Assembly: GCA_014874355.1 (NCBI GenBank) | Contig: JACWAJ010000066.1 | Location: forward strand, 12,417-76,416 | Origin: a bacterium | Lineage (GTDB): Bacteria > Chloroflexota > Dormibacteria > Aeolococcales > Aeolococcaceae | Length of the DNA stretch: 64,000 nt | Reading direction: 5' to 3' | Part shown: one piece after another, positions 1 to 64,000 of the stretch | Position numbering within the stretch: the stretch's first letter is position 1 | Layout: every line of letters begins with the position of its first letter | Made by a program: the position numbers and the translations under genes | The notes under the pieces: generated by a model | Databases searched by the model: none | The model's input: the letters and a program-made list of their open reading frames with translations, nothing else | Told to the model about the DNA's origin: nothing

Positions 1-134
1 GCAGCGAGGACACGCGCCGCACGGCGGCGAAAAGTGGGCGTCATGCCGCGTTACCTTGCCTCATTGAAGCGGCCCCGCAACGAAAGAAGCCCCCCGAACC
101 GAAAGCTCCGGGGGCTTCATGCTTCTCGCGAGGC

Positions 135-491
135 CTACTTCGGGGCCTTCTTGGCAGCCGGCTTCTTGGCAGCCGTTGCACCACGGGTGCCCTTGAGCGC
201 AGCCGACAAGGTCGTGCTCGGAGCGAAACGGACCACGCGCCGGGCCGGAACCTTCACGCTGTCTCCGGTACGCGGGTTGCGGGCGGTACGTGCTGGACGA
301 TGCATGGTCCGAAATGCACCAAATCCGTGAATGCGGACCTCACTCCCGCACGTCAAGCTCTCGGAGATGTGAGTAAAGAACCAACGGACCTCCTCACGTG
401 CAGCCGTCATGGGCATGTCGCCGCCTTGATCCTCAACCCAGGACTTGAGTTCCTCGGCCAAGACATCACGGGTAACCACAGTAGCAGCCAT
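135..491 (-). CDS. hupB: Histone-like DNA-binding protein HU with C-terminal Lys/Ala-rich tail (actinobacterial HupB/Hlp type)
   Basis: ORF translation contains the HU core ...VRIHGFGAFRTMHRPARTARNPRTGDSVKVPARRVVRFAPSTTLSAAL followed by AAKKPAAKKAPK tail. Confidence 0.85.
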   Translation of the reverse strand: MAATVVTRDVLAEELKSWVEDQGGDMPMTAAREEVRWFFTHISESLTCGSEVRIHGFGAFRTMHRPARTARNPRTGDSVKVPARRVVRFAPSTTLSAALKGTRGATAAKKPAAKKAPK

Positions 492-689
492 TGAAATTCT
501 CCCTTATAGAATTTGTGGAAGGCAGGCGAATTGTATGAAATAGCAAGGACTTTTGCCAAGTCGCGGTAGCGCGTCAAATCACGACACCGCGCTGCAAGCC
601 GGCAGCAATACCCGGTAATGCTGCTCACCTGCTACGGTCTGGCAATGCCCGCCTGCCGCTCCGGCGTTCCCGACACACACTGGGACGAC

Positions 690-1619
690 ATGCTCCGTGA
701 GGCCAATGGGCACTTCCTCCAGTCTGCCGCCTGGCACCGCGTTCAGGAAGCGCTCGGTGCGCCGGTGCTCCACGCCTGCGCAGAGAAGGATTGGATGTGG
801 ACCGGCCACGCCGGCCGCAGCATGGGTATCCGCTATCTCTACGTGCCCTGTGGACCGACAGTGCTACAGGCTCGCAGCTTCGGCGACTGTCTGGATGACA
901 TCACAACTTGCGCCCGCCGGCATCGGATCTCTTTCGTACGCCTGGAGCCCGCGGGTGCCGTCGCCCTGACCGCACTGTGGGACCGAAAGGCACACGAGGT
1001 CAAGCCCGTGCAACCGCGCCACACCTGGTTGCTCGATCTCACCGTGGACGGCGTGTGGCTGCGCCGCGGGCTGACCAAAGGACACCGTAACAGCATCAAT
1101 TCAGCTCCCCGGAAGGGAATCTCCATTCGCCGCACCACCGACCCCGCCGAGGTCGGAGTGCTCATCGACCTCCTGCGAATGACTGCGGAGAAGCGAGGTT
1201 TTCACCTTGCCGGTGAACGCTACTACCGTACCGTGGCAGAGATACTCATGCCCCTCGACGCCGCGTGCCTCTACGTTGCCGAGGCCGGCGGTCGTCCGGT
1301 GGCCGCCGCCTTGGGGTTCGACTTCAACGGCGTCCGTCATTACGCCCATGCCGGCGCGGACCCAACGCGGGCACGTCAACTCTCCGCCGCGGCTCCGCTG
1401 GTGTGGCAAATGATCCTCGACGCCAAGGCCGAGGGCATGCACACCTTCGATTTCTGGGGGGTGCTGCCCAGTCCGAAGCCGGGACACCCCTGGACCGGCT
1501 TCACGCAGTTCAAACAATCGTTTGGCGGCCGCATGATTGAACGCGCCGGCACCTGGGAGTTGACCGTGAAGCCGTGGCGCCATCGCATTCACAGAATCGG
1601 ACGGTTCGTTCACCGGTGA
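690..1619 (+). CDS. FemAB/FemX-family peptidyltransferase (peptidoglycan interpeptide bridge formation), paralog 1
   Basis: GNAT-like FemAB signature incl. FLQSAAW near N-term and FDFWGV motif near C-term. Start placed at the internal Met (MLREANGHFLQS) of the 618..1619 ORF. Confidence 0.7.
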   Translation: MLREANGHFLQSAAWHRVQEALGAPVLHACAEKDWMWTGHAGRSMGIRYLYVPCGPTVLQARSFGDCLDDITTCARRHRISFVRLEPAGAVALTALWDRKAHEVKPVQPRHTWLLDLTVDGVWLRRGLTKGHRNSINSAPRKGISIRRTTDPAEVGVLIDLLRMTAEKRGFHLAGERYYRTVAEILMPLDAACLYVAEAGGRPVAAALGFDFNGVRHYAHAGADPTRARQLSAAAPLVWQMILDAKAEGMHTFDFWGVLPSPKPGHPWTGFTQFKQSFGGRMIERAGTWELTVKPWRHRIHRIGRFVHR

Positions 1620-2653
1620 GGTTCGCCACCGATTCCGAGATCGCCAACTGGGACGAACTTGTTGCGGCCAACCCCGACGGCGGGCACATCCTGCAGACGC
1701 GCGCTTGGGGAGATTTCAAGGCCCAGTGGGGCTGGCGACCACGCCACGTCATCGCGAGCGGCGACACCGTCGACCTGGCAATACTCTTCCTCACCCGCAA
1801 GATCACCGGGCTTGGCGAGTTGTGGTACGCCCCCAAGGGCCCGGGAATCATCCGGCCACAGTCAATGGTCGATGCCCTGTGCCAGCGCCGTCTCTTCGGC
1901 CCGGCCTTCTGCGTGAAGGTAGAACCCGAGATTGCGCAGGGTACCGATCTGGGCACATGGGAAGCGCAGGGGTTGGTCAAAGCGCCACAGGACGTGCAGA
2001 TCAACCGCGCCACGATCATCGTCGACCTGCGCCCTGACGAAGATGCGCTACTGGCATCGTTCAAGTCCAAGACGCGCTACAACATCCGGCTCGCGCAGCG
2101 CAAAGGTGTCGTGGTGCGCCATATGCCGGTCAACGACAAGACCATCGACGTCATGTTTGCGCTCATGGTCGCCACGCAACAGCGTGCGGGATTCACCCTG
2201 CGCCAGCGTGATTACTTCGCCGGTTACTGGCAAAGGCAGCATGCCTGCGGACAGGGCGATTTCTTCTTTGCTCTCCACGACGAAGAGGTGCTGGCCGGAA
2301 TCTTCGTGACCCATTTCGGCACGCGCGCCTGGTACAAGGATGGCGGCTCAACCAAACTCCATCAGGAATTGATGGCCCCTCACCTGCTGCAATGGGAGGT
2401 CATGCGCCATCTGCGCGCCCGCGGCGTTACCGACTACGACCTGGTGGCGGTGCCGCGCCCCCAGGAGATGAGTGAGACGCATCCCATGTACGGCCTCTAC
2501 CGCTTCAAGTCGGGATTCTGCGACACCGTGACGGATTTCGTCGGGACATGGGATCTGCCGCTGCGCCAGACCCGCTACTCGGCCTGGAATCGCCTCGGTG
2601 AGCGCGCCGCGCAGCGGTGGACGCTTCGCGCGCGGCACAACATCTTCTACTAG
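1617..2653 (+). CDS. FemAB/FemX-family peptidyltransferase, paralog 2 (tandem duplicate)
   Basis: Similar architecture (ILQTRAWGDFKAQWGW..., C-terminal YRFKSGF). GTG start at 1617 overlaps the upstream stop by 4 nt. Confidence 0.7.
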
Positions 2654-2735
2654 CCAGGATCGTTAGGTGGGCTTATTAGAGGCTATCTTCTAATAAGGGG
2701 TTCCAAGATCAGCACTTAGCCGCTAAAATACCGCC

Positions 2736-4289
2736 ATGCCCAGCCGGGATCCGGACTATATGCTCAAGCGCCCTCACCCCCCACAACGATCAACCCCGTG
2801 GTCGGCGGTCAGCGTTGAAGACGATGCCCGGATCATCGATCGGAATCCCTGGTGGTTCAATGCAGAATGGTCCCGATCCGATCCGCACCTTCGCCGGCTG
2901 GAAGCACAACCTGTCAAATTGCCGGCTCCCCTGGTCAAGAACTTCGACCTGCTCCATGCCGGTGTCCACACGATCCGCGGACCTCGACAGGTGGGCAAGT
3001 CGACCGACCTCAAACTCCTGGTGCAACGTGCCCTCCAGGAGGGTTATTCCGCGCGCCAGATCATTTATCTAGCCCTTGACCTGCTGGAAGGTCAGCCGGC
3101 AGCAGCGGTGTCGCGCACTGTCGAACAGGCCAAGCATCTGGCGACAGCGGTGGGCCGGTCCCTACTGCTTCTCGACGAAGTCAGCGCCGTTCCGGGTTGG
3201 CAAACCGCAATCAAGGAACTCTGGGATCGTGGTGTCATCGACAACGATGTCGTTGTCTGTACTGGTTCGTCAGCGATTGACCTTGTGACGGGAACGGTCG
3301 AACGGCTGCCGGGACGGCGCGGTCACGGTCATGATCATCTGGTCCTGCCACAGTCCTTCGATGTGTTCGCCAAGGTCGTGGACCCGGACATACCGACCTC
3401 CCCACGGCTGACCCTCGAGTCGCTGTTGTCCTCAGATGGTCGCAAGCTCATCGAGGAGGCCCGGCGCTACGGACCGCGATTGCATGACGCATTCCACCGA
3501 TACCTTCGCTTCGGCGGGCTTCCCGCAGCGGTCGTCGAGGCGGCCACGGGCGCGCTCGAGCCATCGGAGTTCACCAAACGCATCCTCTGGGACTCCCTGT
3601 TGAAGGAGACCATGCGAAAAGGTGCGAGTGAGCCCTCAACCCGGGCCTTACTCGAACGGGTCATGCGCTCATTGGGCTCCAAGACCAACTGGTCGACCAT
3701 GGCACGCGAGATGAACGTTCCTCTGGGCCGGCGAGGCGGGGTTCACCCCGACTACAAAACGGTCCGCGAGTACATTGAATTTCTCACGATCGGCTACTTT
3801 CTTCTGGCTGTCTACTTTTGGAAGAAAGACGCTGACAGCAACTCGCTGGCACACGACAAGAAGGTGTATTTCGGCGACCTCCTCCTACACGAGATCACCC
3901 ATGATGAGTGTTGCCCGGGCAGGAACTTCGATATCCCCGCAATGGTCGAGAATGCGGTTGCGCTTGCGTTGTACCGAACCAATGAGCCGGTGCGCAGGCA
4001 GATCATGGGGTTTCTCGACCCGGACGACCTGCACATTTGGGAGACCGCGAAAGGCGCTGAGGTGGACTTCGTCTGTGGCCCGCGATCAACGGCCACTCCG
4101 GTCGAGGTGAAGTGGGAAAACCGGGTTGACCGGCGTGAGTTGAGCCGCCTCAAACGCGCGTTCCCGAACCGGCCCATCATCCTGACCACCAAGTCCGAGC
4201 TGGAACTCACCGATGAGCATGTGATGATCCCCGTCCCGCTCTTGTTATGGGCGGTGGGAGACGTCACCGGCAAGTCTCTCGCGACATGA
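2736..4289 (+). CDS. AAA-family ATPase, DUF4143-type (ATP-binding protein)
   Basis: Walker A GPRQVGKST after NPWW motif; Walker B LLLLDEV. Lower GC in 3' half. Confidence 0.7.
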   Translation: MPSRDPDYMLKRPHPPQRSTPWSAVSVEDDARIIDRNPWWFNAEWSRSDPHLRRLEAQPVKLPAPLVKNFDLLHAGVHTIRGPRQVGKSTDLKLLVQRALQEGYSARQIIYLALDLLEGQPAAAVSRTVEQAKHLATAVGRSLLLLDEVSAVPGWQTAIKELWDRGVIDNDVVVCTGSSAIDLVTGTVERLPGRRGHGHDHLVLPQSFDVFAKVVDPDIPTSPRLTLESLLSSDGRKLIEEARRYGPRLHDAFHRYLRFGGLPAAVVEAATGALEPSEFTKRILWDSLLKETMRKGASEPSTRALLERVMRSLGSKTNWSTMAREMNVPLGRRGGVHPDYKTVREYIEFLTIGYFLLAVYFWKKDADSNSLAHDKKVYFGDLLLHEITHDECCPGRNFDIPAMVENAVALALYRTNEPVRRQIMGFLDPDDLHIWETAKGAEVDFVCGPRSTATPVEVKWENRVDRRELSRLKRAFPNRPIILTTKSELELTDEHVMIPVPLLLWAVGDVTGKSLAT

Positions 4290-4304
4290 CGTGGATCGTG
4301 AACC

Positions 4305-5603
4305 CTATTTCCAGACGCGCTTCATGATGACGCGCGCCAGCTTGTCGGAATCGTGGTGCGATGTCACCCTGGCATTGACCACGTCGGCGAGGACAAAGTG
4401 CACCGGTCGCGTTGTGCACCGGTCGCGGTCGAAGACTATTCGCGTCACGCCCGCCTCCCTGGCCGATCCCGGGAGCGTAGGCGCAAAATTGCTGTTGACG
4501 ACGACATAGTCGAACATGTTGCCGCCGACATGTTCCTCGATGGCCGCCAGATGCTCGCTGACTGTGTAGCCGGTGGTTTCACCGGGCTGGCTGGCAACGT
4601 TGCAGACATACACCTTCACCGCCGGCGTGGCGCGAAGGGCCTCAACCATGCCGTCGACGAGTAGGTTGGGCAGGATCGACGTGTACAGCGAACCCGGGCC
4701 AATGAGGACCAGTTCGGCATCGAGAATCGCCGCTTCGGCCTCGGGATTGATGGGCGGTGCTTCGGGATCCAGGAATACCCTGTCGATCCGGCCATCGCCC
4801 TGGGGAACGTGCGACTCGCCGACACGGACTTTGCCGTCTGCATCCGCACAGAGAACGACGTTGGTGAGCGTCGAGGGGACTATCTGGCCCCGGACGGCTA
4901 GCACCCGACCGGACTCGCGCAATGCGTGCTCGAAGTCGCCCGTGATCTCCGCCATCGCCGTGATGAAGAGGTTGCCGAAGGAGTGCCCGCCGAGCGATCC
5001 CTCGCCGCTAAATCGGTGCGAGAAAAGGTCGGTCATCAGCGGTTCTGTCTCGGCCAGAGCAGTTAGACACTGCCGGAAGTCGCCCGGGGGAAGGACGCGG
5101 TGTTCGGTGCGCAACCGGCCGCTGGAACCGCCGTCGTCGGCAACCGTGACGATGGCAACGATGTTGTTGGTGTACTTCTTGATGCCGCGCAGCATCGTCG
5201 AAAGACCCGTGCCACCACCCAGCGCCACGATCCGCGGTCCTTTGGCCAGCAGGCGGTGGGCGTAGATCTCGTCCACCAGCGACTTATCGGTGCGCCGGCC
5301 CGGGAGAAAGGGGCCCAAAAGCGACTGGCCCAGCTTGTAGAAAGCCAGGAGCAGCACGCCAAAACCCACAACAGCGAAGATCGTCGCCCGCATCCAGCGG
5401 GGCAGGAACTGCAGGGTGATGTCCCCCACCCAGTTGGGAAAGCGCACCGTGGTATAGGCGCCTTTGAGGACATAGCCAACCGACAGGCTCATCATCACGA
5501 TGCTGGAAAAAAGCAGGATCAGCCACCGTTTGACGTTGAGCCCGGGCGTGAACCAGCGTCGAAGCGTGGGGCTGGGCTGGAAGATGGTGCGAAGTAGGTG
5601 CAT
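4305..5603 (-). CDS. YvcK/CofD-family (gluconeogenesis factor, UPF0052) protein with N-terminal ~3-TM membrane extension
   Basis: RIVALGGGTGLSTMLRGIKKY...VTVADDGGSSGRLR signature. It is preceded by ~110 aa with hydrophobic helices. Confidence 0.8.
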   Translation of the reverse strand: MHLLRTIFQPSPTLRRWFTPGLNVKRWLILLFSSIVMMSLSVGYVLKGAYTTVRFPNWVGDITLQFLPRWMRATIFAVVGFGVLLLAFYKLGQSLLGPFLPGRRTDKSLVDEIYAHRLLAKGPRIVALGGGTGLSTMLRGIKKYTNNIVAIVTVADDGGSSGRLRTEHRVLPPGDFRQCLTALAETEPLMTDLFSHRFSGEGSLGGHSFGNLFITAMAEITGDFEHALRESGRVLAVRGQIVPSTLTNVVLCADADGKVRVGESHVPQGDGRIDRVFLDPEAPPINPEAEAAILDAELVLIGPGSLYTSILPNLLVDGMVEALRATPAVKVYVCNVASQPGETTGYTVSEHLAAIEEHVGGNMFDYVVVNSNFAPTLPGSAREAGVTRIVFDRDRCTTRPVHFVLADVVNARVTSHHDSDKLARVIMKRVWK

Positions 5604-5910
5604 ACGGCAGCAGCGATTGTCCCACGTCGGCCTCCCGCGGCTCCGCCCATATCAGAACGTGTTTTGAACCCGGCCGGTACCACCACCGGGGAGGGCTGTC
5701 CTCCTGGCATGTCGGTGGCGCAACAACTCCTCGCCTATTTCGTTGCCCTGAGCGTATTGGCCATCGCCCTTCGCGCAGTGTCGCACCGGATCAGAGTTCC
5801 CTGTCCCGTCGTGCTGGCGGCGGGAGGGGTGGAACCATTCGTCCGCCGGGCCGACTGTTACGCCTTACGCGGAGAGCGTAACCCACCGACAAAATCGCTG
5901 GACAGCCACA

Positions 5911-5945
5911 AATTCGGTGCCAATTCGGTGCATACAATTCGGTGC
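5911..5945. promoter_or_regulatory. Three direct repeats of AATTCGGTGC (periods 11 and 14 bp) ~50-80 bp upstream of the 5991 gene: candidate regulator binding site
   Basis: Seen directly: aattcggtgc at 5911, 5922, 5936. Confidence 0.35.
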
Positions 5946-5990
5946 CATTGTCCGTGGTGTGTCCGCCGGCTCCGGCTAGAATCGGGGGCA

Positions 5991-6692
5991 ATGGCTAAGC
6001 ATCAGAACGCCCCGAGGGGGGGGGGACAGCATCAGCAACCACCGCCCGTGGTGGTCAATGTCAACATTCCCGCCCAGGCACCTGCCCCGCCACCACTGCC
6101 CGAACCATCTCCAGAATCGCGAATCTTCTCTTTTTTGCGGCGGCACAAGATAGCGGCTCTGGTCGTCGCCGGCGTCGCTGGACTAGCCCTGCTGGGCAAG
6201 AGTTGCGGCACTCCGCAGAACTTCGGCAGCGGCACCCCCGGCTACCAAGGACCCTCGTATAACCAGCCCCACCAAGCGCCAGCGCCCCCGGCGGCGCTGA
6301 CCATGGTTCCACCCAAACTCTCCACTAGCGCCGCCGTGCAGGTTGCCCACATCGGTAACCAGAACTGGGTCGACGTCACCGTCACCGTCTCGAACCTTGG
6401 CGACACCCCGGTGCAGGATCTCACCTTGCTGCTCAGCCAGAACGGGACTCCGGTAACCATCGCCGACACCGGCGACTGGCAGGGCGGTACCCCTGGCACA
6501 GTCAAGCTCCCGGGCTTGTTCGGCATTGCAGCCAAACGCCAGGTAACGCTGCGCCTCGACAAGTGGACCCCCAATGTGCCGGTCAAAGTGGAGCCGGGTG
6601 GCAATGGAGTGACCAGCGGCACCACGGCACCGCCCGTGAGTTGCCCAACGCAGAACCCCGGCGACAACATCGCCTGCACGGTGGGCGGCTGA
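5991..6692 (+). CDS. Hypothetical membrane-anchored protein (one TM helix, Pro-rich linker, beta-rich extracytoplasmic domain)
   Basis: MAKHQN... IAALVVAGVAGLALLG TM helix, PAPP repeats. Contains a 10-G homopolymer at 6016..6025. Upstream part of the 5598 ORF treated as leader. Confidence 0.45.
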   Translation: MAKHQNAPRGGGQHQQPPPVVVNVNIPAQAPAPPPLPEPSPESRIFSFLRRHKIAALVVAGVAGLALLGKSCGTPQNFGSGTPGYQGPSYNQPHQAPAPPAALTMVPPKLSTSAAVQVAHIGNQNWVDVTVTVSNLGDTPVQDLTLLLSQNGTPVTIADTGDWQGGTPGTVKLPGLFGIAAKRQVTLRLDKWTPNVPVKVEPGGNGVTSGTTAPPVSCPTQNPGDNIACTVGG

Positions 6693-6786
6693 CCCAAGCG
6701 GTTGACCGGCTCGGAGGTTCTGGCCTCCTGACGCAATACTCTGGCGCTGGCTTGCGCAAGGTTTGCGCAAGCGGATTCCTCAGTGT

Positions 6787-7794
6787 CTAGTGGCGCTGGC
6801 GTAGCTGGGTGAGGCTGTGTTCGGCAACGATGTAGCGCACTGTGCCCGAATAGGAGCGCATCACCAGGCTCTCCGTCTCTACTCGCTCGTCGCCCATGAA
6901 ACGTACGCCGCGCAGTAGGTCACCATCCGTGATGCCGGTGGCGGCAAAGAAGACGTTGCGACCGGAGCAGAGGTCGTCACGACCCAGCACCTGTGACACA
7001 TCGGCCATGGACTTCCCCTCTCGCTCCAGGAGCGCCTCGTCGCCGGGACGCAGCCACAGACGTGCCTGCATACCGCCGCCAATGCACTTGACCGCGCAGG
7101 CCGCCAGCACCGCTTCCGGCGCACCGCCCACCCCCATGAGCGCATCGATACCGGTGCGGTGATCCATCGCCGCCATGAGACCGGCGGCCACGTCGCCGTC
7201 CATGATGAGCTTGACCCGGGCTCCAGAGGTTCGGATTTCGTCAAGGAGTTGCTCGTGCCGGGGCCGGTCGAGAACCACCACGGTGAGGTCCTTGACGTGG
7301 CGCTCCTCGGCTTTGGCGATACGCGCCAGGTTGCTGGCAACCGTGTCGGTGATGTCGATGACGCCGGCGGCATGGGGGCCGACGATGAGCTTCTCCATGT
7401 AGGGAACGTGGGTGAAGTACATCGAGCCGCGTTCGGCGAGAGCCACCGTGGCGATGCCACCGGGAAGTCCGCAGGCCACCAGCCGGGTCCCATCTATGGG
7501 ATCGACGGCCACGTCCACATCGGGCGGGTTGCCGTTGCCGACGTTCTCGCCGATGTAGAGCATCGGAGCCTCGTCCTTCTCCCCCTCGCCAATCACGACC
7601 ACCCCGTTCATGTCGACATAGGAGAGCGAGTTACGCATGTCGTCGACAGCGGCACCGTCGGCCGCCTCTTTCTGGTTGCGACCCATGAATGGTGCCGCCG
7701 CCATCGCGGCCCCTTCGGTGACGCGGACGAGTTCGAGCGCCAGGTTGCGGTCGATCGGCGTGCCCAGTTGCGAATGTTCCCGTATCTCGTTCAT
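6787..7794 (-). CDS. glpX: Fructose-1,6-bisphosphatase class II
   Basis: Full-length GlpX-like translation (RNLALELVRVTEGAAMAAAPFMGRNQK..., ...GGAPEAVLAACAVKCIGGGMQARLW). Confidence 0.9.
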   Translation of the reverse strand: MNEIREHSQLGTPIDRNLALELVRVTEGAAMAAAPFMGRNQKEAADGAAVDDMRNSLSYVDMNGVVVIGEGEKDEAPMLYIGENVGNGNPPDVDVAVDPIDGTRLVACGLPGGIATVALAERGSMYFTHVPYMEKLIVGPHAAGVIDITDTVASNLARIAKAEERHVKDLTVVVLDRPRHEQLLDEIRTSGARVKLIMDGDVAAGLMAAMDHRTGIDALMGVGGAPEAVLAACAVKCIGGGMQARLWLRPGDEALLEREGKSMADVSQVLGRDDLCSGRNVFFAATGITDGDLLRGVRFMGDERVETESLVMRSYSGTVRYIVAEHSLTQLRQRH

Positions 7795-7853
7795 GGACCG
7801 CTGATCATACTCGCCACCAAACCAGGGTCAACTCGGCGAGAATTCACGGCAGC

Positions 7854-9104
7854 ATGATCTTTCTCAGCGACTTCCTGCGCGCCGATGTCATCGACATCGA
7901 CCAGCGCCGTGTGGGCTCGGTCCGCGACCTGCTGGTACGAATAGAGGAGCCCTATCCTGTGGTGATGGCGCTCGCCCTGCGCGCCAGCAGCAAGCTCCCC
8001 GACGTCATCGACTGGGGTGCGGTGCGAATGGGGGAGAGCAACGAACTGGCACTCGACGTCCATACCAGCAACCTCGAGGAGTATCCCGCGGCCAAGCAGA
8101 TGGTCTGGCTGGCCCGTGACATCCTCGACAAGCAGATCGTCGACACCGACGGTCGCCGTGTCGTGCGCGTCAACGATCTGCAGCTTCAGGCGGCTGACCA
8201 CAAGCTACTACTCGTCGGCGTCGACATCGGCGCCCGCGGCGTATTGCGCCGTCTCGGAGTCGAGAGGCTGGGGCGTCGCCTAACCCGCATCACCGGACGT
8301 GACTTCCCACAACGCCTGATTTCCTGGGACGCCGTCGACCCCGTCGAGAGCGACGAAACGTCGGTAAAGCTCCGTATCAGCCACCGCAAGCTCGCCAAGA
8401 TGCACCCGGCCGACATCGCCGAAATCGTCGAGCAGCTCGGTGGCCGTGATCGTGACGCCATCTTCCAGAGCCTCGACGACGAGGTCGCCGCGGACACATT
8501 GGAAGAGACCAGCGACGAGGTCCAGGCCCAGATCCTGGCCCGGCTCGACGACGAACGAGCGGCCGACATCCTTGAGGCGATGGCGCCGGACGAGGCCGCC
8601 AACATCCTCGGCGACCTCTCCGAGGAACGGCGGGAAACCATCATGGCGGCCATGGAAGAGGAGGAGGCCGACGACGTCGAGGAGCTACTCGGCTACGAGG
8701 AGGACACCGCCGGTGGCTTGATGACCACCGAGTTCGTCGCCATACCCGCAACGCTCAACGCGGGGCAGACCATCGACCGCCTCCGCGAACTCGAACCCGA
8801 TGCCGAGTCGATCTACTACGTCTACATCGTCGACAACGACGAACACCTGCTGGGGGTGCTCAGCCTCCGCGATCTCATCGTGGCCAAACCCTCGACACCC
8901 ATCACCGGCATCATGAACGAGCGAGTGGTCACCGTCATGCTCGACGCCGAACCCGAAGACGTGGCCGCGGTGATGGCCAAGTACAACTTCCTGGCCGTGC
9001 CCGTAGTCGACGCCGATGACCGCATGCAGGGGATCGTCACGATCGACGACGCCATGGACACCGTCATGCCCGCCGCCGTGCGGCGCCGGGCACGGGCGTT
9101 GTGA
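7854..9104 (+). CDS. Soluble PRC-barrel + MgtE-N + tandem CBS domain protein (cytoplasmic MgtE-like regulatory module without transmembrane domain)
   Basis: MgtE_N-like acidic helical repeats (DEVAADTLEETSDEVQAQILARLDDERAADILEAMAPDEAANILGDL) followed by a CBS pair. No hydrophobic segment; stop 24 nt before the NRAMP gene. Confidence 0.8.
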   Translation: MIFLSDFLRADVIDIDQRRVGSVRDLLVRIEEPYPVVMALALRASSKLPDVIDWGAVRMGESNELALDVHTSNLEEYPAAKQMVWLARDILDKQIVDTDGRRVVRVNDLQLQAADHKLLLVGVDIGARGVLRRLGVERLGRRLTRITGRDFPQRLISWDAVDPVESDETSVKLRISHRKLAKMHPADIAEIVEQLGGRDRDAIFQSLDDEVAADTLEETSDEVQAQILARLDDERAADILEAMAPDEAANILGDLSEERRETIMAAMEEEEADDVEELLGYEEDTAGGLMTTEFVAIPATLNAGQTIDRLRELEPDAESIYYVYIVDNDEHLLGVLSLRDLIVAKPSTPITGIMNERVVTVMLDAEPEDVAAVMAKYNFLAVPVVDADDRMQGIVTIDDAMDTVMPAAVRRRARAL

Positions 9105-9128
9105 TGCAGCGAGAACGGGGGAGCGACC

Positions 9129-10508
9129 GTGAAAAGCCCCCGTCAGCCGGCCACTCCACGAGAGCGCCGGCCCACCACGGCGGCACTCCGCCAACACGCA
9201 GCCGCCGCCGTCAGCCGGGCCCGGCCGCGGCGTAAGCCCGGCCCCCGGCCCCGGCGTTTTAGCCGGATCTGGCGGTATCTGGCAGTCATCGGACCCGGCA
9301 TCATCGTCGCCAACGCCGGTAACGACGCCGGCGGGATCTTCACCTACAGCAACATCGGCGCCAAGTACGGCAACCTGCTGCTCTGGGCCTTCATCCCCAT
9401 CCTGCTGTGTCTCATCGTCACCCAGGAAATGGTGGCGCGTCTCGGGTGTGTCACCAACAAAGGGTTGATGGACCTCATCCGCGAACGCTTCGGCGTGCGC
9501 TGGACGCTCTTCGTGGCCGTCGTCGTCATCGTGGCCAATGGCGGAACCACCCTCGCCGAGTTCGCCGGTATCGCCGGGGGTCTCGGCCTGCTCGGCGTGC
9601 CGCGCTGGGTTGCCGTCATGGGGGCGGCGGCACTCATCGGCGTGGTCGTGCTGCGCAGTAATCGCAAACTCGTGGAACGGATCTTCCTGGCCCTGGGTCT
9701 GACGTTTCTCGGCTACATCATCACGGCCATCACAGTGCACCCCGACTGGAATGCCATCGCCCACTCGACTCTGGTGCCCGATCTCGCCCACCCGGGTGTG
9801 GCCACGGGGCCGTTCCTGGTTGACCTGATTGCGCTCGTGGGCACCTCGATCACGCCTTACATGCAACTCTTCCTGCAGTCTTCGACTGTCGACAAGGGTT
9901 CACGCGAGCAGGATCTCGGCCCCGTCCGCGCCGATGTGATCAGCGGCTCGATCTTCGCCATCCTCATTGCGGCCTTCATCGTCATCACCACGGCGGCCAC
10001 TCTGTTTCCGCACGGGCTCGCCGGTGTCGGCGTCGACTCCGCGCAACAGGCCGCCCAAGCCCTGCGGCCACTGGCCGGAAGCCACGCCGAACAACTCTTC
10101 GCCATCGGGCTGGTGGGTGCGTCGTTGCTGGCGGCGGCGATACTCCCTCTGTCGACCGCCTTTGTCGTCTGCGAAGCATTCGGCGCCGAGCGCAGCGTGC
10201 AGTCGAGCTTCGCGGATGCCCCGCTGTTCTTCACCCTGTTCACCGGCCTACTCGTGGTCGGCGCCGGGATCATGCTCATCCCCGGCGTCCCCATCACCGG
10301 CGTCGCCATCGGAACGCAGACGCTCGACGGCATCCTGCTGCCCGTCCTGTTGATCTTCATCATGATCCTGGCCAACGACTCCCATCTGCTCGGTAAACGG
10401 CGCAACGGGCCGATCTACAACGGCAGCGCCGGGACACTCGTCACCGTCCTCATCGGCATGACCGCGGTCCTGCTGGCGGCCACGATGGCCCCTGGCCTCT
10501 TCACCTAA
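9129..10508 (+). CDS. NRAMP-family divalent cation transporter with non-canonical binding-site residues (NRMT-like)
   Basis: TM1 motif GPGIIVANAGNDAGG (DAGG instead of DPGN). TM6 region GTSITPYMQLFLQSS (Met and His of the canonical A-x-x-M-P-H replaced by T/Y). 11-12 TM helices. Confidence 0.85.
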   Translation: MKSPRQPATPRERRPTTAALRQHAAAAVSRARPRRKPGPRPRRFSRIWRYLAVIGPGIIVANAGNDAGGIFTYSNIGAKYGNLLLWAFIPILLCLIVTQEMVARLGCVTNKGLMDLIRERFGVRWTLFVAVVVIVANGGTTLAEFAGIAGGLGLLGVPRWVAVMGAAALIGVVVLRSNRKLVERIFLALGLTFLGYIITAITVHPDWNAIAHSTLVPDLAHPGVATGPFLVDLIALVGTSITPYMQLFLQSSTVDKGSREQDLGPVRADVISGSIFAILIAAFIVITTAATLFPHGLAGVGVDSAQQAAQALRPLAGSHAEQLFAIGLVGASLLAAAILPLSTAFVVCEAFGAERSVQSSFADAPLFFTLFTGLLVVGAGIMLIPGVPITGVAIGTQTLDGILLPVLLIFIMILANDSHLLGKRRNGPIYNGSAGTLVTVLIGMTAVLLAATMAPGLFT

Positions 10509-10510
10509 CG

Positions 10511-10533
10511 GGGGAAGGCGTCCTTCCCCCGGA
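10511..10533 (+). terminator. GC-rich hairpin immediately after the NRAMP stop
   Basis: gggggaagg-cgt-ccttccccc perfect 9-bp stem. Confidence 0.5.
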
Positions 10534-10685
10534 TGCAAAACGCCGGCAAAGCCAGACGTTTTGCTCTGTCCCCCCATCCGCGGCACGCCTCGCGTGCCGG
10601 CTCGCTGCTAAGAGTTCACGGATCGGACCATCTGTTGCAGAATGCTGAACTTACGTCCGCCCTACCGCACGAGGATCTGTACCAG

Positions 10686-11483
10686 ATGACCAGTCGTCTC
10701 ACCCGTTTCGGATTCGCCCTCGGGGCCGGGGCCCTGCTCCTATCCGGCTGCGCCGCAGCTGACAACGGCGTCAAGAATGCCTCCGCGTCAGACATCGTCA
10801 CCAAGGTCAAGGCGGCCATGGTCGCCCAGAAGACTGTCGAGATCACCGGTGACGCTGATCTCTCCGGGAAGCCGGCTCATCTCGACCTCAAAATCGATCT
10901 TGCGAGAGCCACCATCGACGGCAATGTCACCCTCAAAGACGGGGGCAAGATGGCAGTCGTGCTTGTCAACAAGCACCTCTACATGACCATGGACAAAACC
11001 CTCGCAGAGCAGTTCGCCGGTGGGAGCAGTTCCGTGGCTCAGTTACTTTCCGGCAAGTGCATCGACGTTGGAGATGTCACCAACCAGTCCTCGGGCAGCC
11101 CGCTTTCCGGCATTGGCTGGTTTGGCAATCTAGGCACGGGCAACCTCACCGACAGCCTCTTCAAGGACAAGAGTTACACCAAGGGCTCGGTCAAGACCAT
11201 CAACGGAACGGAAGTTCTAGCCTTGACCGACAGCAAAGGTGAGCTCGACATCGCCACCCATGGCGATGCACTTCCCATACAGGCCGTCACGAAGTCGACC
11301 GACAACACGTCACCCGGCAACACCACAATCAGCTTTAGCAACTGGGGCAAGTTAGTCAACGCTTCCGCCCCCAGCGACTGCGTCAGCCTTGAGCAACTCA
11401 TGAGCCAGTTCAGTGGGTCCTCGGGCAGCACGCCCAGTGCCTCGCCCAAGGCGACCATTCCCTCCGAGCTGCCCACCCCGTAA
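10686..11483 (+). CDS. Putative lipoprotein
   Basis: Signal peptide with lipobox LLSGC, then a soluble domain. Start at ATG 10686 inside the longer ORF. Confidence 0.6.
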   Translation: MTSRLTRFGFALGAGALLLSGCAAADNGVKNASASDIVTKVKAAMVAQKTVEITGDADLSGKPAHLDLKIDLARATIDGNVTLKDGGKMAVVLVNKHLYMTMDKTLAEQFAGGSSSVAQLLSGKCIDVGDVTNQSSGSPLSGIGWFGNLGTGNLTDSLFKDKSYTKGSVKTINGTEVLALTDSKGELDIATHGDALPIQAVTKSTDNTSPGNTTISFSNWGKLVNASAPSDCVSLEQLMSQFSGSSGSTPSASPKATIPSELPTP

Positions 11484-11501
11484 CCAGTCCACGCCCCCCT
11501 A

Positions 11502-11538
11502 GCCCGGTCGCGGTTTCGCGGCCGGGCTTTCTTTTTGT
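11502..11538 (+). terminator. Intrinsic terminator (hairpin + T-tract) after the lipoprotein gene
   Basis: gcccggtcgcg-gttt-cgcggccgggc stem followed by tttctttttgtgttt. Confidence 0.6.
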
Positions 11539-11590
11539 GTTTGACTAGCGTTGCCAGATAGGCGTCGCGCCACGTTGGTATCTTGGCGTG

Positions 11591-12448
11591 TCAGTTGCTT
11601 AGAAGTCCTTCCGTGCCAAAACACGCAATCGCAGCGGCAGCGCAGCGCAAGCCCACATCGAGCGCATCGCTGAAGAAGGTGTTGTCGTCGCGCTCGGCAC
11701 GAGCGCAAGCGCCCAGGAAACCGCCCGCCAGCGCATCGCCGGCACCTGTCGGGTCTACCACCACATCGACCAGCGCCGCCGGTTTCTCGACGGTTCCGTC
11801 GTGTGTCACTACAGCCGCTCCGGCAGGACCGGCCTTCACGACCACGGCCCGGAGCCGGTTTCGGCCTAGCAACGAGGTGGCCCCTGAGCGCCAGTCGCCG
11901 GCATGTTCGGGCACCAGCACCGCCAGTTCGGTACGGTTGAGGAAGAGAACGTCCGAGGCCTCCACCACGGCCTCGACCGCACCACGATCCCTCTCGACCC
12001 AACTGGTCATGGAGTCCGATCCGACAAGGTGTGCTCGCGACTGGCGCGCCACACTCAACTGCAAGTGGGGACTCAAACTACCCAGAAACAGTACCGGAGC
12101 GGCGGCGGCCCGCTCGACCAGGACGGGCTGCCACTCGTCGTCGCAACCCGGGGTCGACTCCCCTTCGCGCGCCACCCAGCGATCGTAGTCGTGTACGGCG
12201 TGCCAGTGGAAGGTCGGCGTCTGGCTCACGACCAGGCTGCCGAGATCGATGTTCCGATCGTGCAATAGGTCCCGGAACTCGTCCGCCGCATCGCTGCCGA
12301 CGATGCCACAGAGATTCACGACAGCGTGCCTCGCGGCGGCCAGCGAGAAGTAGACCGCTGAGCCGCCGTGGATGCGCGGGCGGCGCCCATGCGGAGTCGT
12401 GATGTCGTTTAGGTGCAGTGTTCCCGCGACCGACAGCTCCCATGGCAT
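11591..12448 (-). CDS. PfkB-family carbohydrate/nucleoside kinase
   Basis: C-terminal DPTGAGDALAGGF motif and N-terminal GGSAVYFSLAAA. Start chosen at Met of MPWELSV. Confidence 0.7.
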   Translation of the reverse strand: MPWELSVAGTLHLNDITTPHGRRPRIHGGSAVYFSLAAARHAVVNLCGIVGSDAADEFRDLLHDRNIDLGSLVVSQTPTFHWHAVHDYDRWVAREGESTPGCDDEWQPVLVERAAAAPVLFLGSLSPHLQLSVARQSRAHLVGSDSMTSWVERDRGAVEAVVEASDVLFLNRTELAVLVPEHAGDWRSGATSLLGRNRLRAVVVKAGPAGAAVVTHDGTVEKPAALVDVVVDPTGAGDALAGGFLGACARAERDDNTFFSDALDVGLRCAAAAIACFGTEGLLSN

Positions 12449-12497
12449 GGAGCGGGACTGTACCGGCTCTGGCACCGGTCGCGCCGCATCGACGTGG

Positions 12498-12896
12498 CTA
12501 ACTGGCAGCGAAGAGCGGAATGATCGGAGCCGGCCCGTGAGGCGCCTGCTCGACCCTGGCTTCCTGCAAGAGCGGCCCCTGACACATGAACAAGACATCG
12601 GCAACATTGCTTGGCCCGCGATCGGTCCCAAGATCATCGCGTAGCTGCGAGTCCACCAACCCAATGAAGCGTGCCACCTCAATCCAGAGCCGCAGCGGCA
12701 CAAAATCCAGTCCCCGTACCCGGCACTCCTCAACGAGCCTCAGCAGTTCGTCGGAACGCTGCAACCAGGAACGAGCACGCGGTCGGTGATGCCGCCGGAA
12801 CATCGCAGCACGCTCTATATGCGCCAACTCCAAGGTGGTCCGCTCGAGCGGACCACAGGCTTCGCGGGCAGCGGCCGTGTCAATCATCCAGAGCAT
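12498..12896 (-). CDS. Hypothetical protein (weak)
   Basis: 132-aa ORF fitting between two minus-strand genes; no recognisable motif. Confidence 0.25.
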   Translation of the reverse strand: MLWMIDTAAAREACGPLERTTLELAHIERAAMFRRHHRPRARSWLQRSDELLRLVEECRVRGLDFVPLRLWIEVARFIGLVDSQLRDDLGTDRGPSNVADVLFMCQGPLLQEARVEQAPHGPAPIIPLFAAS

Positions 12897-12939
12897 TGTA
12901 ATTGCGCCCAGCTACTGTGAATCGTCCCTGTCGCGCTTG

Positions 12940-13629
12940 TTACCGGAGCCCACCTTCCGGATAGCTGAGAGATCGCCACTTGCCGTCGACACCCACCAGG
13001 TGGACCGTACGCGCAACCACGACATGCTGACGGCCGCTGTCCAGCGTGTACTCGACATCGAGTTCGGCAACGTGCTGGTACGTGGTGCCGGCGTCAGGAT
13101 CGGTCCACTCGCCAAGGTAGCGCACCGCAACCGTCTCGACACCCTGAAGCCGGCGTGGGTTCCCCTCTCGTTGCGCCTGAGCGAAGGCGCTCGCCGAACC
13201 CCACTTGCGCTGGCATTCCGGGCTCAGGAGTTCGAAGGCACGCGTATACCGCTGTGCACGAATGAGTTCCACAAAGACCGCCTCGCTGAAAGCGGGGTTG
13301 GCACGAGGTCGCCCGGCCAGCGGCACCGCAACACCGCACGCATGGCGTTCGAGCAGCATCGCGACCCGACCGTGATGCCCCACCGCCGCAGGGGACTCGG
13401 TCTCAACGAGGGTTGCCGGCGCAGCGGCCCCCCGGGACCAGAAGGTGCGCGTGCGCGGATCGACGAGGTGGGTTCCCTCCCGTTCATCCGTTCCCCGGGT
13501 CTCGTCGCCAGACGGCGCTGCCACCAGGGCGCGCGACCACCGCCAGAAGCAACGCCACAACATCAAGGCCGGCGTCATCCCGAACCGCTTACGCAGATGC
13601 GAGAGCAAAGTCTTGCAGGTTCTGACCAC
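12940..13629 (-). CDS. Hypothetical protein with N-terminal hydrophobic segment
   Basis: 229-aa ORF; start overlaps the stop of the upstream response-regulator gene (ATGA). Confidence 0.4.
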   Translation of the reverse strand: MVRTCKTLLSHLRKRFGMTPALMLWRCFWRWSRALVAAPSGDETRGTDEREGTHLVDPRTRTFWSRGAAAPATLVETESPAAVGHHGRVAMLLERHACGVAVPLAGRPRANPAFSEAVFVELIRAQRYTRAFELLSPECQRKWGSASAFAQAQREGNPRRLQGVETVAVRYLGEWTDPDAGTTYQHVAELDVEYTLDSGRQHVVVARTVHLVGVDGKWRSLSYPEGGLR

Positions 13630-13994
13630 TAGGCCAAGAGTTCCTCGATGACCGCGACGAGGTCGTCGCCGGCCACCGGCTTGGCGAGAGCCGCGGCCGC
13701 TCCGAGTTGAAGGCCACGCTCGCGAACACTAACGCTTTCCGACATGACCACCACGCCGTCACGCGGGTGCTGCTGGGAGAACCGGATGGCCTGCAGAAAC
13801 TCGAGGCCGTCGCTGTCGAGGGAGTTGTCAAGAACCAGGATGTCGGGACGGTACACCTCCGCCTCATGCCGAAGTTCACGCATTGCACCCACCCAATGCA
13901 CCGAGTACCCGGCCAGCTTGAGACAGGCCACAAGCGGCTTGGCGAGGGTGGGGTCATCCTCGGCAAGGAGGACGCGGGCAGGGGTGTCAACCAT
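13629..13994 (-). CDS. Single-domain response regulator (CheY-like receiver only)
   Basis: ARVLLAEDDPTLAKPL...DILVLDNSLDSDGLEFL...AKPV receiver signature. Confidence 0.7.
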   Translation of the reverse strand: MVDTPARVLLAEDDPTLAKPLVACLKLAGYSVHWVGAMRELRHEAEVYRPDILVLDNSLDSDGLEFLQAIRFSQQHPRDGVVVMSESVSVRERGLQLGAAAALAKPVAGDDLVAVIEELLA

Positions 13995-14070
13995 AGGCGT
14001 CCGCGATCCTACCAACACTGTAACCCGGTTCGGGGTTCCCGTGGAGTGTTCGCCTCGCGACAATAGCTGC

Positions 14071-15237
14071 GTGTCCTCCCCTCTGATCTACCTCGACCAT
14101 GCCGCCACCACACCACTCGACCCTGCCGTGCTGGAGGCCATGCTGCCCTTTCTACGCGAAGAGCATGGAAATCCCTCGTCGCCGCACGCCGCCGGCCGCA
14201 CCGCACGCAACGCTGTCGACATCTCACGCGAACGCATAGCCGCGGCCCTGGGTGCCGAGCCTCGCGAGATCGTATTCACCTCAGGGGGCTCCGAAGCCGA
14301 CAACCTCGCCATTCGCGGAGTTCTCGATCGCCGCGACAATGCCGGCTGCCACATCGTGACGACTGCCATCGAGCACGAAGCCGTACTGACAACCTGCGAG
14401 ACGTTGATGGCATTGCGACGGGCGGAGACTGACGTCACCGGCTGCAATGGCGCCGGACGGGTCGACCCCGAGGAGCTGGCCGCGTCCGTCCGCAACGACA
14501 CTGTTCTAGTCTCGGTGATGCTCGCCAACAACGAGGTCGGCACCGTCCAAGACGTCGCCGAAGTCGTGCGACTGGTCCGGCGCCGCAACCCTCGAACTCT
14601 CATCCACAGCGATGCGGTCCAGGCCCTTGGCCGGCTGCCTCTGAATGTGCGCGAGCTGGACGTCGACTTGCTGTCCATGTCGGCGCACAAGGTCTACGGC
14701 CCCAAGGGCGTTGGAGCACTCTACGTCCGCCACGGCACGCTCCTCGGCGCTCAAGTGAGCGGAGGTGGCCAGGAACGCGGACGGCGGAGCGGAACTGAGA
14801 ACGTCGCCGGCATCGTCGGTTTCGGCATTGCCACAGAACTGGCGACGGCACGGCGAGATGTGGAGATGCCACGACAGCGTGAACTGGCACGGCGCCTTGC
14901 CGACATGGTGGTTGCGGCAATTCCCGACATCGTCCTTACAGGCAGTGCTCTGCATCGCCTGGCCAACATCGCCAGCTTCGCCGTCCCCGGAGTCCCCAGC
15001 GAGGTGCTCGTCACCGCCCTCGACGGTGCCGGTATCTGTGCTTCAGGCGGTTCGGCCTGTTCCAGTGGCGCCGCACGGCCATCTCACGTCCTTGCCGCCA
15101 TGGGCATCGCACCCCATGTCACGCGCGGAGCCCTCAGGCTGTCGCTGGGGTCGGCCACTACCCCCGATAACATCGACACTGCGGCAAAGGCCGTGGTCGA
15201 AGCGGTGCTGAGAGCCCGAGCCTCAGCCCGCATCTAA
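14071..15237 (+). CDS. Cysteine desulfurase (NifS/IscS-like, class I)
   Basis: IYLDHAATTP..., SMSAHKVYGPKGVGALYV (PLP Lys), catalytic SGGSACSSG loop. GTG start at 14071. Confidence 0.85.
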   Translation: MSSPLIYLDHAATTPLDPAVLEAMLPFLREEHGNPSSPHAAGRTARNAVDISRERIAAALGAEPREIVFTSGGSEADNLAIRGVLDRRDNAGCHIVTTAIEHEAVLTTCETLMALRRAETDVTGCNGAGRVDPEELAASVRNDTVLVSVMLANNEVGTVQDVAEVVRLVRRRNPRTLIHSDAVQALGRLPLNVRELDVDLLSMSAHKVYGPKGVGALYVRHGTLLGAQVSGGGQERGRRSGTENVAGIVGFGIATELATARRDVEMPRQRELARRLADMVVAAIPDIVLTGSALHRLANIASFAVPGVPSEVLVTALDGAGICASGGSACSSGAARPSHVLAAMGIAPHVTRGALRLSLGSATTPDNIDTAAKAVVEAVLRARASARI

Positions 15238-15308
15238 CCGCTCCCCGTCCGCATCCGACTACAATCATAAGTGTGACAGTCGGAATTATCACCCCCACAT
15301 TCTTTTCG

Positions 15309-15812
15309 ATGCGGGTCAGCGCCCGAGCGCATTACTCGCTGCGGATGATGACCCACTTCGCCAAGACCTACGGGCAAGGTCCCGTCAGCCTCGCAGAGGT
15401 GGCTCGGGTCGAGCATCTCCCACTCGCATACCTGGAGCAACTCGCCGGGCAGTTGCGCCGTGCCGGCCTGCTCGAATCCACCCGCGGCGTCCACGGCGGC
15501 TACTCGCTCAGCCGGGCGCCCGAAGCCGTCACTGTTTTCAACATCCTTGCGATCATCGAGGGCGAGGTCTCTCCGGTGGCGTGTCTGGCCCAGGACTACA
15601 CCGGGAACTGTGTCCGAGACGTCGACTGCGCTTCGCGCGGCCTGTGGCAGCGCATCAAGGCCGGCATCGAGACAGTGCTGCGCACGACGAGCCTTGCCGA
15701 ATTGGTTGGTGACCACTCGCTGCTCCACGATCTCACCCCACTGCCCGAGATGACCCCACTACCGATGGCCGTCGTCACCCCACCGGCTGTTCAGGAGACC
15801 GCCAATGCCTGA
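15309..15812 (+). CDS. Rrf2-family transcriptional regulator with three clustered Cys (Fe-S sensing type)
   Basis: wHTH Rrf2 N-term (MRVSARAHYSLRMMTHFA...) and C-x8-C-x5-C cluster (VACLAQDYTGNCVRDVDC). Confidence 0.8.
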   Translation: MRVSARAHYSLRMMTHFAKTYGQGPVSLAEVARVEHLPLAYLEQLAGQLRRAGLLESTRGVHGGYSLSRAPEAVTVFNILAIIEGEVSPVACLAQDYTGNCVRDVDCASRGLWQRIKAGIETVLRTTSLAELVGDHSLLHDLTPLPEMTPLPMAVVTPPAVQETANA

Positions 15813-16584
15813 CCCTGCCATGCTCCTCGACGTTGCCGGCCTGCACGCCACAATCGACTCGAAGGAGATCCTCAAAGGCGTCGACATGAGGATCCCGCAC
15901 GGCGAGATCCACGCCCTCATGGGCCCCAACGGTTCGGGCAAAAGCACTCTCGCCTACGCCCTCACGGGCCACCCCAAGTACCAGATCACCGCCGGCAGCG
16001 CAACCCTGAAAGGCACCGATCTGCTGCCATTGACCGCCGACCTACGCGCTCAACTCGGCGTGTTCCTGAGTTTCCAACACCCCACAGCCATCCCCGGCGT
16101 CACGATGGTCAACTTCCTGCGCGCAGCCATGCGCTCGCAGGGCAAGGAACTGTCCGCCCGCGAATTTCTCACCCGCCTCACCTACGAGATGGCCGAGTTG
16201 AAGATGGACGAGTCCTTCCGGTCTCGTTATATCAACGACGGCTTCTCCGGTGGCGAGAAGAAACGCGCCGAGATCCTCCAGATGGCGCTGCTGCAACCCC
16301 AACTCGCCATCTTGGACGAACCCGACTCCGGGCTGGACGTCGATGCGCTGCGGATCGTCGCGGACGGTGTCCGGCGCGCAGTTGAGGGGTCCGCGGGGAA
16401 GATGGGTGTGCTTCTCATAACCCACTACAACCGCATTCTCGAGTACCTACGCCCCGACACCGTCCACATCTTCAGCGCCGGTCGCGTCGTGGCATCCGGA
16501 GGCCCTTCTCTGGCCAAGGAAATCGAGGCCATGGGCTACGAGGGTCTGCTCGGGGAGGTGGCGCCCGTATCTGCGAGCGCCTAG
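15805..16584 (+). CDS. sufC: Fe-S cluster assembly ATPase SufC
   Basis: ABC ATPase with Walker A GPNGSGKST, signature FSGGEKKR, D-loop ILDEPDSGLD. Confidence 0.9.
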   Translation: MPDPAMLLDVAGLHATIDSKEILKGVDMRIPHGEIHALMGPNGSGKSTLAYALTGHPKYQITAGSATLKGTDLLPLTADLRAQLGVFLSFQHPTAIPGVTMVNFLRAAMRSQGKELSAREFLTRLTYEMAELKMDESFRSRYINDGFSGGEKKRAEILQMALLQPQLAILDEPDSGLDVDALRIVADGVRRAVEGSAGKMGVLLITHYNRILEYLRPDTVHIFSAGRVVASGGPSLAKEIEAMGYEGLLGEVAPVSASA

Positions 16585-16587
16585 ACC

Positions 16588-17988
16588 ATGGTCACAAAAA
16601 CCGACCCCCTGAGCCGGGACTACAAATACGGCTTCCACGATCAGGACGTCTCTGTCTTCCGCACAGAGAAAGGCCTATCGCGAAAGGTGGTCACCGCCAT
16701 CTCACAGCACAAGGGCGAGCCCGAATGGATGCTGGAATTCCGTCTGAAAGCCCTTGGGCACTTCCCAAAACGCCCCATGCCGGCCTGGGGTGCCGACCTC
16801 TCTGACATCAACTTCGACGACATCTACTACTACGTGAAGCCGGTGGACGAGCAACTGAACTCCTGGGACGACGTTCCGCTGTCCATCAAGAACACCTTCG
16901 ACCGCCTCGGCATCCCCGAGGCCGAGCGCAAGTTCCTGGCCGGCGTCTCAGCACAGTACGACTCCGAGGTCGTCTACCACAGCATCCATGCCGATCTAGA
17001 GAAGCGCGGCGTCATTTTCAGCGACTGCGACACCGGTCTACGTCTGCACTCGGACATCTTCCGCAAGTACTTCGGCACCATCATCCCGCCCAACGACAAT
17101 AAGTTCGCATCGCTCAACAGCGCCGTGTGGTCGGGGGGATCGTTCGTCTACGTCCCCAAGGGCGTGCATGTGGAGATTCCACTGCAGGCCTACTTCCGCA
17201 TCAACAGCGACAACATGGGGCAATTCGAACGGACGCTGATCATTGCCGAAGAAGGCTCGTACGTCCATTACATCGAGGGCTGCACCGCGCCGACCTACTC
17301 CAGCAACGCACTGCATGCGGCAGTCGTAGAAATCATCGCCCACAAGGGCGCGCACGTCCGCTACACCACCATCCAAAACTGGTCCGACAACGTCTACAAC
17401 CTGGTGACCAAGCGAGCGGTCGCATACGAAGATGCCACGGTCGAGTGGATCGACGGGAATTTGGGATCCAAGGTCACCATGAAATATCCGGCGATCTACC
17501 TGATGGGCGAGCGGGCTCACGGAGAGGTTCTGTCGGCGGCATTTGCCAACAGCGGCCAGCACCAGGACGCCGGCTCCAAGTGCATCCACGTGGCGCCTCA
17601 CACCACCAGCAACGTCGTGTCGCGCTCGATCAGCAAGGGGAGTGGCCGCACCTCCTACCGGGGCCACATCAAGGTGCTGCCGGCGGCCTACGACGTCAAG
17701 GTCAATGTGCGATGCGACGCGCTACTCCTCGACGAGGAATCTCAGAGCGACACCTATCCCTACATGGACATTGACAACCCCGACGTCACGATCGGCCACG
17801 AGGCTTCCGTGAGCAAGGTGGGTGAGGACCAACTGTTCTACCTGCGCAGCCGCGGAATCTCCGAACAGGACGCCACCGCACTGATTGTCAACGGGTTCTT
17901 CGAACCCTTCGCCAAAGAACTGCCGATGGAATACGCCGTCGAACTCAACCGCCTGCTGGCCCTCTCCATGGAAGGAGCCGTCGGATGA
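16588..17988 (+). CDS. sufB: Fe-S cluster assembly protein SufB
   Basis: 466-aa SufB-like sequence (YKYGFHD..., C-terminal SufBD domain). Confidence 0.9.
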
Positions 17989-19328
17989 CGCAAGAGGCGG
18001 TCGTCTCGGGCATCGACTCCGGCGTCGTGGCCACCCGGGCCGGGGCGTCTCCAACATGGCTCGCAAGCCGGCGTCGTGCCGCCTGGGAGGCGTTCTCGAC
18101 ATTGCCCTGGCCGTCTTCTCTGCGTGACGAGGATTGGCGGCGAACCGACATCGCCAAGCTCGACCCACTGCGTTTCGACCCCGATGCCGGAGTGTCGACC
18201 GAACTCGACTCCGTAATCGCCGCGACACATGATGACATCGCCGCTGTCGCCCCCGATGCAGCGGTCATCGTCTGCGACCACACCGGACGGGTTCAACTCC
18301 ACAATTGCGACGCCCTCACAGCGCAGGGCGTCATCGTCTGCTCTCTCAGCGAGGCAGCCACGCGCCACCGAGAACTGGTAGAGCAGGCCTTCGACACGCT
18401 TCCCGCCGGCCAGCAGCCGCTCACGGCACTCTGGAACAGCCTGTGGCGCGACGGCTGCTTTGTTTACGTTCCCCCATCGGTAGCCGCGAACCAGCCCGTC
18501 TGGGTGATCCATGCCGCCGCAGACGATCGCACCGCCACGTTTCCGGCCACATGCTGCGTGCTGGATGCCAACGCCTCGCTGACATTGGTTGAGCTGCACG
18601 TGTCTCCCGCCACCGCGCAAGCGGAACTCCTCAGCGATACCGTGAGCCATGTCGTGCTCAACCGCAACGCGAGGCTGGACTACTGCGTGCTGCAGGATCT
18701 CGGCCAGGGCGTTTGGCACATGGCAACGCATCGCGTCAGCCTCGAGGCCGATGCACACCTGCACTTCTTTGGCGCCACGCTCGGATCGAAATTGCAAAAG
18801 GCGTACTGGGAAGCACTGCTCAACGGCAATGGCGCAGAGGCTCACCTTGCGGGGATAGCGCTTGCCGGCGACCGTCAACATCTCGACCACCAGTCGCTCC
18901 AGGCCCATAAGGGCACCGATACGACCTCACGGCTGCTGCTCAAGACTGCCGTGCGGGATCACGCGCGTTCGGTCTACGACGGTCTCATCGATGTCGGTCG
19001 GACCGCGCAGCGCACCGATGCCTATGTCCAGAACCGCAACCTGATTCTGAGCCCAGACGCCAAGGCCGACTCCATCCCCAGACTGGAAATTCGTGCCCAC
19101 GATGTCCGCTGCGGGCACGGCGCTGCTGCCGGACCAGTCGACGACGAGCAACGCTTCTACCTCATGGCCCGCGGCATCCCGGCCGAGATAGCCGATCGCA
19201 TCATCGTGCGCGGCTTCTTCGAAGACGCCTTGGGACAAGCGCCCTGCCCCGAATTCGCCGCGCTGCTCGGGCCTTTGCTCGATCGCCGGCTGGACCGGAT
19301 TTTGCACATTGGCAGGCAAGAGTCGTGA
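17985..19328 (+). CDS. sufD: Fe-S cluster assembly protein SufD
   Basis: SufBD-family C-terminal domain; 4-nt overlap with sufB. Confidence 0.85.
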
Positions 19329-19648
19329 GCGAATGGCACACCGTCGCCGCCGCCACCGACATCCTGCCCGGCCAGGCGGCTCGGGTGGATATAGGTGACG
19401 TTGCCATTGCCGTGTTCAATGTCGAAGGCGACTTCTACTGCCTTGACGACACCTGTAGCCATGCCCAGGCGTCGCTTGTCGAGGGCGACATAGATGTTCA
19501 CCGCCGGGCAATCGAATGTCCTTTGCACGGCTCGGCGTTTGACCTGCGCACCGGAGCCGTCATGTCGTTGCCGGCGGTAGGGCCCGTACGGGCTCACAGC
19601 ATCAAGGTCGTTGACGGTGAATTGCGCGTGAAGCTCACCCATGATTGA
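19325..19648 (+). CDS. Rieske [2Fe-2S] domain ferredoxin-like protein
   Basis: CSH...(17)...CPLHG Rieske ligands. Confidence 0.8.
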   Translation: MSEWHTVAAATDILPGQAARVDIGDVAIAVFNVEGDFYCLDDTCSHAQASLVEGDIDVHRRAIECPLHGSAFDLRTGAVMSLPAVGPVRAHSIKVVDGELRVKLTHD

Positions 19649-20885
19649 GCCTGCCCTAGCACCGTTGGACGTCGCCCGCATCCGCGCCGACTTTCCCATC
19701 CTCGAACGCAAGATCAATGGTGCACCGCTCGTCTATCTCGACTCGGCGGCCACGACACAAAAGCCCAACGTCGTTATTGACGCTATTGGCAATTACTACC
19801 GGACCAGCAACGCCAATGTGCATCGCGGCGTCCACAGCCTGGGCAACGAGGCCACCGACGCCTTTGAACTGGGCCGGCGCCGCGTGGCACAGTTCATCGA
19901 CGCCGACCCGGCGGGCCTCGTCTTTACCCGCAACACCACCGAGGCGCTTAATCTCGTGGCCGCGTCCTATGCCCGTGAGATGCTCCAGCCGGGAGACCGG
20001 ATCGTGGTCACAGAGATGGAGCACCACAGCAATCTGGTGCCGTGGCAACTGGCATCTGAGCGCGCCGGACTCGAACTGGCGGCAATCCGGCTCCAAGACG
20101 ACGGCACTCTCGACATGGATGACGCCGAGCGCTTGCTCAAGCCTCCCACGCGACTGCTCAGCGTCACCCACCAGAGCAATGTGCTCGGCACCGTCAATGA
20201 CCTTGCCACGCTCACCAGGCTTGCCCACGCTGCCGGAGCGCTGGTCTGCGTCGACGCAGCGCAGAGCGTGCCCCACCGGCCAGTGTCAGTACGCCAACTC
20301 GACTGCGACTTCCTGGCCTTTTCGGGTCACAAGATGTGCGGCCCCATGGGCATCGGCGTGCTCTGGGCCCGCCCTGAACCGCTGAACGCAATGCCGCCGT
20401 TTCAAGGTGGTGGCTCCATGATTCTCAGGGTCACGCTGCAGCACTCGTCGTGGAATGACGTGCCCCACAAGTTCGAGGCGGGAACCCCTGACGTCGCTTC
20501 GGTGGTGGGCCTGGCAGCGGCATGCGACTACATAGACAACATCGGCCTGACTGCGATATGCGAGCACGAAACGCGGCTGACGAAGCGGCTCCTCGATGTC
20601 CTCACGACCATTGGCGACATTGACATCCACGGACCGCTGGACCTGACCCAACGGGGTGGCTGCGTCAGCTTCAACGTCGGCAATGTCCACGCCCACGACG
20701 TCGGCACGATCCTGGATCGCACCGGCATCGCGGTGCGTGCCGGCCACCATTGCTGCCAACCCTTGATGCAGCGATTGGGAGTCCCCGCCACCACCCGAGC
20801 TTCCACCTACCTCTACACCACGCCAAACGAGATCGACGCCCTCGGCGAAGGGCTGGCCGAGGTCAAACGGGTCTTTCGGGTCTAG
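19641..20885 (+). CDS. sufS: Cysteine desulfurase SufS (class II)
   Basis: SufS-like 414-aa protein; PLP Lys in FSGHKMCGPMGIGVL; C-terminal RAGHHCCQPL active-site Cys. Confidence 0.9.
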   Translation: MIEPALAPLDVARIRADFPILERKINGAPLVYLDSAATTQKPNVVIDAIGNYYRTSNANVHRGVHSLGNEATDAFELGRRRVAQFIDADPAGLVFTRNTTEALNLVAASYAREMLQPGDRIVVTEMEHHSNLVPWQLASERAGLELAAIRLQDDGTLDMDDAERLLKPPTRLLSVTHQSNVLGTVNDLATLTRLAHAAGALVCVDAAQSVPHRPVSVRQLDCDFLAFSGHKMCGPMGIGVLWARPEPLNAMPPFQGGGSMILRVTLQHSSWNDVPHKFEAGTPDVASVVGLAAACDYIDNIGLTAICEHETRLTKRLLDVLTTIGDIDIHGPLDLTQRGGCVSFNVGNVHAHDVGTILDRTGIAVRAGHHCCQPLMQRLGVPATTRASTYLYTTPNEIDALGEGLAEVKRVFRV

Positions 20886-20889
20886 GAAT

Positions 20890-21366
20890 GTGGCTACAAT
20901 CCCAAGTGTGATGGTCGGATTTAGCAATACCACGCCAGTCGAGGACGACCTCTATCGCGAGATCGTCCTTGAGCACTACAGCCACCCGAGACACCGAGGA
21001 GAGCTTGAAACGGCCTCCAGCCGGGTGGACGCCACCAATCCCCTCTGCGGCGATGAGTTGAGCCTGGCATGGCGCGTGGAGGGCGGCCGCATCTCCGGCA
21101 TCGCGTTTTCAGGCCGCGGTTGCTCGATCTCCATGGCCTCTGCCAGCATGCTCTGTGAGGCCCTTGACGGACAAGATATGGCCACCGCAGCGGACATTGC
21201 GGCACGCTTCCGCTCCATGCTCCTCGACAAAGGCCCTTCCGACGGCCTCGGCGATCTTGAGGCCCTGCGTGGTGTCGCGGCTTACCCTGTGCGCATCAAG
21301 TGCGCGGTCCTGGCCTGGAACGCCCTGCTCCAAGAGCTGGCCGGCACCGCCGAAACAGAGCCGTGA
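20890..21366 (+). CDS. sufU: SufU/NifU-like Fe-S scaffold/sulfur transfer protein
   Basis: HYSHPRHRG...NPLCGDEL...GRGCSISMASASML three-Cys motif. Confidence 0.8.
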   Translation: MATIPSVMVGFSNTTPVEDDLYREIVLEHYSHPRHRGELETASSRVDATNPLCGDELSLAWRVEGGRISGIAFSGRGCSISMASASMLCEALDGQDMATAADIAARFRSMLLDKGPSDGLGDLEALRGVAAYPVRIKCAVLAWNALLQELAGTAETEP

Positions 21367-21749
21367 ACGACACGCCCAACCCTCAGAACCCTGACGACCC
21401 AACTCCCGCCGCAAGCGGCCTCATAGGTGGAGCCGGCGAGCCACGCGCTGACGAAGCCTCGATCCTGGCGGCATTGAGCGAGGTTTACGACCCCGAACTC
21501 GGCATTGACATCGTTGCCTTGGGACTGGTCTACGCCGTCCAGCTCGACAACGATGGTCTGCTCATTATTCAGATGACTCTGACGACGCCGTACTGCCCGC
21601 TGGGTTCGACGATCCAAGCCCAAGCGCTTGCCGTGTGCATGCCGCTTCCAGGAGTTGAGAGCGTTCGCGTCGAACTCGTCTGGTCCCCACCGTGGGATCC
21701 CCGAACCATGGCTTCGGACGACGCACGCCTGCTGCTCGGTATCTACTAA
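21363..21749 (+). CDS. sufT: SufT/DUF59 (MIP18-family) Fe-S assembly protein
   Basis: ILAALSEVYDPELGIDIVALGLVY...TLTTPYCPLG DUF59 signature. GTG start overlapping the sufU stop. Confidence 0.75.
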   Translation: MNDTPNPQNPDDPTPAASGLIGGAGEPRADEASILAALSEVYDPELGIDIVALGLVYAVQLDNDGLLIIQMTLTTPYCPLGSTIQAQALAVCMPLPGVESVRVELVWSPPWDPRTMASDDARLLLGIY

Positions 21750-21763
21750 TGCACGGTTCCAGT

Positions 21764-22123
21764 TCAGGCGACGTGACCCGGTGACCCATCGCTCGCCACC
21801 AGTGCCATCCCAGCCTGCATCCAGGCCGTGAGCCCCCCGGTCAGCGTTGCCGCCGAGTACCCCTTGCCGGCGAGGTTGTCCGCCGCCTGACCGCTGCGGA
21901 CCCCAGTCCGACAGACGACGAGCCATTTCGAAGTCGAGGGAATCTCAGCCAGGCGCGCGTCGACCTCCGCGAGCGGAATACTGATCGCGCCATCGATATG
22001 GCCGGCATCGAACTCGTTGGTTTCGCGAACGTCGAGTACGCGGTACCCCTCCGCAACCAGTCTCTGAGCTGCGGCAGGCGCTACCTTAGCCGCAACCGTC
22101 GTGACCACCGGCAACCACCACAT
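21764..22123 (-). CDS. Rhodanese-domain sulfurtransferase
   Basis: VLDVRETNEFDAGHIDGAISIP...WLVVCRTGVRSGQAA active-site Cys loop. Confidence 0.75.
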   Translation of the reverse strand: MWWLPVVTTVAAKVAPAAAQRLVAEGYRVLDVRETNEFDAGHIDGAISIPLAEVDARLAEIPSTSKWLVVCRTGVRSGQAADNLAGKGYSAATLTGGLTAWMQAGMALVASDGSPGHVA

Positions 22124-22231
22124 CGAACCGAGGAACGGAAACCTCCGGTGCGGCCGCCTGGAGACGGTTCGCCGGTCACGCGGATCGGAGTTGATCCGTG
22201 CCTTCTTGCGATGCGACATACCATTGCTCCC

Positions 22232-22882
22232 TCAACCGTAGCTGGCCGTCTCCGACTGCGCCTCGCGCGTTGCCACCGCAGGCGCAGGAACGATCTGATC
22301 GGTTTCGATGTAGCCCTCGGTTCCATCTCCGAGCCGCACCTTGGTGAAACTCGCATTGCCGCCGGCGATGGCGTCCATTGGAGTGGCCGTGTAAACGTCA
22401 CGCCCGCGTGGCGCATCGAAGCCCGGCTCCGCGAAGAGCGCATAAGCGGTGCTCGCCCATGAGGCCACCAGCGTGACCGGCCCTTCAGGCATCCGCCGTT
22501 CGCGGTAGACCGTGGCGCGATCGGTCACACCCTTGGTGAGCAAGGTCACCAACTGCTGCCCGCGAGTAACGGCTGCACGGTTCCTACGCGGCGACAGGGC
22601 GGCACCTCCACGGCTGGCCTCGACAACAACCTCAGTCCCCTCGTCACTCGACTTGGCCGTGACGCGCACCCACCGAGCATCCCGCTTGACGGGCTTCCAC
22701 TGGCCGAGGAAACCGATACGCTCGATCTCCACGATTCGAGCTTCGTCGTCGCCAGTAACCTCGAATCGGTATGGCGACGTGCCCAACATCTGTTCCATCA
22801 CCGCGAACACCTCGCGTTGTGGTGCTGTGGCGATAAAGCTCCACATCTGAGCGGTCTTGGCTAGGCTGACCATGACCGGCAT
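22232..22882 (-). CDS. Hypothetical protein
   Basis: ORF of about 215 aa with no recognisable motif; start uncertain (22882 or 22921). Confidence 0.4.
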   Translation of the reverse strand: MPVMVSLAKTAQMWSFIATAPQREVFAVMEQMLGTSPYRFEVTGDDEARIVEIERIGFLGQWKPVKRDARWVRVTAKSSDEGTEVVVEASRGGAALSPRRNRAAVTRGQQLVTLLTKGVTDRATVYRERRMPEGPVTLVASWASTAYALFAEPGFDAPRGRDVYTATPMDAIAGGNASFTKVRLGDGTEGYIETDQIVPAPAVATREAQSETASYG

Positions 22883-22936
22883 TGTAGAAGTCCATGATCC
22901 CCTGTCGTCCGGCAGCGCCACCTGAAGTGACGCTAC

Positions 22937-22950
22937 GTTTCACGTGAAAC
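22937..22950. promoter_or_regulatory. parS centromere-like site
   Basis: cGTTTCACGTGAAACc matches the 16-bp parS consensus tGTTTCACGTGAAACa at 14/16 with a perfect palindromic core. It lies ~140 bp upstream of parA. Confidence 0.8.
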
Positions 22951-22982
22951 CCACACTACAGATCAGCCCCGGCCCACCCTAA

Positions 22983-23055
22983 TTTATCCCCAGTATCCAC
23001 GGCCCCTACTGTATAACCGCCCATTCTGCCCGCCATGGCACGCGGTATCCACGGC
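22983..23055. promoter_or_regulatory. DnaA-box-like motifs in the parA promoter region
   Basis: TTTATCCCCA at 22983 and the direct repeat GTATCCACGGC at 22993 and 23045. Confidence 0.3.
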
Positions 23056-23080
23056 ACCCAACCGGCATTCCGCCGCATAA

Positions 23081-24843
<1,763 letters not shown>

Positions 24844-24959
24844 TTCGCGCTTTAGCGCAGGGCACCACCGCTCACGAGAGCCTGGCCCACACCCCTGGTG
24901 TCACGCGATTCCCGTACGGTTTAGTGCTATTTCCGTACAACACGTGGTAAGATGACCTT

Positions 24960-25247
24960 ATGGTCACCGTCCATTCGGATGCCGTGCGTATCCCGAAATC
25001 AGCCCGTGAGGCGGTCGCTCGCCATGAAGACGTCATGGTTCTCAACCATGATCGTCCGGCCTTCGTGATCGTCAATCCCACAGATCGTTCACGAACGGAC
25101 AATCCGGCCTTCCGCGGACGCTCTCTCAATGAGGCAACGGCCACGTTGCTGGCGGCACCCCTTCCTGACCCCGACTTTGCCGTGGATATGGCTGAGGTAA
25201 TTGCCTCAGGTGGAGTTGCGCCCGAGGACCCGTGGGAACGATCCTAG
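24960..25247 (+). CDS. vapB: Putative type II antitoxin (VapB/Phd-like)
   Basis: 95-aa ORF immediately upstream of, and overlapping, a PIN-domain gene. Confidence 0.55.
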   Translation: MVTVHSDAVRIPKSAREAVARHEDVMVLNHDRPAFVIVNPTDRSRTDNPAFRGRSLNEATATLLAAPLPDPDFAVDMAEVIASGGVAPEDPWERS

Positions 25248-25669
25248 ACACCACCGTCTTTATTCAAATGGAGCGACGCCTCAGCCAGCTCCCCCCGTCC
25301 ACCGCGATGCGCGATCTCATCGAACTTCTCGGGAAGGCCGTCGGGCATGGTGAGCCATTGGGCATGGCGTCCATCACTGCATCGGAACTGCTGCACGGCG
25401 TTCATCGCGCGATCGCGGTCCACCGTGTACGCCGAGAGGCGTTTGTCGAAGCGCTGCTCTCCAGCTTTCCGCCCCTCTCATTCGACCTTCCGTGCGCCAG
25501 GGCGCATGCCCGCATCTGGGCGGACCTCGCGGCGGCAGGGCACGACATCGGAGCCCACGATCGCATCGTGGCTGCAACCGCAATGGTGGCAGGGTGGCGG
25601 GTTGCCACTGCGAACGTCCGTCACTTCGACCGTATCGCCGGCCTGGCCGTGCTCCAGTTAAGCCTTTGA
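25232..25669 (+). CDS. vapC: PIN-domain ribonuclease toxin VapC
   Basis: ILDTTVFI N-term acidic residue, DRIVAATAM motif; GTG start overlapping the antitoxin gene. Confidence 0.75.
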   Translation: MGTILDTTVFIQMERRLSQLPPSTAMRDLIELLGKAVGHGEPLGMASITASELLHGVHRAIAVHRVRREAFVEALLSSFPPLSFDLPCARAHARIWADLAAAGHDIGAHDRIVAATAMVAGWRVATANVRHFDRIAGLAVLQLSL

Positions 25670-25673
25670 GCGG

Positions 25674-26306
25674 TTAGCCCACCGGGCGTTCCGCCTTGCC
25701 GGAGAACCGTCCCTCGGCGGCGTTCCAGTCCAGGTTGACCATAAACGACTCGATGTACTTCGAACGCTCGGCTGGCTTGTAGTCGAGAAGGAACGCATGT
25801 TCCCAAACATCCATAACGATTACCGGCTTGAAGCCGGCGACGTTGCCGTCCTGGTGTAGCGAAATCCAGTGGTTGCTGAGCCTCCCGGTGGCCAGATCGA
25901 GATATGTCACCGCCCAGCCCACACCGCGCAGACCACCGACGGCCGTGAAATCCTGCCTCCAGGTTTCCAGGTCGCCAAACGAGTCGCCTAGCGCCCGGCC
26001 CAGATCCGATGCGCCCGGCCCCTCGCGACCGCCATCTTTAGTCATGTTGCCGAAATACAACTCATGCAAGACCATGCCGTTGTACTCGAAACCAAGTCGC
26101 CGCGTGATCTCCGCGTATGCCGGGTTCGCCGCCGAAGCCGCACCTCGGTGGGCCATATCAATCAGCTGCTCTGTCAGCAGATTCGTGTTTTTGACATAGC
26201 CGGCATAAAGTCCGAGGTGAACCTCCAGCGTCTGATCGGAAATTCCTTCGAGGCCGTATATATCAAAGGTCTTGGCCTTGTACGGTGATTGCGTCAGAAG
26301 TGCCAT
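25674..26306 (-). CDS. Fe/Mn superoxide dismutase
   Basis: LEVHLGLYAGYVKN and DVWEHAF(L)LDY SOD motifs. Confidence 0.85.
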   Translation of the reverse strand: MALLTQSPYKAKTFDIYGLEGISDQTLEVHLGLYAGYVKNTNLLTEQLIDMAHRGAASAANPAYAEITRRLGFEYNGMVLHELYFGNMTKDGGREGPGASDLGRALGDSFGDLETWRQDFTAVGGLRGVGWAVTYLDLATGRLSNHWISLHQDGNVAGFKPVIVMDVWEHAFLLDYKPAERSKYIESFMVNLDWNAAEGRFSGKAERPVG

Positions 26307-26392
26307 CTCTGCTCTCCGGGTGTTGCCGTGACCAAACGGGAACGTGTCTTTGGGTCTACGGGACGTAGATACGGGTTCTTATACTGATCAAC

Positions 26393-27157
26393 GTGTCTGG
26401 AATGCTGGCGCCGCTGCCTCTCGAAACCCACCCCCCCGACGTCGGCCCGGCGCGCAAGCGCAACGTGTGGCAGCGGGACATCATTGAAGTTCTCATGATC
26501 GCACTTGTCCTCTACCTCATCATCTGGAGCGTCCTGCAAACTGTCCGCGTTGATGGAAGTAGCATGGAAAAAACGCTGCAAAATTCCGACCTCCTACTGG
26601 CCAGCAAGATCTCCTACAAGATAGGAGACCCCGAGCGCGGGGACATAGTGATATTCGTCCCACCCGTCGGCCCCGATCGAGACTTCATCAAGCGGGTCAT
26701 CGCCGTCCCTGGGGATGTCATCGAGATCGGCGGCGTATGTGGTGCCCGCCCTTCGAAGCTACTCATCAAACCGGGGGGCAATGGCGATTATCAGACCGTC
26801 CAGGAGCCCTATCTCAATGAGCCATGGTTGCAGTTGCCGCCCCCCGCGGGTAGCTGGTGTGCTGCCAATGGATACTCCAAGGTTGTGGGGCCGACGCCCG
26901 TGACGGTTCCCGCCGGGGAGTATTTCGTCATGGGCGACAACCGCAACCACTCTGAGGATTCACGCATCTTCGGATTCATCACGCGAGGCGCCTTGGTTTC
27001 CAAAGCCATCCTTAGAATCTGGCCGCCGTTCAAGTTCGGGCTCGGTCCGGGCGCCACGTTGATCCCCTCGATTGCAGCCGCAGGCCCGCTGTGGGCGCTA
27101 ATGCGTAAACCCAAGCGACAGGCAAAGCGGCGGGCTAGGCGAGCCAGGCAGCGCTAG
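26393..27157 (+). CDS. lepB: Signal peptidase I
   Basis: VDGSSMEKTL (Ser box), KRVIAVPGD, GDNRNHSEDSR boxes; N-terminal TM. Confidence 0.85.
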   Translation: MSGMLAPLPLETHPPDVGPARKRNVWQRDIIEVLMIALVLYLIIWSVLQTVRVDGSSMEKTLQNSDLLLASKISYKIGDPERGDIVIFVPPVGPDRDFIKRVIAVPGDVIEIGGVCGARPSKLLIKPGGNGDYQTVQEPYLNEPWLQLPPPAGSWCAANGYSKVVGPTPVTVPAGEYFVMGDNRNHSEDSRIFGFITRGALVSKAILRIWPPFKFGLGPGATLIPSIAAAGPLWALMRKPKRQAKRRARRARQR

Positions 27158-27587
27158 TCGAATCCCAAAAAACCAGTTCTCCCGGCTCGAAGAAAAGGGC
27201 AACCTCCTCTTCCGCACGCCTCGGAGAGTCAGATCCGTGGATGACGTTCATTCCCAGGCTAAGCGCCAGATCGCCACGGATGGTGCCAGGTGCCGCATCG
27301 ACAGGGTTGGTCACGCCCATCGTGGTGCGAACCATGCCGACCACACCAGGACCCTCCCAGACCATGGCGACTACAGGCGAGGAGGTGATAAAACTCACCA
27401 GTCCGTCAAAAAACGTCTTACCCTCGTGTTCGGCGTAATGCCGCTGTGCCAAATCCTTGGATATGCGCATCAGCTTCAGGCCGGCAAGGTGGAGGCCTCG
27501 TCTCTCGAGACGGCCGATTACCTCTCCAACCAGTCCACGTTGAACGCCGTCGGGCTTTACCAGTACTAAAGTGCGCTCCGTTTGCAT
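27135..27587 (-). CDS. ndk: Nucleoside diphosphate kinase
   Basis: TLVLVKPDGVQRGLVGEVIGRLE...NVIHGSDS active-site His motif. Start could also be the upstream ATG at 27611. Confidence 0.85.
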   Translation of the reverse strand: MQTERTLVLVKPDGVQRGLVGEVIGRLERRGLHLAGLKLMRISKDLAQRHYAEHEGKTFFDGLVSFITSSPVVAMVWEGPGVVGMVRTTMGVTNPVDAAPGTIRGDLALSLGMNVIHGSDSPRRAEEEVALFFEPGELVFWDSTSAAWLA

Positions 27588-27607
27588 GCGATCAACTTCC
27601 TCTTTGC

Positions 27608-28882
27608 TCATGTTCCGAGTAGTGCCTTTTCCAATCGCTCAGGCCTGCGGAAGGGTCCTACAACAGCGCCACGCAGGCCACCATTGCTCGGATCCAGCAT
27701 GGTAGCGGCCAAACGCGAAACATCGGCCGTGCTGACGGACTCGATACCGGCCAGCACCTTGGCGGGTTCCAAGATCGTGCCGATTAGAACCTCTTGCTGT
27801 CCGTAGAAGGCGCCAAGCGCGCCGGTGTTCTCGAGCTGCACACGCAAGCGCCCGGACGTGAATTCCTTGGCCTTGGCAAGTTCAGCGCCACCAACGCCGT
27901 CGGCGGCCAGCTTCTCCAATTCCACCACCGCGGCTCGGATGGCGGCCGGAGCGCGAGCGGGGTCACACCCCAGTCCGATACAAAGCGCACCGGAGTCGCG
28001 CAGCTTGACCGTGTAGGAAGAAACGTCGTAAGCCAGAGCCCGGCGCTCCCTCAACTCGAGAAAGAGGCGGCTGGACATCCCCTCACCAAGGATGCAGTTG
28101 AGAACGTCTACGGCATAGCGGTCGGGACTGAGATAAGCGGGCGCCCGCACACCCAGGAGAATTGCCGCCTGTTCTGTGCTCCGGCCAACGACACGAAGCG
28201 AAGGCCCATCGGGGAGTGTGGCCGCGATCGGTGGCGACTCCGGTGATCCCTCACCCCCCCAGCCGCCCAGCCGCCTTGCAAGCCGGCTGGTCACAGCATC
28301 CGGATCGATAGCACCGGCCACGCTGACGACGAGCGAACGTGGCACGTAGTGGGCGATCAGGTGGCCACGACATACATTCGAGTCAAAGCTCAGCACCGTC
28401 GCCTCGGTGCCCGCCACGTCGCGACCAAGCGGGTGATCGGGCCACATCACCTCATCGAACAGGGTTTGAACATGATCTTGTGGCGAGTCCTGGTACATGC
28501 GAATCTCCTCGACAATGACGAGCCGCTCCTTGGCGACCTCGTCGGCATCGAGCACAGGCTTCACCAGAATGTCTGCGAGCACGTCGATTGCTATGTCCAG
28601 CTTCGGCGCCGGCACTTTGGCCCAGAACACCGTTTCCTCGCGGTCAGTCGAGGCATTTAGGACTCCGCCCACGGATTCAACCGCCTCGCTCACCGCGCGG
28701 GCGGTGGCATAGCGTTCACCGCCCTTGAACACCATGTGCTCGATGAAATGGGCCAGCCCGCTGTTGGCCTCCGTCTCCCAACGAGACCCAAAGCCAAACA
28801 TAAACGACACCGAAGCCGAAGCCCGTTCGAGCATTGGTGCGGTGACTACGCGCACCCCGTTATCGAGCTGCTGAAGCCTGTG
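27608..28882 (-). CDS. M16-family (insulinase/pitrilysin-like) zinc peptidase
   Basis: Inverted zinc motif HFIEHMVFKG. Start uncertain (GTG ~28882 vs ATG 28960). Confidence 0.8.
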   Translation of the reverse strand, partial: HRLQQLDNGVRVVTAPMLERASASVSFMFGFGSRWETEANSGLAHFIEHMVFKGGERYATARAVSEAVESVGGVLNASTDREETVFWAKVPAPKLDIAIDVLADILVKPVLDADEVAKERLVIVEEIRMYQDSPQDHVQTLFDEVMWPDHPLGRDVAGTEATVLSFDSNVCRGHLIAHYVPRSLVVSVAGAIDPDAVTSRLARRLGGWGGEGSPESPPIAATLPDGPSLRVVGRSTEQAAILLGVRAPAYLSPDRYAVDVLNCILGEGMSSRLFLELRERRALAYDVSSYTVKLRDSGALCIGLGCDPARAPAAIRAAVVELEKLAADGVGGAELAKAKEFTSGRLRVQLENTGALGAFYGQQEVLIGTILEPAKVLAGIESVSTADVSRLAATMLDPSNGGLRGAVVGPFRRPERLEKALLGT

Positions 28883-28936
28883 TCCCACCGCCTCTCCTGG
28901 AGTTAATTGACGCTCCCCTTCTCGCAAGGGCACGTC

Positions 28937-29112
28937 AGTGCACCGTCTCAGACTTGGCACGCCGCTGCATCAACCCATCCTCGCCGATCCGTGCGTCAGC
29001 TTCTGCGGTCCTCGGACAAGTACGTTGAGTACGTATCCTCCGGTCCTTGGCGCTTCCTTCGGCTCGGCGGTCTGTGCGGCGCATCAACGCGCCAAGTCTG
29101 AGACGGTGCACT
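28937..29112. repeat. Perfect 22-bp inverted repeats (AGTGCACCGTCTCAGACTTGGC / GCCAAGTCTGAGACGGTGCACT) flanking a 132-bp core. MITE-like element or long-range RNA stem between jag and the M16 peptidase gene
   Basis: Seen directly at 28937..28958 and 29091..29112. The core contains the short repeats gcatcaac x2 and tacgt x2. Confidence 0.5.
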
Positions 29113-29866
29113 AGCGGTTGTTCCAAGAGCGGCGTCCAGCAGGTTCTGCACCCGCCTCTGACGAGCCGGTGGGGTGAATGATGATGCGCCTGGCCGGCTC
29201 CTGCCCCGAGCTCTCAGTCCTCACTCCAGCGTCACCTTCAAGGGTGATGTGGACGATCCGCCGCTCGTAGGCGTGCATCGGATCAAGGGTATAGCGTTCG
29301 CCACTGCGCTTCACCCTATCCGCAAGTCGCAATGCGAGTTCGCGCACGTGCTCCTCCCGCCGCGCCCGGTAGCGTTCGACATCGATGATCACCCGGCGCT
29401 TCTCGACTTCGTCAGCGCTGGTGTCGGTTGCGTCCAGCATCAGGTTGACGACCGTCTGCATCGCTCGCAGGGTCTCGCCTCGCCACCCAATCAGCAAACC
29501 GAGATCGTCGCCGGCGACGTCGATGATCAGTGGAGGAAGCGCAGAGACAATACGCGTCGACGCCGCGGCCAAACGGACGCTCACTCGGGCGGGAATGTTC
29601 ATCCATACCAGCAACTCGTTCACAAGACTCAAGGCACGAGCCGTGCGCCCATCGAGTGCGCTGACTCGAACGCATGCATCCTTGGCGCTCAGCCGTTCAC
29701 CGGGCACAGCCATTGTGGCCTCGTTGAGAACCTCTATAGCGGCGCGGTCCCGTTCAATACCCAACTCTGCCAATGCTCGGGAAATCGCAGTTTCCACATC
29801 GGCACCGTAGGCCTCGACACACTCACCACCAACCCCACTAGTCGCCGTCAGCCCCGGGTTATCCAT
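29111..29866 (-). CDS. jag: Jag/KhpB-like RNA-binding protein (Jag_N + KH + R3H)
   Basis: Position downstream of yidC; C-terminal R3H-like HAYERRIVHITL motif. Confidence 0.8.
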   Translation of the reverse strand: MDNPGLTATSGVGGECVEAYGADVETAISRALAELGIERDRAAIEVLNEATMAVPGERLSAKDACVRVSALDGRTARALSLVNELLVWMNIPARVSVRLAAASTRIVSALPPLIIDVAGDDLGLLIGWRGETLRAMQTVVNLMLDATDTSADEVEKRRVIIDVERYRARREEHVRELALRLADRVKRSGERYTLDPMHAYERRIVHITLEGDAGVRTESSGQEPARRIIIHPTGSSEAGAEPAGRRSWNNR

Positions 29867-29895
29867 ATCGTTCACGTCGTCTCCCGCTTTTTCAC

Positions 29896-30852
29896 CTAGT
29901 CGTTCCGATTGCGAGGTGTTTCCATATTGGCCATCAGGCCGGACTCCGAGGCCCGTGCTGCCGCCTGGGAAAGGCGGCGGCGGCGGTGATCCTCGTGGGT
30001 TAGGTCGGTGACCCGGTGCGCTCCCGGAACCCAAGATGGCATATGGATTGCACCCCAACCGACCAGATAGTGCTGCTGCACGATCATGTACAGGCTCTGG
30101 GTCACCCAGTAGATGGCAATGCCCTGCGCAAACTGGAGTGACATCCACACGATCATGACCGGCATGAACAACGTCATTTGGTTGCTCATGTTCTGCATCG
30201 ATTGCTGCTGCGCGGAAGCGTTGGCCGGCGGCGGGATGAGCATCATCCGCGACTGGACCAGGGTCGCCACGCCCGCGACCACCGGGAGCAACAGCAGCGT
30301 TGGGTGCTGGAATAAGCCGTCGATCCAGCCACGGAAGTACTCGGTTCCACCGCTGGTCTTGGAAATCAAGCAGCAGGCTTCGTGGGCGGTCTGGGTGACG
30401 TTCGGGATCCAGAGAAAGCCCAAGCCTCCCTGCAGGTTCTTACTGGCGTTCTGGATGGCCCAATACAGCGGGAAGATGATCACCGACTGCAGCGCCATCG
30501 GCAGGCAGCCCTTCATCGGCGCCGTCGGACTGATGCCGTGCTCGCGGTAAAGCTTTTGCATCTCCTGGTTGAGCTTTTGCGCCTGACCCTTATAGCGCTT
30601 GCGCAACTCTTGAAGCTCGGGCGCAAGCTTTGCCATCCCCGCTTGGGACTTGCGCATCGTCCGCATCTGCCAGGCGAAAACCGGGAATAGAATTGAGCGC
30701 AAGACCAGTGTCAAGACGATGATTGCCAAGCCGAAAGCGCCAATCGCACTCAGAATCCAAACGTGCTCAAAGACCAGCACCATCTTCTCAAGAGAAAAGG
30801 CGAAAGCCTGGGTCAGCAGGTCGAGTGGGTTGAGGTTGAGTGCGGCAATCAC
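29896..30852 (-). CDS. yidC: Membrane protein insertase YidC
   Basis: Conserved YidC core (…[31 protein letters not shown]). GTG start overlaps the yidD stop. Confidence 0.85.
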
Positions 30853-31136
30853 GCCGTACCCTCGGTTTTGTGCCCCAGGTGCTTGCTCCGGCGAGCTTCT
30901 CGCCAGCTCACATAGGTCTCCGGCACCGGGTCTTCGCCGCTGCCACCCCACGGAGCGCAGCGTGCAATCCGGCGAATCGCCAACCACCAACCACGCCTAA
31001 AGCCGTACTTCTGGATGGCGGAGTATCCATACCACGAGCAACTCGGCTCGTATCTACAGCGGCCCAAAATGCTTAGAACCGGCCCCAACGTCATCTGGTA
31101 AGCCCGAATCAATATCAGGCTGATCTTCGCCATCAT
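30849..31136 (-). CDS. yidD: Membrane protein insertion efficiency factor YidD
   Basis: [18 protein letters not shown]...[19 protein letters not shown] signature; ATGA overlap with rnpA. Confidence 0.75.
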
Positions 31137-31531
31137 TTGTGAGTTGCTTTTTCACCCAGTCGCCGGGTCACCAGATCAGCAACAGTCTCGATCGCACGAT
31201 TGGTATCGGAGTTCAGAGCCGAGTACGGCACGTCCGCAGCAGCGAACCCGGTGGTCACAACGAAGTCCAAACCGGCATGCTTCGAAAGTGGTGACTGCAC
31301 GGCAGCGCGTAGGCGCCGTCGAAGGCGGTTACGATCCACCGCAGTCCGCACGCCTGTGATCGAAAAGCCGATCCGCGCACGTTCTAGCGAATTGGGCGCA
31401 GCGGCGACCCTAACGACGCCGACCGTACACCTTGCGCGCCATGCTCGGACGAACGCAAAGCGTCTTCCGCCACTCAATGCTCCCGGTCGCGTGGACATGG
31501 CGGCCGCAGTCTGCGAGCCCGCCACGGTCAC
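31133..31531 (-). CDS. rnpA: RNase P protein component
   Basis: Basic RNR motif region ([14 protein letters not shown]); GTG start overlapping the rpmH stop. Confidence 0.8.
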
Positions 31532-31674
31532 CTCGCGGGTGCAGGTGTCAGGCGCTTGCGTCCCTTGAGACGCCGTGCCTTGAGCACCGCCCGGCCTCCT
31601 GGCGTCGCCATGCGCGTGCGAAACCCGTGGGTCTTGCGCGCGTACTTCTTCTTGGGTTGAAAAGTCCGCTTCAG
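31528..31674 (-). CDS. rpmH: 50S ribosomal protein L34, apparent CTG start
   Basis: Translation (L)[47 protein letters not shown]. There is no in-frame ATG/GTG/TTG after the upstream TAG. GGAGAAG lies 8 nt upstream of CTG. Confidence 0.8.
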
Positions 31675-31902
31675 AGGGTCTTCTCCAATCTAGGTAATCT
31701 CATCCACGACGTGACCGGCCGAACCGGACACAAGACGGCCATGGACCGCTGAACAGTGGCGCAAGTATAGCAATGCGGCCTCCCGATGTCCCATCGGAGG
31801 TCTGCTAGACTCCATTGGTCCGGCGGGAGGTCGAATCGCAACGACTTCCGCTTTCTCCTTCCAGGGTTCTCTCTCGCACCCGCCAGGCTATTTGGATCGA
31901 GG

Positions 31903-31933
31903 TTATCCACTAGTGTTTATACGCTGTGGATAA
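31903..31933. promoter_or_regulatory. Pair of inverted DnaA boxes in the rpmH-dnaA divergent promoter region
   Basis: TTATCCAC (31903-31910) and the perfect consensus TGTGGATAA (31925-31933). Confidence 0.7.
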
Positions 31934-32015
31934 CCTCGGAGAATTCACGAGTGGCGGGCATATCGAGGATCAACGTGCGACTTGTTGACGGCAGCGGGAC
32001 GATGGAAGCCTCCGC

Positions 32016-33500
32016 GTGGTGACTGAAGATTCCACCGGCATGAGATCTGATCTCAGCCCCTTGGCTGTGCCCGATCCACCCGCCGACGAGGCAACGGCCG
32101 AACCGGAGGAGCAATCTCAGGTTGGCTTCGACCCCTCGCAGATATGGCAGGCCGCTCAGGAGGAACTGCGCTTCCAGATCGCCCGCCCAGGCTACGAAGC
32201 GTGGCTTTCGAACACCGTTCTCTTGGAATCTGACGGCAACACCTTCACGATCGGGGTTCCCACCCGCTTGGCCCGGGACTGGGTTATTGAACGCTACGTG
32301 CCCCTCATCAAGGAGACTTTGTCGGGAATGCTGGCGCGTGAGTGCAACGTCATCATCACCGTCGATCCCGCGGCAGCCCCGCCACCCGACGATCCCGCGC
32401 CGATTGCCACGCAAGAGAGTGGTGGCATAGAGAGCACTGATGAGTTCTCGGACGGCACCGCCGGCACGACAACGGACTCCCACCTCAACCCGAATTTTCA
32501 GTTCTCCACTTTTATCGTCGGCAACTCCAGCCGCTTTGCCCACGCCGCCTGCAAGGCGGTAAGCGACGCGCCCGGGAAAGCCTACAACCCGCTGTTTTTG
32601 TATGGAGGAGTGGGTCTCGGCAAGACTCACCTGATGCACGCCATCGGACATGCGGTCCGAGAGAAGAACCGAAGGGCAAAGGTCACCTACGTCAGCTCGG
32701 AGAAATTTATGAACGAGATGATTGCGGCGATCCAGGCAAACCGCACTCATGAGTTTCGAATGCGGTATCGCACCGTTGACGTCCTGCTAATCGACGATAT
32801 TCAGTTCCTTGCAGGCAAGGACCGCACCCAGGAAGAGTTCTTTCACACGTTCAACGCCCTTCACGAGATCCAGAAGCAGATCGTTGTGTCAAGTGACCGC
32901 CCTCCTAAAGAGATCCCCACGGTAGAGGATCGGCTTAGAAGCCGTTTCGAAGGCGGGCTGATGGCAGATATCCAACCGCCCGATTTTGAGACCCGACTAG
33001 CAATTCTTAACTCCAAGCTGGGGTCCCATCGCCGGCTTGTCCCCGAGGAAGTGTGTTCCTTCATTGCTCACAGAATCCACACGAACATCCGCGAGCTTGA
33101 GGGTGCCCTCATTCGCGTCCTGGCCCACGCCTCTATCAACGACCAGCCCGTGACATTGGACGTGGCTCAGCGCATCCTCCAAGACGTGCTCCCAGCCAAC
33201 GAAAGTGCCCTCATCACCATCGAAGCCATCCAGGACACGGTTGCTGCCTACTACGGCACTTCGATTGATGAAATGAAGGGAAAGCGACGGGACAAACATA
33301 TCGTTTTTCCCCGCCAGGTGGCGATGTACCTCATTCGCGACGATATAGAGACCGCACTCACGGTAATTGGCTCAGCGTTTGGTGGTCGCGATCACACAAC
33401 TGTGCTCCATGCTTGCGAGAAGATCAAGGACTTGCTCACAGAAGACACCAAACTCCAGGTTGACGTCCGCAATATCCGTGAACAAATCCAGTCGCGATAG
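32016..33500 (+). CDS. dnaA: Chromosomal replication initiator DnaA
   Basis: Walker A GGVGLGKTHL, sensor motifs, C-terminal DnaA-box-binding HTH. GC ~56%, below the flanks. Confidence 0.95.
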   Translation: MVTEDSTGMRSDLSPLAVPDPPADEATAEPEEQSQVGFDPSQIWQAAQEELRFQIARPGYEAWLSNTVLLESDGNTFTIGVPTRLARDWVIERYVPLIKETLSGMLARECNVIITVDPAAAPPPDDPAPIATQESGGIESTDEFSDGTAGTTTDSHLNPNFQFSTFIVGNSSRFAHAACKAVSDAPGKAYNPLFLYGGVGLGKTHLMHAIGHAVREKNRRAKVTYVSSEKFMNEMIAAIQANRTHEFRMRYRTVDVLLIDDIQFLAGKDRTQEEFFHTFNALHEIQKQIVVSSDRPPKEIPTVEDRLRSRFEGGLMADIQPPDFETRLAILNSKLGSHRRLVPEEVCSFIAHRIHTNIRELEGALIRVLAHASINDQPVTLDVAQRILQDVLPANESALITIEAIQDTVAAYYGTSIDEMKGKRRDKHIVFPRQVAMYLIRDDIETALTVIGSAFGGRDHTTVLHACEKIKDLLTEDTKLQVDVRNIREQIQSR

Positions 33501-33753
33501 ATCGAGGGTAGAACGTGTGGAGAACCTTGCTAGATGCTGTGGAAAGACCTGTGGTCTCTAATCCACTGTGGAGAAGGTCTTTACTAGACCATGGTTGTCC
33601 CCACCCAGCAGCGGCTTGTCCTCAGGCGTCACAATTCCGATCGGGCCTTTATCCCCGCCATCCCCACCACTACTACATATACTCTTTTATATATTCCCTA
33701 ACTCTTCTAGCTTATCTTCTGGGTATAAACCTTAAGTCAAGGACTTTTTCTCA
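33501..33753. other. oriC candidate: cluster of DnaA-box-like 9-mers followed by an AT-rich DNA unwinding element (33671-33745)
   Basis: Near-consensus boxes: TGTGGAAAG (its complement cTTTCCACA), TGTGGAGAA (its complement TTCTCCACA), TTGTCCCCA, TTGTCCTCA, TTATCCCCG. Then ctactacatatactcttttatatattccctaactcttctagcttatcttctgggtataaacctt in a ~68% GC genome. Confidence 0.65.
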
Positions 33754-34872
33754 ATGAAATGCACCGTCAGTCCATCTGCGCTAAGCACCTGCATTGGACT
33801 TGCTGCACGTGCCGTATCGCCTCGTTCTACCCTTCCAGTGTTGAGTAATCTGCTGATAGAGGCCAAGAACGAACAACTCACAATTACGGCCACCAATCTA
33901 GACCTCAGTATTTCTACGAGTGTTGAGGCCACGGTTCTAGAAGAGGGGCGAACCACCATCCCTGCCCGTCTTTTCAGCGACTATGTGGCATCTCTACCAG
34001 AAGTGCCATGTGCTTTGGAATTGGACCCCACAACACAGATCACCAAAATTACGTGTGGCACGCTGCGTACCAACATGCATGGGATTGATGCCGCAGAATT
34101 CCCGCCGCTGGCAGTGCGCCAACCGGATGTTACAGTACAGGTTGGATCTGAAGAACTGGAACGTGCCATTGCTCAGACGGCAATGGCAGCCAGCAGCGAC
34201 GAGGCTTCGCCGGTGCTCACAGGCGTTCTCTTACAGATTGAAGGCACTAGGCTTACTCTGGCTGCCACCGATCGCCACCGGTTGGCAGTGAAGACGCTGG
34301 AGGTGGAGGTTAAGGGTGAGCTTCCCAAGGGTGGTGGAGTGATCGTGCCAGCACGGCATCTAAGCGAGGTTGCGAGGGCAATCAACCCTAGCCGGCCAGT
34401 GGTGGGTATCAGCTTTGCTGAGCAGCGAAACCAGATTTTCTTCACCATAGGTAACGTGGAAATTACATCACGTTTGATCGACGGGAATTATCCGAATTAC
34501 GCTCAGGTTATTCCGAGTCAAGCAACGACAACAGTGAGTTTGGATACCGATGTTCTCTTGCGTAGTGCCAAGACGGCCTCTGTATTAGCTCGCGATGCCG
34601 CCAATCCCGTAAGGCTTCACGTTGCCGACAACATGGTAACCTTGATAGCCAAGACAGCCGAGGTTGGAGATCATGAAGCTCCACTGAACGCGAAAGTTAC
34701 CGGTGACGATGTGAAAGTCGCTTTCAATGCGAAGTACATGCTTGACGCACTTTCCGTACTTGGTTCTGACGAAGTGCAGTTGAGTTTCAACGGTGCGTTG
34801 CAACCCGGTGTCATTCGTCCGGTTGACACCGACGACTACCTGTGCATCATCATGCCGGTGAGGGTTCCCTAG
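33754..34872 (+). CDS. dnaN: DNA polymerase III beta sliding clamp
   Basis: Full-length DnaN (372 aa). GC ~52%, with codon usage distinct from neighbours. Confidence 0.9.
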   Translation: MKCTVSPSALSTCIGLAARAVSPRSTLPVLSNLLIEAKNEQLTITATNLDLSISTSVEATVLEEGRTTIPARLFSDYVASLPEVPCALELDPTTQITKITCGTLRTNMHGIDAAEFPPLAVRQPDVTVQVGSEELERAIAQTAMAASSDEASPVLTGVLLQIEGTRLTLAATDRHRLAVKTLEVEVKGELPKGGGVIVPARHLSEVARAINPSRPVVGISFAEQRNQIFFTIGNVEITSRLIDGNYPNYAQVIPSQATTTVSLDTDVLLRSAKTASVLARDAANPVRLHVADNMVTLIAKTAEVGDHEAPLNAKVTGDDVKVAFNAKYMLDALSVLGSDEVQLSFNGALQPGVIRPVDTDDYLCIIMPVRVP

Positions 34873-34983
34873 CGACGCGCACGCTGAACATTACGCCACC
34901 AATACACCCGCGAACGCCGTGTCCTGGGACCTCTTCAACACCCGAAAGCAAAGTCAGGTCCACGTTGTGCTGGACGGCGGCCT

Positions 34984-35607
34984 TTACAACGGCGGTGGCG
35001 AGGACATGCAGGGACACATGGTCGAGCGAGTGGCCGCACGCGAAAGGACTGACACGAATGCCACCGGAGCGGCCAGGATGAGCGGGCAGAGTGTTGCCAC
35101 CACAAGGACCGGGACGGTCCGGGCGAAGTCGCCGGACACGACCCATGCGGCGATCGCAGTGGCCAGCGTGACGAGCAGGAACCATAGGGCATAGCGATCA
35201 GCCAACCGGACGACACGTGCGATCAGCGATCGCAGTTCCCGGCGGGCGCGCCCGGTTGCCCACGCCTCGAGGGTTCGGCCCGTGGCGAGCATTACGCTGA
35301 TGACCGCGCCGGCCAACTCCTCGTGGACGGCCAAAGCTCCGCACAGGGCCAGGAGGGCGATCACGTCAACGCCCAGACGACCGTGCCGTAGGCTGCTGAC
35401 CATCCACCAAGCCGCCACCCCTGCCCCAAGGAGGGTGGCCAGTGACCACGCCACGGTGCCGGCTGGATGGTCTCCGACGAGATACGCGATGCATCCGCTT
35501 GCCAACCCTGCCACCGTGGTGCCCAGGAAGATGCCCTCCCAGGGGAGATCACGCCTCATTCTGTCATCGCTGTTGTCAGTCATGGCGCGTATCGTCAGTG
35601 TCTCCAC
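34984..35607 (-). pseudogene. Degenerate remnant of a P1B-type heavy-metal ATPase (TM helices only; A-domain and P/N-domains missing)
   Basis: …ELAGAVISVMLATGRTLEAWATGRARRELRSL (TM4 signature) is directly followed by a TM6-like CPx segment (TLCPLILAAPVA) with no actuator domain. The ORF stops before any DKTGT motif. Confidence 0.5.
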
Positions 35608-35623
35608 TGGCGTTGTGCCAGGG

Positions 35624-37384
35624 TCAAAGGTTCACTTTCTCCCGCCTTTTTGAGGCATAAGCCCTTTGCAATGGCGTGGGCAGGAAGAACACCAGCCCAA
35701 ACGTCAGCGACCACACGGTGACGTTGTAGATGAGAGAGTATTTAAAGGCATAGGTGAAGTTGTCTGCGAGCCGGGTTGTGGTCTCCTTGGAGATCACATC
35801 GTGAATATTGGCGTAGGCCTTGAGCAACTCGGGAGAGGCTTTAGGTGGCGGCAGCAACGTCTGTTGAAGGGCCACACAGCTGTTGGGTGAGGCGGAAGGG
35901 TCGTTCGCGGCGGCGGTGTCGTCGAAGCAGTAGCTAAAGCCGGTGTCAATGGCTGAGGTAATGGAAGCTGTGGCTCCTGCCGTAGTCAGTTGCTGTTGGA
36001 ACGCCGGCGAACGTTGTGCAGAAACAGTGGGTGCGTAGGTGCCGAGTAGCCCGAAGTAGACGACGCCTACGATTGCCACCCCGAGTGCTCCCGCAACCTG
36101 CTGACCGGTGGTGAGCACACCCGATGCCGAGCCGGCGTGGTCATGGTGGACGCCGGCAAGGATGATGTTGGCGAGCGGTGCGATGACGAAGCCCATTCCG
36201 AGGCCACCCATTGCAAGCGAAGGAATGAGATCGTACCCGCGGAAGGTGTTGTCTGCGCTGGTCGCAGTGAGGGTTTCCCAGAGGACAAACATTCCAAGGG
36301 TGATCGATGCCGATCCAATCAAGAGAATTAGCTTGCCCAGCCGGGGATAAAGCCGGATAGACAGGGTCGATCCGAGCGCGGCGGTGATGGCGAACGGAAT
36401 CGTTGCAACTCCAGCTTGCAACGGTGAAAATCCATGGCCGAGTTGTAAAAACAGTGATAGAGTGAGAAAGAATGCGGGAATACCGGACAGGAAGATGCAG
36501 ATAACCGCAAGGCCCACCAGGAACGACCGGTTGCGGAAAAGCGCGGGCTCGACGAGAGGACAGTTACTGGTTTTCGCACGCCAATGGTTGTACTGGTCAA
36601 AAATGGCGAATACGACGAGTGACAAGGCCATGGATGTAAACGTCCACCACGGCCACCCTAAGCTCCGACCCTCGACGAGGGGGTACACGAGCAGAAACAG
36701 GGCAAGCGTTGCCAGCAGTGCTCCGGGGATGTCGAGTCGGGTTGCACGTGGTGCCCTGGACTCATCCAGGGCCAAGATCGCGGCAACCACTGCTCCGATT
36801 CCAAGCGGGACATTGACGAGAAATATCGGTCGCCAGCCGAGGCCGAGGATATTGCCTTGTATGAGAATGCCACCGATAAGTGGCCCGCTGATGGCGGCTA
36901 TGGCAACAACTCCGCCATAGATCCCAAACGCTTTGGTTCGGTCGTGCGGGGCGAAGTTGACCTGCAGGACGGAGATGACCTGCGGGTACATCAGAGCGGC
37001 CATGAGGCCTTGGAATACGCGGGCGCCCACCAGAAAACTACCCGAACCAGCGAGGCCGCAGGCCACGGAGGCAAGTGTGAATCCACCGACACCGATGATG
37101 AACAGACGTTTACGACCGTAGATATCGCCGAGCCGCCCCCCGGTGATCAGGGTGACGGCGTAAGCAAGTTGATAACCGGCCACGACCCACTCGATCTGCG
37201 AGAAAGTTGCATTGATTTCAGTGTGGATCGAGGGAATCGCTACGTTCACGATCGAGATGTCCAGCAGGATCATGAACGAAGCTGAGAGAACAGTCGCCAG
37301 AGCGGTCCAGCGGCGCGACGTACTGGTGTGTGGACCGGGTGGATCGACAAATGTCGTTGAAGGGCTGAGACTCTCGCTGCTCAA
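35624..37384 (-). CDS. MFS transporter, DHA2 (14-TMS EmrB/QacA-like) drug:H+ antiporter family
   Basis: MILLDISIVNVAIPSI, GRLGDIYGRKR motif, 14 hydrophobic segments. Confidence 0.85.
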   Translation of the reverse strand: MSSESLSPSTTFVDPPGPHTSTSRRWTALATVLSASFMILLDISIVNVAIPSIHTEINATFSQIEWVVAGYQLAYAVTLITGGRLGDIYGRKRLFIIGVGGFTLASVACGLAGSGSFLVGARVFQGLMAALMYPQVISVLQVNFAPHDRTKAFGIYGGVVAIAAISGPLIGGILIQGNILGLGWRPIFLVNVPLGIGAVVAAILALDESRAPRATRLDIPGALLATLALFLLVYPLVEGRSLGWPWWTFTSMALSLVVFAIFDQYNHWRAKTSNCPLVEPALFRNRSFLVGLAVICIFLSGIPAFFLTLSLFLQLGHGFSPLQAGVATIPFAITAALGSTLSIRLYPRLGKLILLIGSASITLGMFVLWETLTATSADNTFRGYDLIPSLAMGGLGMGFVIAPLANIILAGVHHDHAGSASGVLTTGQQVAGALGVAIVGVVYFGLLGTYAPTVSAQRSPAFQQQLTTAGATASITSAIDTGFSYCFDDTAAANDPSASPNSCVALQQTLLPPPKASPELLKAYANIHDVISKETTTRLADNFTYAFKYSLIYNVTVWSLTFGLVFFLPTPLQRAYASKRREKVNL

Positions 37385-37686
37385 ACCGGAGACTTCCCCT
37401 CAAGCGGGATGAAGCGAAATCTCTGAACCACCTTGGCGCCCAGACGTTCATTGATAGCGTCGATCACGCGAGGGGAGTCCATGTGGATCTGGTGAGCCAG
37501 AGCGGAGTTGGTGGAAGCAACCACCAGCGTACCGCGTTCCAGCCGCTCGGCACGGCAGAACGGAAGCATGGCCGGACCCATCACGACAGCAAATACTTCG
37601 CGAATCTGTACGTCTCGTACCTGCTGGCGGATTCCCATGGCACGGAGCGTGCGATCGAGGAGGTTGGAAACGGGCTCTTCTTCCAC
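37381..37686 (-). CDS. DUF721-domain protein (DciA-like, typical recF-neighbour in actinobacteria)
   Basis: 101-aa ORF immediately after recF, overlapping the MFS start. Its size and position match the Rv0004-type DUF721 proteins. Confidence 0.6.
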   Translation of the reverse strand: MEEEPVSNLLDRTLRAMGIRQQVRDVQIREVFAVVMGPAMLPFCRAERLERGTLVVASTNSALAHQIHMDSPRVIDAINERLGAKVVQRFRFIPLEGKSPV

Positions 37687-37701
37687 TGGAATGATCTTAT
37701 T

Positions 37702-38850
37702 TCACCTCACCGGCCGAATCGATCCAGCATCCACTTCGAAGAAATGAATTTCGGTACCCCCAAGACCGTGCAGTGCGGCCGGTTCTGCCGTGGTCACAAG
37801 TACTTGAATGCCAGATTCCGCCACGGTCGCAAGCAGGGACTGGCGCCGAGTTTCATCGAGTTCTGATAGAACGTCGTCGAGGATCAGTACTGGTGAGACG
37901 TCCGCCGTGGCACGGATGTGAGCCACCTCGGCAAGCTTGAGCGCAAGCACGATGCTTCTCTGCTGACCCTGCGATGCGGCTGTGCGTGCGGGGCGACCAG
38001 CAAGTAGGACTTCGACGTCGTCGCGGTGAGGGCCCACAAGGCTGATTCCGCGGGCCACCTCTTCGGCGCGGCGCGCCTGAAGCCTTGTGCTGATGGCAGA
38101 TCGGGCCTGGTCAACATCCCCGGTCGTGGGGTCGAAGACCGCACCACCGGCAACGTAGTTCAGGCCGAGGGCTTCACCGTCCCCACCGAGTTGGACCAGT
38201 GCCGGCACCGCCCAATGCAGGAGGTCTTGCACGAGTCGAGCGCGTGCGACGCGAACACGGGCCCCTGCATCAATGAACTCAGCCTCGAATGATGCCAGCG
38301 CAGACAGGCTGCCGCCGCCATCGCGCAGTTGTCGCATCAGGGCATTGCGCTGCTCAAGTGCGCGCCGGTACCGGTGAAGCTCGGCCATTGCACGAGGATC
38401 GAGCTGGCTGAGCACCACGTCGAGGAGGCGACGCCGACCCTCGGGGCCGGCTTTGACGAGGAGGAGGTCGTCCGGCCAGAAGAGAACCACCGGGCAAATG
38501 CCCAGCAAGCTCCGAGCCGGACGCGGCTTGCCGTTGACGGTGGCCGAGCGGCCGACATGGCGTGTGGCGGTGTCGTATGTGAAGCGCACGCCGAGATCGG
38601 CAGGCCCGTCAAGTCGGTGCACATGGGCTTCAACCAAGCAGGCCGTGCTTCCCCAGCGGAAAAGGTCGGCACTACTTGCGGCCCGTGGCGACCGGCTCAA
38701 GGTGAGTGTGGCCACGGCCTCGAGCAGGTTGGTCTTTCCCTGGGCGTTGCGTCCGCCCATGACGTTCAGCCCGGGACCGAACTCGACAGTCGTGTCGGCG
38801 TAGTTGCGGAACTCGTAGAGACGAAGGCTTTCGATTCGGCAGGCGTTCAC
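37702..38850 (-). CDS. recF: DNA replication and repair protein RecF
   Basis: Walker A GGRNAQGKTNLLEA, signature and Walker B LILDDVLSELD. Confidence 0.9.
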   Translation of the reverse strand: MNACRIESLRLYEFRNYADTTVEFGPGLNVMGGRNAQGKTNLLEAVATLTLSRSPRAASSADLFRWGSTACLVEAHVHRLDGPADLGVRFTYDTATRHVGRSATVNGKPRPARSLLGICPVVLFWPDDLLLVKAGPEGRRRLLDVVLSQLDPRAMAELHRYRRALEQRNALMRQLRDGGGSLSALASFEAEFIDAGARVRVARARLVQDLLHWAVPALVQLGGDGEALGLNYVAGGAVFDPTTGDVDQARSAISTRLQARRAEEVARGISLVGPHRDDVEVLLAGRPARTAASQGQQRSIVLALKLAEVAHIRATADVSPVLILDDVLSELDETRRQSLLATVAESGIQVLVTTAEPAALHGLGGTEIHFFEVDAGSIRPVR

Positions 38851-40017
38851 TTAAGAGCGTGGGACGATACCGCCGCGGGCCATGGACACGATCAGCTCGG
38901 CGATGTCGGCGGTTGCTTCGGGACGTGCCACCCGCATCACGGCCTCGCGCAATCGTGCAAGTCCAGGCGATCCAGGGCGCGAGAACTCAGCCACGGTATC
39001 GACAAGTTGGTCGATGTCAGGAACGTAGCGGCCGGCACCAGTGTCAACCACCCAATCGACGTTGCCCCGCTCCTGCCCGTGCAGGTACCAGGTGAGTAGC
39101 AAGGGGGTCTGGCAGCAGAGCGCTTCTGCGATGGTTCCCGGCCCCGCCTTGGTGGCGATGACGTCGGCGGTGCGGACCCATTCGGCCATGTTGTTGACAA
39201 AGCCGTGGACCGCAACCGGCGATCCACGGTGGTCGCACAGTCCGGCAAGGCGCTTCTGGGCACTGCGGTTGCGGCCACATATGACCACCAGCTCGATCGG
39301 AAGGCTAGCCTTCGCCAGGGCCCGGGCGCGGCGGGCGATCCCTCCCGAGCCGTCGGCGCCGCCGCAGAGGAGAACCACGAAGCCGTCGGGGGCGACGCCC
39401 AATTTGAGCCGCAGCGCGGAACGCTGGTCGGGCGTTAGCGGTGGCCGGGTGAAGCTGACGTCCACGGGAAGCCCGAATGGAAAGCAGCGTTCTCCAGGAA
39501 TGCCGACCCGGCGTGCCCGGTCGAGCCCACCGGGCGATGGTGTGACGACGGCGTCGACATCCCGGCAGGCCCATGCCGCGTGGACGTCAACCAGGTCGGT
39601 GATGACGGTGATGAGCGGTACGCGTGTGACACCGGGCCGCCTCACGGCTCTGGCGGCAACGTGGTTCAGCAGCGGATGGAACGACACGACGGCGGCGGGT
39701 TGCAGCCGCTGGCAGAGGCGGGCCAACCCGGATTCCACCGACCTGAGAACGGTCGACTTGAGCAAGCTGACCGCGGGTTTGGAGTTCGTGGAGTAGTACA
39801 ACGCCCCCCACATCCAGCTCGCGTGCTGGATTACGGTCCCGTAGAGATCGGTGGTGTGACGAAGCCACGGGGAGGCCGTTCCGGCGAAGGGATCAACAAT
39901 GTGGATGTCGAACTCGCCTGGGTGGTCAACCTCGAACTGAGAGCGGACAGCGTTGGCGCTTGCGCGGTGACCTCCGCCAGTGTCGGCGATGAGAAACAGA
40001 AGTGGTTGCGCAGTCAT
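38851..40017 (-). CDS. GT28-family glycosyltransferase (MGDG synthase/UgtP-like, MurG fold)
   Basis: N-terminal LFLIADTGGGHRASANAV motif. Its stop abuts the recF start codon with no gap. Confidence 0.7.
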   Translation of the reverse strand: MTAQPLLFLIADTGGGHRASANAVRSQFEVDHPGEFDIHIVDPFAGTASPWLRHTTDLYGTVIQHASWMWGALYYSTNSKPAVSLLKSTVLRSVESGLARLCQRLQPAAVVSFHPLLNHVAARAVRRPGVTRVPLITVITDLVDVHAAWACRDVDAVVTPSPGGLDRARRVGIPGERCFPFGLPVDVSFTRPPLTPDQRSALRLKLGVAPDGFVVLLCGGADGSGGIARRARALAKASLPIELVVICGRNRSAQKRLAGLCDHRGSPVAVHGFVNNMAEWVRTADVIATKAGPGTIAEALCCQTPLLLTWYLHGQERGNVDWVVDTGAGRYVPDIDQLVDTVAEFSRPGSPGLARLREAVMRVARPEATADIAELIVSMARGGIVPRS

Positions 40018-41741
40018 GTGGAGAAGGCTATCCCAACGGCTTCTGCGCGGCGGGTGAGGGTGGTGAGTAACGCGGGTGCACTGCCATCGGCATTCTCGAT
40101 CCAAGCCTGAACGCTGCCGCCACCCCCCACAGCGAGGTAGGCGATCTGACGTCCGTCGGGAGATACTGCAGCGCTGGCGAGATCGGAAGGAACCGGTCCG
40201 CCAGGCAGCACTACCAGCCCCCTGCCCAGCGTGAGGCGGGCCAGATGGGAGTCGCCGGCGTCCGGGCGTTTGGCAACCACCAGGGTTGCGTCGTCAGCGA
40301 ACCCAACTGGTGTCGCGTCGGCGTCGAGCAGCATGGGTGCCGCCGCGGAGCCTCCAAGTGAGACCACCCAAGTGCCGTCGAGGCGACTGTCCGCCGTGCT
40401 GTCGCGGCGTAATGCGAGGAGACGTCCATTGGGCGACAGCACTGGATTGGTGGCTGAGCCGGCGATTCCGGGAGCGGGGTAGCGTGCGGCGAGCGTAGGA
40501 CTTGCGAGATCGACGTGTGGGAGCTGTCCGGCGGCTGCGACGGGCAGCACGATCAAACTGCTGTCGGCATTCCAGACCGCCCCACCTACGAGAGGGTCGC
40601 CCGGGGGCAGGAGGATGGTGCTGCCATCGGAGTGATGGATGGCGATTCGCCCGGCTTGGCCGTAGGCGAGGTCGCCGCTGTGGGACCATGAGGGATAGCC
40701 GGCGCCGCTCACGTCGAAGGTATCACGGCCGGTGATGACATCGATGACGCGCAGTTTCTGTGGCACCGAGGCATCGAGGGGTTGCTGCACGACGGCAACA
40801 TAGCGGCCACCCGGGGACACTGCCACTGCGCCAAGCGCCACCTTCTCGGTGCTCACGTCGAGAACTCGAACTGTCCGGACAGGGTCGCCTTTTTGCGCAG
40901 GTGTCGTACTCATCATCAGCACCTCGGTGGCGGGGCCACCGTCGGGGCCGACCAGGACCGCCAGGTGGCGGCTGTTGCCCAACTGGCCGGTGGTGAAGTC
41001 AAAGTGGCGAGCCTGCGCCAGAGGCTGTCCGAAAGCGTCGACGGCGCGGGTCGAGACATTGAGGGTGTATGCGCGATTGGGGAGCAACATCTGATTGGGC
41101 AACAACACAAGACGGTTGAGGTAGAGGGTGTTGCGAACCACCTTCAAGTTCGCGACAGGTGGGGTTAGCGAGATCGCCCCGGCGGTGTTGGTGGCATCCA
41201 TCGGACGGTCGAACTCGACTGCGATCGGGGCATCGACGGCAATGCCGGTAGAGCCGTTGGTAGGGGTTGTGGCCGAGATCGTTGGGGCCGCTTGGGAGGT
41301 GAGATCCCAATGGTGGTCGAGGACGTTGACCACGCCCGCGGTGTCTCGCACGCCAGCGTCGATACTGAAACCGTACTTGGTGCTGGGGGCAAAGACGGCA
41401 CCGGGGTGTTTGAATACGAATCCGGGGCGATCTGTGAGCCATTCGACGCGACACGGTGCGTCCGCCCTGGCGCCAAAGGCAGCGTCGACGTCGCAATGGG
41501 CCAGTGCCGGACTGACGTGAAAGCGCCCACGGACTGAGTTTTGGTCCAGCGTGCGATTAAAGACGACGGTGATTGGCTGGTTGGCGGCTACAGAAGTCGA
41601 GCCCCGGTTGGGTTCGATCGAGATGATCTGAGGCGGGGCAGAGAAACACCCGGATAGCGTCGCCACCAATACTGCCGCGAAAGCCAGTTGCAAGGCTGTA
41701 CATCCGACAACCGAGGCTAAGGTTGTCGCTTTTCGTGTCAT
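40014..41741 (-). CDS. Lipoprotein with bacterial Ig-like domains and a C-terminal TolB-like beta-propeller
   Basis: Lipobox LSGCFS; repeated SbsA/Big-like ~90-aa segments; C-terminal repeats (SPDGRQIAY, SPNGRLLAL). Confidence 0.55.
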   Translation of the reverse strand: MTRKATTLASVVGCTALQLAFAAVLVATLSGCFSAPPQIISIEPNRGSTSVAANQPITVVFNRTLDQNSVRGRFHVSPALAHCDVDAAFGARADAPCRVEWLTDRPGFVFKHPGAVFAPSTKYGFSIDAGVRDTAGVVNVLDHHWDLTSQAAPTISATTPTNGSTGIAVDAPIAVEFDRPMDATNTAGAISLTPPVANLKVVRNTLYLNRLVLLPNQMLLPNRAYTLNVSTRAVDAFGQPLAQARHFDFTTGQLGNSRHLAVLVGPDGGPATEVLMMSTTPAQKGDPVRTVRVLDVSTEKVALGAVAVSPGGRYVAVVQQPLDASVPQKLRVIDVITGRDTFDVSGAGYPSWSHSGDLAYGQAGRIAIHHSDGSTILLPPGDPLVGGAVWNADSSLIVLPVAAAGQLPHVDLASPTLAARYPAPGIAGSATNPVLSPNGRLLALRRDSTADSRLDGTWVVSLGGSAAAPMLLDADATPVGFADDATLVVAKRPDAGDSHLARLTLGRGLVVLPGGPVPSDLASAAVSPDGRQIAYLAVGGGGSVQAWIENADGSAPALLTTLTRRAEAVGIAFST

Positions 41742-41761
41742 GCCACCTCTCGACCGCGCGA

Positions 41762-42991
41762 TTACAGTGGCTTGGCCAGCTCCAGGTCGACGTCGATCCT
41801 GTTGACGACTTCTGTGCCGCTGCGCACCTCGATATGCGAAGCACGTTCTGCCGCCAGCTTGCCGACCGTGGCCAGTTCTGTCTGCGGCTTGCGTGCCGTC
41901 TCGGTGTACGCGCCCAGCACCGCGCCATCGTGGAGCAGGATGACGCCCATCTCGGTGCTATGGGTGATCACAACTGACCCGGTGACCTTCTTTTCGGTCA
42001 GGTACTCGATGAGGGCATCGAAATTGACGAAGCGACCAAGCAACCCTTTGAACATCTGGGTTGCACCGAAGAGTTGTCCCAACGAGGCGACCAGGTCTCC
42101 GTTGATGTCCACCACGTCAAGGTGGCCGGCGCCGGCCTCCATCTGGTGCCGGACCAATTGGAACGCTTCCGCGCCCTGCGTGACGCGGCCTTCTGAGTCC
42201 GCCAGCGCTTCAATCAGTTCGCCTGCTTGAAAGACCAGCGTCCCCACGAAGCCTTCGCCCTTGAGGTAGACGTAGCCCGTGTGGTTGTCGCCCTTGAGGG
42301 TGCGTAGCAGCTTGGGAAAGTCGACGAACGCGCTCTTCAAGCCCTTGTAGGTTGTCTTGCCGTCGGGTAAGGGGTACATCGTTTCTAGGGCTGGCGATTC
42401 CGTAGCAGCAGGCTCTGGCGCCTTGGCCCACGAATCGTCAGGTTGGGTCTCGGGCGCGGCTTCCGTTTGCCAGGAAGCGTAGCTTGGAGCCTCAACAGCA
42501 CCACCCTGGTCGGTAGCCCAGTCGGCATACGGGGGGGTGACAGGGATGTCGACGGCCGCTACGGCCGGTTCGGGCGCGGGGTAGTCGACCGCCGCCTCGA
42601 TGGGAGCGGATTCCCAGGTGGTGGCTTCCGCCTCGGCCACCGCTTCGGGCTCGGTTGGCGGCGTCACCACCACCCCGCCGCGTTGCTCGGCGAGGGCGAT
42701 GAGGTCGGCCGGTGAAACCTTGATGGTTTCCTCGGCCGGGAGTTTGGCTCGCGGATCGAATTGGAAAACGCCTTCGGTGAAGGCAAGTGCGTTGACCACG
42801 ACCTCCTCACCCTGGTCGGTTGCGTCCGAAGCGTGGAAAAGGTGTCCGAAGAGGAAGTAGAGGGAGCACGTTGTGGAGCCGGTTTCCAGTGTGAGGGTAC
42901 CGGTGGCTCGCTCTGACTGCAGCGATTGAAGGAGCGATGCCAGGGGGACTTCTTGGAGCGAACCCTGAGTCTGCAAGGGGGGACTCCTCAT
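41762..42991 (-). CDS. DUF4388 (PatA-N/PATAN-like) domain protein with Pro/Glu/Ala-rich linker
   Basis: N-terminal LQEVPLASLLQSLQSERATGTLTL, a second DUF4388-like segment, and a C-terminal roadblock-like fold. Start at ATG 42991. Confidence 0.5.
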   Translation of the reverse strand: MRSPPLQTQGSLQEVPLASLLQSLQSERATGTLTLETGSTTCSLYFLFGHLFHASDATDQGEEVVVNALAFTEGVFQFDPRAKLPAEETIKVSPADLIALAEQRGGVVVTPPTEPEAVAEAEATTWESAPIEAAVDYPAPEPAVAAVDIPVTPPYADWATDQGGAVEAPSYASWQTEAAPETQPDDSWAKAPEPAATESPALETMYPLPDGKTTYKGLKSAFVDFPKLLRTLKGDNHTGYVYLKGEGFVGTLVFQAGELIEALADSEGRVTQGAEAFQLVRHQMEAGAGHLDVVDINGDLVASLGQLFGATQMFKGLLGRFVNFDALIEYLTEKKVTGSVVITHSTEMGVILLHDGAVLGAYTETARKPQTELATVGKLAAERASHIEVRSGTEVVNRIDVDLELAKPL

Positions 42992-43159
42992 ATGTGGGTG
43001 TCCGCGGCGGTGCCACGGCAACTTTGGAAAACTTGGCCGAGATGGCCCCTCAGAGAGGCCGTATAGTAGCAACGAAGCCCCTGCCATGCGTTGAGCGTTA
43101 CCTCCATCGCGTGGTTCGGCCGCTGGCGGTGGAGGGACGTAAGCCTTAGAGTCGGGCGC

Positions 43160-43813
43160 GTGACCGAGCATTCCGAGCCGAACGGCGAAGCAGCACCAGA
43201 CGACATCCGGCAGCTACCCACCTACGAGGAGTTCGCATCGAACTTGCTGGAGTCGCTCGACGCCGCAGCCCTGTTGCTTGAGGACGTGCGCCATGAGTAC
43301 GAACCAGGGATCGGGGAACGTCGCTTCGAGTGCACCGTGCGCCTCCCCTCGCCAGAGCCGATGTCTCGTTATCACGTGCATGTGGGGTTCGCGTGGGATG
43401 CGCTGCTGACGTATCTGGGCGCCTACGGTCCGGGCGCGGACTGCGAGGCCTATCACGACGACTCCGAAGCCGCGGATTGTCCCCACCAGCATCTCCCTCC
43501 CCAGGCACTCGTTGAAGTGGAAGCGGAGTTCATCCTGGGCGATGGCGGGTACGAGTTGCAAGAACTTGGCGAACTCTCGACCTGGGTCGAAACCGCCCAG
43601 CGCGTGCTGAGCAAGGCGTTTCCGGGAGACGACAAGCCATCCGTGCATGTGGGTCTTGCGGCGCTGGTCAACACCGTACTGGTCGAGAACTTCACAGCTG
43701 AGCACTCGTGGCTGATCGACTTCGAGAACCAGCCCGAACTGCGGGGGATCGGAGAGCAGATCCAGGCCGCGCTGAAGATCATTCCGGCACTGGCGGATCG
43801 TTTGCCTATTTAA
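43160..43813 (+). CDS. Hypothetical protein
   Basis: 217-aa ORF with no recognisable motif; GTG start chosen. Confidence 0.35.
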   Translation: MTEHSEPNGEAAPDDIRQLPTYEEFASNLLESLDAAALLLEDVRHEYEPGIGERRFECTVRLPSPEPMSRYHVHVGFAWDALLTYLGAYGPGADCEAYHDDSEAADCPHQHLPPQALVEVEAEFILGDGGYELQELGELSTWVETAQRVLSKAFPGDDKPSVHVGLAALVNTVLVENFTAEHSWLIDFENQPELRGIGEQIQAALKIIPALADRLPI

Positions 43814-43892
43814 ACGGGGAGGGCCACCCTCCCGCGGCGCCCCTCGTGCACCGGCTCGCATACGCTCGCTTTCACGGGGAGGGCCACCCTCC
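43814..43892. terminator. Two copies of a 19-nt hairpin-forming repeat (ACGGGGAGGGCCACCCTCC), 60 bp apart, each directly after the stop of one of two convergent genes
   Basis: Copies at 43814 and 43874; GGGAGGG/CCCTCCC stem. Confidence 0.5.
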
Positions 43893-44606
43893 TCTGATCC
43901 TGGCGGCCGGTTCCAGGGGGTCGACGCCGTCTTCCCTGTAGCGCGCGCAGCGTTGCGTAGCCAACGCCACGGCCTGGGGGGCTATGTCGGCTCCGATAAA
44001 AGAGCACTGGTGCCGCAGTGCGGCGATGGCGGCTGAACCGCTACCTACGAACGGGTCACACACTGTCATGCCCGCCTCAACGCTGCCCTCTAGCATGCGC
44101 GTAAAGAGTGCGACGGGCTTCTGGGTGGGGTAGGCGCCGCGGTGGACCCGCTTGATGGCCCAGACGTCGGGCAGGTCTCGGCGGCTCAACTTGCGGCGGC
44201 CCTTGCTGGCGAAGACGACCAGTTCGTGACGGCGCCGGAAGTAGTGTCCCATTCCCAGGTTGACCTTGTCCCACACGATGACGTTCTTGACCTCGAACAC
44301 CTCACGCAGGAGCGCTCCCAGTGTAAGCAACGAGAAACTGTCGAACATGACATAAACATGCCGGTCGTCACGGAGAACTCGATGGCATTCTCGCAAGAAT
44401 GCCAGGAATGTTTCCGGGTCGTCGTGGAACTCACGGAACCACCGCTCGTTGTTGGGGTCCTGGTAGCGACCGACTATGCGGCCGTGGCCGAACCCCATAT
44501 GCTGATTCATGCCGGAATACGCCGGATCGGTGGTGATTACGTCGACGCTGGCGTCGGGCAGAGAACTCAGGAACGTCAGGCAGTCGACTTGCTCGATACG
44601 GACCAC
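43872..44606 (-). CDS. Beta-class amino-DNA methyltransferase (N6-adenine or N4-cytosine)
   Basis: Motif IV-like TDPAY and motif I DPFVGSGS in beta-class order. GTG start just after the stop of the upstream small ORF. Confidence 0.75.
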   Translation of the reverse strand: MVRIEQVDCLTFLSSLPDASVDVITTDPAYSGMNQHMGFGHGRIVGRYQDPNNERWFREFHDDPETFLAFLRECHRVLRDDRHVYVMFDSFSLLTLGALLREVFEVKNVIVWDKVNLGMGHYFRRRHELVVFASKGRRKLSRRDLPDVWAIKRVHRGAYPTQKPVALFTRMLEGSVEAGMTVCDPFVGSGSAAIAALRHQCSFIGADIAPQAVALATQRCARYREDGVDPLEPAARIRGGWPSP

Positions 44607-44610
44607 GGAA

Positions 44611-45030
44611 CTAAGCGTCGGAGGTGGGGGTGTCACCGTGATCGTCGGGAGACTCTGGCCCGCCGGGGCCGAACAGACCCATGCCGCGAAGTAGGTTGGT
44701 GAGTGCCTCGGGACCGCCGACGTCATCCTGGATGCGATCGAACACTCGCGCCATGAGTTCTTGGAGTTGGGGGTCGCCGGCAAGTTTCTCTTGTAGGCCG
44801 CCCATCTGCGACATGAGATCTTTGATGGCGGCCTCCTGGGCCACCTGCATCAATACAGGCTGGGATGCCGCCGCGATAACCATCTGCGCCTGCTGGCGTA
44901 GCATTTCGAACCCCTGACAGGCGATACATGTCCCTTCGTGGCGGCAGCGGCAGAGTTTTGTCTTGAGGCTATCGATCTCGCGGTGGAGACCGGAGAGGTC
45001 AACGCCACTGTTGCCGGGATCTTCGTCCAT
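44611..45030 (-). CDS. Hypothetical small protein with Cys cluster (CRCRH…CIACQGF, putative Zn ribbon)
   Basis: 139-aa ORF co-directional with, and abutting, the methyltransferase gene. Confidence 0.4.
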   Translation of the reverse strand: MDEDPGNSGVDLSGLHREIDSLKTKLCRCRHEGTCIACQGFEMLRQQAQMVIAAASQPVLMQVAQEAAIKDLMSQMGGLQEKLAGDPQLQELMARVFDRIQDDVGGPEALTNLLRGMGLFGPGGPESPDDHGDTPTSDA

Positions 45031-45251
45031 GTGTAGATCGTACCCGTGGAACGCAAGTTACAGTCTCCCGGGTCGGGGGGCCGTGCCACCGATGTGCCAC
45101 GGCATGGTGATAGGCTATAGTTCAGATCGACGGGAGCCCCAGGGCCGCGCTTAGGTTTGGGTGATCCGAAGCCTCGGTAAGTTCCGCGCTTTTGAGCCGT
45201 TCCAAAGTGCGTGCCCCAGCATCCCGGCATTGTTGATAAGGCGTTCGGCGG

Positions 45252-47963
45252 TTGGTTCCGCCGCGCCACGAGGTTGCATCCAAGCTGATAGCCCCGGACC
45301 TCGCGCTCGACCGGCTGCATCTCATCGTGCCCGATGACAGTGACGCCATGGTCGTGCTCACCACCCTCGCCGACGGGTCTGCTGAAACCAAGGATCCGCG
45401 TGCTGTTTTTGCCGCGCGCCTTGGAGAGGTCGGCCATCTCACCGCGTCGTTCAACGACGAGGACACTCCCCAGATCCTGCTTTTGCTACCCGATCTGACG
45501 TTGCAGTGCGTTCCGATGCCGGCGCCCGAGCAGGGACGTGACCATCTGGGGCTGCGCGTTGTGGCTATTCGCCCGGCGGTCAATCACCCAGACGGAGCCA
45601 AGCTGCTAACCGTCACCGCCGAGGAAGCGGTCGTCACCGCCGGCAACAGCGTTCAGAGCGACACATTCCGGCTACTCGACTGGAGAACCGCGTCGAGAAT
45701 GGCCGCCGGGTCAAGCGAACTTTATGCGGCTCTCAAGCTGGTGGACTCGCTGGAGACTGCCGAGAAGAGCCGGGCTGCGACGCAGCGTACGCGATTCTCT
45801 GGTGCGCGTGAGTTCTGGCGATGCAAGGCATGTCGGGCGCTGTGGCGCCCCGCCGATCACGAGCACTGCCCTTCCTGCGGTCGCGTATTTGGCGAGACGG
45901 ATTGGCGTCTTCACGAGGTTGGCAAGGTCGAGTTCTCCATCCCCGATAACGAAAAGATAACCCTCACCCCGGATGCCGCAGTTCTCGTGGAACCCGAGGA
46001 CGAGGTCAACTTCGTGGGCAGGGTTTCGCGAATCGACATCAAACGTGGCATTGTCGAGGTCACATGCAAGACCCGTGACGCGGTCGGCACCGAGGGCAGT
46101 ATCACCCCGTCGTTCAACCGGGCCCTCTACCAGGCCAAGCGTTCGGTCCTGGCGGCCATTGCCACCAAGGACTTCGGCGTGGGTCTGCTCGCGCAACTCA
46201 TGGCATGTCCCGACACCGTTTCGGTGCCGGAGTACGTGCCTGAAACCGGCGACGATTCGTGGCTCACGAGCGGGATGATCGCCAATCCCCCACAGGATCG
46301 AGCCGTAAGCATCGTCTCGAACCTGCGCGCCGGACAGGCCGCGTTTATCCAAGGTCCGCCGGGTACCGGCAAGACCACCGTCATTGTCGAGGCGATCAAG
46401 CGCCGTCTGGCAAAGAATCCTGAGGACCGCATTCTTGTCACCTCGCACTCCAATCTTGCCGTGGACAATGCATTGGAGCGGCTCGCCGGCACCCCTGGAA
46501 TGCGCGCCGTACGGGTTGCCCGGGCTGAGCGCGTTCACGCCGCGGTGGACCAGTTCCGCTGCGATGACGAAGACGACCCACGGTTGGTAACCGCCAACTG
46601 CTACTTCGCCACCTGCGCCACCGCGGCCACGTCGGCAATCACCGACATGAACTTCGAATTGGTGATCCTCGACGAGGCCAACAAGGCTCGCGTCGACGAG
46701 GCGCTACCGGCGTTGCGGTTGGGCCGGGCCCTGGCCCTGGTGGGTGACCACAGACAGCTGCCTCCGGTCGAGGACGACGCCCTGTATGGCATCGTGGAGA
46801 GCGATCCCGCACTAGAGGAACTGGTCAACCGATCTCTCTTCGAGCAGGCTTGGGAGGGAGGACTGCCGGAACAGGCACGCTGCTTGCTCACCATCCAGCA
46901 CCGCATGCATCCGCAGATTTCGTCCTACGTAAGCCGGGCGTCGTATGGGGGCCAGCTCGTCGATGCCGCCGAGGTGGAGGCCTACGATTTTGTGACGCGG
47001 GTACCTTTCCCCGTGGCCCTCCACTTCGTCGACACGGAGGGGATGCGGGGTGGACGCGAGCGTCGCGGTCCGGGTGGCGCACTGCGAAACGAGACGGAGG
47101 TTCGCGTCGCAGCCCAGGTGGTACGGCTGCTGGACGAGCGGGCCCCCAAGGAAATGACCATGGCGGTCATCGCCATGTATGCCGAGCAGGTCGAGCGCCT
47201 GCGTCAAGCTCTGGGGCGGCGGCGGTTCAAGCGGTCGGTCAAGATCGACACGGTCGATTCTTTCGAAGGCCGCGAAGAGGACATCGTGGTCATCTCCCTG
47301 GTGCGGTCCAACGAGCGTGGCCGGATCGGATTCCTTCGGGTTCCCAACCGGCTCAACGTCGCGATCTCGCGCGCCAAACGTCTGGTGGCTTGCATCGGCG
47401 ACAGTGCGACACTGCGCTCCGGCGAGGAATCGATGTACGGCGTGCTGGTCGAGGCGGCACGCCAGTACGGAGGGTGGTTGCCAGCACAGAGTCTGGTTCA
47501 ACCCAAGCGTCGGCGTGGTCAGGGACCGCCAAGAGAGGGGGTCGCCGCGGAGGGAGAGGTGCTCACGGACGGCGAAGCGCTTGCCAAGAAGCGCCGTCGC
47601 CGTCGGGGCCGTGGCGGGGCTCGCCCTCCGGTTGCCCCGCAGCTCGACGACAACGGCAACCCGATCCCCGAGGCCGTTCCAGCGCCTCAGCCGGTGCAGT
47701 TGGGCCCGGACGGCCAGCCGATCCCGCGCCGTCGTCGCCGCCGCCGTCGCCGTCGCCGTCAGGCTCCGGAGATCGGAGCCGCGGGTGAGGTGGCTGAGGT
47801 TGGGCCCAACGTGGTGCCGTCGCCCGGCGCTGACGTACACCACTTCGCTCCCTTGGAGAGCATCAGCAGCTACGTGCCGCGGCGGCGCCCGGGGTGGATC
47901 GAACGTGGACCGAAAGACAACGCCGAGCCGGTTGACGCTTCACAGGCAACAGCCGGAGAGTAG
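45252..47963 (+). CDS. SF1 Upf1/DNA2-like helicase with ~330-aa N-terminal domain containing a Zn ribbon and a C-terminal poly-Arg disordered tail
   Basis: Walker A GPPGTGKTT, motif II VILDEANKA, III VGDHRQLPPV, V/VI VDSFEGREEDIVVISLVRSN…ISRAKR. CxxC…CxxC (CKACRALWRPADHEHCPSC). Tail PRRRRRRRRRRRQ. Start uncertain (TTG 45252 or ATG 45345). Confidence 0.85.
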   Translation: MVPPRHEVASKLIAPDLALDRLHLIVPDDSDAMVVLTTLADGSAETKDPRAVFAARLGEVGHLTASFNDEDTPQILLLLPDLTLQCVPMPAPEQGRDHLGLRVVAIRPAVNHPDGAKLLTVTAEEAVVTAGNSVQSDTFRLLDWRTASRMAAGSSELYAALKLVDSLETAEKSRAATQRTRFSGAREFWRCKACRALWRPADHEHCPSCGRVFGETDWRLHEVGKVEFSIPDNEKITLTPDAAVLVEPEDEVNFVGRVSRIDIKRGIVEVTCKTRDAVGTEGSITPSFNRALYQAKRSVLAAIATKDFGVGLLAQLMACPDTVSVPEYVPETGDDSWLTSGMIANPPQDRAVSIVSNLRAGQAAFIQGPPGTGKTTVIVEAIKRRLAKNPEDRILVTSHSNLAVDNALERLAGTPGMRAVRVARAERVHAAVDQFRCDDEDDPRLVTANCYFATCATAATSAITDMNFELVILDEANKARVDEALPALRLGRALALVGDHRQLPPVEDDALYGIVESDPALEELVNRSLFEQAWEGGLPEQARCLLTIQHRMHPQISSYVSRASYGGQLVDAAEVEAYDFVTRVPFPVALHFVDTEGMRGGRERRGPGGALRNETEVRVAAQVVRLLDERAPKEMTMAVIAMYAEQVERLRQALGRRRFKRSVKIDTVDSFEGREEDIVVISLVRSNERGRIGFLRVPNRLNVAISRAKRLVACIGDSATLRSGEESMYGVLVEAARQYGGWLPAQSLVQPKRRRGQGPPREGVAAEGEVLTDGEALAKKRRRRRGRGGARPPVAPQLDDNGNPIPEAVPAPQPVQLGPDGQPIPRRRRRRRRRRRQAPEIGAAGEVAEVGPNVVPSPGADVHHFAPLESISSYVPRRRPGWIERGPKDNAEPVDASQATAGE

Positions 47964-48009
47964 GCGGAAGCCGACCCCGGGCACCAGATGGCCTCTCTCA
48001 GCCGACGGC

Positions 48010-48264
48010 TTACCAGCCGGGTGGTGGCTCGGTGCGGTTGAGGAGGCGGATGAAGTCTTCGGCGCGGGCCACCGCTTCCCAGCGGCGGGCGAAGAAGTCC
48101 TGACAGATCATTCGCTTGTCGGCGAGCGCGGTCACAGTAACGGCCCACTGGTTGAGGGCCTTGGCGACCTCCACCTCGTGGGTCTGGGTTTCGTTACGCA
48201 AGACCATCCCGCTCGGCGCGGAGCGGCGGGTGCGATCATCTCTGCGCGGCGATGCCGGGGCCAT
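48010..48264 (-). CDS. Hypothetical small protein (weak)
   Basis: 84-aa ORF in the ~400-bp gap between the helicase and the EAL gene. Confidence 0.2.
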   Translation of the reverse strand: MAPASPRRDDRTRRSAPSGMVLRNETQTHEVEVAKALNQWAVTVTALADKRMICQDFFARRWEAVARAEDFIRLLNRTEPPPGW

Positions 48265-48419
48265 TGTGATACCTCAGCTCCCATGGATCCTCTCGCCGGC
48301 GAGTTGGGGGTACTGACCGAGAGAGGGCGAATCGGGGCCATTCTAACGCAAATCCGTTTGCCGTCCTCAAAGGGTTGACGGGAGGAGCGTGTCGGTGGCA
48401 GTACTATCAAGGTGTCCGT

Positions 48420-49568
48420 ATGGCAGCAGCCAGGCTAGATAGGCAGAGGCATGGCATGGCAAAGCCCCAAGCACGTTCTAAGACGCCAAGACGTGGTGGC
48501 TTGCCGCCGACGTGGCGGATTTGGTTAGGCACGGGGTTGTTGCTGGTGGCGGCCGCTCTGGTATGGGGTTGCGCCGTTGCGGTGGTGCCGTGGCAAAACC
48601 CCTTGGAACTCGTCCTCATCCTGCTTCCGGTGGCCGCTGTGGTGCTGCTCTACCACGCATACTCTCGTGAGCGGGGCCGCCGCGAGTCCGCCGAGAGGCT
48701 CAAGAGTGAACCTGGCACCTACGGTGTCACGGCGTCCCGTCAGCAGTTGCGCGGTGACATGGAGCGAGCCGTGAAGCGCGGTCAGTTCGTGTCCCATTAC
48801 CAACCGGTGGTGGACCTTCGTGACGGTCGCATCGTGGGCGTCGAAGCCTTGTTGCGCTGGCGACATCCCGAGCGCGGACTCATCGGACCTGACGAGTTCG
48901 TTCCCATCGCCGAGGAGTCCGGGCTGATCGTTCCTCTCGGTGAGTTCGTACTTCGTGAGGCGTGTAGCCAAGTTTCCACCTGGCAGCGGCTCTATCCCGG
49001 CGTGTCGGATTTCTTCGTGAGCGTCAATATTTCGGCGCGGCAACTCCAGCAAGAACTCTTTGTCGAGACGGTGATGAATTGCCTTGGCTCGACTGGAGCC
49101 AAACCCACATCACTCGTGCTCGAGCTCACCGAGTCGATGCTGTTCGAGCCGAGTAGTCCTTTGCTGGGCAAGCTTGAGGCCCTGCGTCGCCAGGGCATTC
49201 GGATCGCCATTGACGACTACGGCACCGGATACTCGTCGCTGAGTTACCTGCGCAACTTGCCGGTCGACATCCTCAAGGTTGCCAAGCCATTTGTTGACGA
49301 TCTGGCTGAAGATGCCGCTCGCGGGGATTTCGCTCGCGTGATCGTGACCCTGGGCCATTCACTGGGGCTGGAGATGGTGGCCGAAGGCATTGAGAAGCCC
49401 ATTCAGGCATCTCAACTCGGCCTCATGGGATGCACCCTCGGCCAGGGATTCCTGTATTGCCACCCGGTGGGGCCGGCCGAGATCGGCGAACTGCTGGAGC
49501 GGGGCGGTTTCATTCCTGAGCGTGGCGATGAAGGCGTAAAACGCGGCCAGGTCATAAGTTTGCGTTAG
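48420..49568 (+). CDS. Membrane-anchored EAL-domain c-di-GMP phosphodiesterase
   Basis: Two TM helices, then EAL signature (…GVEALLRW, ELTES, DDYGTGYSSLSYL…). No GGDEF domain. Confidence 0.85.
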   Translation: MAAARLDRQRHGMAKPQARSKTPRRGGLPPTWRIWLGTGLLLVAAALVWGCAVAVVPWQNPLELVLILLPVAAVVLLYHAYSRERGRRESAERLKSEPGTYGVTASRQQLRGDMERAVKRGQFVSHYQPVVDLRDGRIVGVEALLRWRHPERGLIGPDEFVPIAEESGLIVPLGEFVLREACSQVSTWQRLYPGVSDFFVSVNISARQLQQELFVETVMNCLGSTGAKPTSLVLELTESMLFEPSSPLLGKLEALRRQGIRIAIDDYGTGYSSLSYLRNLPVDILKVAKPFVDDLAEDAARGDFARVIVTLGHSLGLEMVAEGIEKPIQASQLGLMGCTLGQGFLYCHPVGPAEIGELLERGGFIPERGDEGVKRGQVISLR

Positions 49569-49623
49569 CAGCAATACCCAGTAAGGCGACGCATCAGCGT
49601 CGCCTTACTGGGTATTGCTGCTA
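49566..49623. terminator. 27-bp perfect palindrome (stem) with 4-nt loop, starting at the EAL stop codon
   Basis: TAGCAGCAATACCCAGTAAGGCGACGC-atca-GCGTCGCCTTACTGGGTATTGCTGCTA. Confidence 0.6.
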
Positions 49624-49703
49624 GCGTTGTGGTCCGCCGCGAGTCCGGCATTATCTCTGGCGGGCGTAACCACAACCGCCGCTGGTGACATCTGAGGGGA
49701 GAC

Positions 49704-50537
49704 GTGACTATCTCGAATCATTCTGCGATGGCCGCCAGCGTGCTCGCCGGCAAACGCATTCTCGTCACGGGAGTGCTGACGCCCAAGAGCATTGCTTTTG
49801 CGATCGCGGCCGCCTGTCAGGCCGCCGGAGCGGAGATTGCGCTGACGTCCTTCGGCCGGGCCATGAGCCTCACTCAACGCAGTGCTTTGCGACTGTCGCC
49901 GGTGCCGCACGTCTTCGAGATGGACGCGGTCGATACCGATCAGGTTGCCGCTGTCGCCTCCGCGGTGAAAGATCGATGGGGCGGGGTTGATAGTGTGGTC
50001 CACGCCATCGGCTACGCACCTGAAGATTGTCTGGGTGGCAATTTCATGGAGACGCCGTGGGAGTCGGTGGCCACCGCCATACACGTCAGCAGCTTTTCCA
50101 TGAAGACGCTGGCTCGCGAGTTTTCGCCACTGATGCCCCAAACTGGTGGTGCGATGCTGGCGCTGACGTTCGACGCCACCGTGGCGTGGCCGTTGTACGA
50201 CTGGATGGGGCCGACGAAGGCGGCGCTGGAATCCATCGTGCGCTACTTGGCTCGCGACCTGGGCGATCGGAGAATTCGCGTCAACACCATTGCCGCCGGT
50301 CCTCTCAACACCATTGCCGCCAGGGCGGTCCCCGGATTTGAGGCCTTGCGCAACGCGTGGGCCGATCGGTCGCCGCTCCACTGGGACACCGGTGACGCCG
50401 GTCCGGTGGCCGATGCGGCAGTTTTTCTATTAAGTGACATGGCGCGAGCCGTCACCGGTGAGATCCTGCATGTTGACGGCGGCTTCCATTGCCTTGGTGC
50501 CCGCAACGTGGGCCCCGATTTTGGACCTACGGAGTAG
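49704..50537 (+). CDS. fabI: Enoyl-[acyl-carrier-protein] reductase (NADH), FabI/InhA type
   Basis: SDR fold with GKRILVTGV…, Y-x6-K region, C-terminal GEILHVDGGFH. Confidence 0.85.
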   Translation: MTISNHSAMAASVLAGKRILVTGVLTPKSIAFAIAAACQAAGAEIALTSFGRAMSLTQRSALRLSPVPHVFEMDAVDTDQVAAVASAVKDRWGGVDSVVHAIGYAPEDCLGGNFMETPWESVATAIHVSSFSMKTLAREFSPLMPQTGGAMLALTFDATVAWPLYDWMGPTKAALESIVRYLARDLGDRRIRVNTIAAGPLNTIAARAVPGFEALRNAWADRSPLHWDTGDAGPVADAAVFLLSDMARAVTGEILHVDGGFHCLGARNVGPDFGPTE

Positions 50538-50543
50538 GACTGA

Positions 50544-51794
50544 ATGAGTGACAAGCGCGAGTCCGTGCGAGTGGTGGTTACCGGCATGGGGGCGGTCACT
50601 CCACTTGGTCTGGATGTCGATTCGACGTGGGCTGCCGCTCGGAGTGGTGTCTCTGGCGTCGACAAGATCACCGCGTTTGACGCTTCCAACCTGGCCACTC
50701 AAATCGCTGCCGAGGTCAAGGGGTTCGATCCTGAGGCCGTGTTGGGCAGGAAGGAGGCGCGACGTTCGAGCCGGACCATCCAGTTGGCGGTGGCGGCGGC
50801 GCGCGAGGCGGTCGCGGATTCCGGACTCGACATTGCCGCGATTGCAGAGCAGGTCGGCGTGCTCGTCGGCTCGGGGATTGGCGGTTTGGAGGTACTGGAG
50901 CGTGCGGTGGTCGCGTTGCACACGCAGTCGCCGCGTCGCGTTTCTCCGTTCACGGTGCCCTCGATGATTCCTGACATGCCGGCAGGCATGGTCGCCATCG
51001 ACATCGGTGCCAAGGGCCCCAATTTCGCGGTTGTGAGTGCATGTGCCAGTGGCGCTCATGCCATCGGTGAGGCGGCGGAGTGGATCCGCCGTGGGGACGC
51101 CATTGCCGTGGTCAGCGGGGGGGCCGAGGCGGCGATCTGCGGAATCGGCATTGCCAGTTTCAACGCCATGCAGGCGCTTTCCACGCGCAACGACGAACCA
51201 ATGAAGGCGTCGAGACCGTTCGAAAAGGACCGCGATGGCTTTGTCATGGGTGAAGGCGCGGGCATCCTCATCCTCGAGGAGTACGAACATGCTCGGCGCC
51301 GAGGTGCGCGCATCCACGCCGAACTCGTCGGCTACGGCGCCACCGCCGACGCAGCGCATATCACAGCCCCGGATCCCACGGGTCAAGGGGCGCGGCGTAG
51401 CGTCACCAATGCCCTGAATCGCGCGCATCGCACCCCTGACGAAATTGGTTACATCAACGCCCATGGCACTTCGACACAGCTCAACGATGTGGCCGAGACC
51501 AAGGCCATGCGAGCGGCGCTCGGTAGCGCCGCAACACGCATCCCGATGTCGTCGACAAAGTCGATGCACGGCCATCTGCTGGGTGCGGCTGGTGCTGTGG
51601 AGGCCGTCATCAGCATCAAGGCGATCCAAGACCAGTACGTGCCGCCGACAATCAATCTCGATGTGCCCGATCCAGAATGCGACCTAGATTACGTTCCCCA
51701 CGTTGGCCGCAATGCGGCTATAGATCTTGCCATCAGCACGTCGTTTGGCTTTGGCGGGCACAATGCGTGCCTGGCTTTTGCCAAGATTGACTAA
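50544..51794 (+). CDS. fabF: 3-oxoacyl-ACP synthase II
   Basis: Active-site SACASGAHAIG Cys, HGTSTQLND and …GHLLGAAG His motifs. Confidence 0.9.
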   Translation: MSDKRESVRVVVTGMGAVTPLGLDVDSTWAAARSGVSGVDKITAFDASNLATQIAAEVKGFDPEAVLGRKEARRSSRTIQLAVAAAREAVADSGLDIAAIAEQVGVLVGSGIGGLEVLERAVVALHTQSPRRVSPFTVPSMIPDMPAGMVAIDIGAKGPNFAVVSACASGAHAIGEAAEWIRRGDAIAVVSGGAEAAICGIGIASFNAMQALSTRNDEPMKASRPFEKDRDGFVMGEGAGILILEEYEHARRRGARIHAELVGYGATADAAHITAPDPTGQGARRSVTNALNRAHRTPDEIGYINAHGTSTQLNDVAETKAMRAALGSAATRIPMSSTKSMHGHLLGAAGAVEAVISIKAIQDQYVPPTINLDVPDPECDLDYVPHVGRNAAIDLAISTSFGFGGHNACLAFAKID

Positions 51795-51817
51795 AACATT
51801 CGGGTACGAGCCCTAAA

Positions 51818-52543
51818 TCAGTCGAGAACGTCAAAACGGTAGCCAACGCCTCGAAGCGTGGTGATCCGAACACCGGCGTTGGCGGGAAGCTTCTGGCGAA
51901 GCCACGCAATGTGGACGTCGACGGTATTGGTGGCACCAACATACTGCGGCCCCCAGACGGCGGCCAGCAACCCGTCCCGGCGCAAAACAATTCCTGAATG
52001 TGCCGCCAGGAAGAGCAGCAGATCGAACTCACGCGGAGAGATGTGAAGTTCGGTTTTATCGGCACAAGTAGCACGGTGGCTTTGCGGATCGAGCGTGAGC
52101 TTTCCGGCGACAACCGGGTCGGCGGAGCGTGGTATTGGGTTTTCGTTCCGCCGCAGTAACGCGTTCGCCTGAGCCACGACAAGGACCACGGGATCCCCGA
52201 GATCAAGGCTGGCGTCGGCTCCGGCATCGAGTGCTGCAGCACGTTCCGCAATGCTGCTGCGGCTAAGAACGATGAGCGGTGCCGCCGTGGTGCGCCGGAA
52301 TGAGAGGGTTTCGGCCACTGGCGAGTGAGCCAAGGCGACGATGAGACAGACGTTCTTCGGCGCCACCTCCGACGACCAGTGATGCAAGGCTAGGACGCGG
52401 CGATTGTCGATCGCCAGACTCCGCTGCAGCGCCACGGCGAAATCCTCGGGAACGTGGATGAGTACGACTGCGAAAGTCACTGCTAGTAATTGGAAATGTT
52501 GAGTTCTTCGATCTGGGCGTGCTGGCGGCGGTGCTACCTGCAT
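51818..52543 (-). CDS. OmpR/PhoB-family winged-helix regulator with degenerate (likely non-phosphorylatable) receiver domain
   Basis: C-terminal trans_reg_C (…LRRDGLLAAVWGPQYVGATNTVDVHIAWLRQKL…LRGVGYRF). The N-terminal region lacks the acidic pocket/Asp pattern. Start uncertain. Confidence 0.55.
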   Translation of the reverse strand: MQVAPPPARPDRRTQHFQLLAVTFAVVLIHVPEDFAVALQRSLAIDNRRVLALHHWSSEVAPKNVCLIVALAHSPVAETLSFRRTTAAPLIVLSRSSIAERAAALDAGADASLDLGDPVVLVVAQANALLRRNENPIPRSADPVVAGKLTLDPQSHRATCADKTELHISPREFDLLLFLAAHSGIVLRRDGLLAAVWGPQYVGATNTVDVHIAWLRQKLPANAGVRITTLRGVGYRFDVLD

Positions 52544-52767
52544 ACCGTGCGGCGCGCCTCAACGTGCTCGATGCCATCGCGATGGAGTAAGGACGAGCCC
52601 CTACTCGTAACATGGGGCCCTACTCATAACTTTTGAGTTTCCGGTCCTATGGCCCAGGAATGTCGAGGATTACATCGCTCTTGGCGTCCGGACAGCCCCA
52701 TCGAGCGTCAGTTCATTTCCGCCGACACATGATAGGCGTTGCTTGCATATGATAGGATTGTCATGCA

Positions 52768-53424
52768 ATGGACGTGGCCCATCCCTATCTTGTCCTCATG
52801 TCCAAGGTGGCTGGTGCAACGTTTCTTGTGCTGAGCCGGACGACCGGACCTATGACCGGCCGACAGATTGCCCGTCTGGCCGGGGCATCGCAGCCTGCGG
52901 TACAGGCTGCACTAACCCACCTGGTCGAGCACGGTCTGGTTGAATCACGGTCGGCAGGCCGAGCGAACCTCTATTCCCTCAATCGCGACCATATCGCCAT
53001 GCCGGCGGTGGAAGCTGCTCTGGGGATGAAAGCGGCCTTGGTCGAGCGACTCCGAAGCTTTGTGAAGAAATGGTCTTCTTCGGAGTCTGCGCCGGTTCAT
53101 ATATCTCTGTTCGGATCGACGGCCCGGGGCGACGGGGACACGCACAGCGATATAGACCTCTTCATTGTCCGTCTCGAGACTTGCGATGCCGATGACGCCA
53201 CATGGAGGCGCCAAATAGCGGAATTGCAGAATCAGGTCGAACGGTGGACGGGAAACCGTGTTGCACCCATCGATGTGAGTTGGGGGAAACTGAGACAGAT
53301 GGCGCAGCAGAACTCTCGCCTGCTGGCAGATGTGCGCCGGGATGCGGTCCTTGTCGTTGGCTCTCCGATTGACGAGCTACTCAGTTATAGGCGGTTGCCC
53401 ATGCAACAGGGGGAGTCCGGTTGA
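52768..53424 (+). CDS. wHTH + minimal nucleotidyltransferase (MNT/MntA-like) protein, putative antitoxin
   Basis: N-terminal MarR-like wHTH. NTase motif GSTARGDGDTHSDIDLF (GS-x9-DxD). Confidence 0.7.
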   Translation: MDVAHPYLVLMSKVAGATFLVLSRTTGPMTGRQIARLAGASQPAVQAALTHLVEHGLVESRSAGRANLYSLNRDHIAMPAVEAALGMKAALVERLRSFVKKWSSSESAPVHISLFGSTARGDGDTHSDIDLFIVRLETCDADDATWRRQIAELQNQVERWTGNRVAPIDVSWGKLRQMAQQNSRLLADVRRDAVLVVGSPIDELLSYRRLPMQQGESG

Positions 53425-53783
53425 TGCCGCGCGGTGGCATTCGAACGAGTCCATGCGACGTGCAGGATGCTCGAATCCGGCTTCAACACGCCGGCAAGTT
53501 CATCGAGGTGGCTCAACTCGTTGCAGCGGTGGCGGACGACGACGAGGACTACGGCAATGTGGTTGCGTCTCTCGCCGTACTTGGCGGGATTGCTGCCGCA
53601 GACGCGGCATGCTGCGTTGCGACGGGGCAACGTTCCCGGTCACAAGATCACCATGACGCCGAAAAGATCGTCGCCCAGGTCCATCCGGGTGGGGACAAGG
53701 CCGCACTTGATCTGCGCCGTCGCTTCGCTCTAAACAGCGCGTTGGCACCACGACATCGTGTTCGAACAGGCCGATCGGTTTGA
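53421..53783 (+). CDS. HEPN-domain protein (HepT-like putative RNase toxin)
   Basis: ATGA overlap with the upstream NTase gene. R-x5-H motif (RSRSQDHH). ~120 aa. Confidence 0.55.
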   Translation: MMPRGGIRTSPCDVQDARIRLQHAGKFIEVAQLVAAVADDDEDYGNVVASLAVLGGIAAADAACCVATGQRSRSQDHHDAEKIVAQVHPGGDKAALDLRRRFALNSALAPRHRVRTGRSV

Positions 53784-54327
53784 CCACGATGCCGGCCAGC
53801 TCTCCGTCGTCGAGGATGACGTCGCGGAGTTTGCCAAACTTGTGACCATCGTGGCCGAGCATCACGCTCTCGCCCGGCGTGACCTCAATCTCGCTCACGG
53901 GCTTGTTGAGAGTTGCAACCAGAGGGTGCACCATAAGTGCTCCACCGAGAACTGCCACCTCAACCGCCAACCCATCACTCAGGGTGGGGTCGTGCGGTTC
54001 TGACGGGGCAAATCCCAGGTAGGGAGGCAGCTTGCGAACGTCTTTGGCGGAGAGGCTCAAGTCAATACGATCGCGACTGAGTTGACTGATGGCCGTCAGC
54101 GGCACCACAATATCGATCTTGAGCAATGCGGTGCCCGGATGGAAGCGTAGGCGCCCGAAGCTGCGGGTCTCCTTCACGACCAGTGCGCTCATTTCCCACT
54201 TCTCGCGATCGATGAGCACCCGTTCGAGATCGCCAACAGGGTTGCCATCTTGCGTATAGACGCGTGCCCGGAGATGGAAATCGGATCTGCGCAGAAGTAA
54301 CGTACCCTGTCGCCATCTCGTCGCCAT
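53500..54327 (-). CDS. Tandem PRC-barrel domain protein (C-terminal ~80 aa R/P-rich tail overlaps the HEPN gene on the opposite strand)
   Basis: Two PRC-barrel-like segments (DGNPVGDLERVLIDRE…; GHDGHKFGKLRDVILDDGELAGIVVKP). Confidence 0.6.
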   Translation of the reverse strand: MATRWRQGTLLLRRSDFHLRARVYTQDGNPVGDLERVLIDREKWEMSALVVKETRSFGRLRFHPGTALLKIDIVVPLTAISQLSRDRIDLSLSAKDVRKLPPYLGFAPSEPHDPTLSDGLAVEVAVLGGALMVHPLVATLNKPVSEIEVTPGESVMLGHDGHKFGKLRDVILDDGELAGIVVKPIGLFEHDVVVPTRCLERSDGADQVRPCPHPDGPGRRSFRRHGDLVTGNVAPSQRSMPRLRQQSRQVRRETQPHCRSPRRRPPPLQRVEPPR

Positions 54328-54523
54328 CTGGCGACAGGGCCTGCGTCAGATCACCTGCAAGCGATAGCACCCAGGTCCGCTGGCCACGACACTGTGTGAC
54401 ATCGGCCCCTGGCGGATCTTCGCGAGTGCAGGGTAGTTTCTCTTTGAGTGGATATAGACCGCCCGCCTATCGGGTTAGGGAATAGATAGGGGGGAACTCC
54501 ACACCCCCACGATTGGTGACTGA

Positions 54524-55504
54524 ATGGGTGGCGTAAGTAGCGTGAGACCACCTTCTGAAGAAGGTCCGTTCGTGGACCTTCGGATCCTCAAGGTCGTTAC
54601 GGTGGTAGTGTCCGTCACGCTCGTTATGGCGACGGCAGTCCTCAACTACATGGTTTTCGAGGATGAATACTCGGCGTTCAGCCCCACTATGGCTCTCGCC
54701 CACTTTGCGATGGCGGGCTGCACGGTCCTCGGTGTCTTTGCCTTCGCCGCCGCAATGTTCTATTTCGTCAGGCGGGCCGAACGGCAGAACATGTATTGCA
54801 ACCGGCAGATGGCGATCGCCACCGCTACCGAGCGCAGCCACATTGCCCGTGAGATGCACGACGTCGATGCTCAGGTGCTCGCCGCCATCCACGTGCGGCT
54901 CCGAGCCCTCGCCGCTCATGTGCCGATGGGCAGCCCGATAGCCTCCGAGGTCGAGGACATCGCCAACATCTGCGGGGATGCATACCGCGACGTGCGCGAG
55001 GCACTTCTCGGGCTACGCGCGGCCAGCCGCAACGATGGCAGTTTCCTCGAAGGGCTCAAGGCATACCTGGACAAGTACAGCCGCCAGTTCGGGATTGCCG
55101 CCTCCCTCGAGACCTCGCTCGACGGCGAGCCGCAGATGTCCCCCCATTGCGAGATCCAGATCATCCGAGTCATCCAGGAGGCGCTCTCCAACGTCCGTAA
55201 GCACTCGAGGGCGCAGTCCGCAATGGTGCGTGTCACGGCGACCAACGACGAGGTCACCTTTGTGGTTTCCGACAATGCCCAGGGATTCGATCTACGTCAG
55301 GATCACTTTGACCGCGATCGCTACGGGATCAGCACGATGCGCGAGAGGATGGCGTTGATCGGGGGGACCCTGGCCATCGAGACACGCCCAGGAGCCGGCA
55401 CGCGGGTAATCGCGAAGGCTCCGTTGCGCGACATCGTGCCGACGCGGGTTCCCGTCCCAGTTGGTGCGGGTTCTCTTCGTGGAGACGACCGTGCAGTCGG
55501 CTGA
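54524..55504 (+). CDS. Sensor histidine kinase, NarL-partner type (HisKA_3 + HATPase_c), 2 TM helices
   Basis: H-box ERSHIAREMHD, N/G boxes (…SDNAQGFD…GGTLAIETRPGAGTRV). Confidence 0.85.
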   Translation: MGGVSSVRPPSEEGPFVDLRILKVVTVVVSVTLVMATAVLNYMVFEDEYSAFSPTMALAHFAMAGCTVLGVFAFAAAMFYFVRRAERQNMYCNRQMAIATATERSHIAREMHDVDAQVLAAIHVRLRALAAHVPMGSPIASEVEDIANICGDAYRDVREALLGLRAASRNDGSFLEGLKAYLDKYSRQFGIAASLETSLDGEPQMSPHCEIQIIRVIQEALSNVRKHSRAQSAMVRVTATNDEVTFVVSDNAQGFDLRQDHFDRDRYGISTMRERMALIGGTLAIETRPGAGTRVIAKAPLRDIVPTRVPVPVGAGSLRGDDRAVG

Positions 55505-56225
55505 ACCACCCATCCGCATTCTTTTGGTCGACGACCAGGACCTCTTCCGCGGCGCCATCGGGATCCTGATCGACGGTCAGCCGGACATGACAGTCGTCGG
55601 CCAGGCAAACAACGGACTCAAGGCGGTCGAGCAGGCGCACGCCTTGGACCCGGACCTGATCGTCATGGACGTGGAGATGCCGGTAATGAACGGCGTCGAG
55701 GCGACCCGCCTAATCCGCGAGCAACTGCCTCACATCAAGATCGTCATGCTCACAGTCTCCGAGCCGGACGATCACCTCTTCGACGCCATTCGCTTTGGCG
55801 CCCACGGCTACCTTTTGAAGGATCTTCGTCCCGACCAACTCTTCGACCTGCTCCGCTCGGTCATGCGCGATCAGACGCCGCTTGCACCTGCGGTGGCCAG
55901 CCGGCTGCTCGACGAGATGCGCAGCGGGTTACCGACGGCGCGCGCGGTGGGACCCAGAGCACAGGAGGAGCCGGTGATCACCCGTCGCGAACTGGAAATC
56001 CTCCAATTGGCGGCCGAGGGTCTCAGCAACAAGCAGATCGGGGCCAGGCTGTGGATCACCGAGGGCACGGTGAAGAGCCATGTCCACAACGCCTTCGACA
56101 AGCTCGGCCTGGACAACCGCGTCCAGGCCGCGTCGTACGTCGTCAGTCACGGTCTGGCCCGCCGTCCGCAGCACGACCCCCCCTCGCTGTCGCGTGGGCC
56201 CAAAGGTAGAGACCCGCAGGGCTGA
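55491..56225 (+). CDS. NarL/LuxR-family response regulator
   Basis: Receiver (ILLVDDQDLF…DLIVMDVEMPVMNG…) plus LuxR HTH (…LSNKQIGARLWITEGTVKSHV). GTG start overlaps the kinase 3' end. Confidence 0.85.
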   Translation: MQSAEPPIRILLVDDQDLFRGAIGILIDGQPDMTVVGQANNGLKAVEQAHALDPDLIVMDVEMPVMNGVEATRLIREQLPHIKIVMLTVSEPDDHLFDAIRFGAHGYLLKDLRPDQLFDLLRSVMRDQTPLAPAVASRLLDEMRSGLPTARAVGPRAQEEPVITRRELEILQLAAEGLSNKQIGARLWITEGTVKSHVHNAFDKLGLDNRVQAASYVVSHGLARRPQHDPPSLSRGPKGRDPQG

Positions 56226-56381
56226 ACCTGTACCCGTTTTCTACCCGGTGGCGGATGTGGTCGGTGCCTGGGGAAAGCCACCATTGTCAACGGCCCAGTC
56301 TGCCGGCCCGTAAGGGCCCAGACACATTGCGGCCAAGATCGACAAACACCGCCTGGTCAGGCCGGGGGGGAAGTAGACAAC

Positions 56382-57368
56382 GTGGGAATCGTCCGGAGGA
56401 TCACCTCAATCTCCGACCGGACACTGGGCCGGGTAATCAAGGTCGGGATCCTTCTGCTCGTGCTCGGCGTCCCGGTATTCGGGTTTGTGTACCTTCGAGA
56501 CCAGTACGTCCCCAGTGGAACGTCGCTCATCGATCGCCAGATCGCAGATGCGGAGCAGGCGGTCAGGAGTCAACCCAACAAGATTGCGCTCAGGCTCAAC
56601 CTGGCCGCTGCATACCTGGCCGCCAAGTGGTACGACGATGCCCTCAACCGGTACGACGAGATCCTCCAGGTCGATAGGGGTGAACCCCAGGCACTGCTCG
56701 GGCGGGGCGACATCCTTGTTCTGCAAGGCAAACTGGACGATGCGAAGGCGGCCTATGAGGCGCTGGTTGCAGAGGCGGTGGGGTCATCCGGTGGGGAGTT
56801 CGCCGCCGCCGACCCCAACCTCGAGCATGCGTACTACGGTTTGGGCTCAGTTGCCCTCAAACAGCACCTGCCCAAGGACGCTGTCACCGACCTCGAGGCG
56901 GCGGTCAAGATCGACTCATCGGATGCCGACTCGTGGCACCTCCTAGGGGTTGCCAATCTGGAGATCGGTTTGCCGGACAAGGCGGTCGCCGCTTCGCGCC
57001 AGGCGATCCTTTTCATTCCCACCGGCTGGTGCGAGCCTTATCAGACGCTGCACGATGCGTATCAGCAACTCGGGGACAAGCCGCAGGCGCAATATGCGGG
57101 CGCAATGGTGGCGGTCTGCCAAAAGCGACCCGATGACGCCAAGCGGCAACTTGAGCCGCTGACATCGGGGCCGGTCGCGGTTGACGCCATGCTGGGTCTG
57201 GGGCTGATTGCCGACAGCAAGTCGGACAGGGCGACGGCAATCAGCTGGTATACCAAAGTCCTGGCGCAAGATCCCGGGAATTTCACCGCAACCAGCGGCC
57301 TGGCGGCACTCGGCGCGCCGATACCCTCGCCTTCGCCCACCGCCAACATCCCGGCGTCAGCCAGCTGA
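56382..57368 (+). CDS. Membrane-anchored TPR-repeat protein
   Basis: N-terminal TM helix, then multiple TPR-like repeats. Confidence 0.6.
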   Translation: MGIVRRITSISDRTLGRVIKVGILLLVLGVPVFGFVYLRDQYVPSGTSLIDRQIADAEQAVRSQPNKIALRLNLAAAYLAAKWYDDALNRYDEILQVDRGEPQALLGRGDILVLQGKLDDAKAAYEALVAEAVGSSGGEFAAADPNLEHAYYGLGSVALKQHLPKDAVTDLEAAVKIDSSDADSWHLLGVANLEIGLPDKAVAASRQAILFIPTGWCEPYQTLHDAYQQLGDKPQAQYAGAMVAVCQKRPDDAKRQLEPLTSGPVAVDAMLGLGLIADSKSDRATAISWYTKVLAQDPGNFTATSGLAALGAPIPSPSPTANIPASAS

Positions 57369-57369
57369 T

Positions 57370-58383
57370 ATGAGCGAACCCAGTCCCACAACTCACCACC
57401 GGCTCAAACTGAGCGTTGCTGCGGGTGTGACGTTGTTAGTCGTGGCCTTCGGCGCTGTGGTCGGGCTCTACGTGAGCCGGCGCGAGCCGCTATCGGCTTT
57501 GCTCCCGAGCTTCTCCCAGATAAAGACTCCCCACTACCTCTTTAGCGTCAACGGCCCCAAGCGCCCACTCGGAATCGCGGTCAATTCGTCGGGTGATCGG
57601 CTCTACGTGACCCAGAGTGATGGCGACCGCACGGTGCTCGCTTTTGATCGCTTGGGCAACCAGGTCGCGGTCCTCAAACCTCCCGCCAAGACTGGCGACA
57701 TGCATGTGCCCGTCTATGTGGCGGTCAATCCGGTCACCCAGGACGTTTATGTCTCGGACCGGATGGCTGCGTCCATCTACATCTACAGTTCGTCGGGCAC
57801 TTACCGCCAGACCTTCGCCCCCCAAGGCAATCTGGGCGTGGATTGGAGCCCCATGGGACTGGCGTTCGACAGCCACGGCAATCTCTATGTGACGAACGTC
57901 GCGGGCACGGCCCCAGACCAGAGTGGCCCGCATCAGCGCGTCTTTGAGTTCGCGCCTGACGGCAAGCTCACTCGCACGCTGGGAGAGGGTTCCAAACTCA
58001 ACTTCCCCAACGGCATCGCCGTCGACAGCAGCGGCAATGTTTACGTGAGCGACAGCAACAACAGCCGGCTGCTGGTCTTCACTCCCAACGGATCCATCGC
58101 AGGTTCGATCTCGGGAGGGCAGGGCGACAGTAACCTGGCTTTGCCGCGCGGAGTGGCCCTGGACAACTCCGGCCGGCTTTACGTTGTCGACATCACGGCC
58201 AACATGGTCAAGATGTATCACAGCCTGAACGGGTCGCTGGTCCTGGCCTATACGGGTTCGTTTGGTTCCCAGGGATCGGATGACGGTGCCTTTGAGTTCC
58301 CCAACGGCATCGCCGTCGACACGCATGCCCGCATTTACGTCGCAGACCGTGACAACAACCGCGTACAGGTTTGGAGTTATTGA
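57370..58383 (+). CDS. Membrane-anchored NHL-repeat beta-propeller protein
   Basis: N-terminal TM, six NHL-type repeats (…PLGIAVNSSGDRLYVTQSD…, FPNGIAVDSSGNVYVSD, LPRGVALDNSGRLYVVD, FPNGIAVDTHARIYVADRDNNRVQVW). Start 1 nt after the TPR stop. Confidence 0.75.
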   Translation: MSEPSPTTHHRLKLSVAAGVTLLVVAFGAVVGLYVSRREPLSALLPSFSQIKTPHYLFSVNGPKRPLGIAVNSSGDRLYVTQSDGDRTVLAFDRLGNQVAVLKPPAKTGDMHVPVYVAVNPVTQDVYVSDRMAASIYIYSSSGTYRQTFAPQGNLGVDWSPMGLAFDSHGNLYVTNVAGTAPDQSGPHQRVFEFAPDGKLTRTLGEGSKLNFPNGIAVDSSGNVYVSDSNNSRLLVFTPNGSIAGSISGGQGDSNLALPRGVALDNSGRLYVVDITANMVKMYHSLNGSLVLAYTGSFGSQGSDDGAFEFPNGIAVDTHARIYVADRDNNRVQVWSY

Positions 58384-58433
58384 TTCGTGCCCTTGAAGCA
58401 GCATCGACTATTACCAGGAGGATTGAACCAGTA

Positions 58434-59579
58434 GTGAGGCGAGTACCCCTTTGGGTCGTGGCCCCGGTAGTGGCATTGGCGGCGGGAGCCCTGATGGCCT
58501 CGCCGGTGAGTGCGGACGGTGGCCCGCACAGGTACACGGCGACGCCCAGCGCCACCACCGACGGCTGTGCCAGCTGCCACAGACTGCACACCGCGCAGGG
58601 ATCGCACCTGTTGAAGGATATCGAGCCCATGCTCTGCCTCTCCTGCCACGGACAGGACGCCGAGGGCGCGAACAACGACGTGGAAGATGGCATCGGCTAC
58701 ATCTCCTACGGCAACCCAAGCGGTAAGTACGATCCCCACCGGACCGGCAACGGCGGCACCTATGGCACCACCGGTAAAGGCGGGACGTACGTCGCGGGCG
58801 CGCCGATTGGGGCGCTGCGTAGCGGTGGCTTCAGCTATGCGCTGATCGGCTCGGCCCTTGCGACCGGTCAGCAGGCCACACCTGATCTCCAGGAGAGCCT
58901 CAACACGGGCAACATTCCGGTGCTGCCGCTACCCACTGCCACCGGCGACCTCAACACTTCGATGCTCGTCCCGGTGACGTCGTCGCACGCGGTCGGCGGA
59001 ACGGACACCACGGCCTGGGGCAATGGCACATCTGGCTATGGGTCGACCATCCAACTGCGCTGCAGCTCGTGCCATGACCCGCACGGAAACGGCAACTACC
59101 GCATCCTGCGGCCTATCCCCGTGCAGTCGGGAGCGTCCACTGGCGTGACCATCGCAGACGAGACCACCGACAGTGGCTTCTCGAAGGCCTACATCACCAC
59201 CAACTACTGGGACATCCAGCCGTATGAGTTGAAGATGACGTCAGCAACGACATGGACCTATCAGAAGCCGGTGGCGGCTCAGTCCTTCATCCCCAACATC
59301 TCGGCCTGGTGCACGACCTGCCATACCCGCTTCATGGCGGCGAGTGGATCGGGCGAAGTCTCCACCGGCGATGCGACGTATACGTATCTCCACAAGTCGG
59401 ATGGCACCACCCAGGGTTCGGCCAACTGCATCCAATGTCACGTGGCCCACGGTTCCAATGCAAGCATGGGAACGGGCACACAGTCGAGCCAGGTCACCCT
59501 GCCCGACGGCACCGCCGGCGACTCCTACCTGCTGCGCATCGACCAGCGCGGCATCTGCGAGATGTGTCACAAGCGCTAA
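58434..59579 (+). CDS. Secreted hexaheme c-type cytochrome with paired (doubled) CXXCH motifs
   Basis: Signal peptide …ALMASPVSA/DGG. CXXCH x6: CASCH, CLSCH, CSSCH, CTTCH, CIQCH, CEMCH. Start codon uncertain (GTG 58434; TTG 58371 in ORF track). Confidence 0.8.
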   Translation: MRRVPLWVVAPVVALAAGALMASPVSADGGPHRYTATPSATTDGCASCHRLHTAQGSHLLKDIEPMLCLSCHGQDAEGANNDVEDGIGYISYGNPSGKYDPHRTGNGGTYGTTGKGGTYVAGAPIGALRSGGFSYALIGSALATGQQATPDLQESLNTGNIPVLPLPTATGDLNTSMLVPVTSSHAVGGTDTTAWGNGTSGYGSTIQLRCSSCHDPHGNGNYRILRPIPVQSGASTGVTIADETTDSGFSKAYITTNYWDIQPYELKMTSATTWTYQKPVAAQSFIPNISAWCTTCHTRFMAASGSGEVSTGDATYTYLHKSDGTTQGSANCIQCHVAHGSNASMGTGTQSSQVTLPDGTAGDSYLLRIDQRGICEMCHKR

Positions 59580-59590
59580 CCAATCCGGCC

Positions 59591-59630
59591 GGCAAGCCGG
59601 GGTGGCCCTGTGGGGCCACCCCGGCTTGCC
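59591..59630 (+). terminator. 18-bp perfect-stem hairpin between the two cytochrome genes (attenuator/terminator)
   Basis: GGCAAGCCGGGGTGGCCC-tgtg-GGGCCACCCCGGCTTGCC. Confidence 0.5.
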
Positions 59631-59667
59631 AGTCATCTAAACACGCTCACGGCTGAACAAAAAAAGC

Positions 59668-61104
59668 ATGAGAAGCCTCACCCTCACAACGCCCAGGATC
59701 CTTACCTCCGTCCTGGTCGCGGGGGTGGGGGTACTCATGCTTTTCTGTCTGTCCCGGTCAGACGGTGGATCAGGTGCGGTAAGCCTGGCGAAAGCGGCCT
59801 CCCCGTCCCACTATGCGCTGGCTGCTGCGGCGCTGAACCCCTCCGGGACGGTGTCGCCGCAGACCTATGTCGAAGGCGCACACGGCCCCTATTCGACCAC
59901 CGCGACGGACGAGTGCGCTACCTGTCACCGCAGCCACACCGCCAAGAACAGCGGCCTGCTGACGCGGTCGGTGCCGCAGAGCACGCTCTGCTTCACATGC
60001 CACGACGGGACGGGTGCTGGCAGCAACGTCCTGGCCCAGTACCGCGATCCCTTGGTGCCGGCCAACGACACCGCCGTACGGAGTTACTACAGCCACGACG
60101 CCCTGGTCCCCACAGCGCACACCCTGGCCTCGCTCAATCAATTTGCGGGTGTGCTCAACCGTGAGAGCGAGTGTGGCGACTGTCACAACCCGCACACAGT
60201 TGACATGGCGGCGAGTACGGAGACCACGACAGGCTGGACGGCGTCGGGACCGCTATCCCACATTTCAGGCGTATCGGTCGTCAACGGCAGCGCCGGCACG
60301 CAACCGGCATACACCTTTCTCGACGGGGTTACGGACCCTATCACCCGCGAGTACCAACTCTGCTTCAAGTGCCACTCGGGGTTCACAGTGTTGCCCCCCA
60401 ACACTGGGTTCACCGCCTCGCAGTACCTGCTCGACAAGGCGGTGGAGTTCAATCCCAACAACCCATCGTTCCATCCTGTCGAGGCCCCCGGAACCAACGC
60501 CACCCAGAAAATGAACGACAGCCTGGCCGGCACGTCGCCGTACAAGCAGTGGAGCTTCACTTCGGCAAGCACGATTCGATGCTCCAACTGCCATGCCAGT
60601 TACACGTCCTACAACGGGGGAACTCCACCGAGCGCCGGTTCCGACCTCAATGCGCACACGTCCAAGAACGCGGGCATTCTCATCCAGAACTACCGCGACC
60701 GTGTGTTGAAGAGCAACTCCGAGGCGTATAGCTCTGCCGATTTCGCGCTTTGCTTCATGTGCCACGGCGACTACCCGTTCACGCACTCCTCCACCACGGT
60801 GCAGACCAACTTCAGCCTGCATAACTGGCATGTGGCATCAATCGCCGGTGTGGGTTCGGGGGGCACCGACATTGATACTCCGGGAGCCGGTCAGGGCAAT
60901 GCCCTCTGCTCTGAATGTCACTTCCGACTTCATTCGACGACGTACGCGGTTGGGTCGCAGTCGATCCCGGGAACCCGGTTGGTCAGCTTTGCACCCAATG
61001 TTACGCCCAACGCTGGCGTCATCTCCTGGGCTCCGGGGGCGACCGGCCACGGCTCATGCACGTTGACCTGCCACGGCGTTGCCCATAACGGCTGGTCGTA
61101 CTAA
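59668..61104 (+). CDS. Secreted multiheme c-type cytochrome (7 CXXCH + 1 CX3CH), paralogous N-terminus to the upstream cytochrome
   Basis: Signal peptide. CATCH, CFTCH, CGDCH, CFKCH, CSNCH, CFMCH, CSECH plus CTLTCH. Shares TD(G/E)CA(S/T)CHR.HTA…LC..CH with the upstream protein. Confidence 0.8.
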   Translation: MRSLTLTTPRILTSVLVAGVGVLMLFCLSRSDGGSGAVSLAKAASPSHYALAAAALNPSGTVSPQTYVEGAHGPYSTTATDECATCHRSHTAKNSGLLTRSVPQSTLCFTCHDGTGAGSNVLAQYRDPLVPANDTAVRSYYSHDALVPTAHTLASLNQFAGVLNRESECGDCHNPHTVDMAASTETTTGWTASGPLSHISGVSVVNGSAGTQPAYTFLDGVTDPITREYQLCFKCHSGFTVLPPNTGFTASQYLLDKAVEFNPNNPSFHPVEAPGTNATQKMNDSLAGTSPYKQWSFTSASTIRCSNCHASYTSYNGGTPPSAGSDLNAHTSKNAGILIQNYRDRVLKSNSEAYSSADFALCFMCHGDYPFTHSSTTVQTNFSLHNWHVASIAGVGSGGTDIDTPGAGQGNALCSECHFRLHSTTYAVGSQSIPGTRLVSFAPNVTPNAGVISWAPGATGHGSCTLTCHGVAHNGWSY

Positions 61105-61305
61105 CCGGCTTTTGCAGCCGGTCAACCTCTACCCAAGGATATAGGCGGGTCCACGTAACGTCCCACCGGGCCAACTATTTCCGACCGCACCCTCTATCTG
61201 AAACGGGCCTCACGGCGGATGTATGCCGCCCCGCCGCCGCCGAGAATTAAGGCTCTTCGCAATTGGCACCAGCATGATGCTGGCGTACACGGGGGGAACG
61301 TCTGA

Positions 61306-62367
61306 ATGAGTGGCAGCAGTTCGGCGTTGCCTGCCAACCGACGCCGCGGCCCCAAGGCCAAAAATGTGCCGGCGACCGCACTCGACGGGGGCATTGACGC
61401 GCAGGATCTCAAGCCAGAGTTGCTCGCCCGGCTGGGTCTCAGCCGGCAGGCAAGCGACCAGGAGATCGAGCGAGTCCACCAGGAACTGGTCGACTTCCTC
61501 GACGGCGCGCCGCAATCCCTCCAGCCGTGGGCCCGGCGAGAGTTCGCCCAGGCCGAAGCCATACATGCTCTGCTCTCCAATACCGCACACGCGCGGCCAG
61601 AGTGGCCACAACGGGGCACGGCGGCGAGCGACTCGCTGCTCGGAGCCGCAGTTTCCGAGCGCGACGTCATGCAAAGCGCTGAAGCCGACGAACTGCTCGA
61701 GGAGTACGAGCGTGAGCCCGCACCGCGTCGTGCTCGGAAAGGTACCCCGAGGCGGCCGGTGTCGCCGGGGCGCGCCCGCCTGGCTAAACGCGTTCTCGTC
61801 GTAGCGCTGGTGGTTGCCGGAATCGGGGGGATCGGTTTTGCGGTGTACCACTGGAACTGGAACGGCGGATCGTCCATCCCGGGGATCAGCGGGAAGCCGG
61901 ACACCAGTGCCGCGTCCAGCACGCAACTGGACACCGCCCAGGTGGCCAAGCTCATGGCCAAGCTCAAGACCAGTCCCAACGACGTGCCGACATTGCTGGC
62001 ACTCGGTAATTTGTATTTCAACGCCAACGACTTTGCCAGCGCCACGCAATTCATGAAGCAGGTGGTCGCCATCGAACCCAAGAACGTGACCGCGTTGCTC
62101 GCTCTCGGGGCCGGAGACTTCAACAGCAATCAGAACGTCCAGGCAGAGCAGGAATGGCTGCAGGTGGTCGCCATCGACCCCAACAACGTCGAGGCGCATT
62201 ACGACCTCGGGTTCCTCTACCTCAGCGGGAACCCTCCCGACATGGCGAAGGTCAAGGCGGAGTGGAACAAGGTGATTGCCATTGCACCCAACTCCGACGT
62301 GGCCAAGACGGTAGCCGCCCACCTCCAGAGCCTGGCGTCGTCCAGTCCCGCGGCGAGCGGTGGATGA
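61306..62367 (+). CDS. Membrane-anchored TPR protein (CcmI/NrfG-like cytochrome c biogenesis accessory candidate)
   Basis: Charged N-terminal region, one TM helix (VLVVALVVAGIGGIGFAVY), C-terminal TPR repeats. Overlaps the ccdA start. Confidence 0.55.
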   Translation: MSGSSSALPANRRRGPKAKNVPATALDGGIDAQDLKPELLARLGLSRQASDQEIERVHQELVDFLDGAPQSLQPWARREFAQAEAIHALLSNTAHARPEWPQRGTAASDSLLGAAVSERDVMQSAEADELLEEYEREPAPRRARKGTPRRPVSPGRARLAKRVLVVALVVAGIGGIGFAVYHWNWNGGSSIPGISGKPDTSAASSTQLDTAQVAKLMAKLKTSPNDVPTLLALGNLYFNANDFASATQFMKQVVAIEPKNVTALLALGAGDFNSNQNVQAEQEWLQVVAIDPNNVEAHYDLGFLYLSGNPPDMAKVKAEWNKVIAIAPNSDVAKTVAAHLQSLASSSPAASGG

Positions 62368-63109
62368 ACCCATGACTGCTCTCAGCTTGGTGATCGCCGC
62401 CCTCGCTGCCGGGTTTGTCTCGTTTGCCTCGCCCTGTGTGTTGCCTCTGGTTCCCTCATACGTGGGCAACATGGTTGGCGTGCTCTCCACCGATACGCGA
62501 GCGCGGCGGCGTGCCGCACTCCCGCACGCGACCGCGTTCGTGGTGGGTTTCTCAATCGTCTTTGTGGCCCTGTGGGCGTCGCTTGGGCTGGTGGGCTCAG
62601 TCCTGCACAGCTACGCGCCTCTGCTCCGTGAGCTGGGCGGCAGCATTCTTGTCTTCTTCGGCCTCCAGGTTGCCGGAGTCATCTCGATCCCCGCGCTCTA
62701 TCGGGAGTTCCACTTGCCGATCGGACGGGGGGCTGGGGGAGCGCCGGCCACACTCCAGCGCAATGCCCCGCCCAGCTTCTGGCGTTCAGCCCTGCTTGGA
62801 GTTGTCTTCGCCGCCGGCTGGACGCCGTGCATCGGGCCCACACTGGGCGGCATCATCGGGCTCGCGTCGGCGAGTGCGTCGGTTGCTCAGGGAACGGTGT
62901 TGCTCGTCGCCTACTCGATTGGGCTGGGTATCCCGTTCATCCTGGTGGCGATCGGCGCAACCTCCGTCACCGGTCGCCTCGCCTGGTTTCGCCGTCACCA
63001 GGTCGCGGTGGAGCGGGCGACCGGGGGGTTTTTGGTCTTGGTGGGCTTCCTGATGCTCACCAACACCTTTGCGCGCTTGGCGGGACTGCTGCCCGGGATC
63101 AGGGTCTGA
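62360..63109 (+). CDS. ccdA: Cytochrome c-type biogenesis protein CcdA (DsbD transmembrane-domain family)
   Basis: FASPCVLPLVPSY and …GWTPCIGP conserved Cys motifs; 6 TM helices. Confidence 0.85.
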   Translation: MDEPMTALSLVIAALAAGFVSFASPCVLPLVPSYVGNMVGVLSTDTRARRRAALPHATAFVVGFSIVFVALWASLGLVGSVLHSYAPLLRELGGSILVFFGLQVAGVISIPALYREFHLPIGRGAGGAPATLQRNAPPSFWRSALLGVVFAAGWTPCIGPTLGGIIGLASASASVAQGTVLLVAYSIGLGIPFILVAIGATSVTGRLAWFRRHQVAVERATGGFLVLVGFLMLTNTFARLAGLLPGIRV

Positions 63110-63120
63110 GGAGGGCACCG

Positions 63121-64000
63121 ATGAAACGCGCTACCGAACCCATCGACGACCTTGACGTGGGGCTACAGATTCCAATCTCGGATATTTTCGATCGGATCTG
63201 GCGCCTCTTCGTATCCATGCGCACGGGGCTGGCTCTCATCCTCGGGCTGGCCGTGCTCTCACTGATCGGGACTCTCCTGGTCCAAGCCCCACCCGAAGTC
63301 AAGGCCGATCCCACCGCGTACGCGACCTGGCTGGATTCGATTGCCCCCAAGTACGGCGGATGGACCCGCATTTTCGACTCGGCCGGATTCTTCTCCATGT
63401 TCAGTTCAGTGTGGTTTAGAGGCGTTACGGTGCTGCTGGTCACGTCGATTGTGGCCTGCTCCATTCGTCGCGCTCCGCTGCTGTGGCGGCGCGCCGTCCA
63501 TCCTCGCATTGCGATGGGCGATTCGTTCTTTGCCAATGCTCCGCTCACCACCGTGTTTGGTGCGAACAGCAACCCCGAGGCCACACTTGAGGCCGTGCGG
63601 CGGGTGCTGCGACGCCGGCACCTTCGGGTTAGCGTCGACTCCAGCGGTGGCGACATCCACGTCCACGCCGATCGCTTCCGCTGGGGGCCGTGGGGGACCA
63701 TCGCGGCCCACCTCTCCATCATCTCCATCCTCGTCGGCGCGGTCATCGGCGCCACGTGGGGCTATCGCGACAACTCGCTTGCGGTGGCGGTGGGCAATGC
63801 ACCTGTTGCGGTGGGTGGGGGCACGGGCCTAACGGTAGCGGCACGGTCCTTCTCGGCCACGTATTATCCTGGCGGCTCCACCCCCAGCGACTACTCCAGC
63901 GTCCTGGCCGTCTATCGCAATGGCCGCGAGGTTGCGTCGCAGACGGTCCGGGTGAACCAGCCACTTCAGGTCGGCGATGTCGCCTTCCACCAGGCCTACT
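63121..64000 (+). CDS. resB: Cytochrome c biogenesis protein ResB/Ccs1 (System II), 5' partial. It runs off the window end and is not in the ORF track
   Basis: Manual translation from ATG 63121: MKRATEPIDDLDVGLQIPISDIFDRIWRLFVSMRTGLALILGLAVLSLIGTLLVQ… This is the ResB N-terminal TM pattern, and no stop occurs before 64000. Confidence 0.75.
   Translation, partial: MKRATEPIDDLDVGLQIPISDIFDRIWRLFVSMRTGLALILGLAVLSLIGTLLVQAPPEVKADPTAYATWLDSIAPKYGGWTRIFDSAGFFSMFSSVWFRGVTVLLVTSIVACSIRRAPLLWRRAVHPRIAMGDSFFANAPLTTVFGANSNPEATLEAVRRVLRRRHLRVSVDSSGGDIHVHADRFRWGPWGTIAAHLSIISILVGAVIGATWGYRDNSLAVAVGNAPVAVGGGTGLTVAARSFSATYYPGGSTPSDYSSVLAVYRNGREVASQTVRVNQPLQVGDVAFHQAY

Follow-up and report, generated by a model that had tools for sequence, protein, structure and literature searches.

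Introduction

The locus analyzed in this work raises the question of what a short sequence bounded by inverted repeats, embedded between jag and the gene coding for an M16 peptidase, might be, and how it might have come to lie between two genes transcribed in the same direction. The DNA in which it was found is a stretch of 64,000 nucleotides (hereinafter, the window, which indicates the whole stretch) from a member of the Dormibacterota, a widespread soil phylum that is uncultured and known almost only from MAGs, and for whose mobile elements no description was found in the literature searched. An earlier note on this DNA had suggested a MITE or another non-autonomous derivative of an insertion sequence (IS) or, alternatively, two arms forming a long-range stem in the leader of the peptidase transcript.

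The jag-M16 Locus and the Anatomy of the Element

The gene assignments proposed previously were correct: Jag (R3H/KH/Jag_N) is encoded upstream of the element and the M16 peptidase and ndk lie downstream of it, all on the minus strand. The genes of interest are the following:

29896-30990, minus strand: yidC
29111-29875, minus strand: jag, coding for a Jag/EloR/KhpB-type RNA-binding protein of 254 aa; the boundary of the element falls on the jag stop codon
27608-28888, minus strand: M16 peptidase gene (426 aa, GTG start), with the ribosome-binding site GGAGAGG at 28891-28897
27135-27611, minus strand: ndk, with which the co-directional cluster ends

On the basis of its Jag protein, whose best relative is only 64% identical, the window is assigned to a Candidatus Dormibacterota MAG.

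The 22-bp perfect inverted repeat described in the earlier note is indeed present, with AGTGCACCGTCTCAGACTTGGC at 28937-28958 and its exact reverse complement at 29091-29112; when the whole window was searched for AGTGCACCGTCTCAGACTTGGC allowing up to three mismatches, these two matches were the only ones, and none was obtained in 100 dinucleotide-preserving shuffles. The outermost pair of this repeat (A28937/T29112) is assigned to a flanking TA target duplication, so that the element proper spans 28938-29111, that is 174 bp with 21-bp perfect terminal repeats, a size which falls within the range of bacterial MITEs (roughly 50-400 bp). The short internal repeats noticed before were also located: the two GCATCAAC motifs lie at 28967 and 29081, and the two TACGT repeats correspond to an apical hairpin near 29022-29037. 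The parts of the element are as follows:

28938-29111, minus strand: body of the putative MITE, 174 bp, which folds better on the minus (“sense”) strand, that of jag and M16
29091-29111, minus strand: 5′ terminal inverted repeat (sense), GTGCACCGTCTCAGACTTGGC, 21 nt; the G at its start doubles as the last base of the jag stop codon
28938-28958, minus strand: 3′ terminal inverted repeat, the exact complement of the 5′ repeat
29112-29113: intact TA target-site duplication, forming CTAG with C29114 and G29111 on the minus strand
28936-28937: CA on the plus strand and TG on the minus one, presumed from the junctions of the other copies to be what is left of the second TA
29022-29037, minus strand: apical stem-loop of the rod-like hairpin (UACGU/ACGUA), helix 5

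The boundary with jag is exact. The stop codon TAG occupies 29111-29113, so that the element starts with the G of this codon and leaves the TA just outside. The 222 nt separating jag from M16 are thus made up of the 174-nt element, the 2 nt of the TA and 46 nt that include the ribosome-binding site of M16, whose start codon is 49 nt from the last base of the element (28938).

Logan assemblies from three sequencing runs, each matching the window at 100%, were available; two of them span the element, and the identical sequence recovered in these independent assemblies (L002 and L006) indicates that the element is not an assembly artefact. As for run SRR12217122 (L003 and L007), the core was left unassembled between a contig that stops at 29091, precisely on the inner border of the repeat, and another that begins at 28966; these breaks may reflect a loss of coverage over the hairpin, or heterogeneity. 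The idea of an invertible core, which the breaks suggested, was set aside, since the second break falls 8 nt inside the core, off the repeat boundary.

No second copy was detected in the 64-kb window by blastn with a word size of 7, and the element is single within the approximately 67 kb of the source genome examined (the window and L094, with Logan contigs adding about 3 kb). The window harbors two other hairpins (49563-49626 and 59591-59630), one with 30-nt arms that are 97% complementary and a 4-nt loop, the other with an 18-bp perfect stem and a 4-nt loop, both unrelated in sequence to the element.

Orthologous Sites in Related Genomes

The orthologous loci were collected by a Jag-alignment scan of species-representative genomes, which yielded 80 Dormibacterota loci. 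Jag and M16 genes are co-directional in 81 loci; in 70 of these the two genes are separated by a spacer with a median length of 12.5 nt (from -39 to 171), and the other 11 harbor an extra gene between them. None of these 81 loci, from about 80 relatives, carries an element of the window type between jag and M16; the Jag proteins of these relatives are distant from that of the window (at most 64% identity). The jag and M16 genes even overlap in GCA_038208555.1, the closest relative. If the element and one TA are removed from the spacer of the window, the 46 nt left are inside the normal range of the relatives, and AACCGCTAGACGTGCC is the sequence expected at such an empty site. This distribution points to a lineage-specific insertion rather than to a conserved leader. 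It also provides the comparison of orthologous spacers that the earlier note had indicated as a check; a sequence conserved in all relatives as part of the M16 5′ UTR, which that note had set against its own mobile-element reading, is clearly not what was found.

Some other features of these loci were observed. An extra ORF of about 200 aa, without any Pfam match, lies between jag and M16 in eleven relatives (L076:10855-11490, with equivalents in L008, L010-L012, L014, L018, L037, L052, L056 and L081) and is absent from the window. Moreover, a conserved hairpin-like motif (GGCGAAGGGGGAAC…GTTCCCCCCTCGG…CCCCCC) occurs in the first 60 nt or so past the jag stop codon in L016, L017, L021, L027, L028, L030 and L031, and the residual spacer of the window (28889-28935) contains a weaker GCCCTTGCGAGAAGGGG hairpin; the motif of the relatives may represent a conserved terminator or a regulatory stem. 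Lastly, the region 31517-31686 of the window, upstream of rnpA, shares 90% DNA identity with L004:4073-4241 and is the sole stretch of this kind in the comparison with the closest relative; it likely corresponds to the region of rpmH, close to dnaA (32016-33500) and to the presumed origin of replication.

Homologous Copies in Two Further Genomes

Homologues of the element were found at other sites in two further Dormibacterota genomes (L076 and L081) when about 1.4 Mb of Dormibacterota loci were searched. Three copies (c1, c2 and c3) lie within the 20.7 kb of L076 and one in L081, so that the family is based on five copies from three genomes:

Window 28938-29111, minus strand: window copy, 174 nt
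L076 13279-13454, minus strand: c1, 176 nt, between ndk and the signal peptidase gene
L076 15635-15724, minus strand: c2, half copy
L076 16854-17029, minus strand: c3, 176 nt, at the parB stop codon
L081 17023-17219, plus strand: L081 copy, 197 nt, a more distant putative member

By blastn, the element gave one significant foreign match in the whole set (L076:13298-13356, 83% over 60 nt, E = 3e-8). The search with nhmmer retrieved both c1 (E = 4.6e-10) and the half copy c2 (E = 2.7e-11), and a covariance model retrieved the distant L081 member with 27 bits and a rough E of about 1e-3. When global alignments were compared with those of shuffled sequences, the window copy and c1 (68% identity) gave z = 16.3, the window copy and c3 z = 7.9, c1 and c3 z = 7.2, c1 and the L081 copy z = 6.4, and the window copy and the L081 copy z = 1.7. 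The L081 copy, being tied to the others only via c1 and the rough covariance E, would therefore belong to the family less securely than the copies of L076. Comparisons involving reverse complements gave scores at the level of shuffles; the likeness is orientation-specific, which implies that the element is polar and not a symmetric palindrome.

The terminal repeats of c1 and c3 have strongly diverged from those of the window copy, and the core, including the sequences of the internal loops, is conserved. The opposite is usual among MITEs, and these data hint at a constraint other than transposase binding. The genomic contexts of the copies also differ, since they lie within an operon, between convergent genes or between divergent genes.

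The same set of loci contains a 23-mer, GGCGACAGGGGACGGGCGGCACC, that is repeated over a few hundred bases, in direct as well as inverted orientation and frequently beside TTACA/TGTAA (L066:16139-16258, L067:16144-16551, L071:16221-16405 and L060:16211-16401), and that looks like another family of clustered palindromic repeats.

Coding Capacity and Database Searches

The ORFs crossing the window element are only 58-64 aa long; they match no Pfam family, and the element has no transposase-coding capacity. Its concatenated six-frame translation found no match among 5.8 billion protein clusters, nor did its 63-aa ORF among 1.84 billion protein representatives, and a six-frame protein search with the L076 and L081 copies did not retrieve any homologue. 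Concerning RNA families, no Rfam match was obtained in the window at gathering thresholds and nothing relevant at E up to 10 in the region 28700-29400; a tRNA/tmRNA scan gave nothing, and neither a sigma-70-like promoter nor an intrinsic terminator was predicted in 28600-29500. That the element acts as a terminator or a promoter was thus rejected, given that it lacks a U-tract and that no promoter is predicted. An integron attC site was also considered and rejected: by inspection, the GCATCAAC pair is direct rather than inverted and does not fit RYYYAAC ... GTTRRRY, and the context, that is a conserved rnpA-yidC-jag neighborhood without a cassette array, argues against it as well.

At the DNA level, the 20-mer of the terminal repeat has no exact match in 185,579 species-representative genomes. 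Its sole match in the JGI metagenomes is attributed to chance, since it falls inside an ORF, on a contig of lower GC content, and has no inverted partner. The same conclusion was reached for the plasmids, where blastn gave two 33-nt matches only, and for the viral contigs, where the covariance model confirmed none of the six matches of a core-motif scan. A terminal-repeat-like match in L021 was rejected because it falls within the conserved HGSDS motif of ndk. When 1.46 Mb were scanned for TA-flanked inverted repeats of 140-240 nt, the known copies were recovered and no new ones appeared. In conclusion, the element has no detectable sequence likeness to Rfam, to the plasmid collection or, once translated, to the protein databases.

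The Hairpin Fold and Its Conservation

The arms of the element extend to 32 nt with 88% complementarity, and the whole sequence folds as one rod-like hairpin. A 211-nt stretch gave -112 kcal/mol (z = -7.3) on the minus strand and -104.7 kcal/mol (z = -6.5) on the plus strand; the 132-nt core alone still gave z = -2.5. In the alignment of the three alignable copies, 90% of the cells are standard pairs and compensatory changes affect 28 of the 66 pairs. Neither value was reached by any of 500 shuffles, and sliding the partners by 1-3 columns lowered the pairing to 32-40% and the compensatory pairs to 2-6. The compensatory pairs are distributed along the entire rod, apical stem included, and there are several invariant G-U pairs. 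On the sense strand, the consensus fold is also more stable (-87 kcal/mol) than on the other one (-63 kcal/mol), and each of the four copies shows an advantage of 5.6-21.8 kcal/mol for the sense strand. These data, which come from three copies related by descent, are suggestive of a constraint that may act on the single-stranded form of one strand.

The long-range stem that the earlier note had envisaged in the operon transcript does not compete with the MITE reading: since the element lies among co-directional genes, with neither a promoter nor a terminator predicted, and its hairpin is kept by compensatory changes, an RNA stem would be the expected result of the insertion.

A different possibility is that the element is a structured RNA with a function of its own, such as an RNase III/stability module or a cis RNA, either mobile by chance or exapted from a MITE, and that selection acts on the hairpin. 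The compensatory pairs, the high fraction of paired cells and the invariant G-U pairs in three diverged copies fit this idea, as do the consistently better fold of the same strand and a core more conserved than the termini; moreover, the window copy is sense-oriented inside an operon, and there is a precedent in the bcr1 repeat of Bacillus, whose secondary structure is kept by compensatory base changes (PMC3184786). However, the alignable sequences are only three and related by descent, the contexts of the copies are unrelated to each other, and the element shows neither conservation at the orthologous site nor any Rfam match. In addition, the correction of hairpin mismatches within the element could mimic selection. 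On balance, we regard such a function as rather unlikely. Equally doubtful, in our opinion, is the bolder suggestion of a portable RNase III/stability module that sits on TAG stop codons and re-tunes the downstream gene, or of a cis structure serving an unusual transposition; if true, a selection acting on the hairpin RNA or on a single-stranded intermediate would explain why the core and its pairing have been kept above the terminal repeats.

Junctions and Stop Codons

The junctions of the copies are reported below in the order outer flank, dinucleotide, element ends, dinucleotide, outer flank:

Window copy (minus strand): CGC / TA / GTGCAC…GTGCAC / TG / ACG
L081 copy: CGC / TA / GTGTCC…GGACAC / TA / GAA
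c1 (plus strand): CTC / TA / GGAGCC…GGCTCC / TG / CTA
c2, right end: …GGCTCC / TA / GTG
c3: CAC / TA / GCAGGG…CCCTGC / AA / GGG

The dinucleotide is TA at five of the nine junctions, and the remaining four are one base off TA; since TA accounts for 0.92% of the dinucleotides in the background, the binomial probability of this outcome is about 8e-9. The window copy has TA on one side and CA, a single change from TA, on the other, and TA is found on both sides of the L081 copy and of the IS of L076 described below. All the members of the family have G as first base and C as last base, and their outer flank is usually C…G, so that intact junctions read CTAG. Accordingly, four of the eight CTAGs of L076 and two of the 11 of L081 serve as element junctions.

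Real TAG stop codons (those of jag, ndk and parB) are occupied exactly by three of the four full-length copies. The fourth, the L081 copy, lies between parA and another gene divergent from it, and its CTAG closes an ORF that runs antisense to parA; hence, the idea that all copies abut a real stop codon was ruled out. The ndk and S26 signal peptidase genes are convergent, and in 10 relatives a single palindromic CTAG provides the stop codons of both; c1 is located exactly there in L076. The shared CTAG was recorded at L011:8696-8699 and L012:13213-13216 and in L013, L014, L016, L018, L031, L035, L038 and L085; in the window, there is an overlap of 23 nt (27135-27157) between these genes, each ending in a CTAG of its own. 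As for c3, its position is precisely that at which all relatives terminate parB; a CTAG is found at this point in about 10 of them. The ParB of L076 (16843-17949, minus strand) has TTG in place of the stop codon and acquires, via c3, 61 codons encoded by the element, even though a sequencing error in the MAG might also account for the TTG.

A Linked IS630-Family Insertion Sequence

Copies c2 and c3 are separated by a complete IS of 1125 bp (L076:15727-16851), which is nested precisely in their junction TA. Its ORF, without internal stop codons, codes for a transposase of 363 aa with the Pfam domains DDE_3, HTH_32, HTH_29 and HTH_23, which scored 266 bits against the NCBIfam model NF033545 (IS630; cutoff 100). 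Its terminal repeats, GTGTCGTGAACCACAGATTCG and GTGTCCTGAACCGTTGATTCG, match each other at 17/21 positions, the flanking TA lies within CTAG on both sides, and the stop codon TAG of the transposase ORF is formed by the TA target duplication and the first G of the adjoining MITE. IS630-family elements insert at TA, which is duplicated (PMC2170065), and IS630 transposition prefers the TA of 5′-CTAG-3′, according to Tenzen & Ohtsubo (1991) as cited in PMC2170065. With such a targeting, nesting is predicted, since every insertion makes two new CTAGs.

The termini of the L081 copy (GTGTCCTGCTTCAGAGGTTCG) match the left end of this IS at 16/21 positions, the first eight being identical. Those of the window copy match the L081 copy at 12/20 positions and the IS at 8/20. 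The string TA+GTGTC[CG]TG occurs in 1.46 Mb only at four termini, that is those of the L081 copy and of the IS. No transposase of this IS630 type was found by tblastn in the window or in 79 other loci.

These last data are compatible with another scenario, in which the family is made up of TA-flanked palindromic elements that are, or were, moved by a transposase not belonging to the IS630 family, the proximity of the IS in L076 being coincidental because both target CTAG. Indeed, the termini of the window copy, c1 and c3 match those of the IS at no more than 8/20 positions, the window and the 79 other loci harbor no such transposase, and many bacterial MITE-like repeats are described in PMC2229807 as having no identified partner IS. 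Nevertheless, TA duplication together with a preference for CTAG represents the signature of IS630/Tc1-mariner elements (PMC2170065), the L081 copy has 16/21 terminal positions in common with the IS, and the latter is located exactly in a junction TA between two copies. We consider this scenario quite improbable.

Origin of the Element and Proposed Mechanism

On the whole, the data make it likely that the sequence between jag and M16 is a MITE of the IS630 (TA-duplicating) type, representing a hitherto undescribed family of the Dormibacterota that moved by cut-and-paste in trans. The MITE, or non-autonomous IS derivative, surmised in the earlier note is thus upheld by the homologues at other loci, the empty orthologous sites, the TA/CTAG flanks and the nested IS630 element. 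That we are dealing with a conserved and non-mobile leader of M16-ndk, or with a one-off local palindromic duplication without relatives, is highly improbable, given that the sequence, even if single in 67 kb and located 5′ of the peptidase gene, is missing from the spacers of about 80 relatives (the closest of which has overlapping genes) and has significant homologues at unrelated loci of other genomes.

According to the model we propose, the MITE would have been moved by cut-and-paste through a DDE transposase of the IS630/Tc1-mariner type acting in trans, with the TA of a CTAG as target and with duplication of this TA; lacking a transposase gene of its own, the window element can only have been carried along by such an enzyme. 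The CTAG hit by the insertion would have been the one holding the stop codon of jag. The TA together with the terminal G of the element would rebuild TAG, leaving jag intact, and this might be the reason why the insertion was tolerated. One of the two copies of the TA would have decayed later, within the untranslated spacer.

Co-transcription of the element with jag and M16 is probable, as expected from the co-directionality of the genes and from the lack of predicted promoters and terminators. Transcription together with jag-M16-ndk would produce a rod-like RNA hairpin of 174 nt with a perfect terminal stem of 21 bp. RNase III requires about two helical turns of double-stranded RNA; the stem would be a candidate substrate of this enzyme or, alternatively, a stabilizing structure, and might uncouple or modulate the jag mRNA with respect to that of M16/ndk. 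The transposase partner of the window copy, the transcription through the element and the processing of the RNA are steps that we infer.

If this interpretation is correct, the family would be the first defined MITE family of the Dormibacterota, accompanied by a candidate IS630-family partner. The insertion into a CTAG with rebuilding of the stop codon would represent a route by which mobile elements are tolerated in tight operons (jag-M16) and at gene ends (ndk/S26 and parB), with the occasional extension of a protein, as in the 61-aa tail of ParB in L076. From a practical viewpoint, hairpin elements of this kind may break short-read assemblies and can mislead gene callers.

Comparison with Known Systems

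The closest parallel is offered by the RUP of pneumococcus, which PMC2229807 describes as a likewise small and non-coding element, with terminal inverted repeats and insertion at TA, proposed to be a MITE mobilized by IS630-Spn1. The termini of RUP are reported in the same source to resemble those of an IS630-family element of the same lineage, and a similar relationship links here the L081 copy to the IS of L076. RUP differs in being 107 bp long, AT-rich, typical of a Firmicute and present in 108 copies in one genome, and no sequence relationship with it was seen; in our case, the termini of the window copy are weakly tied to an IS.

The enterobacterial ERIC/RU-1 and RU-2 repeats and the Correia/NEMIS repeats of Neisseria also share with the window element TA ends and long, stable stem-loops, and have a TA duplication like the one presumed here; they are described in PMC2759123 and PMC2229807 as imperfect palindromes of 100-170 bp, often co-transcribed with the flanking genes. 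The RNA hairpin of Correia is proposed to be cleaved by RNase III (PMC2229807), and RU-1 is stated to be able to fuse to the 3′ end of an ORF whose normal stop codon is removed (PMC2759123, PMC2229807), which is the same phenomenon as the read-through of parB in L076. On the other hand, ERIC/RU and Correia belong to another phylum and have no sequence similarity to our family, and the passages of PMC2759123 and PMC2229807 dealing with them make no mention of an association with CTAG or TAG stop codons, or of a G that rebuilds the stop. Neither an IHF site nor an outward promoter was detected at the window element.

The bcr1 repeat of the Bacillus cereus group is similarly short (about 155 bp), dispersed and transcribed, with a structure maintained by compensatory changes (PMC3184786); it differs in that its direct repeats are of 5 bp and its fold is a cruciform made up of two stem-loops, whereas the window element forms one rod and has a presumed TA duplication. 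IS630 and ISY100 also insert at TA with a 2-bp duplication (PMC2170065), but the window element, unlike them, carries no transposase.

Two features of the family appear unusual, even though not categorically new. The first is that the copies are consistently located at TAG stop codons, which their terminal G restores; the second is a core that, together with its pairing, is more conserved than the terminal repeats. In the light of these comparisons, this is an ordinary kind of element, that is a TA-duplicating hairpin MITE, in a new lineage, and it extends, rather than changes, the current understanding of MITEs.

Follow-up and report, generated by a model that had tools for sequence, protein, structure and literature searches.

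A proposed DnaA-dependent replication origin in the dnaA-dnaN spacer of a Dormibacterota genome, and the genome-specific low GC content of dnaN and the spacer

The window that we analyzed, meaning the whole 64-kb stretch of DNA, comes from an uncultured member of the Dormibacterota and carries the genes that commonly surround a bacterial replication origin. The left edge of the origin region is rpmH (31528–31674, minus strand), encoding ribosomal protein L34. This gene was read directly from the sequence and has an apparent CTG start codon; its KRTFQP motif and upstream GGAG were compared over 65 loci, and in one relative (L085) PF00468 was called at the rpmH position. dnaA (32016–33500, plus strand) encodes 494 amino acids if translation begins at the GTG at 32016, the exact start being uncertain, and contains the Pfam domains DnaA_N, Bac_DnaA and Bac_DnaA_C. 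The protein is 70–78% identical to its Dormibacterota orthologues. A spacer of 253 bp with a GC content of 47.4% (33501–33753), which we propose as the unwinding half of oriC, separates dnaA from dnaN (33754–34872, plus strand), an intact gene whose 372-aa product has three β-clamp domains in Pfam. The genes that follow are on the minus strand: a truncated P1B-type (heavy-metal) ATPase remnant (34984–35607; 207 aa, 66% GC), a gene for a DHA2-family MFS efflux transporter (35624–37384; Pfam MFS_1; TIGR00711 at 234 bits against a cut-off of 230), dciA of the DUF721 family, the ancestral helicase-loader family (37381–37686; PF05258, 61.6 bits), and recF (37702–38850; TIGR00611 equivalog, 294 bits against a cut-off of 172). 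The genes that could be identified from 25.7 to 49.6 kb do not include gyrB. A 640-aa plus-strand gene after dnaN in L002–L009 was considered as a candidate gyrB and rejected because it encodes an ABC exporter and has a Zn-dehydrogenase gene as its neighbor. An Rfam scan of 30.5–38 kb returned nothing besides AsdA (dnaA antisense), at 28 bits against a gathering score of 52, which we attribute to coding-sequence resemblance.

An earlier inspection of the same DNA, which we refer to as the sequence-only reading, had described synteny as broken immediately after dnaN, with a decayed P1B-ATPase fragment in place of recF. Superficially this is so, and the ATPase ORF is indeed truncated. However, recF is not missing: recF and dciA lie 2.5–2.8 kb past dnaN on the opposite strand. 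The gene order jag-yidC-rnpA-rpmH, dnaA-dnaN, dciA-recF-MGDG synthase was found in essentially all related loci, the position and strand of recF were matched in 58 relatives, and in most Dormibacterota loci dciA is the next gene after dnaN, encoded on the other strand. On the complete Dormibacterota chromosome OY970355.1, dnaN was located at ~960.3–961.4 kb. The canonical arrangement with dnaN and recF on the same strand was absent from the window and from every Dormibacterota locus with enough flanking sequence. Because all of these adequately flanked loci show dnaN convergent with dciA-recF, we conclude that the layout is ancestral to the Dormibacterota and is not a local break. The 3′-3′ junction between dnaN and dciA has gained accessory cargo in the subclade of the window, namely the MFS efflux gene, which occupies this position only in L001–L003, L005, L007, L008, L023, L063 and L065, plus L084. 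The P1B-ATPase remnant is further junction cargo, in this genome. It scored 21 bits with Pfam E1-E2_ATPase, under the cut-off, and 52–59 bits with the NCBIfam ATPase-IB families (cut-offs above 313), covering profile positions ~155–232 only. Its homologues are P-type ATPases that match 30–69% of the ORF, and tblastn found no match to it in any of 80 related loci. The cargo at this junction varies among loci and includes MFS genes, an ABC exporter with a Zn-dehydrogenase, GDPD and DUF1801/RibD_C.

The spacer contains eight matches to the DnaA box TTATCCACA with two or fewer mismatches, and no other 300 bp of the window is as densely populated. When the spacer was dinucleotide-shuffled, the mean was 0.74 matches and the maximum 5, and none of 5000 shuffles reached 8; thus the box-like 9-mers that had been noted between dnaA and dnaN exceed chance expectation. 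Three of the sites are on the minus strand within 33516–33575 (TTCTCCACA at 33516, CTTTCCACA at 33538 and TTCTCCACA again at 33567) and align with TGTGGA-type blocks that are conserved in 46 aligned spacers. The box scan also identified the forward sites TAATCCACT at 33559 and, within 33595–33624, TTGTCCCCA at 33595 and TTGTCCTCA at 33616. The site at 33595 aligned with a TTG(C/T)GCACA block that is conserved in relatives. Another two boxes on the plus strand, TTATCCCCG and CCATCCCCA, abut one another in tandem (33649–33666) and would correspond to boxes 6 and 7 of B. subtilis. We propose that this pair, whose TT.TCC.C columns are at least 90% conserved in the 46 spacers, is the nucleation site of a DnaA filament.

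The tandem pair is followed on the plus strand by the DnaA-trio-like repeats CTA CTA CAT ATA CTC TTT TAT ATA (33670–33693), with the complement 3′-GAT GAT GTA TAT GAG AAA ATA TAT-5′ and a conserved CTAC core. The first CTA is 12 bp past the better box, a gap that was also found in L001, L035, L044–L056 and B. subtilis. According to the published description of the basal unwinding system (BUS), the box has at most two mismatches and an optional second tandem box at most four, the spacer between box and trios is 0–16 bp with a peak at 10–13 bp, and at least three consecutive 3′-NAN-5′ trios follow, with 3′-GAT-5′ as the consensus (Pelliciari et al. 2021, PMC8287927). The B. subtilis sequence given in the supplement to that study is AATAGGTGT TTAGGTGT CCGG GATGAT..., with the same 12-bp distance between box and trios. 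Both the mismatches of the tandem pair in the window (two in TTATCCCCG and three in CCATCCCCA) and its 12-bp gap, which coincides with the 10–13 bp peak, fall within these limits. The conserved trio site, GAT GAT GTA TAT GAG AAA, consists of two trios, an interruption and then three, so that only two perfect trios precede the interruption and the site falls short of the formal rule. When we applied this rule (a box with no more than two mismatches, a gap of no more than 16 bp and at least three consecutive NAN trios) to 66 spacers, 23 complied compared with 3.6% of shuffles, among them L001 with four trios and L084 with seven. Applied literally to the window, the rule selects the box at 33595 together with CTT GTC CTC, which is not the conserved site and is probably spurious. 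Hence we do not claim formal BUS membership for the window and rely instead on conservation in the alignment.

The 75-bp AT-rich stretch described in the sequence-only reading (33671–33745) was borne out as a predicted A+T-rich DNA unwinding element with a GC content of 32%, and the lowest-GC 75-mer of all 64 kb (30.7%) lies inside the spacer. In 43 of 60 relatives, no 60-mer of the ~21-kb locus is lower in GC than the one at the equivalent position, which ends ~25–30 bp before dnaN. A distal box-like site, TTATACCCA (33720–33728, minus strand), is situated inside the conserved block TCTGG(T/G)(G/T)A(C/T)AAC, with TGG.GA..AA at least 90% conserved in the spacer alignment; this site may be a flanking DnaA site or the −10 region of dnaN. 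Consensus promoter and terminator scans performed no better than shuffles. The spacer, 243–265 bp long in 45 of 63 relatives, aligns colinearly with its counterparts, and the box blocks, the tandem pair, the CTAC core and the A+T-rich block are all conserved across the 46 aligned sequences.

A second pair of near-perfect boxes, which had been reported between rpmH and dnaA, is real and is conserved across the phylum. It is an inverted pair of the high-affinity type, TTATCCACT-13 nt-TGTGGATAA (31903–31933), ~85 bp upstream of dnaA, comprising TTATCCACT on the plus strand (31903–31911) and a perfect TTATCCACA on the minus strand (31925–31933), the only perfect box in the window. Two boxes with no more than one mismatch were reached in 2 of 5000 shuffles. 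The pair is probably an autoregulatory operator of dnaA and/or the auxiliary half of a bipartite origin. The corresponding site contained one to four boxes in all 56 of the relatives compared, against a background of 0.027 per 300 bp, and in 46 of the 56 the start-to-start distance of the two outermost boxes is exactly 22 bp, often with a third box (TTGTGCACA) midway between them. We also observed that the central box position is A+T-enriched in this genome.

Over the 64 kb of the window, cumulative GC skew reaches its minimum at position 34124, at a distance of 370 bp from the spacer, with a skew of −0.074 over 1–33500 and +0.053 over 33754–55000. This switch occurs despite the presence of minus-strand genes on both sides of dnaA-dnaN. 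Similarly, skew changed from negative on the left side of the spacer to positive on its right side in 42 of 49 relatives. Several observations count against an origin at this position. Skew in the window becomes negative again past ~55 kb, skew in the relatives is weak (−0.033 vs +0.013), and their cumulative minimum has a median position 2.1 kb to the right of the spacer. Moreover, for more than 10 kb past the right side of the proposed origin, genes are encoded on the minus strand and would be transcribed head-on to the replication fork.

The head-on genes and the weak skew of the relatives would also be compatible with a spacer that is only a DnaA-regulated dnaN promoter, with unwinding taking place elsewhere, for example between rpmH and dnaA or at some distant locus. 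In addition, the strongest boxes (one perfect and one with a single mismatch) are upstream of dnaA and outside the spacer, and a further box cluster is present upstream of parA (22984–23102). However, it is the spacer that contains the A+T-rich element, the tandem box and trio geometry and the densest array of boxes, each of these being conserved, whereas the rpmH-dnaA region has a GC content of 57% and lacks a comparable A+T-rich block. The position of the skew minimum likewise argues against a promoter-only role, which we consider very unlikely. Placement of oriC in the dnaA-dnaN spacer, as the sequence-only reading had suggested, is instead well supported by a box cluster above chance expectation, the A+T-rich element, the skew switch and its minimum, the linkage to dnaA and dnaN, and a non-coding architecture that is conserved throughout the phylum. 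The plan, in which rpmH points away from dnaA and the origin lies between the codirectional dnaA and dnaN, is the common Gram-positive/actinobacterial plan, and our interpretation is a canonical, DnaA-dependent oriC such as those of Bacillus or actinobacteria.

The anatomy of the region together with the B. subtilis model suggests how this putative origin would function. DnaA would occupy ~7–8 boxes in the 253-bp spacer, and the tandem pair would position an ATP-DnaA oligomer such that it could extend onto the CTA-CTA repeats 12 bp downstream. The oligomer on the trio-like repeats would then melt the adjacent unwinding element, and helicase loading would follow, presumably with the participation of DciA, which is encoded 3.6 kb away. 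The upstream pair would most likely autoregulate dnaA and/or serve as an auxiliary half of the origin, as in the case of B. subtilis incAB.

The sequence-only reading had also described a low-GC island covering dnaA and dnaN within flanks of ~68% GC. The latter value was too high, as the window averages 62.5% GC and the neighboring genes 58–66%. dnaN was correctly singled out as especially distinct at ~52% GC. We obtained a GC content of 53.2% and a GC3 of 0.536, the lowest of 59 ORFs in the window (mean 0.733, sd 0.061; z ≈ −3.2), and A/T-ending codons, said to be rare elsewhere, were 1.5–3 times commoner in dnaN than in nine neighboring genes. In contrast, the synonymous sites of dnaA (57.3% GC) do not stand out (GC3 0.689, z ≈ −0.7). 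Its GC deficit resides in codon positions 1 and 2, and dnaA of the relatives has a similar deficit (−3.7 points vs the locus) with normal GC3. The island is therefore narrower than described: deviant composition with sharp boundaries is limited to dnaN and the spacer, and the GC trough has no counterpart on the dnaA side.

Among the loci compared, this genome alone combines the origin with a spacer and dnaN of such low GC content. Relatives have a dnaN GC3 of 0.74–0.98 and a dnaN GC content only ~2 points below that of the locus; in the three closest relatives dnaN GC3 is 0.79–0.89 and the spacer is 54–61% GC, compared with 47% here. GC content of the locus is 65–73% in relatives, with none sampled as low as this genome. 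GC3 of all 10 window orthologues is below that of the relatives (−0.10 to −0.23), dnaN being the most extreme at −0.33. We suggest that the spacer and dnaN represent the extreme of an in-situ, genome-wide shift to lower GC, which is the least certain part of our interpretation. The overall reading, in which a Dormibacterota oriC occupies the spacer, the surrounding layout is ancestral and the low GC of dnaN arose by an in-situ shift specific to this genome, is in our judgment probable.

Replacement of the dnaA-dnaN block by horizontal transfer had been offered as one explanation for its composition. Single-gene neighbor-joining trees identified the same nearest relative, L001, for DnaN, DnaA, YidC and DciA; since deep placement in these trees shifts from gene to gene, only the sister relation to L001 was used. 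The residual of DnaN identity on DnaA identity for the window and L001 was +0.025, indicating that DnaN is no more diverged than DnaA predicts. Because of the shared nearest relative, this matching divergence and the intact synteny, replacement from outside the lineage is not supported. By the criterion that the sequence-only reading had set, DnaN phylogeny, being congruent with that of DnaA, YidC and DciA, refutes the idea as far as it is testable here.

A swap within the lineage is a separate matter. Homologous recombination could have exchanged the spacer and dnaN (~33.3–34.9 kb) with the allele of a lower-GC, closely related, unsampled Dormibacterota lineage. GC3 is uniformly low along dnaN (0.48–0.62) and steps back up at the gene end, a pattern that resembles a replaced tract or a gene-specific effect more than diffuse drift, and the gene stands apart both from the other ORFs of the window and from dnaN of the three closest relatives. 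Judged against RecF, MGDG synthase and the other flanking proteins, the divergence of DnaA and DnaN from relatives is also ~5 points greater than expected (z −1.1 to −2.9). The left border of the dnaA-dnaN block is syntenic; the right border coincides with the rearranged junction, where it abuts the ATPase remnant unique to this genome. On the other hand, no sampled relative has such a low GC content, L001 is the sister in DnaN as it is in the other proteins, DnaN divergence is what DnaA predicts, the spacer is colinear with those of relatives, and other genes of the window are also shifted to lower GC3. We regard allelic replacement as unlikely, while giving it some weight.

A bolder interpretation is a localized collapse of synonymous-site GC in the spacer and the whole of dnaN, tied to the origin and confined to one lineage. 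dnaN GC3 is 0.54 compared with 0.79–0.89 in the closest relatives and 0.73 in the rest of the window, and the amino acid sequence and origin architecture have been kept. The process might be mutation of DNA exposed time and again as single strands at initiation, or selection that tunes unwinding or β-clamp dosage. If true, this would be a rare case of origin-proximal compositional remodeling in a natural lineage; we consider it doubtful.

Selection for easy duplex opening, which the sequence-only reading had offered as one possibility, is another explanation, as is the variant in which selection acts on dnaN expression through A/T-ending codons. The trough is centered on the origin, the spacer of this genome is poorer in GC than those of its closest relatives, and A+T enrichment extends to the central position of the upstream boxes. 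However, ~60 relatives share the architecture with an unwinding element of only ~43% GC and normal dnaN GC3, and since they do, this type of origin does not require a low-GC dnaN. Furthermore, low GC extends 1.1 kb past the unwinding element through all of dnaN, far beyond what opening would need, and the dnaA side has no matching trough. We judge this explanation to be highly improbable. An assembly or binning chimera of two organisms, which the metagenomic source of the contig and the abrupt GC step at the end of dnaN might suggest, can be dismissed, as three runs that were assembled separately agree on every base of 32754–35872 (the 3′ part of dnaA, the spacer, dnaN, the ATPase remnant and the start of the MFS gene) and the gene order is that of the relatives.

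These data provide a comparative, sequence-level origin model for the Dormibacterota, which in this work were represented solely by metagenome assemblies. Open-access literature containing both Dormibacterota and oriC had only passing mentions on unrelated topics. The model comprises the box positions, the tandem box and trio geometry, the unwinding element, the operator-like upstream pair and the neighboring dciA, and it supports the view that the module of box, trios and A+T-rich element is widespread. In practical terms, it anchors contig orientation, coverage-based estimates of replication rate and annotation in Dormibacterota genomes. The dnaN-specific drop in GC is a small curiosity and does not point to a new system.

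The closest parallel is B. subtilis, whose oriC is bipartite, with incA and incB upstream of dnaA, incC between dnaA and dnaN, and a basal unwinding system of boxes 6 and 7, DnaA-trios and an A+T-rich element. The window shares the rpmH-dnaA-oriC-dnaN context, boxes on both sides of dnaA, and an abutting tandem pair directed toward CTA-CTA repeats that begin 12 bp beyond the better box, with A+T-rich DNA after them. Unlike B. subtilis, which has six trios, the window has two perfect trios before the interruption, its boxes are degenerate (TT[A/G]TCCCC type), the helicase-loading partner encoded near its origin is DciA, and the origin is a predicted one. In the high-GC genomes of actinobacteria such as Mycobacterium and Streptomyces, oriC consists of a dnaA-dnaN spacer with many TTGTCCACA-type boxes, and recF-DUF721(dciA)-gyrB come next. 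The high-GC genome, spacer location, TTGTCC-type boxes and dciA/DUF721 adjoining recF are common to both, whereas the spacer of the window is short (~250 bp with ~8 boxes), recF-dciA is inverted relative to dnaN, and gyrB is not adjacent. Helicobacter pylori has a bipartite origin in which oriC1 and oriC2 flank dnaA (PMC8235120). The resemblance consists of box clusters flanking dnaA with the unwinding element in the downstream part; the upstream pair of the window, by comparison, could be purely a dnaA operator.

The window contains the classic origin-proximal gene set, consisting of jag (29111-30148), yidC (29896-30990), rnpA (31133-31531) and rpmH (31528-31674) on the minus strand, followed on the plus strand by dnaA (32016-33500), a 253-bp dnaA-dnaN spacer (33501-33753) and dnaN (33754-34872). 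The sequence-only reading had placed oriC in this spacer, a location borne out by box content, base composition, GC skew and conservation. Eight sites in the spacer match TTATCCACA with at most two mismatches, compared with 0.74 ± 0.85 (maximum 5) in 5000 dinucleotide shuffles of the spacer itself, none of which reached eight; outside the spacer the count never exceeded five per 300 bp anywhere in the window. Clustering of DnaA boxes well above chance, a criterion for oriC, is thus found here. When at most one mismatch was allowed, the 10 matches in the window were only about twice the 5.3 ± 2.3 expected by chance; four of these fall in the intergenic regions on either side of dnaA, two regions that jointly account for <1% of the window. 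The A+T-rich 75-bp stretch described earlier at 33671-33745 was confirmed at 32% GC. The spacer also contains the 75-mer of lowest GC in the whole window (30.7%), the next lowest elsewhere being 38.7%.

Plus-strand GC skew was −0.074 for positions 1-33500 and +0.053 for 33754-55000; within the 64 kb examined, its cumulative curve is lowest at 34124. The switch in skew at the origin is not accounted for by gene orientation: minus-strand genes alone occupy both the stretch just left of dnaA (27.1-31.7 kb) and that right of dnaN (35-45 kb), and farther left the skew remains negative even though plus-strand genes are numerous. On these sequence grounds, the region is predicted to be a canonical chromosomal origin in a poorly studied phylum.

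Other features of the window were observed alongside. Beyond about 21 kb of positive skew right of the origin, the skew is negative again (−0.045 at 55000-64000), for which local inversion, acquired DNA or noise are possible causes. Directly right of the proposed origin, minus-strand genes run unbroken for >10 kb (34984-45437: an ATPase remnant, MFS, dciA, recF, MGDG-synthase-like, Big_5, DUF4388, an ORF, a DNA methylase and another ORF); these would run head-on to a rightward fork, and the core of the run is conserved phylum-wide. The second densest group of DnaA-box-like sites (five at ≤2 mismatches per 300 bp) lies at 22984-23102, all forward (TTATCCCCA-g-TATCCACGG, GGTATCCACGG and GTGTCCACA), directly before parA (23093-23902), whose start it overlaps; parB (23899-24843) comes next. 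A sub-threshold Rfam match to AsdA, an antisense RNA of dnaA mRNA (32601-32680, minus strand; 28 bits, under the gathering score of 52), is most likely due to conservation of the dnaA coding sequence rather than to an RNA gene.

Setting aside one identical entry, the nearest database relatives of DnaN are 60-76% identical, and nearly all of the named ones are Candidatus Dormibacterota or Dormibacteria. A scan of species-representative genomes provided 66 Dormibacterota and 14 Anaerolineae loci, and two more close relatives (L084 and L085) were added by exact protein look-up. No homologue of dnaA, recF or another window neighbour was detected within the ≤10-kb dnaN flanks of the Anaerolineae loci (L067-L080), some of which are on shorter contigs; because no dnaA was found there, the dnaA-dnaN linkage of Dormibacterota is not common to these Anaerolineae. 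Of 63 relatives, 45 have a spacer of 243-265 bp and the others a longer one. In an alignment of 46 spacers, the following blocks are conserved and keep their positions: three TGTGGA-type boxes in reverse orientation, TTG(C/T)GCACA in forward orientation, a tandem pair of abutting boxes, TT(A/G)TCCCC + (A/C)TGTCCCCA, with ≥90% conservation of its TT.TCC.C columns, a repeat containing CTAC immediately 3′ of this pair, an A+T-richer block, and TCTGGTGACAAC about 35 bp before dnaN, the reverse complement of which is box-like (TTGTCACCA). The lowest-GC 60-mer of the ~21-kb locus occupies the same spacer position in 43 of 60 relatives, ending ~25-30 bp before dnaN. Skew was negative on the left and positive on the right in 42 of 49 loci, with weak means (−0.033 and +0.013) that at this scale are dominated by gene-specific composition.

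A second pair of near-perfect boxes, noted previously between rpmH and dnaA, is present as described: TTATCCACT at 31903 (+) and, at 31925 (−), the sole perfect box in the window. All 56 loci examined contain one to four boxes at ≤1 mismatch in this interval; the mean is 2.5, whereas the background is 0.027 per 300 bp. A forward TTATCCAC(N) and a reverse TTATCCACA/TTGTCCACA have starts separated by exactly 22 bp in 46 of the 56, and in many loci TTGTGCACA lies midway, which places the boxes one helical turn apart. Such conservation would be expected of a dnaA autoregulatory operator and would also fit a bipartite origin.

The adjacent rpmH gene, encoding ribosomal protein L34, has an apparently non-canonical start codon across Dormibacterota (L001-L066, L084, L085 and the window). 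As the codon just 5′ of the universal KRTFQP, 51 loci have ATC, nine ATA, four GTG and the window CTG (31672-31674, minus strand); in the window a TAG stop lies six codons upstream. A GGAG-like Shine-Dalgarno sequence precedes the apparent start by 6-9 nt in 65 of 65 loci, and 27 of the 65 have no canonical in-frame start after the upstream stop.

Synteny was said to be broken after dnaN, with a decayed P1B-ATPase fragment rather than recF next to it. The fragment is real: the ORF directly after dnaN (34984-35607, minus strand) is a truncated heavy-metal P-type ATPase, scoring 21 bits with Pfam E1-E2_ATPase (under the cut-off) and 52-59 bits with NCBIfam P1B families (cut-offs >313) over only profile positions ~155-232, and its homologues are P-type ATPases aligned across 30-69% of the ORF. 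However, recF is retained at 37702-38850 (minus strand; TIGR00611, 294 bits), behind a DHA2 MFS efflux gene (35624-37384, minus strand) and dciA (37381-37686, minus strand; PF05258). All Dormibacterota loci with enough flanking sequence share one arrangement: an M16 peptidase gene, jag, yidC, rnpA and rpmH lie left of dnaA, and dciA, recF, MGDG-synthase-like, Big_5 and DUF4388 genes lie right of plus-strand dnaA and dnaN, all on the minus strand, indicating that the convergent dnaN/dciA-recF order is ancestral to the phylum. The anomaly is therefore an ancestral inversion plus inserted cargo. In most Dormibacterota loci only tens of bases separate the end of dciA from the dnaN stop; the 3′-3′ junction is empty in most of the phylum and is a variable cargo slot in the window's subclade, holding MFS and the ATPase remnant in the window (34873-37384), MFS alone in L001, Zn-dehydrogenase, ABC exporter and MFS in L002 (11117-14127), ABC exporter and MFS in L008, GDPD and MFS in L084 (7821-10361), and DUF1801 and RibD_C in L085 (6383-7563). 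The remnant has no counterpart in any of 80 related loci. Many of its protein homologues (P0122-P0135) are likewise short P-type-ATPase N-terminal ORFs (280-360 aa). They sit on long contigs (up to 470 kb) whose ends do not truncate them, so P1B-ATPase genes that are split or shortened may be frequent in these environments.

A low-GC island had been proposed over dnaA-dnaN against flanks of ~68% GC. Measured values were 62.5% for the window, 58-66% for neighbouring genes, 57.3% for dnaA, 47.4% for the spacer and 53.2% for dnaN. The island holds for the spacer and dnaN, whose third-position GC (GC3) of 0.536 is the lowest of 59 ORFs (mean 0.733, sd 0.061; z about −3.2), but not for dnaA, whose GC3 of 0.689 is unremarkable. 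The lower total GC of dnaA resides in codon positions 1 and 2, and its orthologues have a similar deficit (3.7 points under their loci) with normal GC3 (0.90). Within dnaN, GC3 is uniformly low (0.48-0.62), GC steps up at the gene end, and A/T-ending codons are, as had been claimed, enriched (1.5-3 fold; per thousand, ATT 29.5 versus 10.7 in neighbours and ACA 24.1 versus 9.1). The dnaN genes of relatives have GC3 of 0.74-0.98 and GC only 2 points under their loci; in the three closest, dnaN GC3 is 0.79-0.89 and spacer GC is 54-61%. A genuine GC anomaly is thus confined to dnaN and the spacer, and it is specific to this genome.

The most economical reading is in-situ, lineage-specific A+T enrichment that peaks in dnaN. 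The window's genome has lower overall GC than every relative (62.5% versus 65-73%), and GC3 is below the phylum mean in 10 of 10 orthologues compared (−0.10 to −0.23), with dnaN extreme at −0.33. We consider it unlikely that the spacer/dnaN allele was replaced from an unsampled, lower-GC sister lineage. Relative to predictions from RecF, MGDG synthase and the other flanking proteins, DnaA and DnaN are ~5 points more diverged from the wider phylum (z −1.1 to −2.9), a modest excess that could equally be attributed to compositional drift at the first codon position. Identity of DnaN to that of L001 (75.3%) is slightly above the DnaA-based prediction (residual +0.025) and as predicted from DciA and YidC, and the spacer is colinear with those of relatives. 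Replacement of the dnaA-dnaN block from outside the lineage, as suggested previously, is not supported, since L001 is sister to the window in the DnaN, DnaA, YidC and DciA trees and flanking synteny is intact. The other earlier suggestion was selection for duplex instability around the unwinding element; relatives, with their high dnaN GC3, contradict a general need of the origin for low GC. Chimeric assembly was excluded: three sequencing runs, each assembled separately, gave the same sequence for 32754-35872.

The analysis shows the anatomy of this predicted origin, its statistical excess over chance and its conservation in relatives. By analogy with B. subtilis (PMC6669920, PMC8287927), DnaA on the tandem boxes would nucleate an oligomer along the trio-like repeats and open the 32%-GC element, helicase loading with DciA would come next, and the upstream pair may regulate dnaA or aid initiation via looping. 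The basal unwinding system (BUS; DnaA box, spacer and DnaA-trios) formally calls for ≥3 consecutive NAN trios. Close relatives L001 and L084 have four and seven, and 23 of 66 spacers conform versus 3.6% of shuffled spacers; since the conserved site in the window falls outside this rule, we call the module BUS-like and do not claim membership. Written 3′-5′, the B. subtilis module is AATAGGTGT TTAGGTGT CCGG GATGATAATGAAGATGAT (supplement of PMC8287927) and that of the window is AATAGGGGC GGTAGGGGT GGT GAT GAT GTA TAT GAG AAA. In both, the first trio begins 12 bp past the better box, a distance inside the 10-13 bp peak reported for box-to-trio spacing (PMC8287927), and the geometry of the window module matches that of the B. 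subtilis unwinding module.

Follow-up and report, generated by a model that had tools for sequence, protein, structure and literature searches.

recF and dciA lie inverted relative to dnaN, behind an MGD1-type glycosyltransferase gene, in a member of Candidatus Dormibacterota

The window, as we call the whole stretch of 64,000 nucleotides analysed here, carries recF and dciA (DUF721) on the minus strand, where they converge on dnaA-dnaN and follow directly on a gene for an MGD1-type GT28 glycosyltransferase. Comparison with related genomes indicates that this layout is real and old, a well-known gene cluster in a lineage-specific form. We consider it probable that the layout goes back to an old, Dormibacteria-wide inversion with capture of recF-dciA by the GT28 gene, joint expression and neutral retention. 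The features of the region, in the order of their coordinates, are as follows.

32016-33500, plus strand: dnaA (Pfam DnaA_N, Bac_DnaA and Bac_DnaA_C).
33501-33753, no strand: dnaA-dnaN spacer, oriC-like, with TGTGGA(G/A)A DnaA-box-like motifs, AT-rich at about 33660-33750.
33754-34872, plus strand: dnaN (beta clamp), convergent with the array (three Pfam DNA_pol3_beta domains).
34984-35607, minus strand: decayed fragment of a Cd/Zn-type P1B-ATPase gene (Pfam E1-E2_ATPase 21 bits, below cutoff).
35624-37384, minus strand: DHA2-family MFS efflux permease, last gene of the array (TIGR00711, Pfam MFS_1).
37381-37686, minus strand: dciA (DUF721), 101 aa, domain-only form (PF05258).
37702-38850, minus strand: recF (TIGR00611).
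38851-40017, minus strand: MGD1-type GT28 glycosyltransferase (Pfam MGDG_synth and Glyco_tran_28_C).
40014-41741, minus strand: lipoprotein; two Ig-like domains of the Big_5 family, followed by a PD40/TolB-like propeller at the C-terminus (Pfam Big_5, two, and PD40).
41762-42991, minus strand: DUF4388/PatA_N (PATAN) repeat protein, first gene of the array (PF14332).
42992-43090, no strand: divergent intergenic region between the DUF4388 start and the next gene, the likeliest, inferred, site of the array promoter.
43091-43813, plus strand: conserved gene of unknown function, divergent from the array (tblastn; called on the plus strand in the relatives L086 and L087).

The preliminary description of this DNA had placed recF and the DUF721 gene opposite to dnaN, in the promoter-distal part of a tightly packed, co-directional minus-strand array behind GT28, and the junctions confirm this. 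Read from the DUF4388 gene towards the MFS gene, the intergenic spacings are +20, -4, 0, +15 and -4 nt. The DUF4388 gene begins either with the ATG at 42991 or with a TTG at 42976 (GGAG lies 8 nt before the latter) and is separated by the +20 nt from the Big5 lipoprotein gene, whose stop overlaps the start of GT28 as ATGA (-4). For GT28, the ATG at 40017 was identified as the true start and a TTG at 40104 rejected; the 388-aa gene call recurs in independent assemblies. At the next junction the TAA of GT28 directly abuts the start of recF, as had been reported, with gap 0 and in the same reading frame; the start codon is GTG, the sole possible in-frame start upstream of Walker A. The +15 nt stand between recF and dciA, and the stop of dciA overlaps the TTG start of the MFS gene as TTGA (-4). 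A further upstream member was considered in the minus-strand ORF 43214-43861 and dismissed as a spurious antisense frame of the gene at 43091-43813, which shows 58-67% identity to relatives in tblastn, against 37-48% for the antisense frame; the DUF4388 gene therefore heads the array, in accordance with its original placement. The plus-strand gene itself had no Pfam family match. Pfam/NCBIfam calls revealed no gyrB within about 10 kb on either side of the array, in line with the reported lack of an adjacent copy.

Assignment of the proteins was based on family models and structures. RecF reached 294.4 bits with TIGR00611 over residues 6-354 (equivalog cutoff 172), and its translation contains GRNAQGKT, SQGQQRS and LILDDV / PVLILDDVLSELD, which we take to be the Walker A, signature and Walker B motifs of this SMC-like ATPase. 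DciA matched PF05258 with 61.6 bits over residues 5-92 of 101 (gathering score 24) and, weakly, PDB 7ykm ('DciA DUF721 domain', E 0.0017). It is read here as a helicase-loader/operator, putative in function with regard to DnaB binding and essentiality; helicase operators are defined by DnaB binding, essentiality and the absence of DnaC/DnaI from the genome, and the present analysis covers 64 kb. Domain-only ('group 4') DciA forms predominate in Chloroflexi (bioRxiv 10.1101/2022.01.24.477630). The DHA2 permease scored narrowly above its subfamily cutoff in TIGR00711 (234.4 vs 230.2 bits), and the Big_5/PD40 protein possesses a signal peptide and an LSGC lipobox.

The GT28 protein gave 67.9 bits with PF06925 and 41.4 bits with PF04101, and its residues 5-373 align with residues 7-377 of Arabidopsis MGD1 (PDB 4wyi) at E 4.3e-61, as compared to only 1e-16 for the processive glucosyltransferase structure 9wde. 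Its assignment to the diglucosyl-DAG synthases UgtP/YpfP (NF010135) was rejected with 122.9 bits against a cutoff of 500. The likeness to the MGD1-type MGDG synthases of Chloroflexi and plants (PMC3276260; PDB 4wyi) extends over the full length, the domain architecture and the N-terminal DTGGGHRAS motif; sugar specificity and product are putative, as is the transfer of galactose from UDP-Gal to diacylglycerol. One among the Chloroflexi MGD homologues assayed showed true MGDG synthetic activity (PMC3276260). The enzyme may be described as a putative monoglycosyl-diacylglycerol synthase of the membrane-glycolipid type. A limited literature search found no report of an MGD homologue in an operon with recF.

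On the other flank, the true start of dnaA may be located downstream of the GTG at 32016; DnaA boxes occur upstream of the gene at 31903-31933, and rnpA/yidD/yidC/jag are situated on its other side. Within the region, GC is at its lowest in the dnaA-dnaN spacer (0.496), and cumulative GC skew reaches its minimum near 34000. If this spacer is oriC, the array runs head-on to the rightward replication fork. The ATPase remnant between dnaN and the array consists of two transmembrane pieces, residues 69-129 and 155-194, which align to residues 90-150 and 308-347 of PDB 7qbz; about 160 residues between the pieces and everything past residue 347 are missing. The fragment has lost its actuator domain by deletion and lacks the P/N domains. 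A complete heavy-metal P1B-type ATPase was ruled out owing to the incomplete set of transmembrane, actuator, DKTGT and nucleotide-binding elements.

Relatives were found through similarity to the RecF and GT28 of the window (n = 13: L001-L011, L086 and L087). Among the RecF relatives at 52-63% identity every label reads Dormibacterota, Dormibacteria or Chloroflexi/Chloroflexota, with the exception of L003, whose label looks wrong. The actinobacterial frame of reference adopted at the outset was not borne out, the closest genomes being those of Candidatus Dormibacterota, to which the host, an uncultured soil bacterium, is assigned on this similarity. The layout GT28>recF>dciA, convergent with dnaN, was present in 13/13 relatives, a sampling from which more distant Dormibacterota devoid of the linkage could have escaped, and dnaN<dnaA followed by rnpA/yidD/yidC/jag were found wherever the contigs reach. 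Compared in pairs, the RecF proteins of the 14 genomes show 49-92% identity, with values of about 55% prevailing, and recurrence of the arrangement in all relatives at about 45% difference in RecF is far beyond chance.

The junctions are conserved as well. Overlap of the GT28 stop with the recF start (GTGA/ATGA, -4 or -1 nt) was seen in 11 of the 13 relatives, in place of the abutting TAAGTG of the window, and in most genomes no canonical start other than the one at this junction precedes the conserved RecF core. Strict coupling of the two genes is not universal: in L007 a tandem duplication has produced a 46-nt gap, and recF of L009 has no canonical in-frame start. Since the N-terminal extension of RecF varies between 0 and 19 aa and is unconserved, the recF start tracks the GT28 stop and not the RecF core. 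The gene directly after recF is dciA in 13/13 relatives, at a spacing of -4 to +15 nt. Co-directional genes with gaps or overlaps of a few nucleotides, conserved in relatives, form the array, the spacing expected of a co-transcribed, translationally coupled operon.

The surroundings of these three genes are, by comparison, fluid. The MFS gene was detected in the window, L001 and L009 only, with a dciA>MFS overlap of -4 in all three; in L009 it adjoins dnaN, which in most other relatives is the direct neighbour of dciA. The dciA-dnaN interval holds an ABC transporter, an isochorismatase fragment or the ATPase remnant, each in single genomes. The lipoprotein gene lies upstream of GT28 in every relative with a contig of sufficient length, and the DUF4388 gene is conserved; upstream of the latter, gene content is variable (a response regulator and other genes in the L086 and L087 gene calls). 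In L003, L005, L010 and L011 an inserted GT4+HAD pair on the opposite strand parts the lipoprotein gene from GT28. The fusion of the whole array into one fixed operon, as first proposed, did not hold in these four relatives, and the constant unit is therefore GT28-recF-dciA, uninterrupted in all 14 genomes.

Two accounts would deprive this arrangement of its age or of its reality. The preliminary description had suggested a recent inversion in this genome with its breakpoint at the ATPase remnant. The decayed gene does sit exactly between dnaN and the array, and its local GC (0.676) is above that of its neighbours. The orientation is, however, common to the 13 relatives, while the remnant is specific to the window, with no homologue in L001-L011 by tblastn and nothing similar in the L086/L087 gene calls; dnaN is met directly by the MFS gene in L009 and by dciA in most other relatives; and neither IS elements nor long inverted repeats flanking the segment were found. 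A recent inversion is refuted by this synteny. A chimeric join at 34873-35623, or ORFs called on the wrong strand, might be suspected in a metagenome-derived sequence of high GC, which yields long spurious ORFs such as the one at 43214-43861. Against this, 30313-41634 is tiled, at 99.97-100% identity, by contigs assembled independently from the single runs SRR12217121, SRR12217122 and SRR12217123. Three of the per-run contigs cross the suspected join, spanning dnaN, the remnant and the MFS gene with an identical dnaN junction. Moreover, all array genes have significant family matches (Pfam, NCBIfam) on their strand, and relatives reproduce the gene order. An artefact is excluded.

Location of recF-dciA within a dnaN operon beside oriC is a known context class of dciA, and the canonical cluster of rnpA-rpmH and dnaA-dnaN-recF-(DUF721/dciA)-gyrB-gyrA occurs in Actinobacteria, Firmicutes and many others (PMC5720831). 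With this cluster the window shares dnaA, dnaN, recF and dciA, the position of dciA right after recF, proximity to oriC and rnpA/yidD/yidC/jag beyond dnaA; it differs in having recF-dciA on the opposite strand, convergent with dnaN, in lacking gyrB/gyrA nearby and in a glycolipid synthase that replaces dnaN upstream of recF. The dnaN-recF-operon class of Brezellec, as cited in PMC5720831, does not accommodate this dciA as a member because the pair lies opposite to dnaN; the locus is a derived variant of that class. At 69 recF loci outside Dormibacteria no GT28 homologue was found within 10 kb; these loci have the canonical dnaA-dnaN-recF, a divergent dnaN<>recF, or no detectable dnaN beside recF. 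The GT28-recF linkage arose once, with no independent recurrence of the kind that would argue for a functional need. In the divergent loci of other Chloroflexota-like lineages (L030, L036, L041, L052 and L054, of Dehalococcoidia, Tepidiformaceae and Anaerolineaceae) dnaN>recF is also broken by inversion close to the origin, but their recF has its own upstream region and no GT28 beside it, whereas the recF of the window converges on dnaN and sits behind GT28. In the dnaA-dnaN-recF operon of E. coli, expression of recF depends on the upstream genes, and recF is transcribed from promoters inside dnaN. The window resembles that operon in a recF devoid of a free-standing upstream region and distal behind a larger, un- or loosely related gene; here, in contrast, the partner is GT28 and not dnaN, and the consensus scan found no internal promoter.

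That scan, performed with an E. coli-type consensus that may not fit this phylum, found no sigma-70-like promoter on the minus strand of 34700-45700, including the 3' end of GT28 and the array as a whole, nor any consensus sigma-70 match in 42992-43090. Inspection of the last 120 nt of GT28 revealed no motif conserved across relatives; a non-consensus promoter inside the 3' part of the gene is possible. Terminator-like hairpins occur in the array at chance rate and none is credible. The recF of the window lacks a Shine-Dalgarno-like sequence; in several relatives GAGG/GGAG was noticed by eye 8-12 nt upstream of its start codon. No spacing is commoner in prokaryotes than an overlap of -4/-1 nt (PMC10666635); genes so arranged are tightly coupled, an effect that has gone at a distance of about 20 nt (PMC10666635, PMC6728339). 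Such overlaps make up 12 of the 28 co-directional pairs (about 43%) in the gene calls of L086 and L087, hence tight packing alone is ordinary, and an abutting stop and start cannot by themselves be called unusual. The +15 nt between recF and dciA in the window are near the range where reinitiation coupling weakens (PMC10666635). Coupled pairs with ATGA/GTGA overlaps of -4 nt (PMC6728339, PMC10666635) have their likeness here at Big5>GT28, GT28>recF (in the relatives) and dciA>MFS; subunits of one complex are overrepresented among such pairs, whereas no complex is known that contains both a glycolipid synthase and RecF.

We propose that the starting state was a classical origin-proximal dnaA-dnaN-recF-dciA cluster, in which the recF-dciA pair would have been inverted relative to dnaA-dnaN in an ancestor of Dormibacteria and landed directly behind an MGD1-type GT28 gene. 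Since then the two genes apparently have had no expression signals of their own and most likely are transcribed from the promoter or promoters serving GT28; in the window this promoter is probably upstream of DUF4388, which would give a six-gene transcript comprising DUF4388, lipoprotein, GT28, recF, dciA and MFS. recF and dciA are thus probably both co-transcribed and translationally coupled with GT28. Termination-reinitiation is the most likely mode, with ribosomes that end GT28 restarting on recF, whose start abuts or overlaps the stop, and likewise at recF>dciA and dciA>MFS. Dependence on upstream signals would explain why the trio was never separated despite insertions and losses around it, and as it suffices for retention, no biochemical link of glycolipid synthesis with RecF or DciA need be assumed. 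Unbroken linkage at about 50% RecF divergence in a rearranging region could equally reflect selection for a functional link.

Two other readings accept the ancestral layout and differ on expression or function. recF might be adjacent to GT28 and yet expressed independently, from an unrecognised promoter in the GT28 3' end, the overlap being mere compaction. The E. coli-type consensus behind the promoter scan leaves room for this, L007 tolerates its 46-nt junction gap, and the GAGG/GGAG sequences of several relatives would permit own initiation; on the other hand, neither the scan nor the search for a conserved motif supplied such a promoter, and in the window the lack of a Shine-Dalgarno sequence, with GTG right after TAA, favours reinitiation. 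We hold independent expression to be unlikely. Functional co-regulation, in which RecF/DciA dosage is tied to membrane-glycolipid or envelope synthesis, we consider rather more doubtful still; the preliminary description had offered it as its alternative, in the form of envelope remodelling co-regulated with replication-fork repair. Growth or UDP-sugar supply might, for instance, set the level of helicase loading and fork repair, in loose analogy to UgtP, a GT28 enzyme that couples UDP-glucose to cell division in Bacillus subtilis. Consistent with this are the trio, uninterrupted in genomes about 55% identical in RecF as its neighbours change, the stop/start overlap, held at the price of variable RecF N-terminal extensions, and the existence of moonlighting cell-cycle glycosyltransferases, UgtP and OpgH (PMC3723540). 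However, none of the 69 loci of other lineages repeats the linkage, upstream-signal dependence alone explains retention, and -4/-1 nt overlaps are the norm here. The GT28-recF junction showed no domain fusion, no motif in common and no conserved RNA structure, and the UgtP analogy is a family resemblance only, GT28 resembling plant MGD1 far more than the processive glucosyltransferase.

The favoured reading of ancestral inversion and capture thus leaves the glycolipid synthase as a neighbour on whose signals recF and dciA probably depend. A stronger and improbable proposition is that, throughout the history of the class Dormibacteria, a membrane-glycolipid synthase has exerted obligatory translational control over DciA, as essential helicase operator, and RecF, as repair mediator. 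If true, glycolipid output, or UDP-sugar status, would be stoichiometrically linked to replication initiation or restart, possibly with direct contact of GT28 with RecF, DciA or DnaB at the membrane near oriC, and Dormibacteria would possess a previously undescribed circuit coupling membrane and replication.

The genes around dnaA and dnaN were identified by ORF listing and family searches, which bore out the gene list of the preliminary description:

29111-31531, minus strand: rnpA-yidD-yidC-jag, the usual set, to the left of dnaA-dnaN
32016-33500, plus strand: dnaA
33754-34872, plus strand: dnaN
34984-35607, minus strand: fragment of a P-type ATPase, 207 codons, to the right of dnaN
35624-37384, minus strand: DHA2 MFS permease (TIGR00711, 234 bits, cutoff 230)
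37381-37686, minus strand: dciA, DciA/DUF721 protein of 101 aa (PF05258, 61.6 bits)
37702-38850, minus strand: recF (TIGR00611, 294 bits, cutoff 172)
start at 40017, minus strand: GT28 glycosyltransferase with MGDG_synth and Glyco_tran_28_C domains
minus strand, next upstream: lipoprotein with signal peptide, LSGC lipobox, two Big_5 domains and PD40 repeats
41762-42991, minus strand: DUF4388/PatA_N protein (family search)

The Walker A, signature and Walker B motifs of RecF are readable in its translation. The GT28 protein and Arabidopsis MGD1 (PDB 4wyi) could be aligned along the whole length of the former (E 4e-61), in agreement with the close relationship of Chloroflexi and plant MGDG synthases (PMC3276260), and the domain-only form of DciA is the predominant one in Chloroflexi (bioRxiv 10.1101/2022.01.24.477630). 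RecF, domain-only DciA, the MGD1-type GT28 and the DHA2 MFS pump are ordinary members of known families. Sequence search of the DUF4388 protein against PDB gave no meaningful match. As had been claimed, no gyrB is adjacent, none being present for approximately 10 kb to the left or right. Scanned from end to end against Rfam and for tRNAs, the window returned zero matches. Further to the right, at 57208-59579 on the plus strand, a gene for an NHL-repeat propeller protein precedes one for a multihaem cytochrome (Paired_CXXCH, MtrC/MtrF-like domain).

Judging by sequence features, oriC most likely lies in the dnaA-dnaN spacer (33501-33753), where TGTGGA(G/A)A DnaA-box-like motifs occur several times and, at approximately 33660-33750, there is an AT-rich stretch resembling an unwinding element; GC content reaches its regional low in the spacer, and cumulative GC skew is at its minimum near 34000. 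With oriC at this place, the minus-strand array from the DUF4388 gene to the MFS gene would be origin-proximal and head-on to the rightward fork. Upstream of dnaA, at 31903-31933, there are one perfect DnaA box and another with one mismatch. The parA-parB pair (23093-24843, plus strand) is oriented towards the origin, and a CcrM-like N6/N4 DNA methyltransferase is encoded near it (43872-44783, minus strand; PF01555, E 4e-26); N6_N4 methyltransferases are also found nearby in two relatives, L086 and L087, but at other positions and on the other strand.

Read gene by gene, the junctions of the array are as tight as stated in the preliminary description:

DUF4388 gene to lipoprotein gene: +20 nt
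lipoprotein gene to GT28: -4 nt, ATGA overlap
GT28 to recF: 0 nt, TAA followed directly by GTG
recF to dciA: +15 nt
dciA to MFS gene: -4 nt, TTGA overlap

Because the lipoprotein gene overlaps GT28, the start of the latter was placed at 40017 and not at the TTG of the longest ORF (40104). GT28 and recF share one reading frame at their junction, and recF has no start before its Walker A motif other than this GTG, ahead of which no Shine-Dalgarno-like sequence is seen.

For the comparison with close genomes proposed in the preliminary description, the window proteins were searched by tblastn against eleven Dormibacteria loci (L001-L011), and L086 and L087, represented by megabase contigs with independent gene calls, were added. 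The order GT28 > recF > dciA was present in all 13 relatives, preceded by DUF4388 > lipoprotein in every one whose contig reaches far enough and followed, where the contig allows, by convergent dnaN < dnaA and then rnpA/yidD/yidC/jag. Compared pairwise, the RecF proteins of the 14 genomes, the window included, are 49 to 92% identical, mostly around 55%; the arrangement is therefore old and extends across deep branches of the class. The window is from Candidatus Dormibacterota, and the actinobacterial frame of reference used previously had to be abandoned: the closest RecF relatives are the eleven loci (52-63% identity), whose records carry the labels Candidatus Dormibacterota, Dormibacteria or ‘Chloroflexi’ MAG, and RecF matches in any other lineage do not exceed 41%. 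One of the eleven, L003 (DATMMX010000024.1), is titled Candidatus Angelobacter, a name that NCBI places in Acidobacteriota. The DnaA of L003 shares 72% identity with the window protein, and the locus has the Dormibacteria-specific gene order; its label or binning looks wrong.

The surroundings of the three genes are fluid, and the trio itself is never interrupted in the 14 genomes. In L003, L005, L010 and L011 (approximately 6600-8750 of each locus) an opposite-strand GT4 glycosyltransferase and a HAD hydrolase lie between the lipoprotein gene and GT28, so that GT28 must have its own promoter there; in RecF identity these four loci form one group, suggestive of a single insertion event. The GT4 and HAD pair represents a second sugar-related module beside the glycolipid synthase. 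Consequently, the six-gene array read earlier as an operon holds for the gene order of the window and does not hold as a fixed unit, since this pair intervenes in four relatives; the invariant unit is the trio GT28-recF-dciA. Moreover, the MFS gene is variably present, and between dciA and dnaN there may stand an ABC transporter (L001, L002), an isochorismatase fragment (L087) or, in the window, the ATPase fragment. In most relatives dciA adjoins dnaN, with stop codons 4-99 nt apart (mostly 4-52 nt), and in L009 it is the MFS gene that adjoins dnaN. The convergent dciA and dnaN stops are separated by only 4-6 nt in L086 (12626-12631), L004 and L010 (6 nt in each of the last two), which leaves no room for a terminator, and the two transcripts must therefore overlap at their 3' ends.

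The array was confirmed to begin with the DUF4388 gene, as had been assumed. An ORF at 43214-43861 (minus strand), first taken as a conserved upstream member, was rejected as an antisense artefact: the plus-strand frame 43091-43813 shows 58-67% identity to relatives versus 37-48% for the minus-strand frame, and this gene lies on the strand opposite to recF in the L086 and L087 gene calls, too. With that ORF discarded, the DUF4388 gene is the first of the array, and approximately 100 nt of divergent intergenic DNA (42992-43090) lie upstream of it. The plus-strand gene encodes a conserved protein of 240 aa with no assigned function or Pfam family, has a counterpart in all relatives, and throughout the class is found close to the DUF4388 gene. 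Two exact copies of ACGGGGAGGGCCACCCTCC, a 19-nt sequence able to form a hairpin, stand 60 nt apart (43814-43832 and 43874-43892), precisely where the 3' ends of two convergent genes face each other, and may constitute a paired bidirectional terminator. In L086 and L087 a response regulator and small genes are found upstream of the DUF4388 gene; the regulator, of OmpR type (6088-6801 and 6111-6809, correspondingly), is divergent from this DUF4388/PATAN gene and is absent from that position in the window.

Among 69 recF loci from outside Dormibacteria, three neighbourhood patterns were seen: the canonical dnaA-dnaN-recF order; divergent dnaN<>recF in loci of Dehalococcoidia, Tepidiformaceae and Anaerolineaceae; and, in a minority (e.g. 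L012, L015-L017), no detectable dnaN beside recF. In none of the 69 was a GT28 homologue found within 10 kb of recF, and the GT28-recF linkage thus appears to have arisen once. Among the best 120 matches of the GT28 homologue search, all at least 60% identical, every taxon-named one belongs to Dormibacterota, so that this search covered the inside of the lineage and did not reach the outer boundary of the linkage. Compared with the classical origin cluster, the arrangement in Dormibacteria is a new lineage-specific variant, of which a limited literature search found no published description.

It had been proposed that a recent inversion, with its breakpoint at the ATPase remnant, produced the order seen in the window. 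The fragment is indeed a remnant: it aligns with the Cd/Zn P1B ATPase 7qbz in two pieces (residues 90-150 and 308-347), the actuator domain is internally deleted and the catalytic domains are missing, and its local GC is 0.676 versus 0.55-0.58 in the adjoining sequence. It had no counterpart in L001-L011 by tblastn and nothing similar among the L086 and L087 gene calls, and is therefore probably the residue of a lineage-specific insertion. A recent inversion in this genome is refuted by the gene order common to 13 relatives, by the remnant having no counterpart in them, and by the repeat search, which found in the window only short chance-level matches and no IS element or long inverted repeat flanking the segment. 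An assembly error at 34873-35623, previously named as a possible objection, is equally refuted. Separate contigs from runs SRR12217121, SRR12217122 and SRR12217123 tile 30313-41634, four of the five matching the window at 100% identity and the remaining one with a single mismatch in 3586 nt; three cross dnaN, the remnant and the MFS gene, and two cover the lipoprotein gene, GT28 and recF, one of them also dciA.

In 11 of the 13 relatives the GT28 stop and the recF start overlap (GTGA or ATGA), and in most of these the overlapping start is the only canonical one upstream of the conserved RecF core. In L007 a tandem duplication of approximately 50 nt (9840-9945) covers the junction; GT28 ends within the first copy and recF starts at the ATGA of the second, and a 46-nt gap replaces the overlap. 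In L009 recF, the stretch from the upstream stop to the conserved core (3880-3910) lacks any canonical start codon in frame; either the MAG carries an indel error here, or the gene begins at a non-canonical codon. The RecF N-terminus ahead of the core comprises 0-19 unconserved residues. The recF start codon tracks the GT28 stop and not the RecF core. A GAGG/GGAG motif, read by eye, is located 8-12 nt upstream of the recF start in several relatives. The other spacings are -4, -1, 0 or +5 to +15 nt for recF > dciA across genomes, -4 for dciA > MFS in all three genomes with the MFS gene, and -4 for lipoprotein > GT28 in the window, L004, L006, L007, L086 and L087.

Across prokaryotes no spacing is commoner than an overlap of 4 or 1 nt, which provides tight termination-reinitiation coupling, nearly abolished at approximately 20 nt (PMC10666635, PMC6728339). 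In the L086 and L087 gene calls such overlaps were counted in 12 of 28 co-directional neighbouring pairs, and the GT28/recF abutment has the look of any operon in this genome. The GT28-recF coupling, regarded in the preliminary description as unusual, is therefore not very unusual in its packing; the peculiarity lies in the genes that it joins and in how long these have remained together.

In many bacteria recF-dciA belongs to the dnaN operon by oriC (PMC5720831). We infer that in an ancestor of Dormibacteria this pair was inverted relative to dnaA-dnaN and ended up directly behind an MGD1-type glycolipid-synthase gene, with which it is probably transcribed and from which it is probably translated by reinitiation; in the window, the transcript would run from a promoter upstream of the DUF4388 gene through the MFS gene. 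Left with no signals of their own, recF and dciA could not be separated from GT28 unless RecF and DciA, the latter probably essential, were lost; this would explain the conservation of the trio with no biochemical link needed. We consider this ancestral inversion and capture the probable explanation. That recF-dciA is instead transcribed independently, from an unrecognised promoter inside GT28, seems unlikely; no sigma-70-like promoter beyond chance was found on the minus strand at 34700-45700, with a consensus that may not be that of this phylum, and terminator-like hairpins occur there at the chance rate only.

A functional coupling, in which glycolipid or envelope synthesis is tied to RecF and DciA dosage, is compatible with the long conservation, and glycosyltransferases moonlighting in cell-cycle control have precedents (UgtP, OpgH; PMC3723540). 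However, the linkage did not recur independently in any of the 69 loci elsewhere and no sequence feature speaks for such coupling, which we judge quite unlikely. When the 120 nt surrounding the GT28/recF junction were folded for eight genomes, those of seven relatives and the window, no shared RNA structure emerged, and the z-scores ran from -2.8 to +1.5 (+1.49 in the window, i.e. less structured than shuffled sequence), so a structure-dependent coupling element has no support. An obligatory circuit coupling membrane glycolipids to replication is the most novel of the readings and in our opinion very unlikely.

With ancestral capture as the preferred reading, the arrangement stands at present as an example of operon capture after inversion near oriC, where an unrelated gene lying upstream can drive recF and dciA and approximately 8 kb of head-on genes, one probably essential, lie right beside the origin. 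A helicase-loader gene behind a glycolipid-synthase gene, head-on by oriC, is a mild curiosity that opens no long-standing question. If the linkage were functional, it would suggest that membrane-glycolipid synthesis is connected with helicase loading or fork repair in an uncultured phylum. As the rearrangement of one of the most conserved clusters of bacteria, it is clade-defining and usable as a synapomorphy of Dormibacterota and as a synteny marker.

Follow-up and report, generated by a model that had tools for sequence, protein, structure and literature searches.

The locus described here lies within a stretch of 64,000 nt of bacterial DNA (the window) and comprises two successive open reading frames on the forward strand, the region upstream of the first, and a third frame that runs toward them on the opposite strand (Table 1). 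The preliminary description of this DNA had read ORF1 as a wHTH fused to a minimal Pol-beta nucleotidyltransferase (MNT), and this is borne out by Pfam matches to MarR_2 (28.4 bits over residues 21-62; cut-off 27) and to NTP_transf_2/Polbeta (residues 96-160; 28.7 bits with a cut-off of 21 and 28 bits with a cut-off of 26.9), all of which exceed the gathering scores. The wHTH covers approximately residues 13-71 and is followed by linker helices (residues 78-100) and the nucleotidyltransferase (NTase) core (residues 111-198). The protein carries the hG[GS]-x9-13-Dx[DE] pattern of minimal Pol-beta nucleotidyltransferases and keeps all residues that are invariant in the family according to an alignment of 34 homologues; the spacer of its catalytic motif is ten residues long, and not nine as given at first. 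Its AF2 model has a pLDDT of 93.2, and the best Foldseek matches are MNT antitoxins together with MarR/ArsR regulators.

ORF2 begins at the end of ORF1, and the two share a single nucleotide in TGATG (the ATG at 53424 is backed by the alignment) instead of the ATGA overlap originally reported. It derives from a family with the HEPN fold, in which PF05168 matches five of 16 members. The R-x5-H motif claimed for ORF2 is present as R70-x5-H76, within the Rx4-6H spacing of HEPN proteins. Poor conservation of this motif among homologues had been named as a finding that would speak against the claim; in the homologue alignment R72 and H76 do not vary, and conservation of R70 is at least 90%.

The PRC domain (PF05239; 34.2 bits against a cut-off of 21.2) matches ORF3 in two stretches, the second of which covers only positions 17-69 of the 78 in the profile. 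This 275-aa frame is annotated by gene callers. Long antisense frames are frequent in this DNA, as exemplified by a 399-aa ORF antisense to FabF.

Table 1. Features of the locus, in positions of the window
Feature	Position	Strand	Remarks
Operator-like direct repeat, copy 1, CACATGATAGG	52726-52736	+	-42 from ATG
Palindrome TTGCAT-N14-ATGCAA	52743-52768	.	6-nt arms; present once
Operator-like direct repeat, copy 2, CATATGATAGG	52746-52756	+	-22 from ATG; overlaps the -10-like hexamer
-10-like hexamer TAGGAT	52753-52758	+	Ends 10 nt before ATG; no Shine-Dalgarno sequence
ORF1, wHTH-minimal nucleotidyltransferase gene	52768-53424	+	218 aa; intact, antitoxin-type
NTase catalytic motif G116-S117-x10-D128-x-D130	53113-53157	+	Invariant in 34 aligned homologues
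ORF2 as open frame	53421/53424-53783	+	120/119 aa
HEPN-family remnant	53424-53720	+	Codons 1-99 out of ~138 in the ancestral gene; helices 1-3 complete, helix 4 cut half-way
R70-S-R72-S-Q-D-H76 (Rx5H / Rx3H) motif	53631-53651	+	Retained in the remnant
Breakpoint of HEPN (+) and PRC-barrel (-) homology	53718-53721	.	Both stop here (alignments and tblastn)
Non-homologous end of ORF2	53721-53783	+	20 codons and stop, from antisense of the PRC-barrel gene
PRC-barrel open frame (ORF3)	54327-53500	-	275 aa
PRC-barrel homologous part	53719-54327	-	Residues 1-203 out of ~220 in the ancestral protein, which had two PRC domains
R/P-rich read-through tail	53500-53718	-	Residues 204-275 and stop; antisense of the HEPN remnant

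The junction between the HEPN and PRC-barrel genes

ORF2 had been taken for a complete HEPN toxin gene, which it is not. It is 76% identical to the homologue P0001, with the identity confined to codons 1-99; in the alignment and in tblastn searches the homology ceases at residue 99 (nt ~53720), and 20 unrelated codons follow. Full-length homologues measure 136-146 aa at 78 of the 80 loci examined, and no truncated homologue was found among the 80, the other two being called longer, at 188 and 239 aa. Missing from ORF2 are half of helix 4, the whole of helix 5 and the KDxAQYG motif, which is conserved; among the lost residues, L97, K101, D102, A104, Y106 and G107 (numbered as in P0003) show little or no variation in homologues. 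With these elements gone, the truncated HEPN toxin is most likely inactive. Since the R...H motif is kept, the remnant may have some residual activity or may bind the antitoxin. Moreover, its 99 codons contain neither a stop nor a frameshift and have diverged no more than the NTase (76% identity to the closest relative vs 71% for the NTase), so that either the truncation is recent or selection may still act to some degree on the remnant.

The two PRC-barrel homologues, P0069 and P0070 (219 and 221 aa), match ORF3 up to LERSD203. Their last ~17 native residues are replaced in ORF3 by the R/P-rich tail, which is absent from both. Because the PRC-barrel and HEPN homologies share their end point, the tail is a read-through into antisense HEPN DNA after loss of the native stop, that is, a by-product and no functional overlap. 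The convergent overlap of ~280 nt noted earlier therefore stands as an overlap of open frames, which measures 284 nt (53500-53783), and falls as a genuine overlap of genes, since the tail starts where the HEPN homology ends. The resemblance to PRC proteins that seems to continue beyond the junction (GADQVR, compared with GALFVR in P0070) was judged to be due to chance, or at most to microhomology, since the same nucleotides encode the HEPN-conserved AALDLR on the opposite strand and the resemblance does not extend to P0069.

When the window was searched with full-length HEPN and PRC homologues (tblastn, word size 2, E ≤ 10), no trace of the missing C-termini of either protein was found in any frame across its whole length. 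This excludes a frameshift, a hidden stop, an inversion or a local transposition, and with them the earlier suggestion that a sequencing error might hide a stop. In addition, the junction recurs in the assemblies L003 (100% identity), L004 (99.93%) and L086 (99.9%), which come from three runs (SRR12217121-23); L086 is a strain variant with three SNPs and the same junction. The junction is therefore real, and no assembly or sequencing error.

A single deletion or illegitimate recombination at the breakpoint joined HEPN codon 99 tail-to-tail to PRC codon 203. The event cost each gene its 3' end together with its stop codon, and each frame now continues into the antisense of the other, for 20 codons in the case of the HEPN remnant and for 72 codons in that of the PRC gene. 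No PRC gene lies within 3 kb at any of 80 related HEPN-family loci, and L085, the sole PRC homologue locus recovered, shares no neighbours with the window. The ancestral arrangement is thus not reconstructible, and an in-situ deletion cannot be told apart from an insertion or rearrangement by means of these loci. No island signature was found in the GC composition.

The pair and its promoter region in related genomes

The preliminary description had seen in ORF1 and ORF2 a toxin-antitoxin (TA)-like pair with the MNT upstream and the HEPN gene downstream, and this arrangement proved to be conserved: an NTase homologue lies directly upstream of the HEPN gene at 77 of the 80 genome loci, the remaining three being without upstream DNA. 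The stop/start overlap is 4 nt (ATGA-type) in 53 of these 77 and 1 nt in 17. Carriers of the pair are mostly Solirubrobacterales, along with related Actinomycetota, and the cultured ones include Conexibacter arvalis DSM 23288 and Jiangella anatolica GTF31. Clustered at 50%, the HEPN family has ~2,100 representatives, and the species genomes that carry it number at least 428. Pfam lacks this family, and most of its members fall below the Pfam threshold and have no precomputed Pfam domain. Frameshifted family members occur in public protein sets.

Upstream of ORF1, an 11-nt direct repeat, CAYATGATAGG, is present in two copies 20 nt apart, which are its sole exact copies in 64 kb; an inverted copy, CCTATCTTGT, at 52784-52793 lies inside conserved codons (P6-Y7) and was left out of the repeat count. 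In the family, operator-like repeats of 10-15 nt lie exactly 20 nt apart and overlie the promoter, and at 61 of 76 homologous loci the region in front of the NTase gene has its best direct repeat at this 20-nt spacing. The preliminary description had also placed an operator here and had quoted a palindrome for it (Table 1). The operator as such is plausible, given the 20-nt repeats and their comparative support, while the palindrome is unconvincing: its arms are short, the pattern was picked post hoc and it is insignificant alone, and the 20-nt-phased direct repeats are preferred to it. With a plausible operator upstream, autoregulation through the HTH-fused antitoxin is plausible as well, and the comparative evidence makes it more so than when it was first put forward.

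A scan with the sigma-70 consensus found no canonical promoter upstream of ORF1, and a -10-only pattern emerged from the comparison of loci. TANNNT hexamers whose last T falls between -10 and -5 occur 75 times in the 76 loci, with a peak at -7, and only five of the 76 have an SD-like tetramer upstream of the NTase gene. The operon mRNA is probably leaderless or nearly so, since the Shine-Dalgarno sequence is absent and the -10-like hexamer lies close to the ATG. To judge from these sequence patterns, the leaderless operon with its 20-nt-phased operator-like repeats looks like the one new feature at the level of the family.

Interpretation of the locus

We consider it highly probable that the locus in the window is a decayed copy of a known two-gene wHTH-MNT/HEPN module, and that the breakpoint cut both the HEPN and the PRC gene. 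The antitoxin/repressor gene probably persists as an orphan autoregulated gene; loss of the toxin first with retention of the antitoxin is the pattern expected of TA decay. In the intact module, the operon would be transcribed as a leaderless or near-leaderless mRNA from a promoter covered by two to three operator repeats 20 bp apart, and binding of the wHTH of the MNT to these repeats would repress it. The overlap of stop and start codons, by 4 nt or 1 nt, would couple translation of the MNT and HEPN genes. The HEPN protein would be the toxic, RNase-type partner and the MNT would neutralise it, most likely by nucleotidylation in analogy with MntA/HepT, with the Tyr conserved in the C-terminal KDxAQYG motif as a candidate acceptor.

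An alternative that we regard as improbable is that the locus has been repurposed, the wHTH-MNT serving as an ordinary transcription factor or nucleotidyltransferase and the HEPN fragment or the PRC fusion having been recruited for a novel function, such as that of a decoy or regulator. The intact set of invariant residues in the NTase gene would fit such a role, as would a remnant without internal stops that has diverged no more than the NTase, and the new PRC sequence GADQVR resembles, by chance, the lost GALFVR strand of P0070. However, the truncated form is conserved in no other genome examined, the loss of 1.5 of the five helices should block folding of the HEPN bundle, and in the strain variant L086 the remnant carries R70C, which hits its most conserved motif.

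It is very unlikely that the two genes form an intact, functional type VII HepT/MntA-like TA pair, in which the toxin gene genuinely overlaps a longer PRC gene with a translated R/P-rich tail. Both ORFs are open, R-x5-H and GS-x10-DxD are present and gene callers predict the 275-aa PRC frame, but such a pair is at odds with the loss of HEPN homology at residue 99 of ~138 together with KDxAQYG and the last helix, and with a PRC tail that is missing from both homologues and begins exactly at the end of the HEPN homology; the sequence signatures of HepT and MntA are lacking too (see below). That the assembly is chimeric, or that a stop or frameshift is masked by a sequencing error, has hardly any probability left, for although the contig is apparently metagenome-derived and frameshifted relatives are on record, the same junction stands in independent contigs from three runs, including the 3-SNP strain variant, and a point error cannot restore either gene when the HEPN C-terminus is encoded in no frame past 53720 and the PRC C-terminus in no frame of the opposite strand.

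Read as a decayed copy, the locus has consequences for annotation: the 275-aa PRC-barrel ORF of automatic pipelines is an artefactual fusion, created by a breakpoint that is real, and the "HEPN toxin" calls for annotation as a truncated pseudogene beside an orphan antitoxin. The locus as a whole is ordinary and degenerate. The comparative data describe a large HEPN family strictly paired with HTH-fused MNTs, with a recognisable promoter/operator architecture and no canonical AMPylation signature.

Relation to known MNT-HEPN systems

In MNT-HEPN modules the upstream MNT is the antitoxin and the HEPN protein the toxin, and a conserved C-terminal Tyr has been proposed as the site of nucleotidylation (PMC3710099). 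Modules in the sense of Makarova 2009 and Anantharaman 2013 have a complete HEPN partner immediately downstream, which the window copy lacks. Classical MNTs of such modules, at fewer than 150 aa, lack a DNA-binding domain (PMC7641770), whereas the MNT of the window bears an N-terminal wHTH. Modules of HEPN-T or PF05168 HEPN with an MNT (COG1708-COG2250 type; structures AF0298/2hsb, TT1696/1ufb and ST0689/1wol) are related to it.

The assignment to type VII HepT/MntA, of which Shewanella SO_3166/SO_3165, Aphanizomenon and Legionella HEPN-MNT are named examples, had been made in the preliminary description and finds no support in the signature of that type. The ORF1 motif does match GSX10DXD, the signature of MntA, for which an AMPylation mechanism has been described (PMC7641770). 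However, MntA is without an HTH domain, and the NCBIfam MntA model NF047752 gives ORF1 23.8 bits against a cut-off of 60. HepT is a DUF86 protein with RX4HXY, in which the acceptor Tyr stands two residues after the His (PMC7641770); the window's family has RSRSQDHHDA instead, with Asp at +2 after the His. RX4HXY is absent from the HEPN family, no aligned homologue has a Tyr in the motif loop, and no DUF86 (PF01934) match was found in the family, PF05168 being the one match obtained. AMPylation of this HEPN family is therefore suggested by analogy only.

The wHTH-MNT/HEPN module is common and already catalogued, and it resembles the PADLOC candidate PDC-M05, which consists of the nucleotidyltransferase M05A and the HEPN protein M05B in the same two-gene architecture as the window's family. 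PDC-M05 has been described as TA-like, with an antiviral role that is unconfirmed (PMC12988326). ORF1 aligns with the PDC-M05A profile PDLC04368 (E=1.3e-14) through residues 22-196 on positions 23-187 of 201, the N-terminal HTH part included, and all 34 of the 34 family NTases match it. In contrast, the HEPN partner M05B is only weakly related to the window's HEPN family: its profiles do not match the window remnant and give weak matches in eight of 36 full-length homologues (best E 1.6e-4). PDC-M05 is reportedly enriched in archaea, whereas the window's clade is mostly Solirubrobacterales; it comprises two genes, and the window copy is without a complete HEPN gene. We tentatively suggest, as a possibility that is rather doubtful at present, that the Solirubrobacterales modules are a self-repressing, leaderless MNT-HEPN variant, in which the antitoxin enzyme itself would bind 20-bp-phased operators over the promoter and start codon, and in which neutralisation would proceed via an acceptor other than RX4HXY (e.g. 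the KDxAQYG Tyr) or non-enzymatically. If true, the regulation and mechanism of the uncharacterised PF05168-type ("class II") HEPN-MNT/PDC-M05 modules would thereby be described for the first time, and the cultured carriers would permit the regulation and neutralisation of these modules to be tested directly.

The junction shared by the HEPN and PRC-barrel genes

What survives here, next to a truncated PRC-barrel gene, is a remnant of a catalogued type of module whose toxin gene has been cut short. All three ORFs lie where the preliminary description placed them, and its domain calls were right (Pfam matches for ORF1 and ORF3, family evidence for ORF2); the toxin that it took to be intact is not. 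The HEPN gene elsewhere encodes 136-146 aa in 78 of 80 loci, gene calls in the other two being longer (188 and 239 aa); no truncation like that of the window copy occurs among these 80 HEPN-family loci. Up to residue 99 the window ORF shares 76% identity with its closest relative; homology stops there, and 20 unrelated codons (RFALNSALAPRHRVRTGRSV) lead to a stop. Helix 4 (residues 87-105 in the model) is cut halfway along, and helix 5 is missing entirely, together with the L, K, D, A, Y and G of the LxLKDxAQYG motif, which are invariant or nearly so. Apart from the truncation, the remnant shows no decay, and its divergence does not exceed that of the NTase (76% vs 71%, both to what is probably one relative contig); the truncation event is therefore probably recent.

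The PRC-barrel protein has only two homologues (219 and 221 aa), and their similarity to the window ORF stops at ...LERSD203. The D203 codon occupies nt 53719-53721 and that of HEPN R99 nt 53718-53720, so the two homologies run out within the same 3-4 nucleotides. No frame of the 64 kb encodes either of the missing C-termini, and a PRC gene lies within 3 kb in 0 of 80 related loci. The simplest reading is a single deletion or illegitimate-recombination junction, by which two genes in convergent placement would have lost their 3' ends together with their stop codons; each ORF would then read on through the other gene's antisense until it met a stop by chance, after 72 codons for the PRC gene. 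Such a read-through is unremarkable because the same DNA holds a 399-aa ORF fully antisense to a FabF-like beta-ketoacyl synthase gene, an example of the ease with which DNA of 60-65% GC yields long antisense ORFs that are spurious. Thus the "R/P-rich tail", which starts where the two homologies end, is a by-product of the break, and the antisense overlap, which does exist (284 nt rather than 280), is not a meaningful convergent arrangement.

An assembly or sequencing artefact is rejected, since contigs assembled independently from three runs (L003, L004 and L086) carry the same junction; the hidden stop raised earlier is likewise countered by these runs and by C-termini missing from every frame. 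In the strain variant L086, Cys replaces the motif Arg70 of the HEPN remnant (R70C) through 53631 C>T, which reads as V233I in the PRC tail frame; the NTase tail has R208K from 53390 G>A. R70C is what relaxed constraint would allow, although as a single SNP it is anecdotal.

Features of the locus and of comparison contigs (window positions, except for L077)
Feature	Position	Strand	Remarks
ORF1, wHTH-NTase	52768-53424	+	218 aa
ORF2, HEPN remnant	53421/53424-53783	+	120/119 aa
ORF3, PRC-barrel gene	54327-53500	-	275 aa; PRC-barrel domains (Pfam)
Operator-like repeats	CACATGATAGG at -42, CATATGATAGG at -22		only exact copies in 64 kb
C11, C63, C64 of HEPN remnant	53454-53456, 53610-53615		alignments A1 and A3
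OmpR-type regulator	51818-52543	-	241 aa; Trans_reg_C DNA-binding domain, residues 164-237
Direct repeat CCCTACTC(G/A)TAAC, two copies	52599-52611, 52618-52630		19-nt spacing; intergenic
HisKA_3 histidine kinase, LuxR-type response regulator	54524-55504, 55461-56225	+	just beyond PRC-barrel gene
Antisense ORF	50430-51629	-	399 aa
FabF-like gene	50544-51794	+	
SNPs of L086	52332, 53390, 53631		
Contig L003 (SRR12217123)			100% identical over 3,516 nt
Contig L004 (SRR12217122)			99.93% identical
Contig L086 (SRR12217121)			99.9% identical over 2,974 nt; 3 SNPs
Pair copies in L077 (CAWAFK010000004.1)	about 2363-3400, 5302-4371	+, -	

Among the neighbouring genes, the divergent OmpR-type regulator is preceded by the CCCTACTC(G/A)TAAC repeat, which may be a response-regulator binding site; its product has no Pfam receiver-domain match at E<=1e-5 and may carry a receiver that is degenerate or atypical. 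The longest ORFs of the HisKA_3 kinase and LuxR-type regulator overlap by 44 nt, and TPR, NHL-repeat and multihaem cytochrome (paired CXXCH) genes follow downstream.

The gene pair and its HEPN family

ORF1 matches MarR_2 (residues 21-62) and NTP_transf_2 and Polbeta (residues 96-160) above Pfam gathering scores, with sub-threshold matches only to the NCBIfam ArsR-type HTH, MntA and HalB models. The reported NTase motif is present with a spacing of ten rather than nine, GS-x10-DxD (G116-S117...D128-x-D130). In the structure model (pLDDT 93.2), the N-terminal half resembles MarR/ArsR regulators and the C-terminal half MNT antitoxins (8xeo, 7bxo, 8xeh). The toxin-antitoxin-like pairing holds: in 77 of 80 genome loci the HEPN gene is directly preceded by a full-length ORF1 homologue, N-terminal wHTH included, the remaining three being without upstream DNA. 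The two genes share 4 nt in 53 loci and a single nt in 17; the window overlap exists as TGATG (ATG at 53424), not ATGA. Two diverged copies of the pair, in opposite orientation and separated by about 1 kb, occur in the Solirubrobacterales genome represented by L077.

ORF2 itself has no Pfam or NCBIfam match, and its 67 homologues in a 5.8-billion-protein set are all unannotated (about 137-140 aa). Several lines of sequence comparison place the family among HEPN domains, nearest the HEPN-T/PF05168 clade and not DUF86/HepT. PF05168 is matched individually by 5/16 family members (best E 4.5e-5), and a PDB search with the family profile found AF0298 (2hsb), aligning the R...H loop and DYG motif. 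The HEPN motif, on whose conservation the earlier reading hung, is conserved in homologues (R72 and H76 invariant, R70 at least 90%). The family comprises 2,099 representatives at 50% clustering (E<=1e-3), with at least 428 matches in species genomes of GTDB, most of them MAGs of Solirubrobacterales. Three cysteines (C11 and those of a DAACC motif) are invariant or nearly so; they are unusual for HEPN domains and could form a redox or metal site. Six publicly available proteins of the family (P0220, P0215, P0229, P0251, P0322, P0339) lose homology at profile positions about 93-105, continue in R/P/S-rich sequence and look like products of frameshifted HEPN genes; either toxin inactivation or sequencing error seems to have happened more than once in the family.

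Promoter and operator architecture

Putative leaderless transcription with phased-repeat regulation is a family-level result, new here. Among upstream regions of 76 non-redundant loci, only 5 have an SD-like tetramer, and TANNNT hexamers with their last T 5-10 nt ahead of the start codon occur 75 times, peaking at -7 (TAGGAT ending at -10 in the window); judged from sequence, this is the actinobacterial leaderless pattern. Over offsets of 17-24 nt, the best direct repeat is spaced by exactly 20 nt in 61/76 loci, where uniform offsets would give about 1 in 8; its median length is 9 nt, the 95th percentile in shuffles being 8. Its sequence varies between loci, often being built on a CCATATGG-type palindrome, and in many loci an additional copy overlaps the ATGGA(C/T) start. 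The 6-nt palindrome offered as operator is weak by itself; the candidate operator repeats in the window support the proposed autoregulation through the wHTH.

Relation to known HEPN-MNT systems

We consider the value of these findings modest at the family level, for the operator/leaderless architecture and the non-canonical HEPN clade, and low for the window itself. The PADLOC PDC-M05A profile spans nearly the whole of ORF1 (E=1.3e-14) and matches 34/34 ORF1 homologues, and the HEPN partners match PDC-M05B weakly; PDC-M05 is a toxin-antitoxin-like NTase + HEPN candidate whose antiviral function is unconfirmed (PMC12988326). Because the MNT is upstream, its catalytic GSX10DXD is invariant and the HEPN R...H motif is conserved, we infer that the intact family would be an MNT-antitoxin/HEPN-toxin module by published criteria (PMC3710099; PMC7641770). 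A C-terminal Tyr has been proposed as acceptor (PMC3710099), and a plausible acceptor in the intact family would be the Tyr conserved in KDxAQYG, which the window copy has lost by deletion. The assignment to HepT/MntA (type VII) does not stand: the family's HEPN protein lacks the RX4HXY signature (Asp at +2) and is not DUF86, and ORF1 scores far below the cut-off of the NCBIfam MntA equivalog model, and therefore the pair is not to be filed as HepT/MntA. The canonical motif is restricted to "class I" HEPN-MNT modules (PMC11586414), so the wHTH-MNT/HEPN family sits with the uncharacterised remainder.
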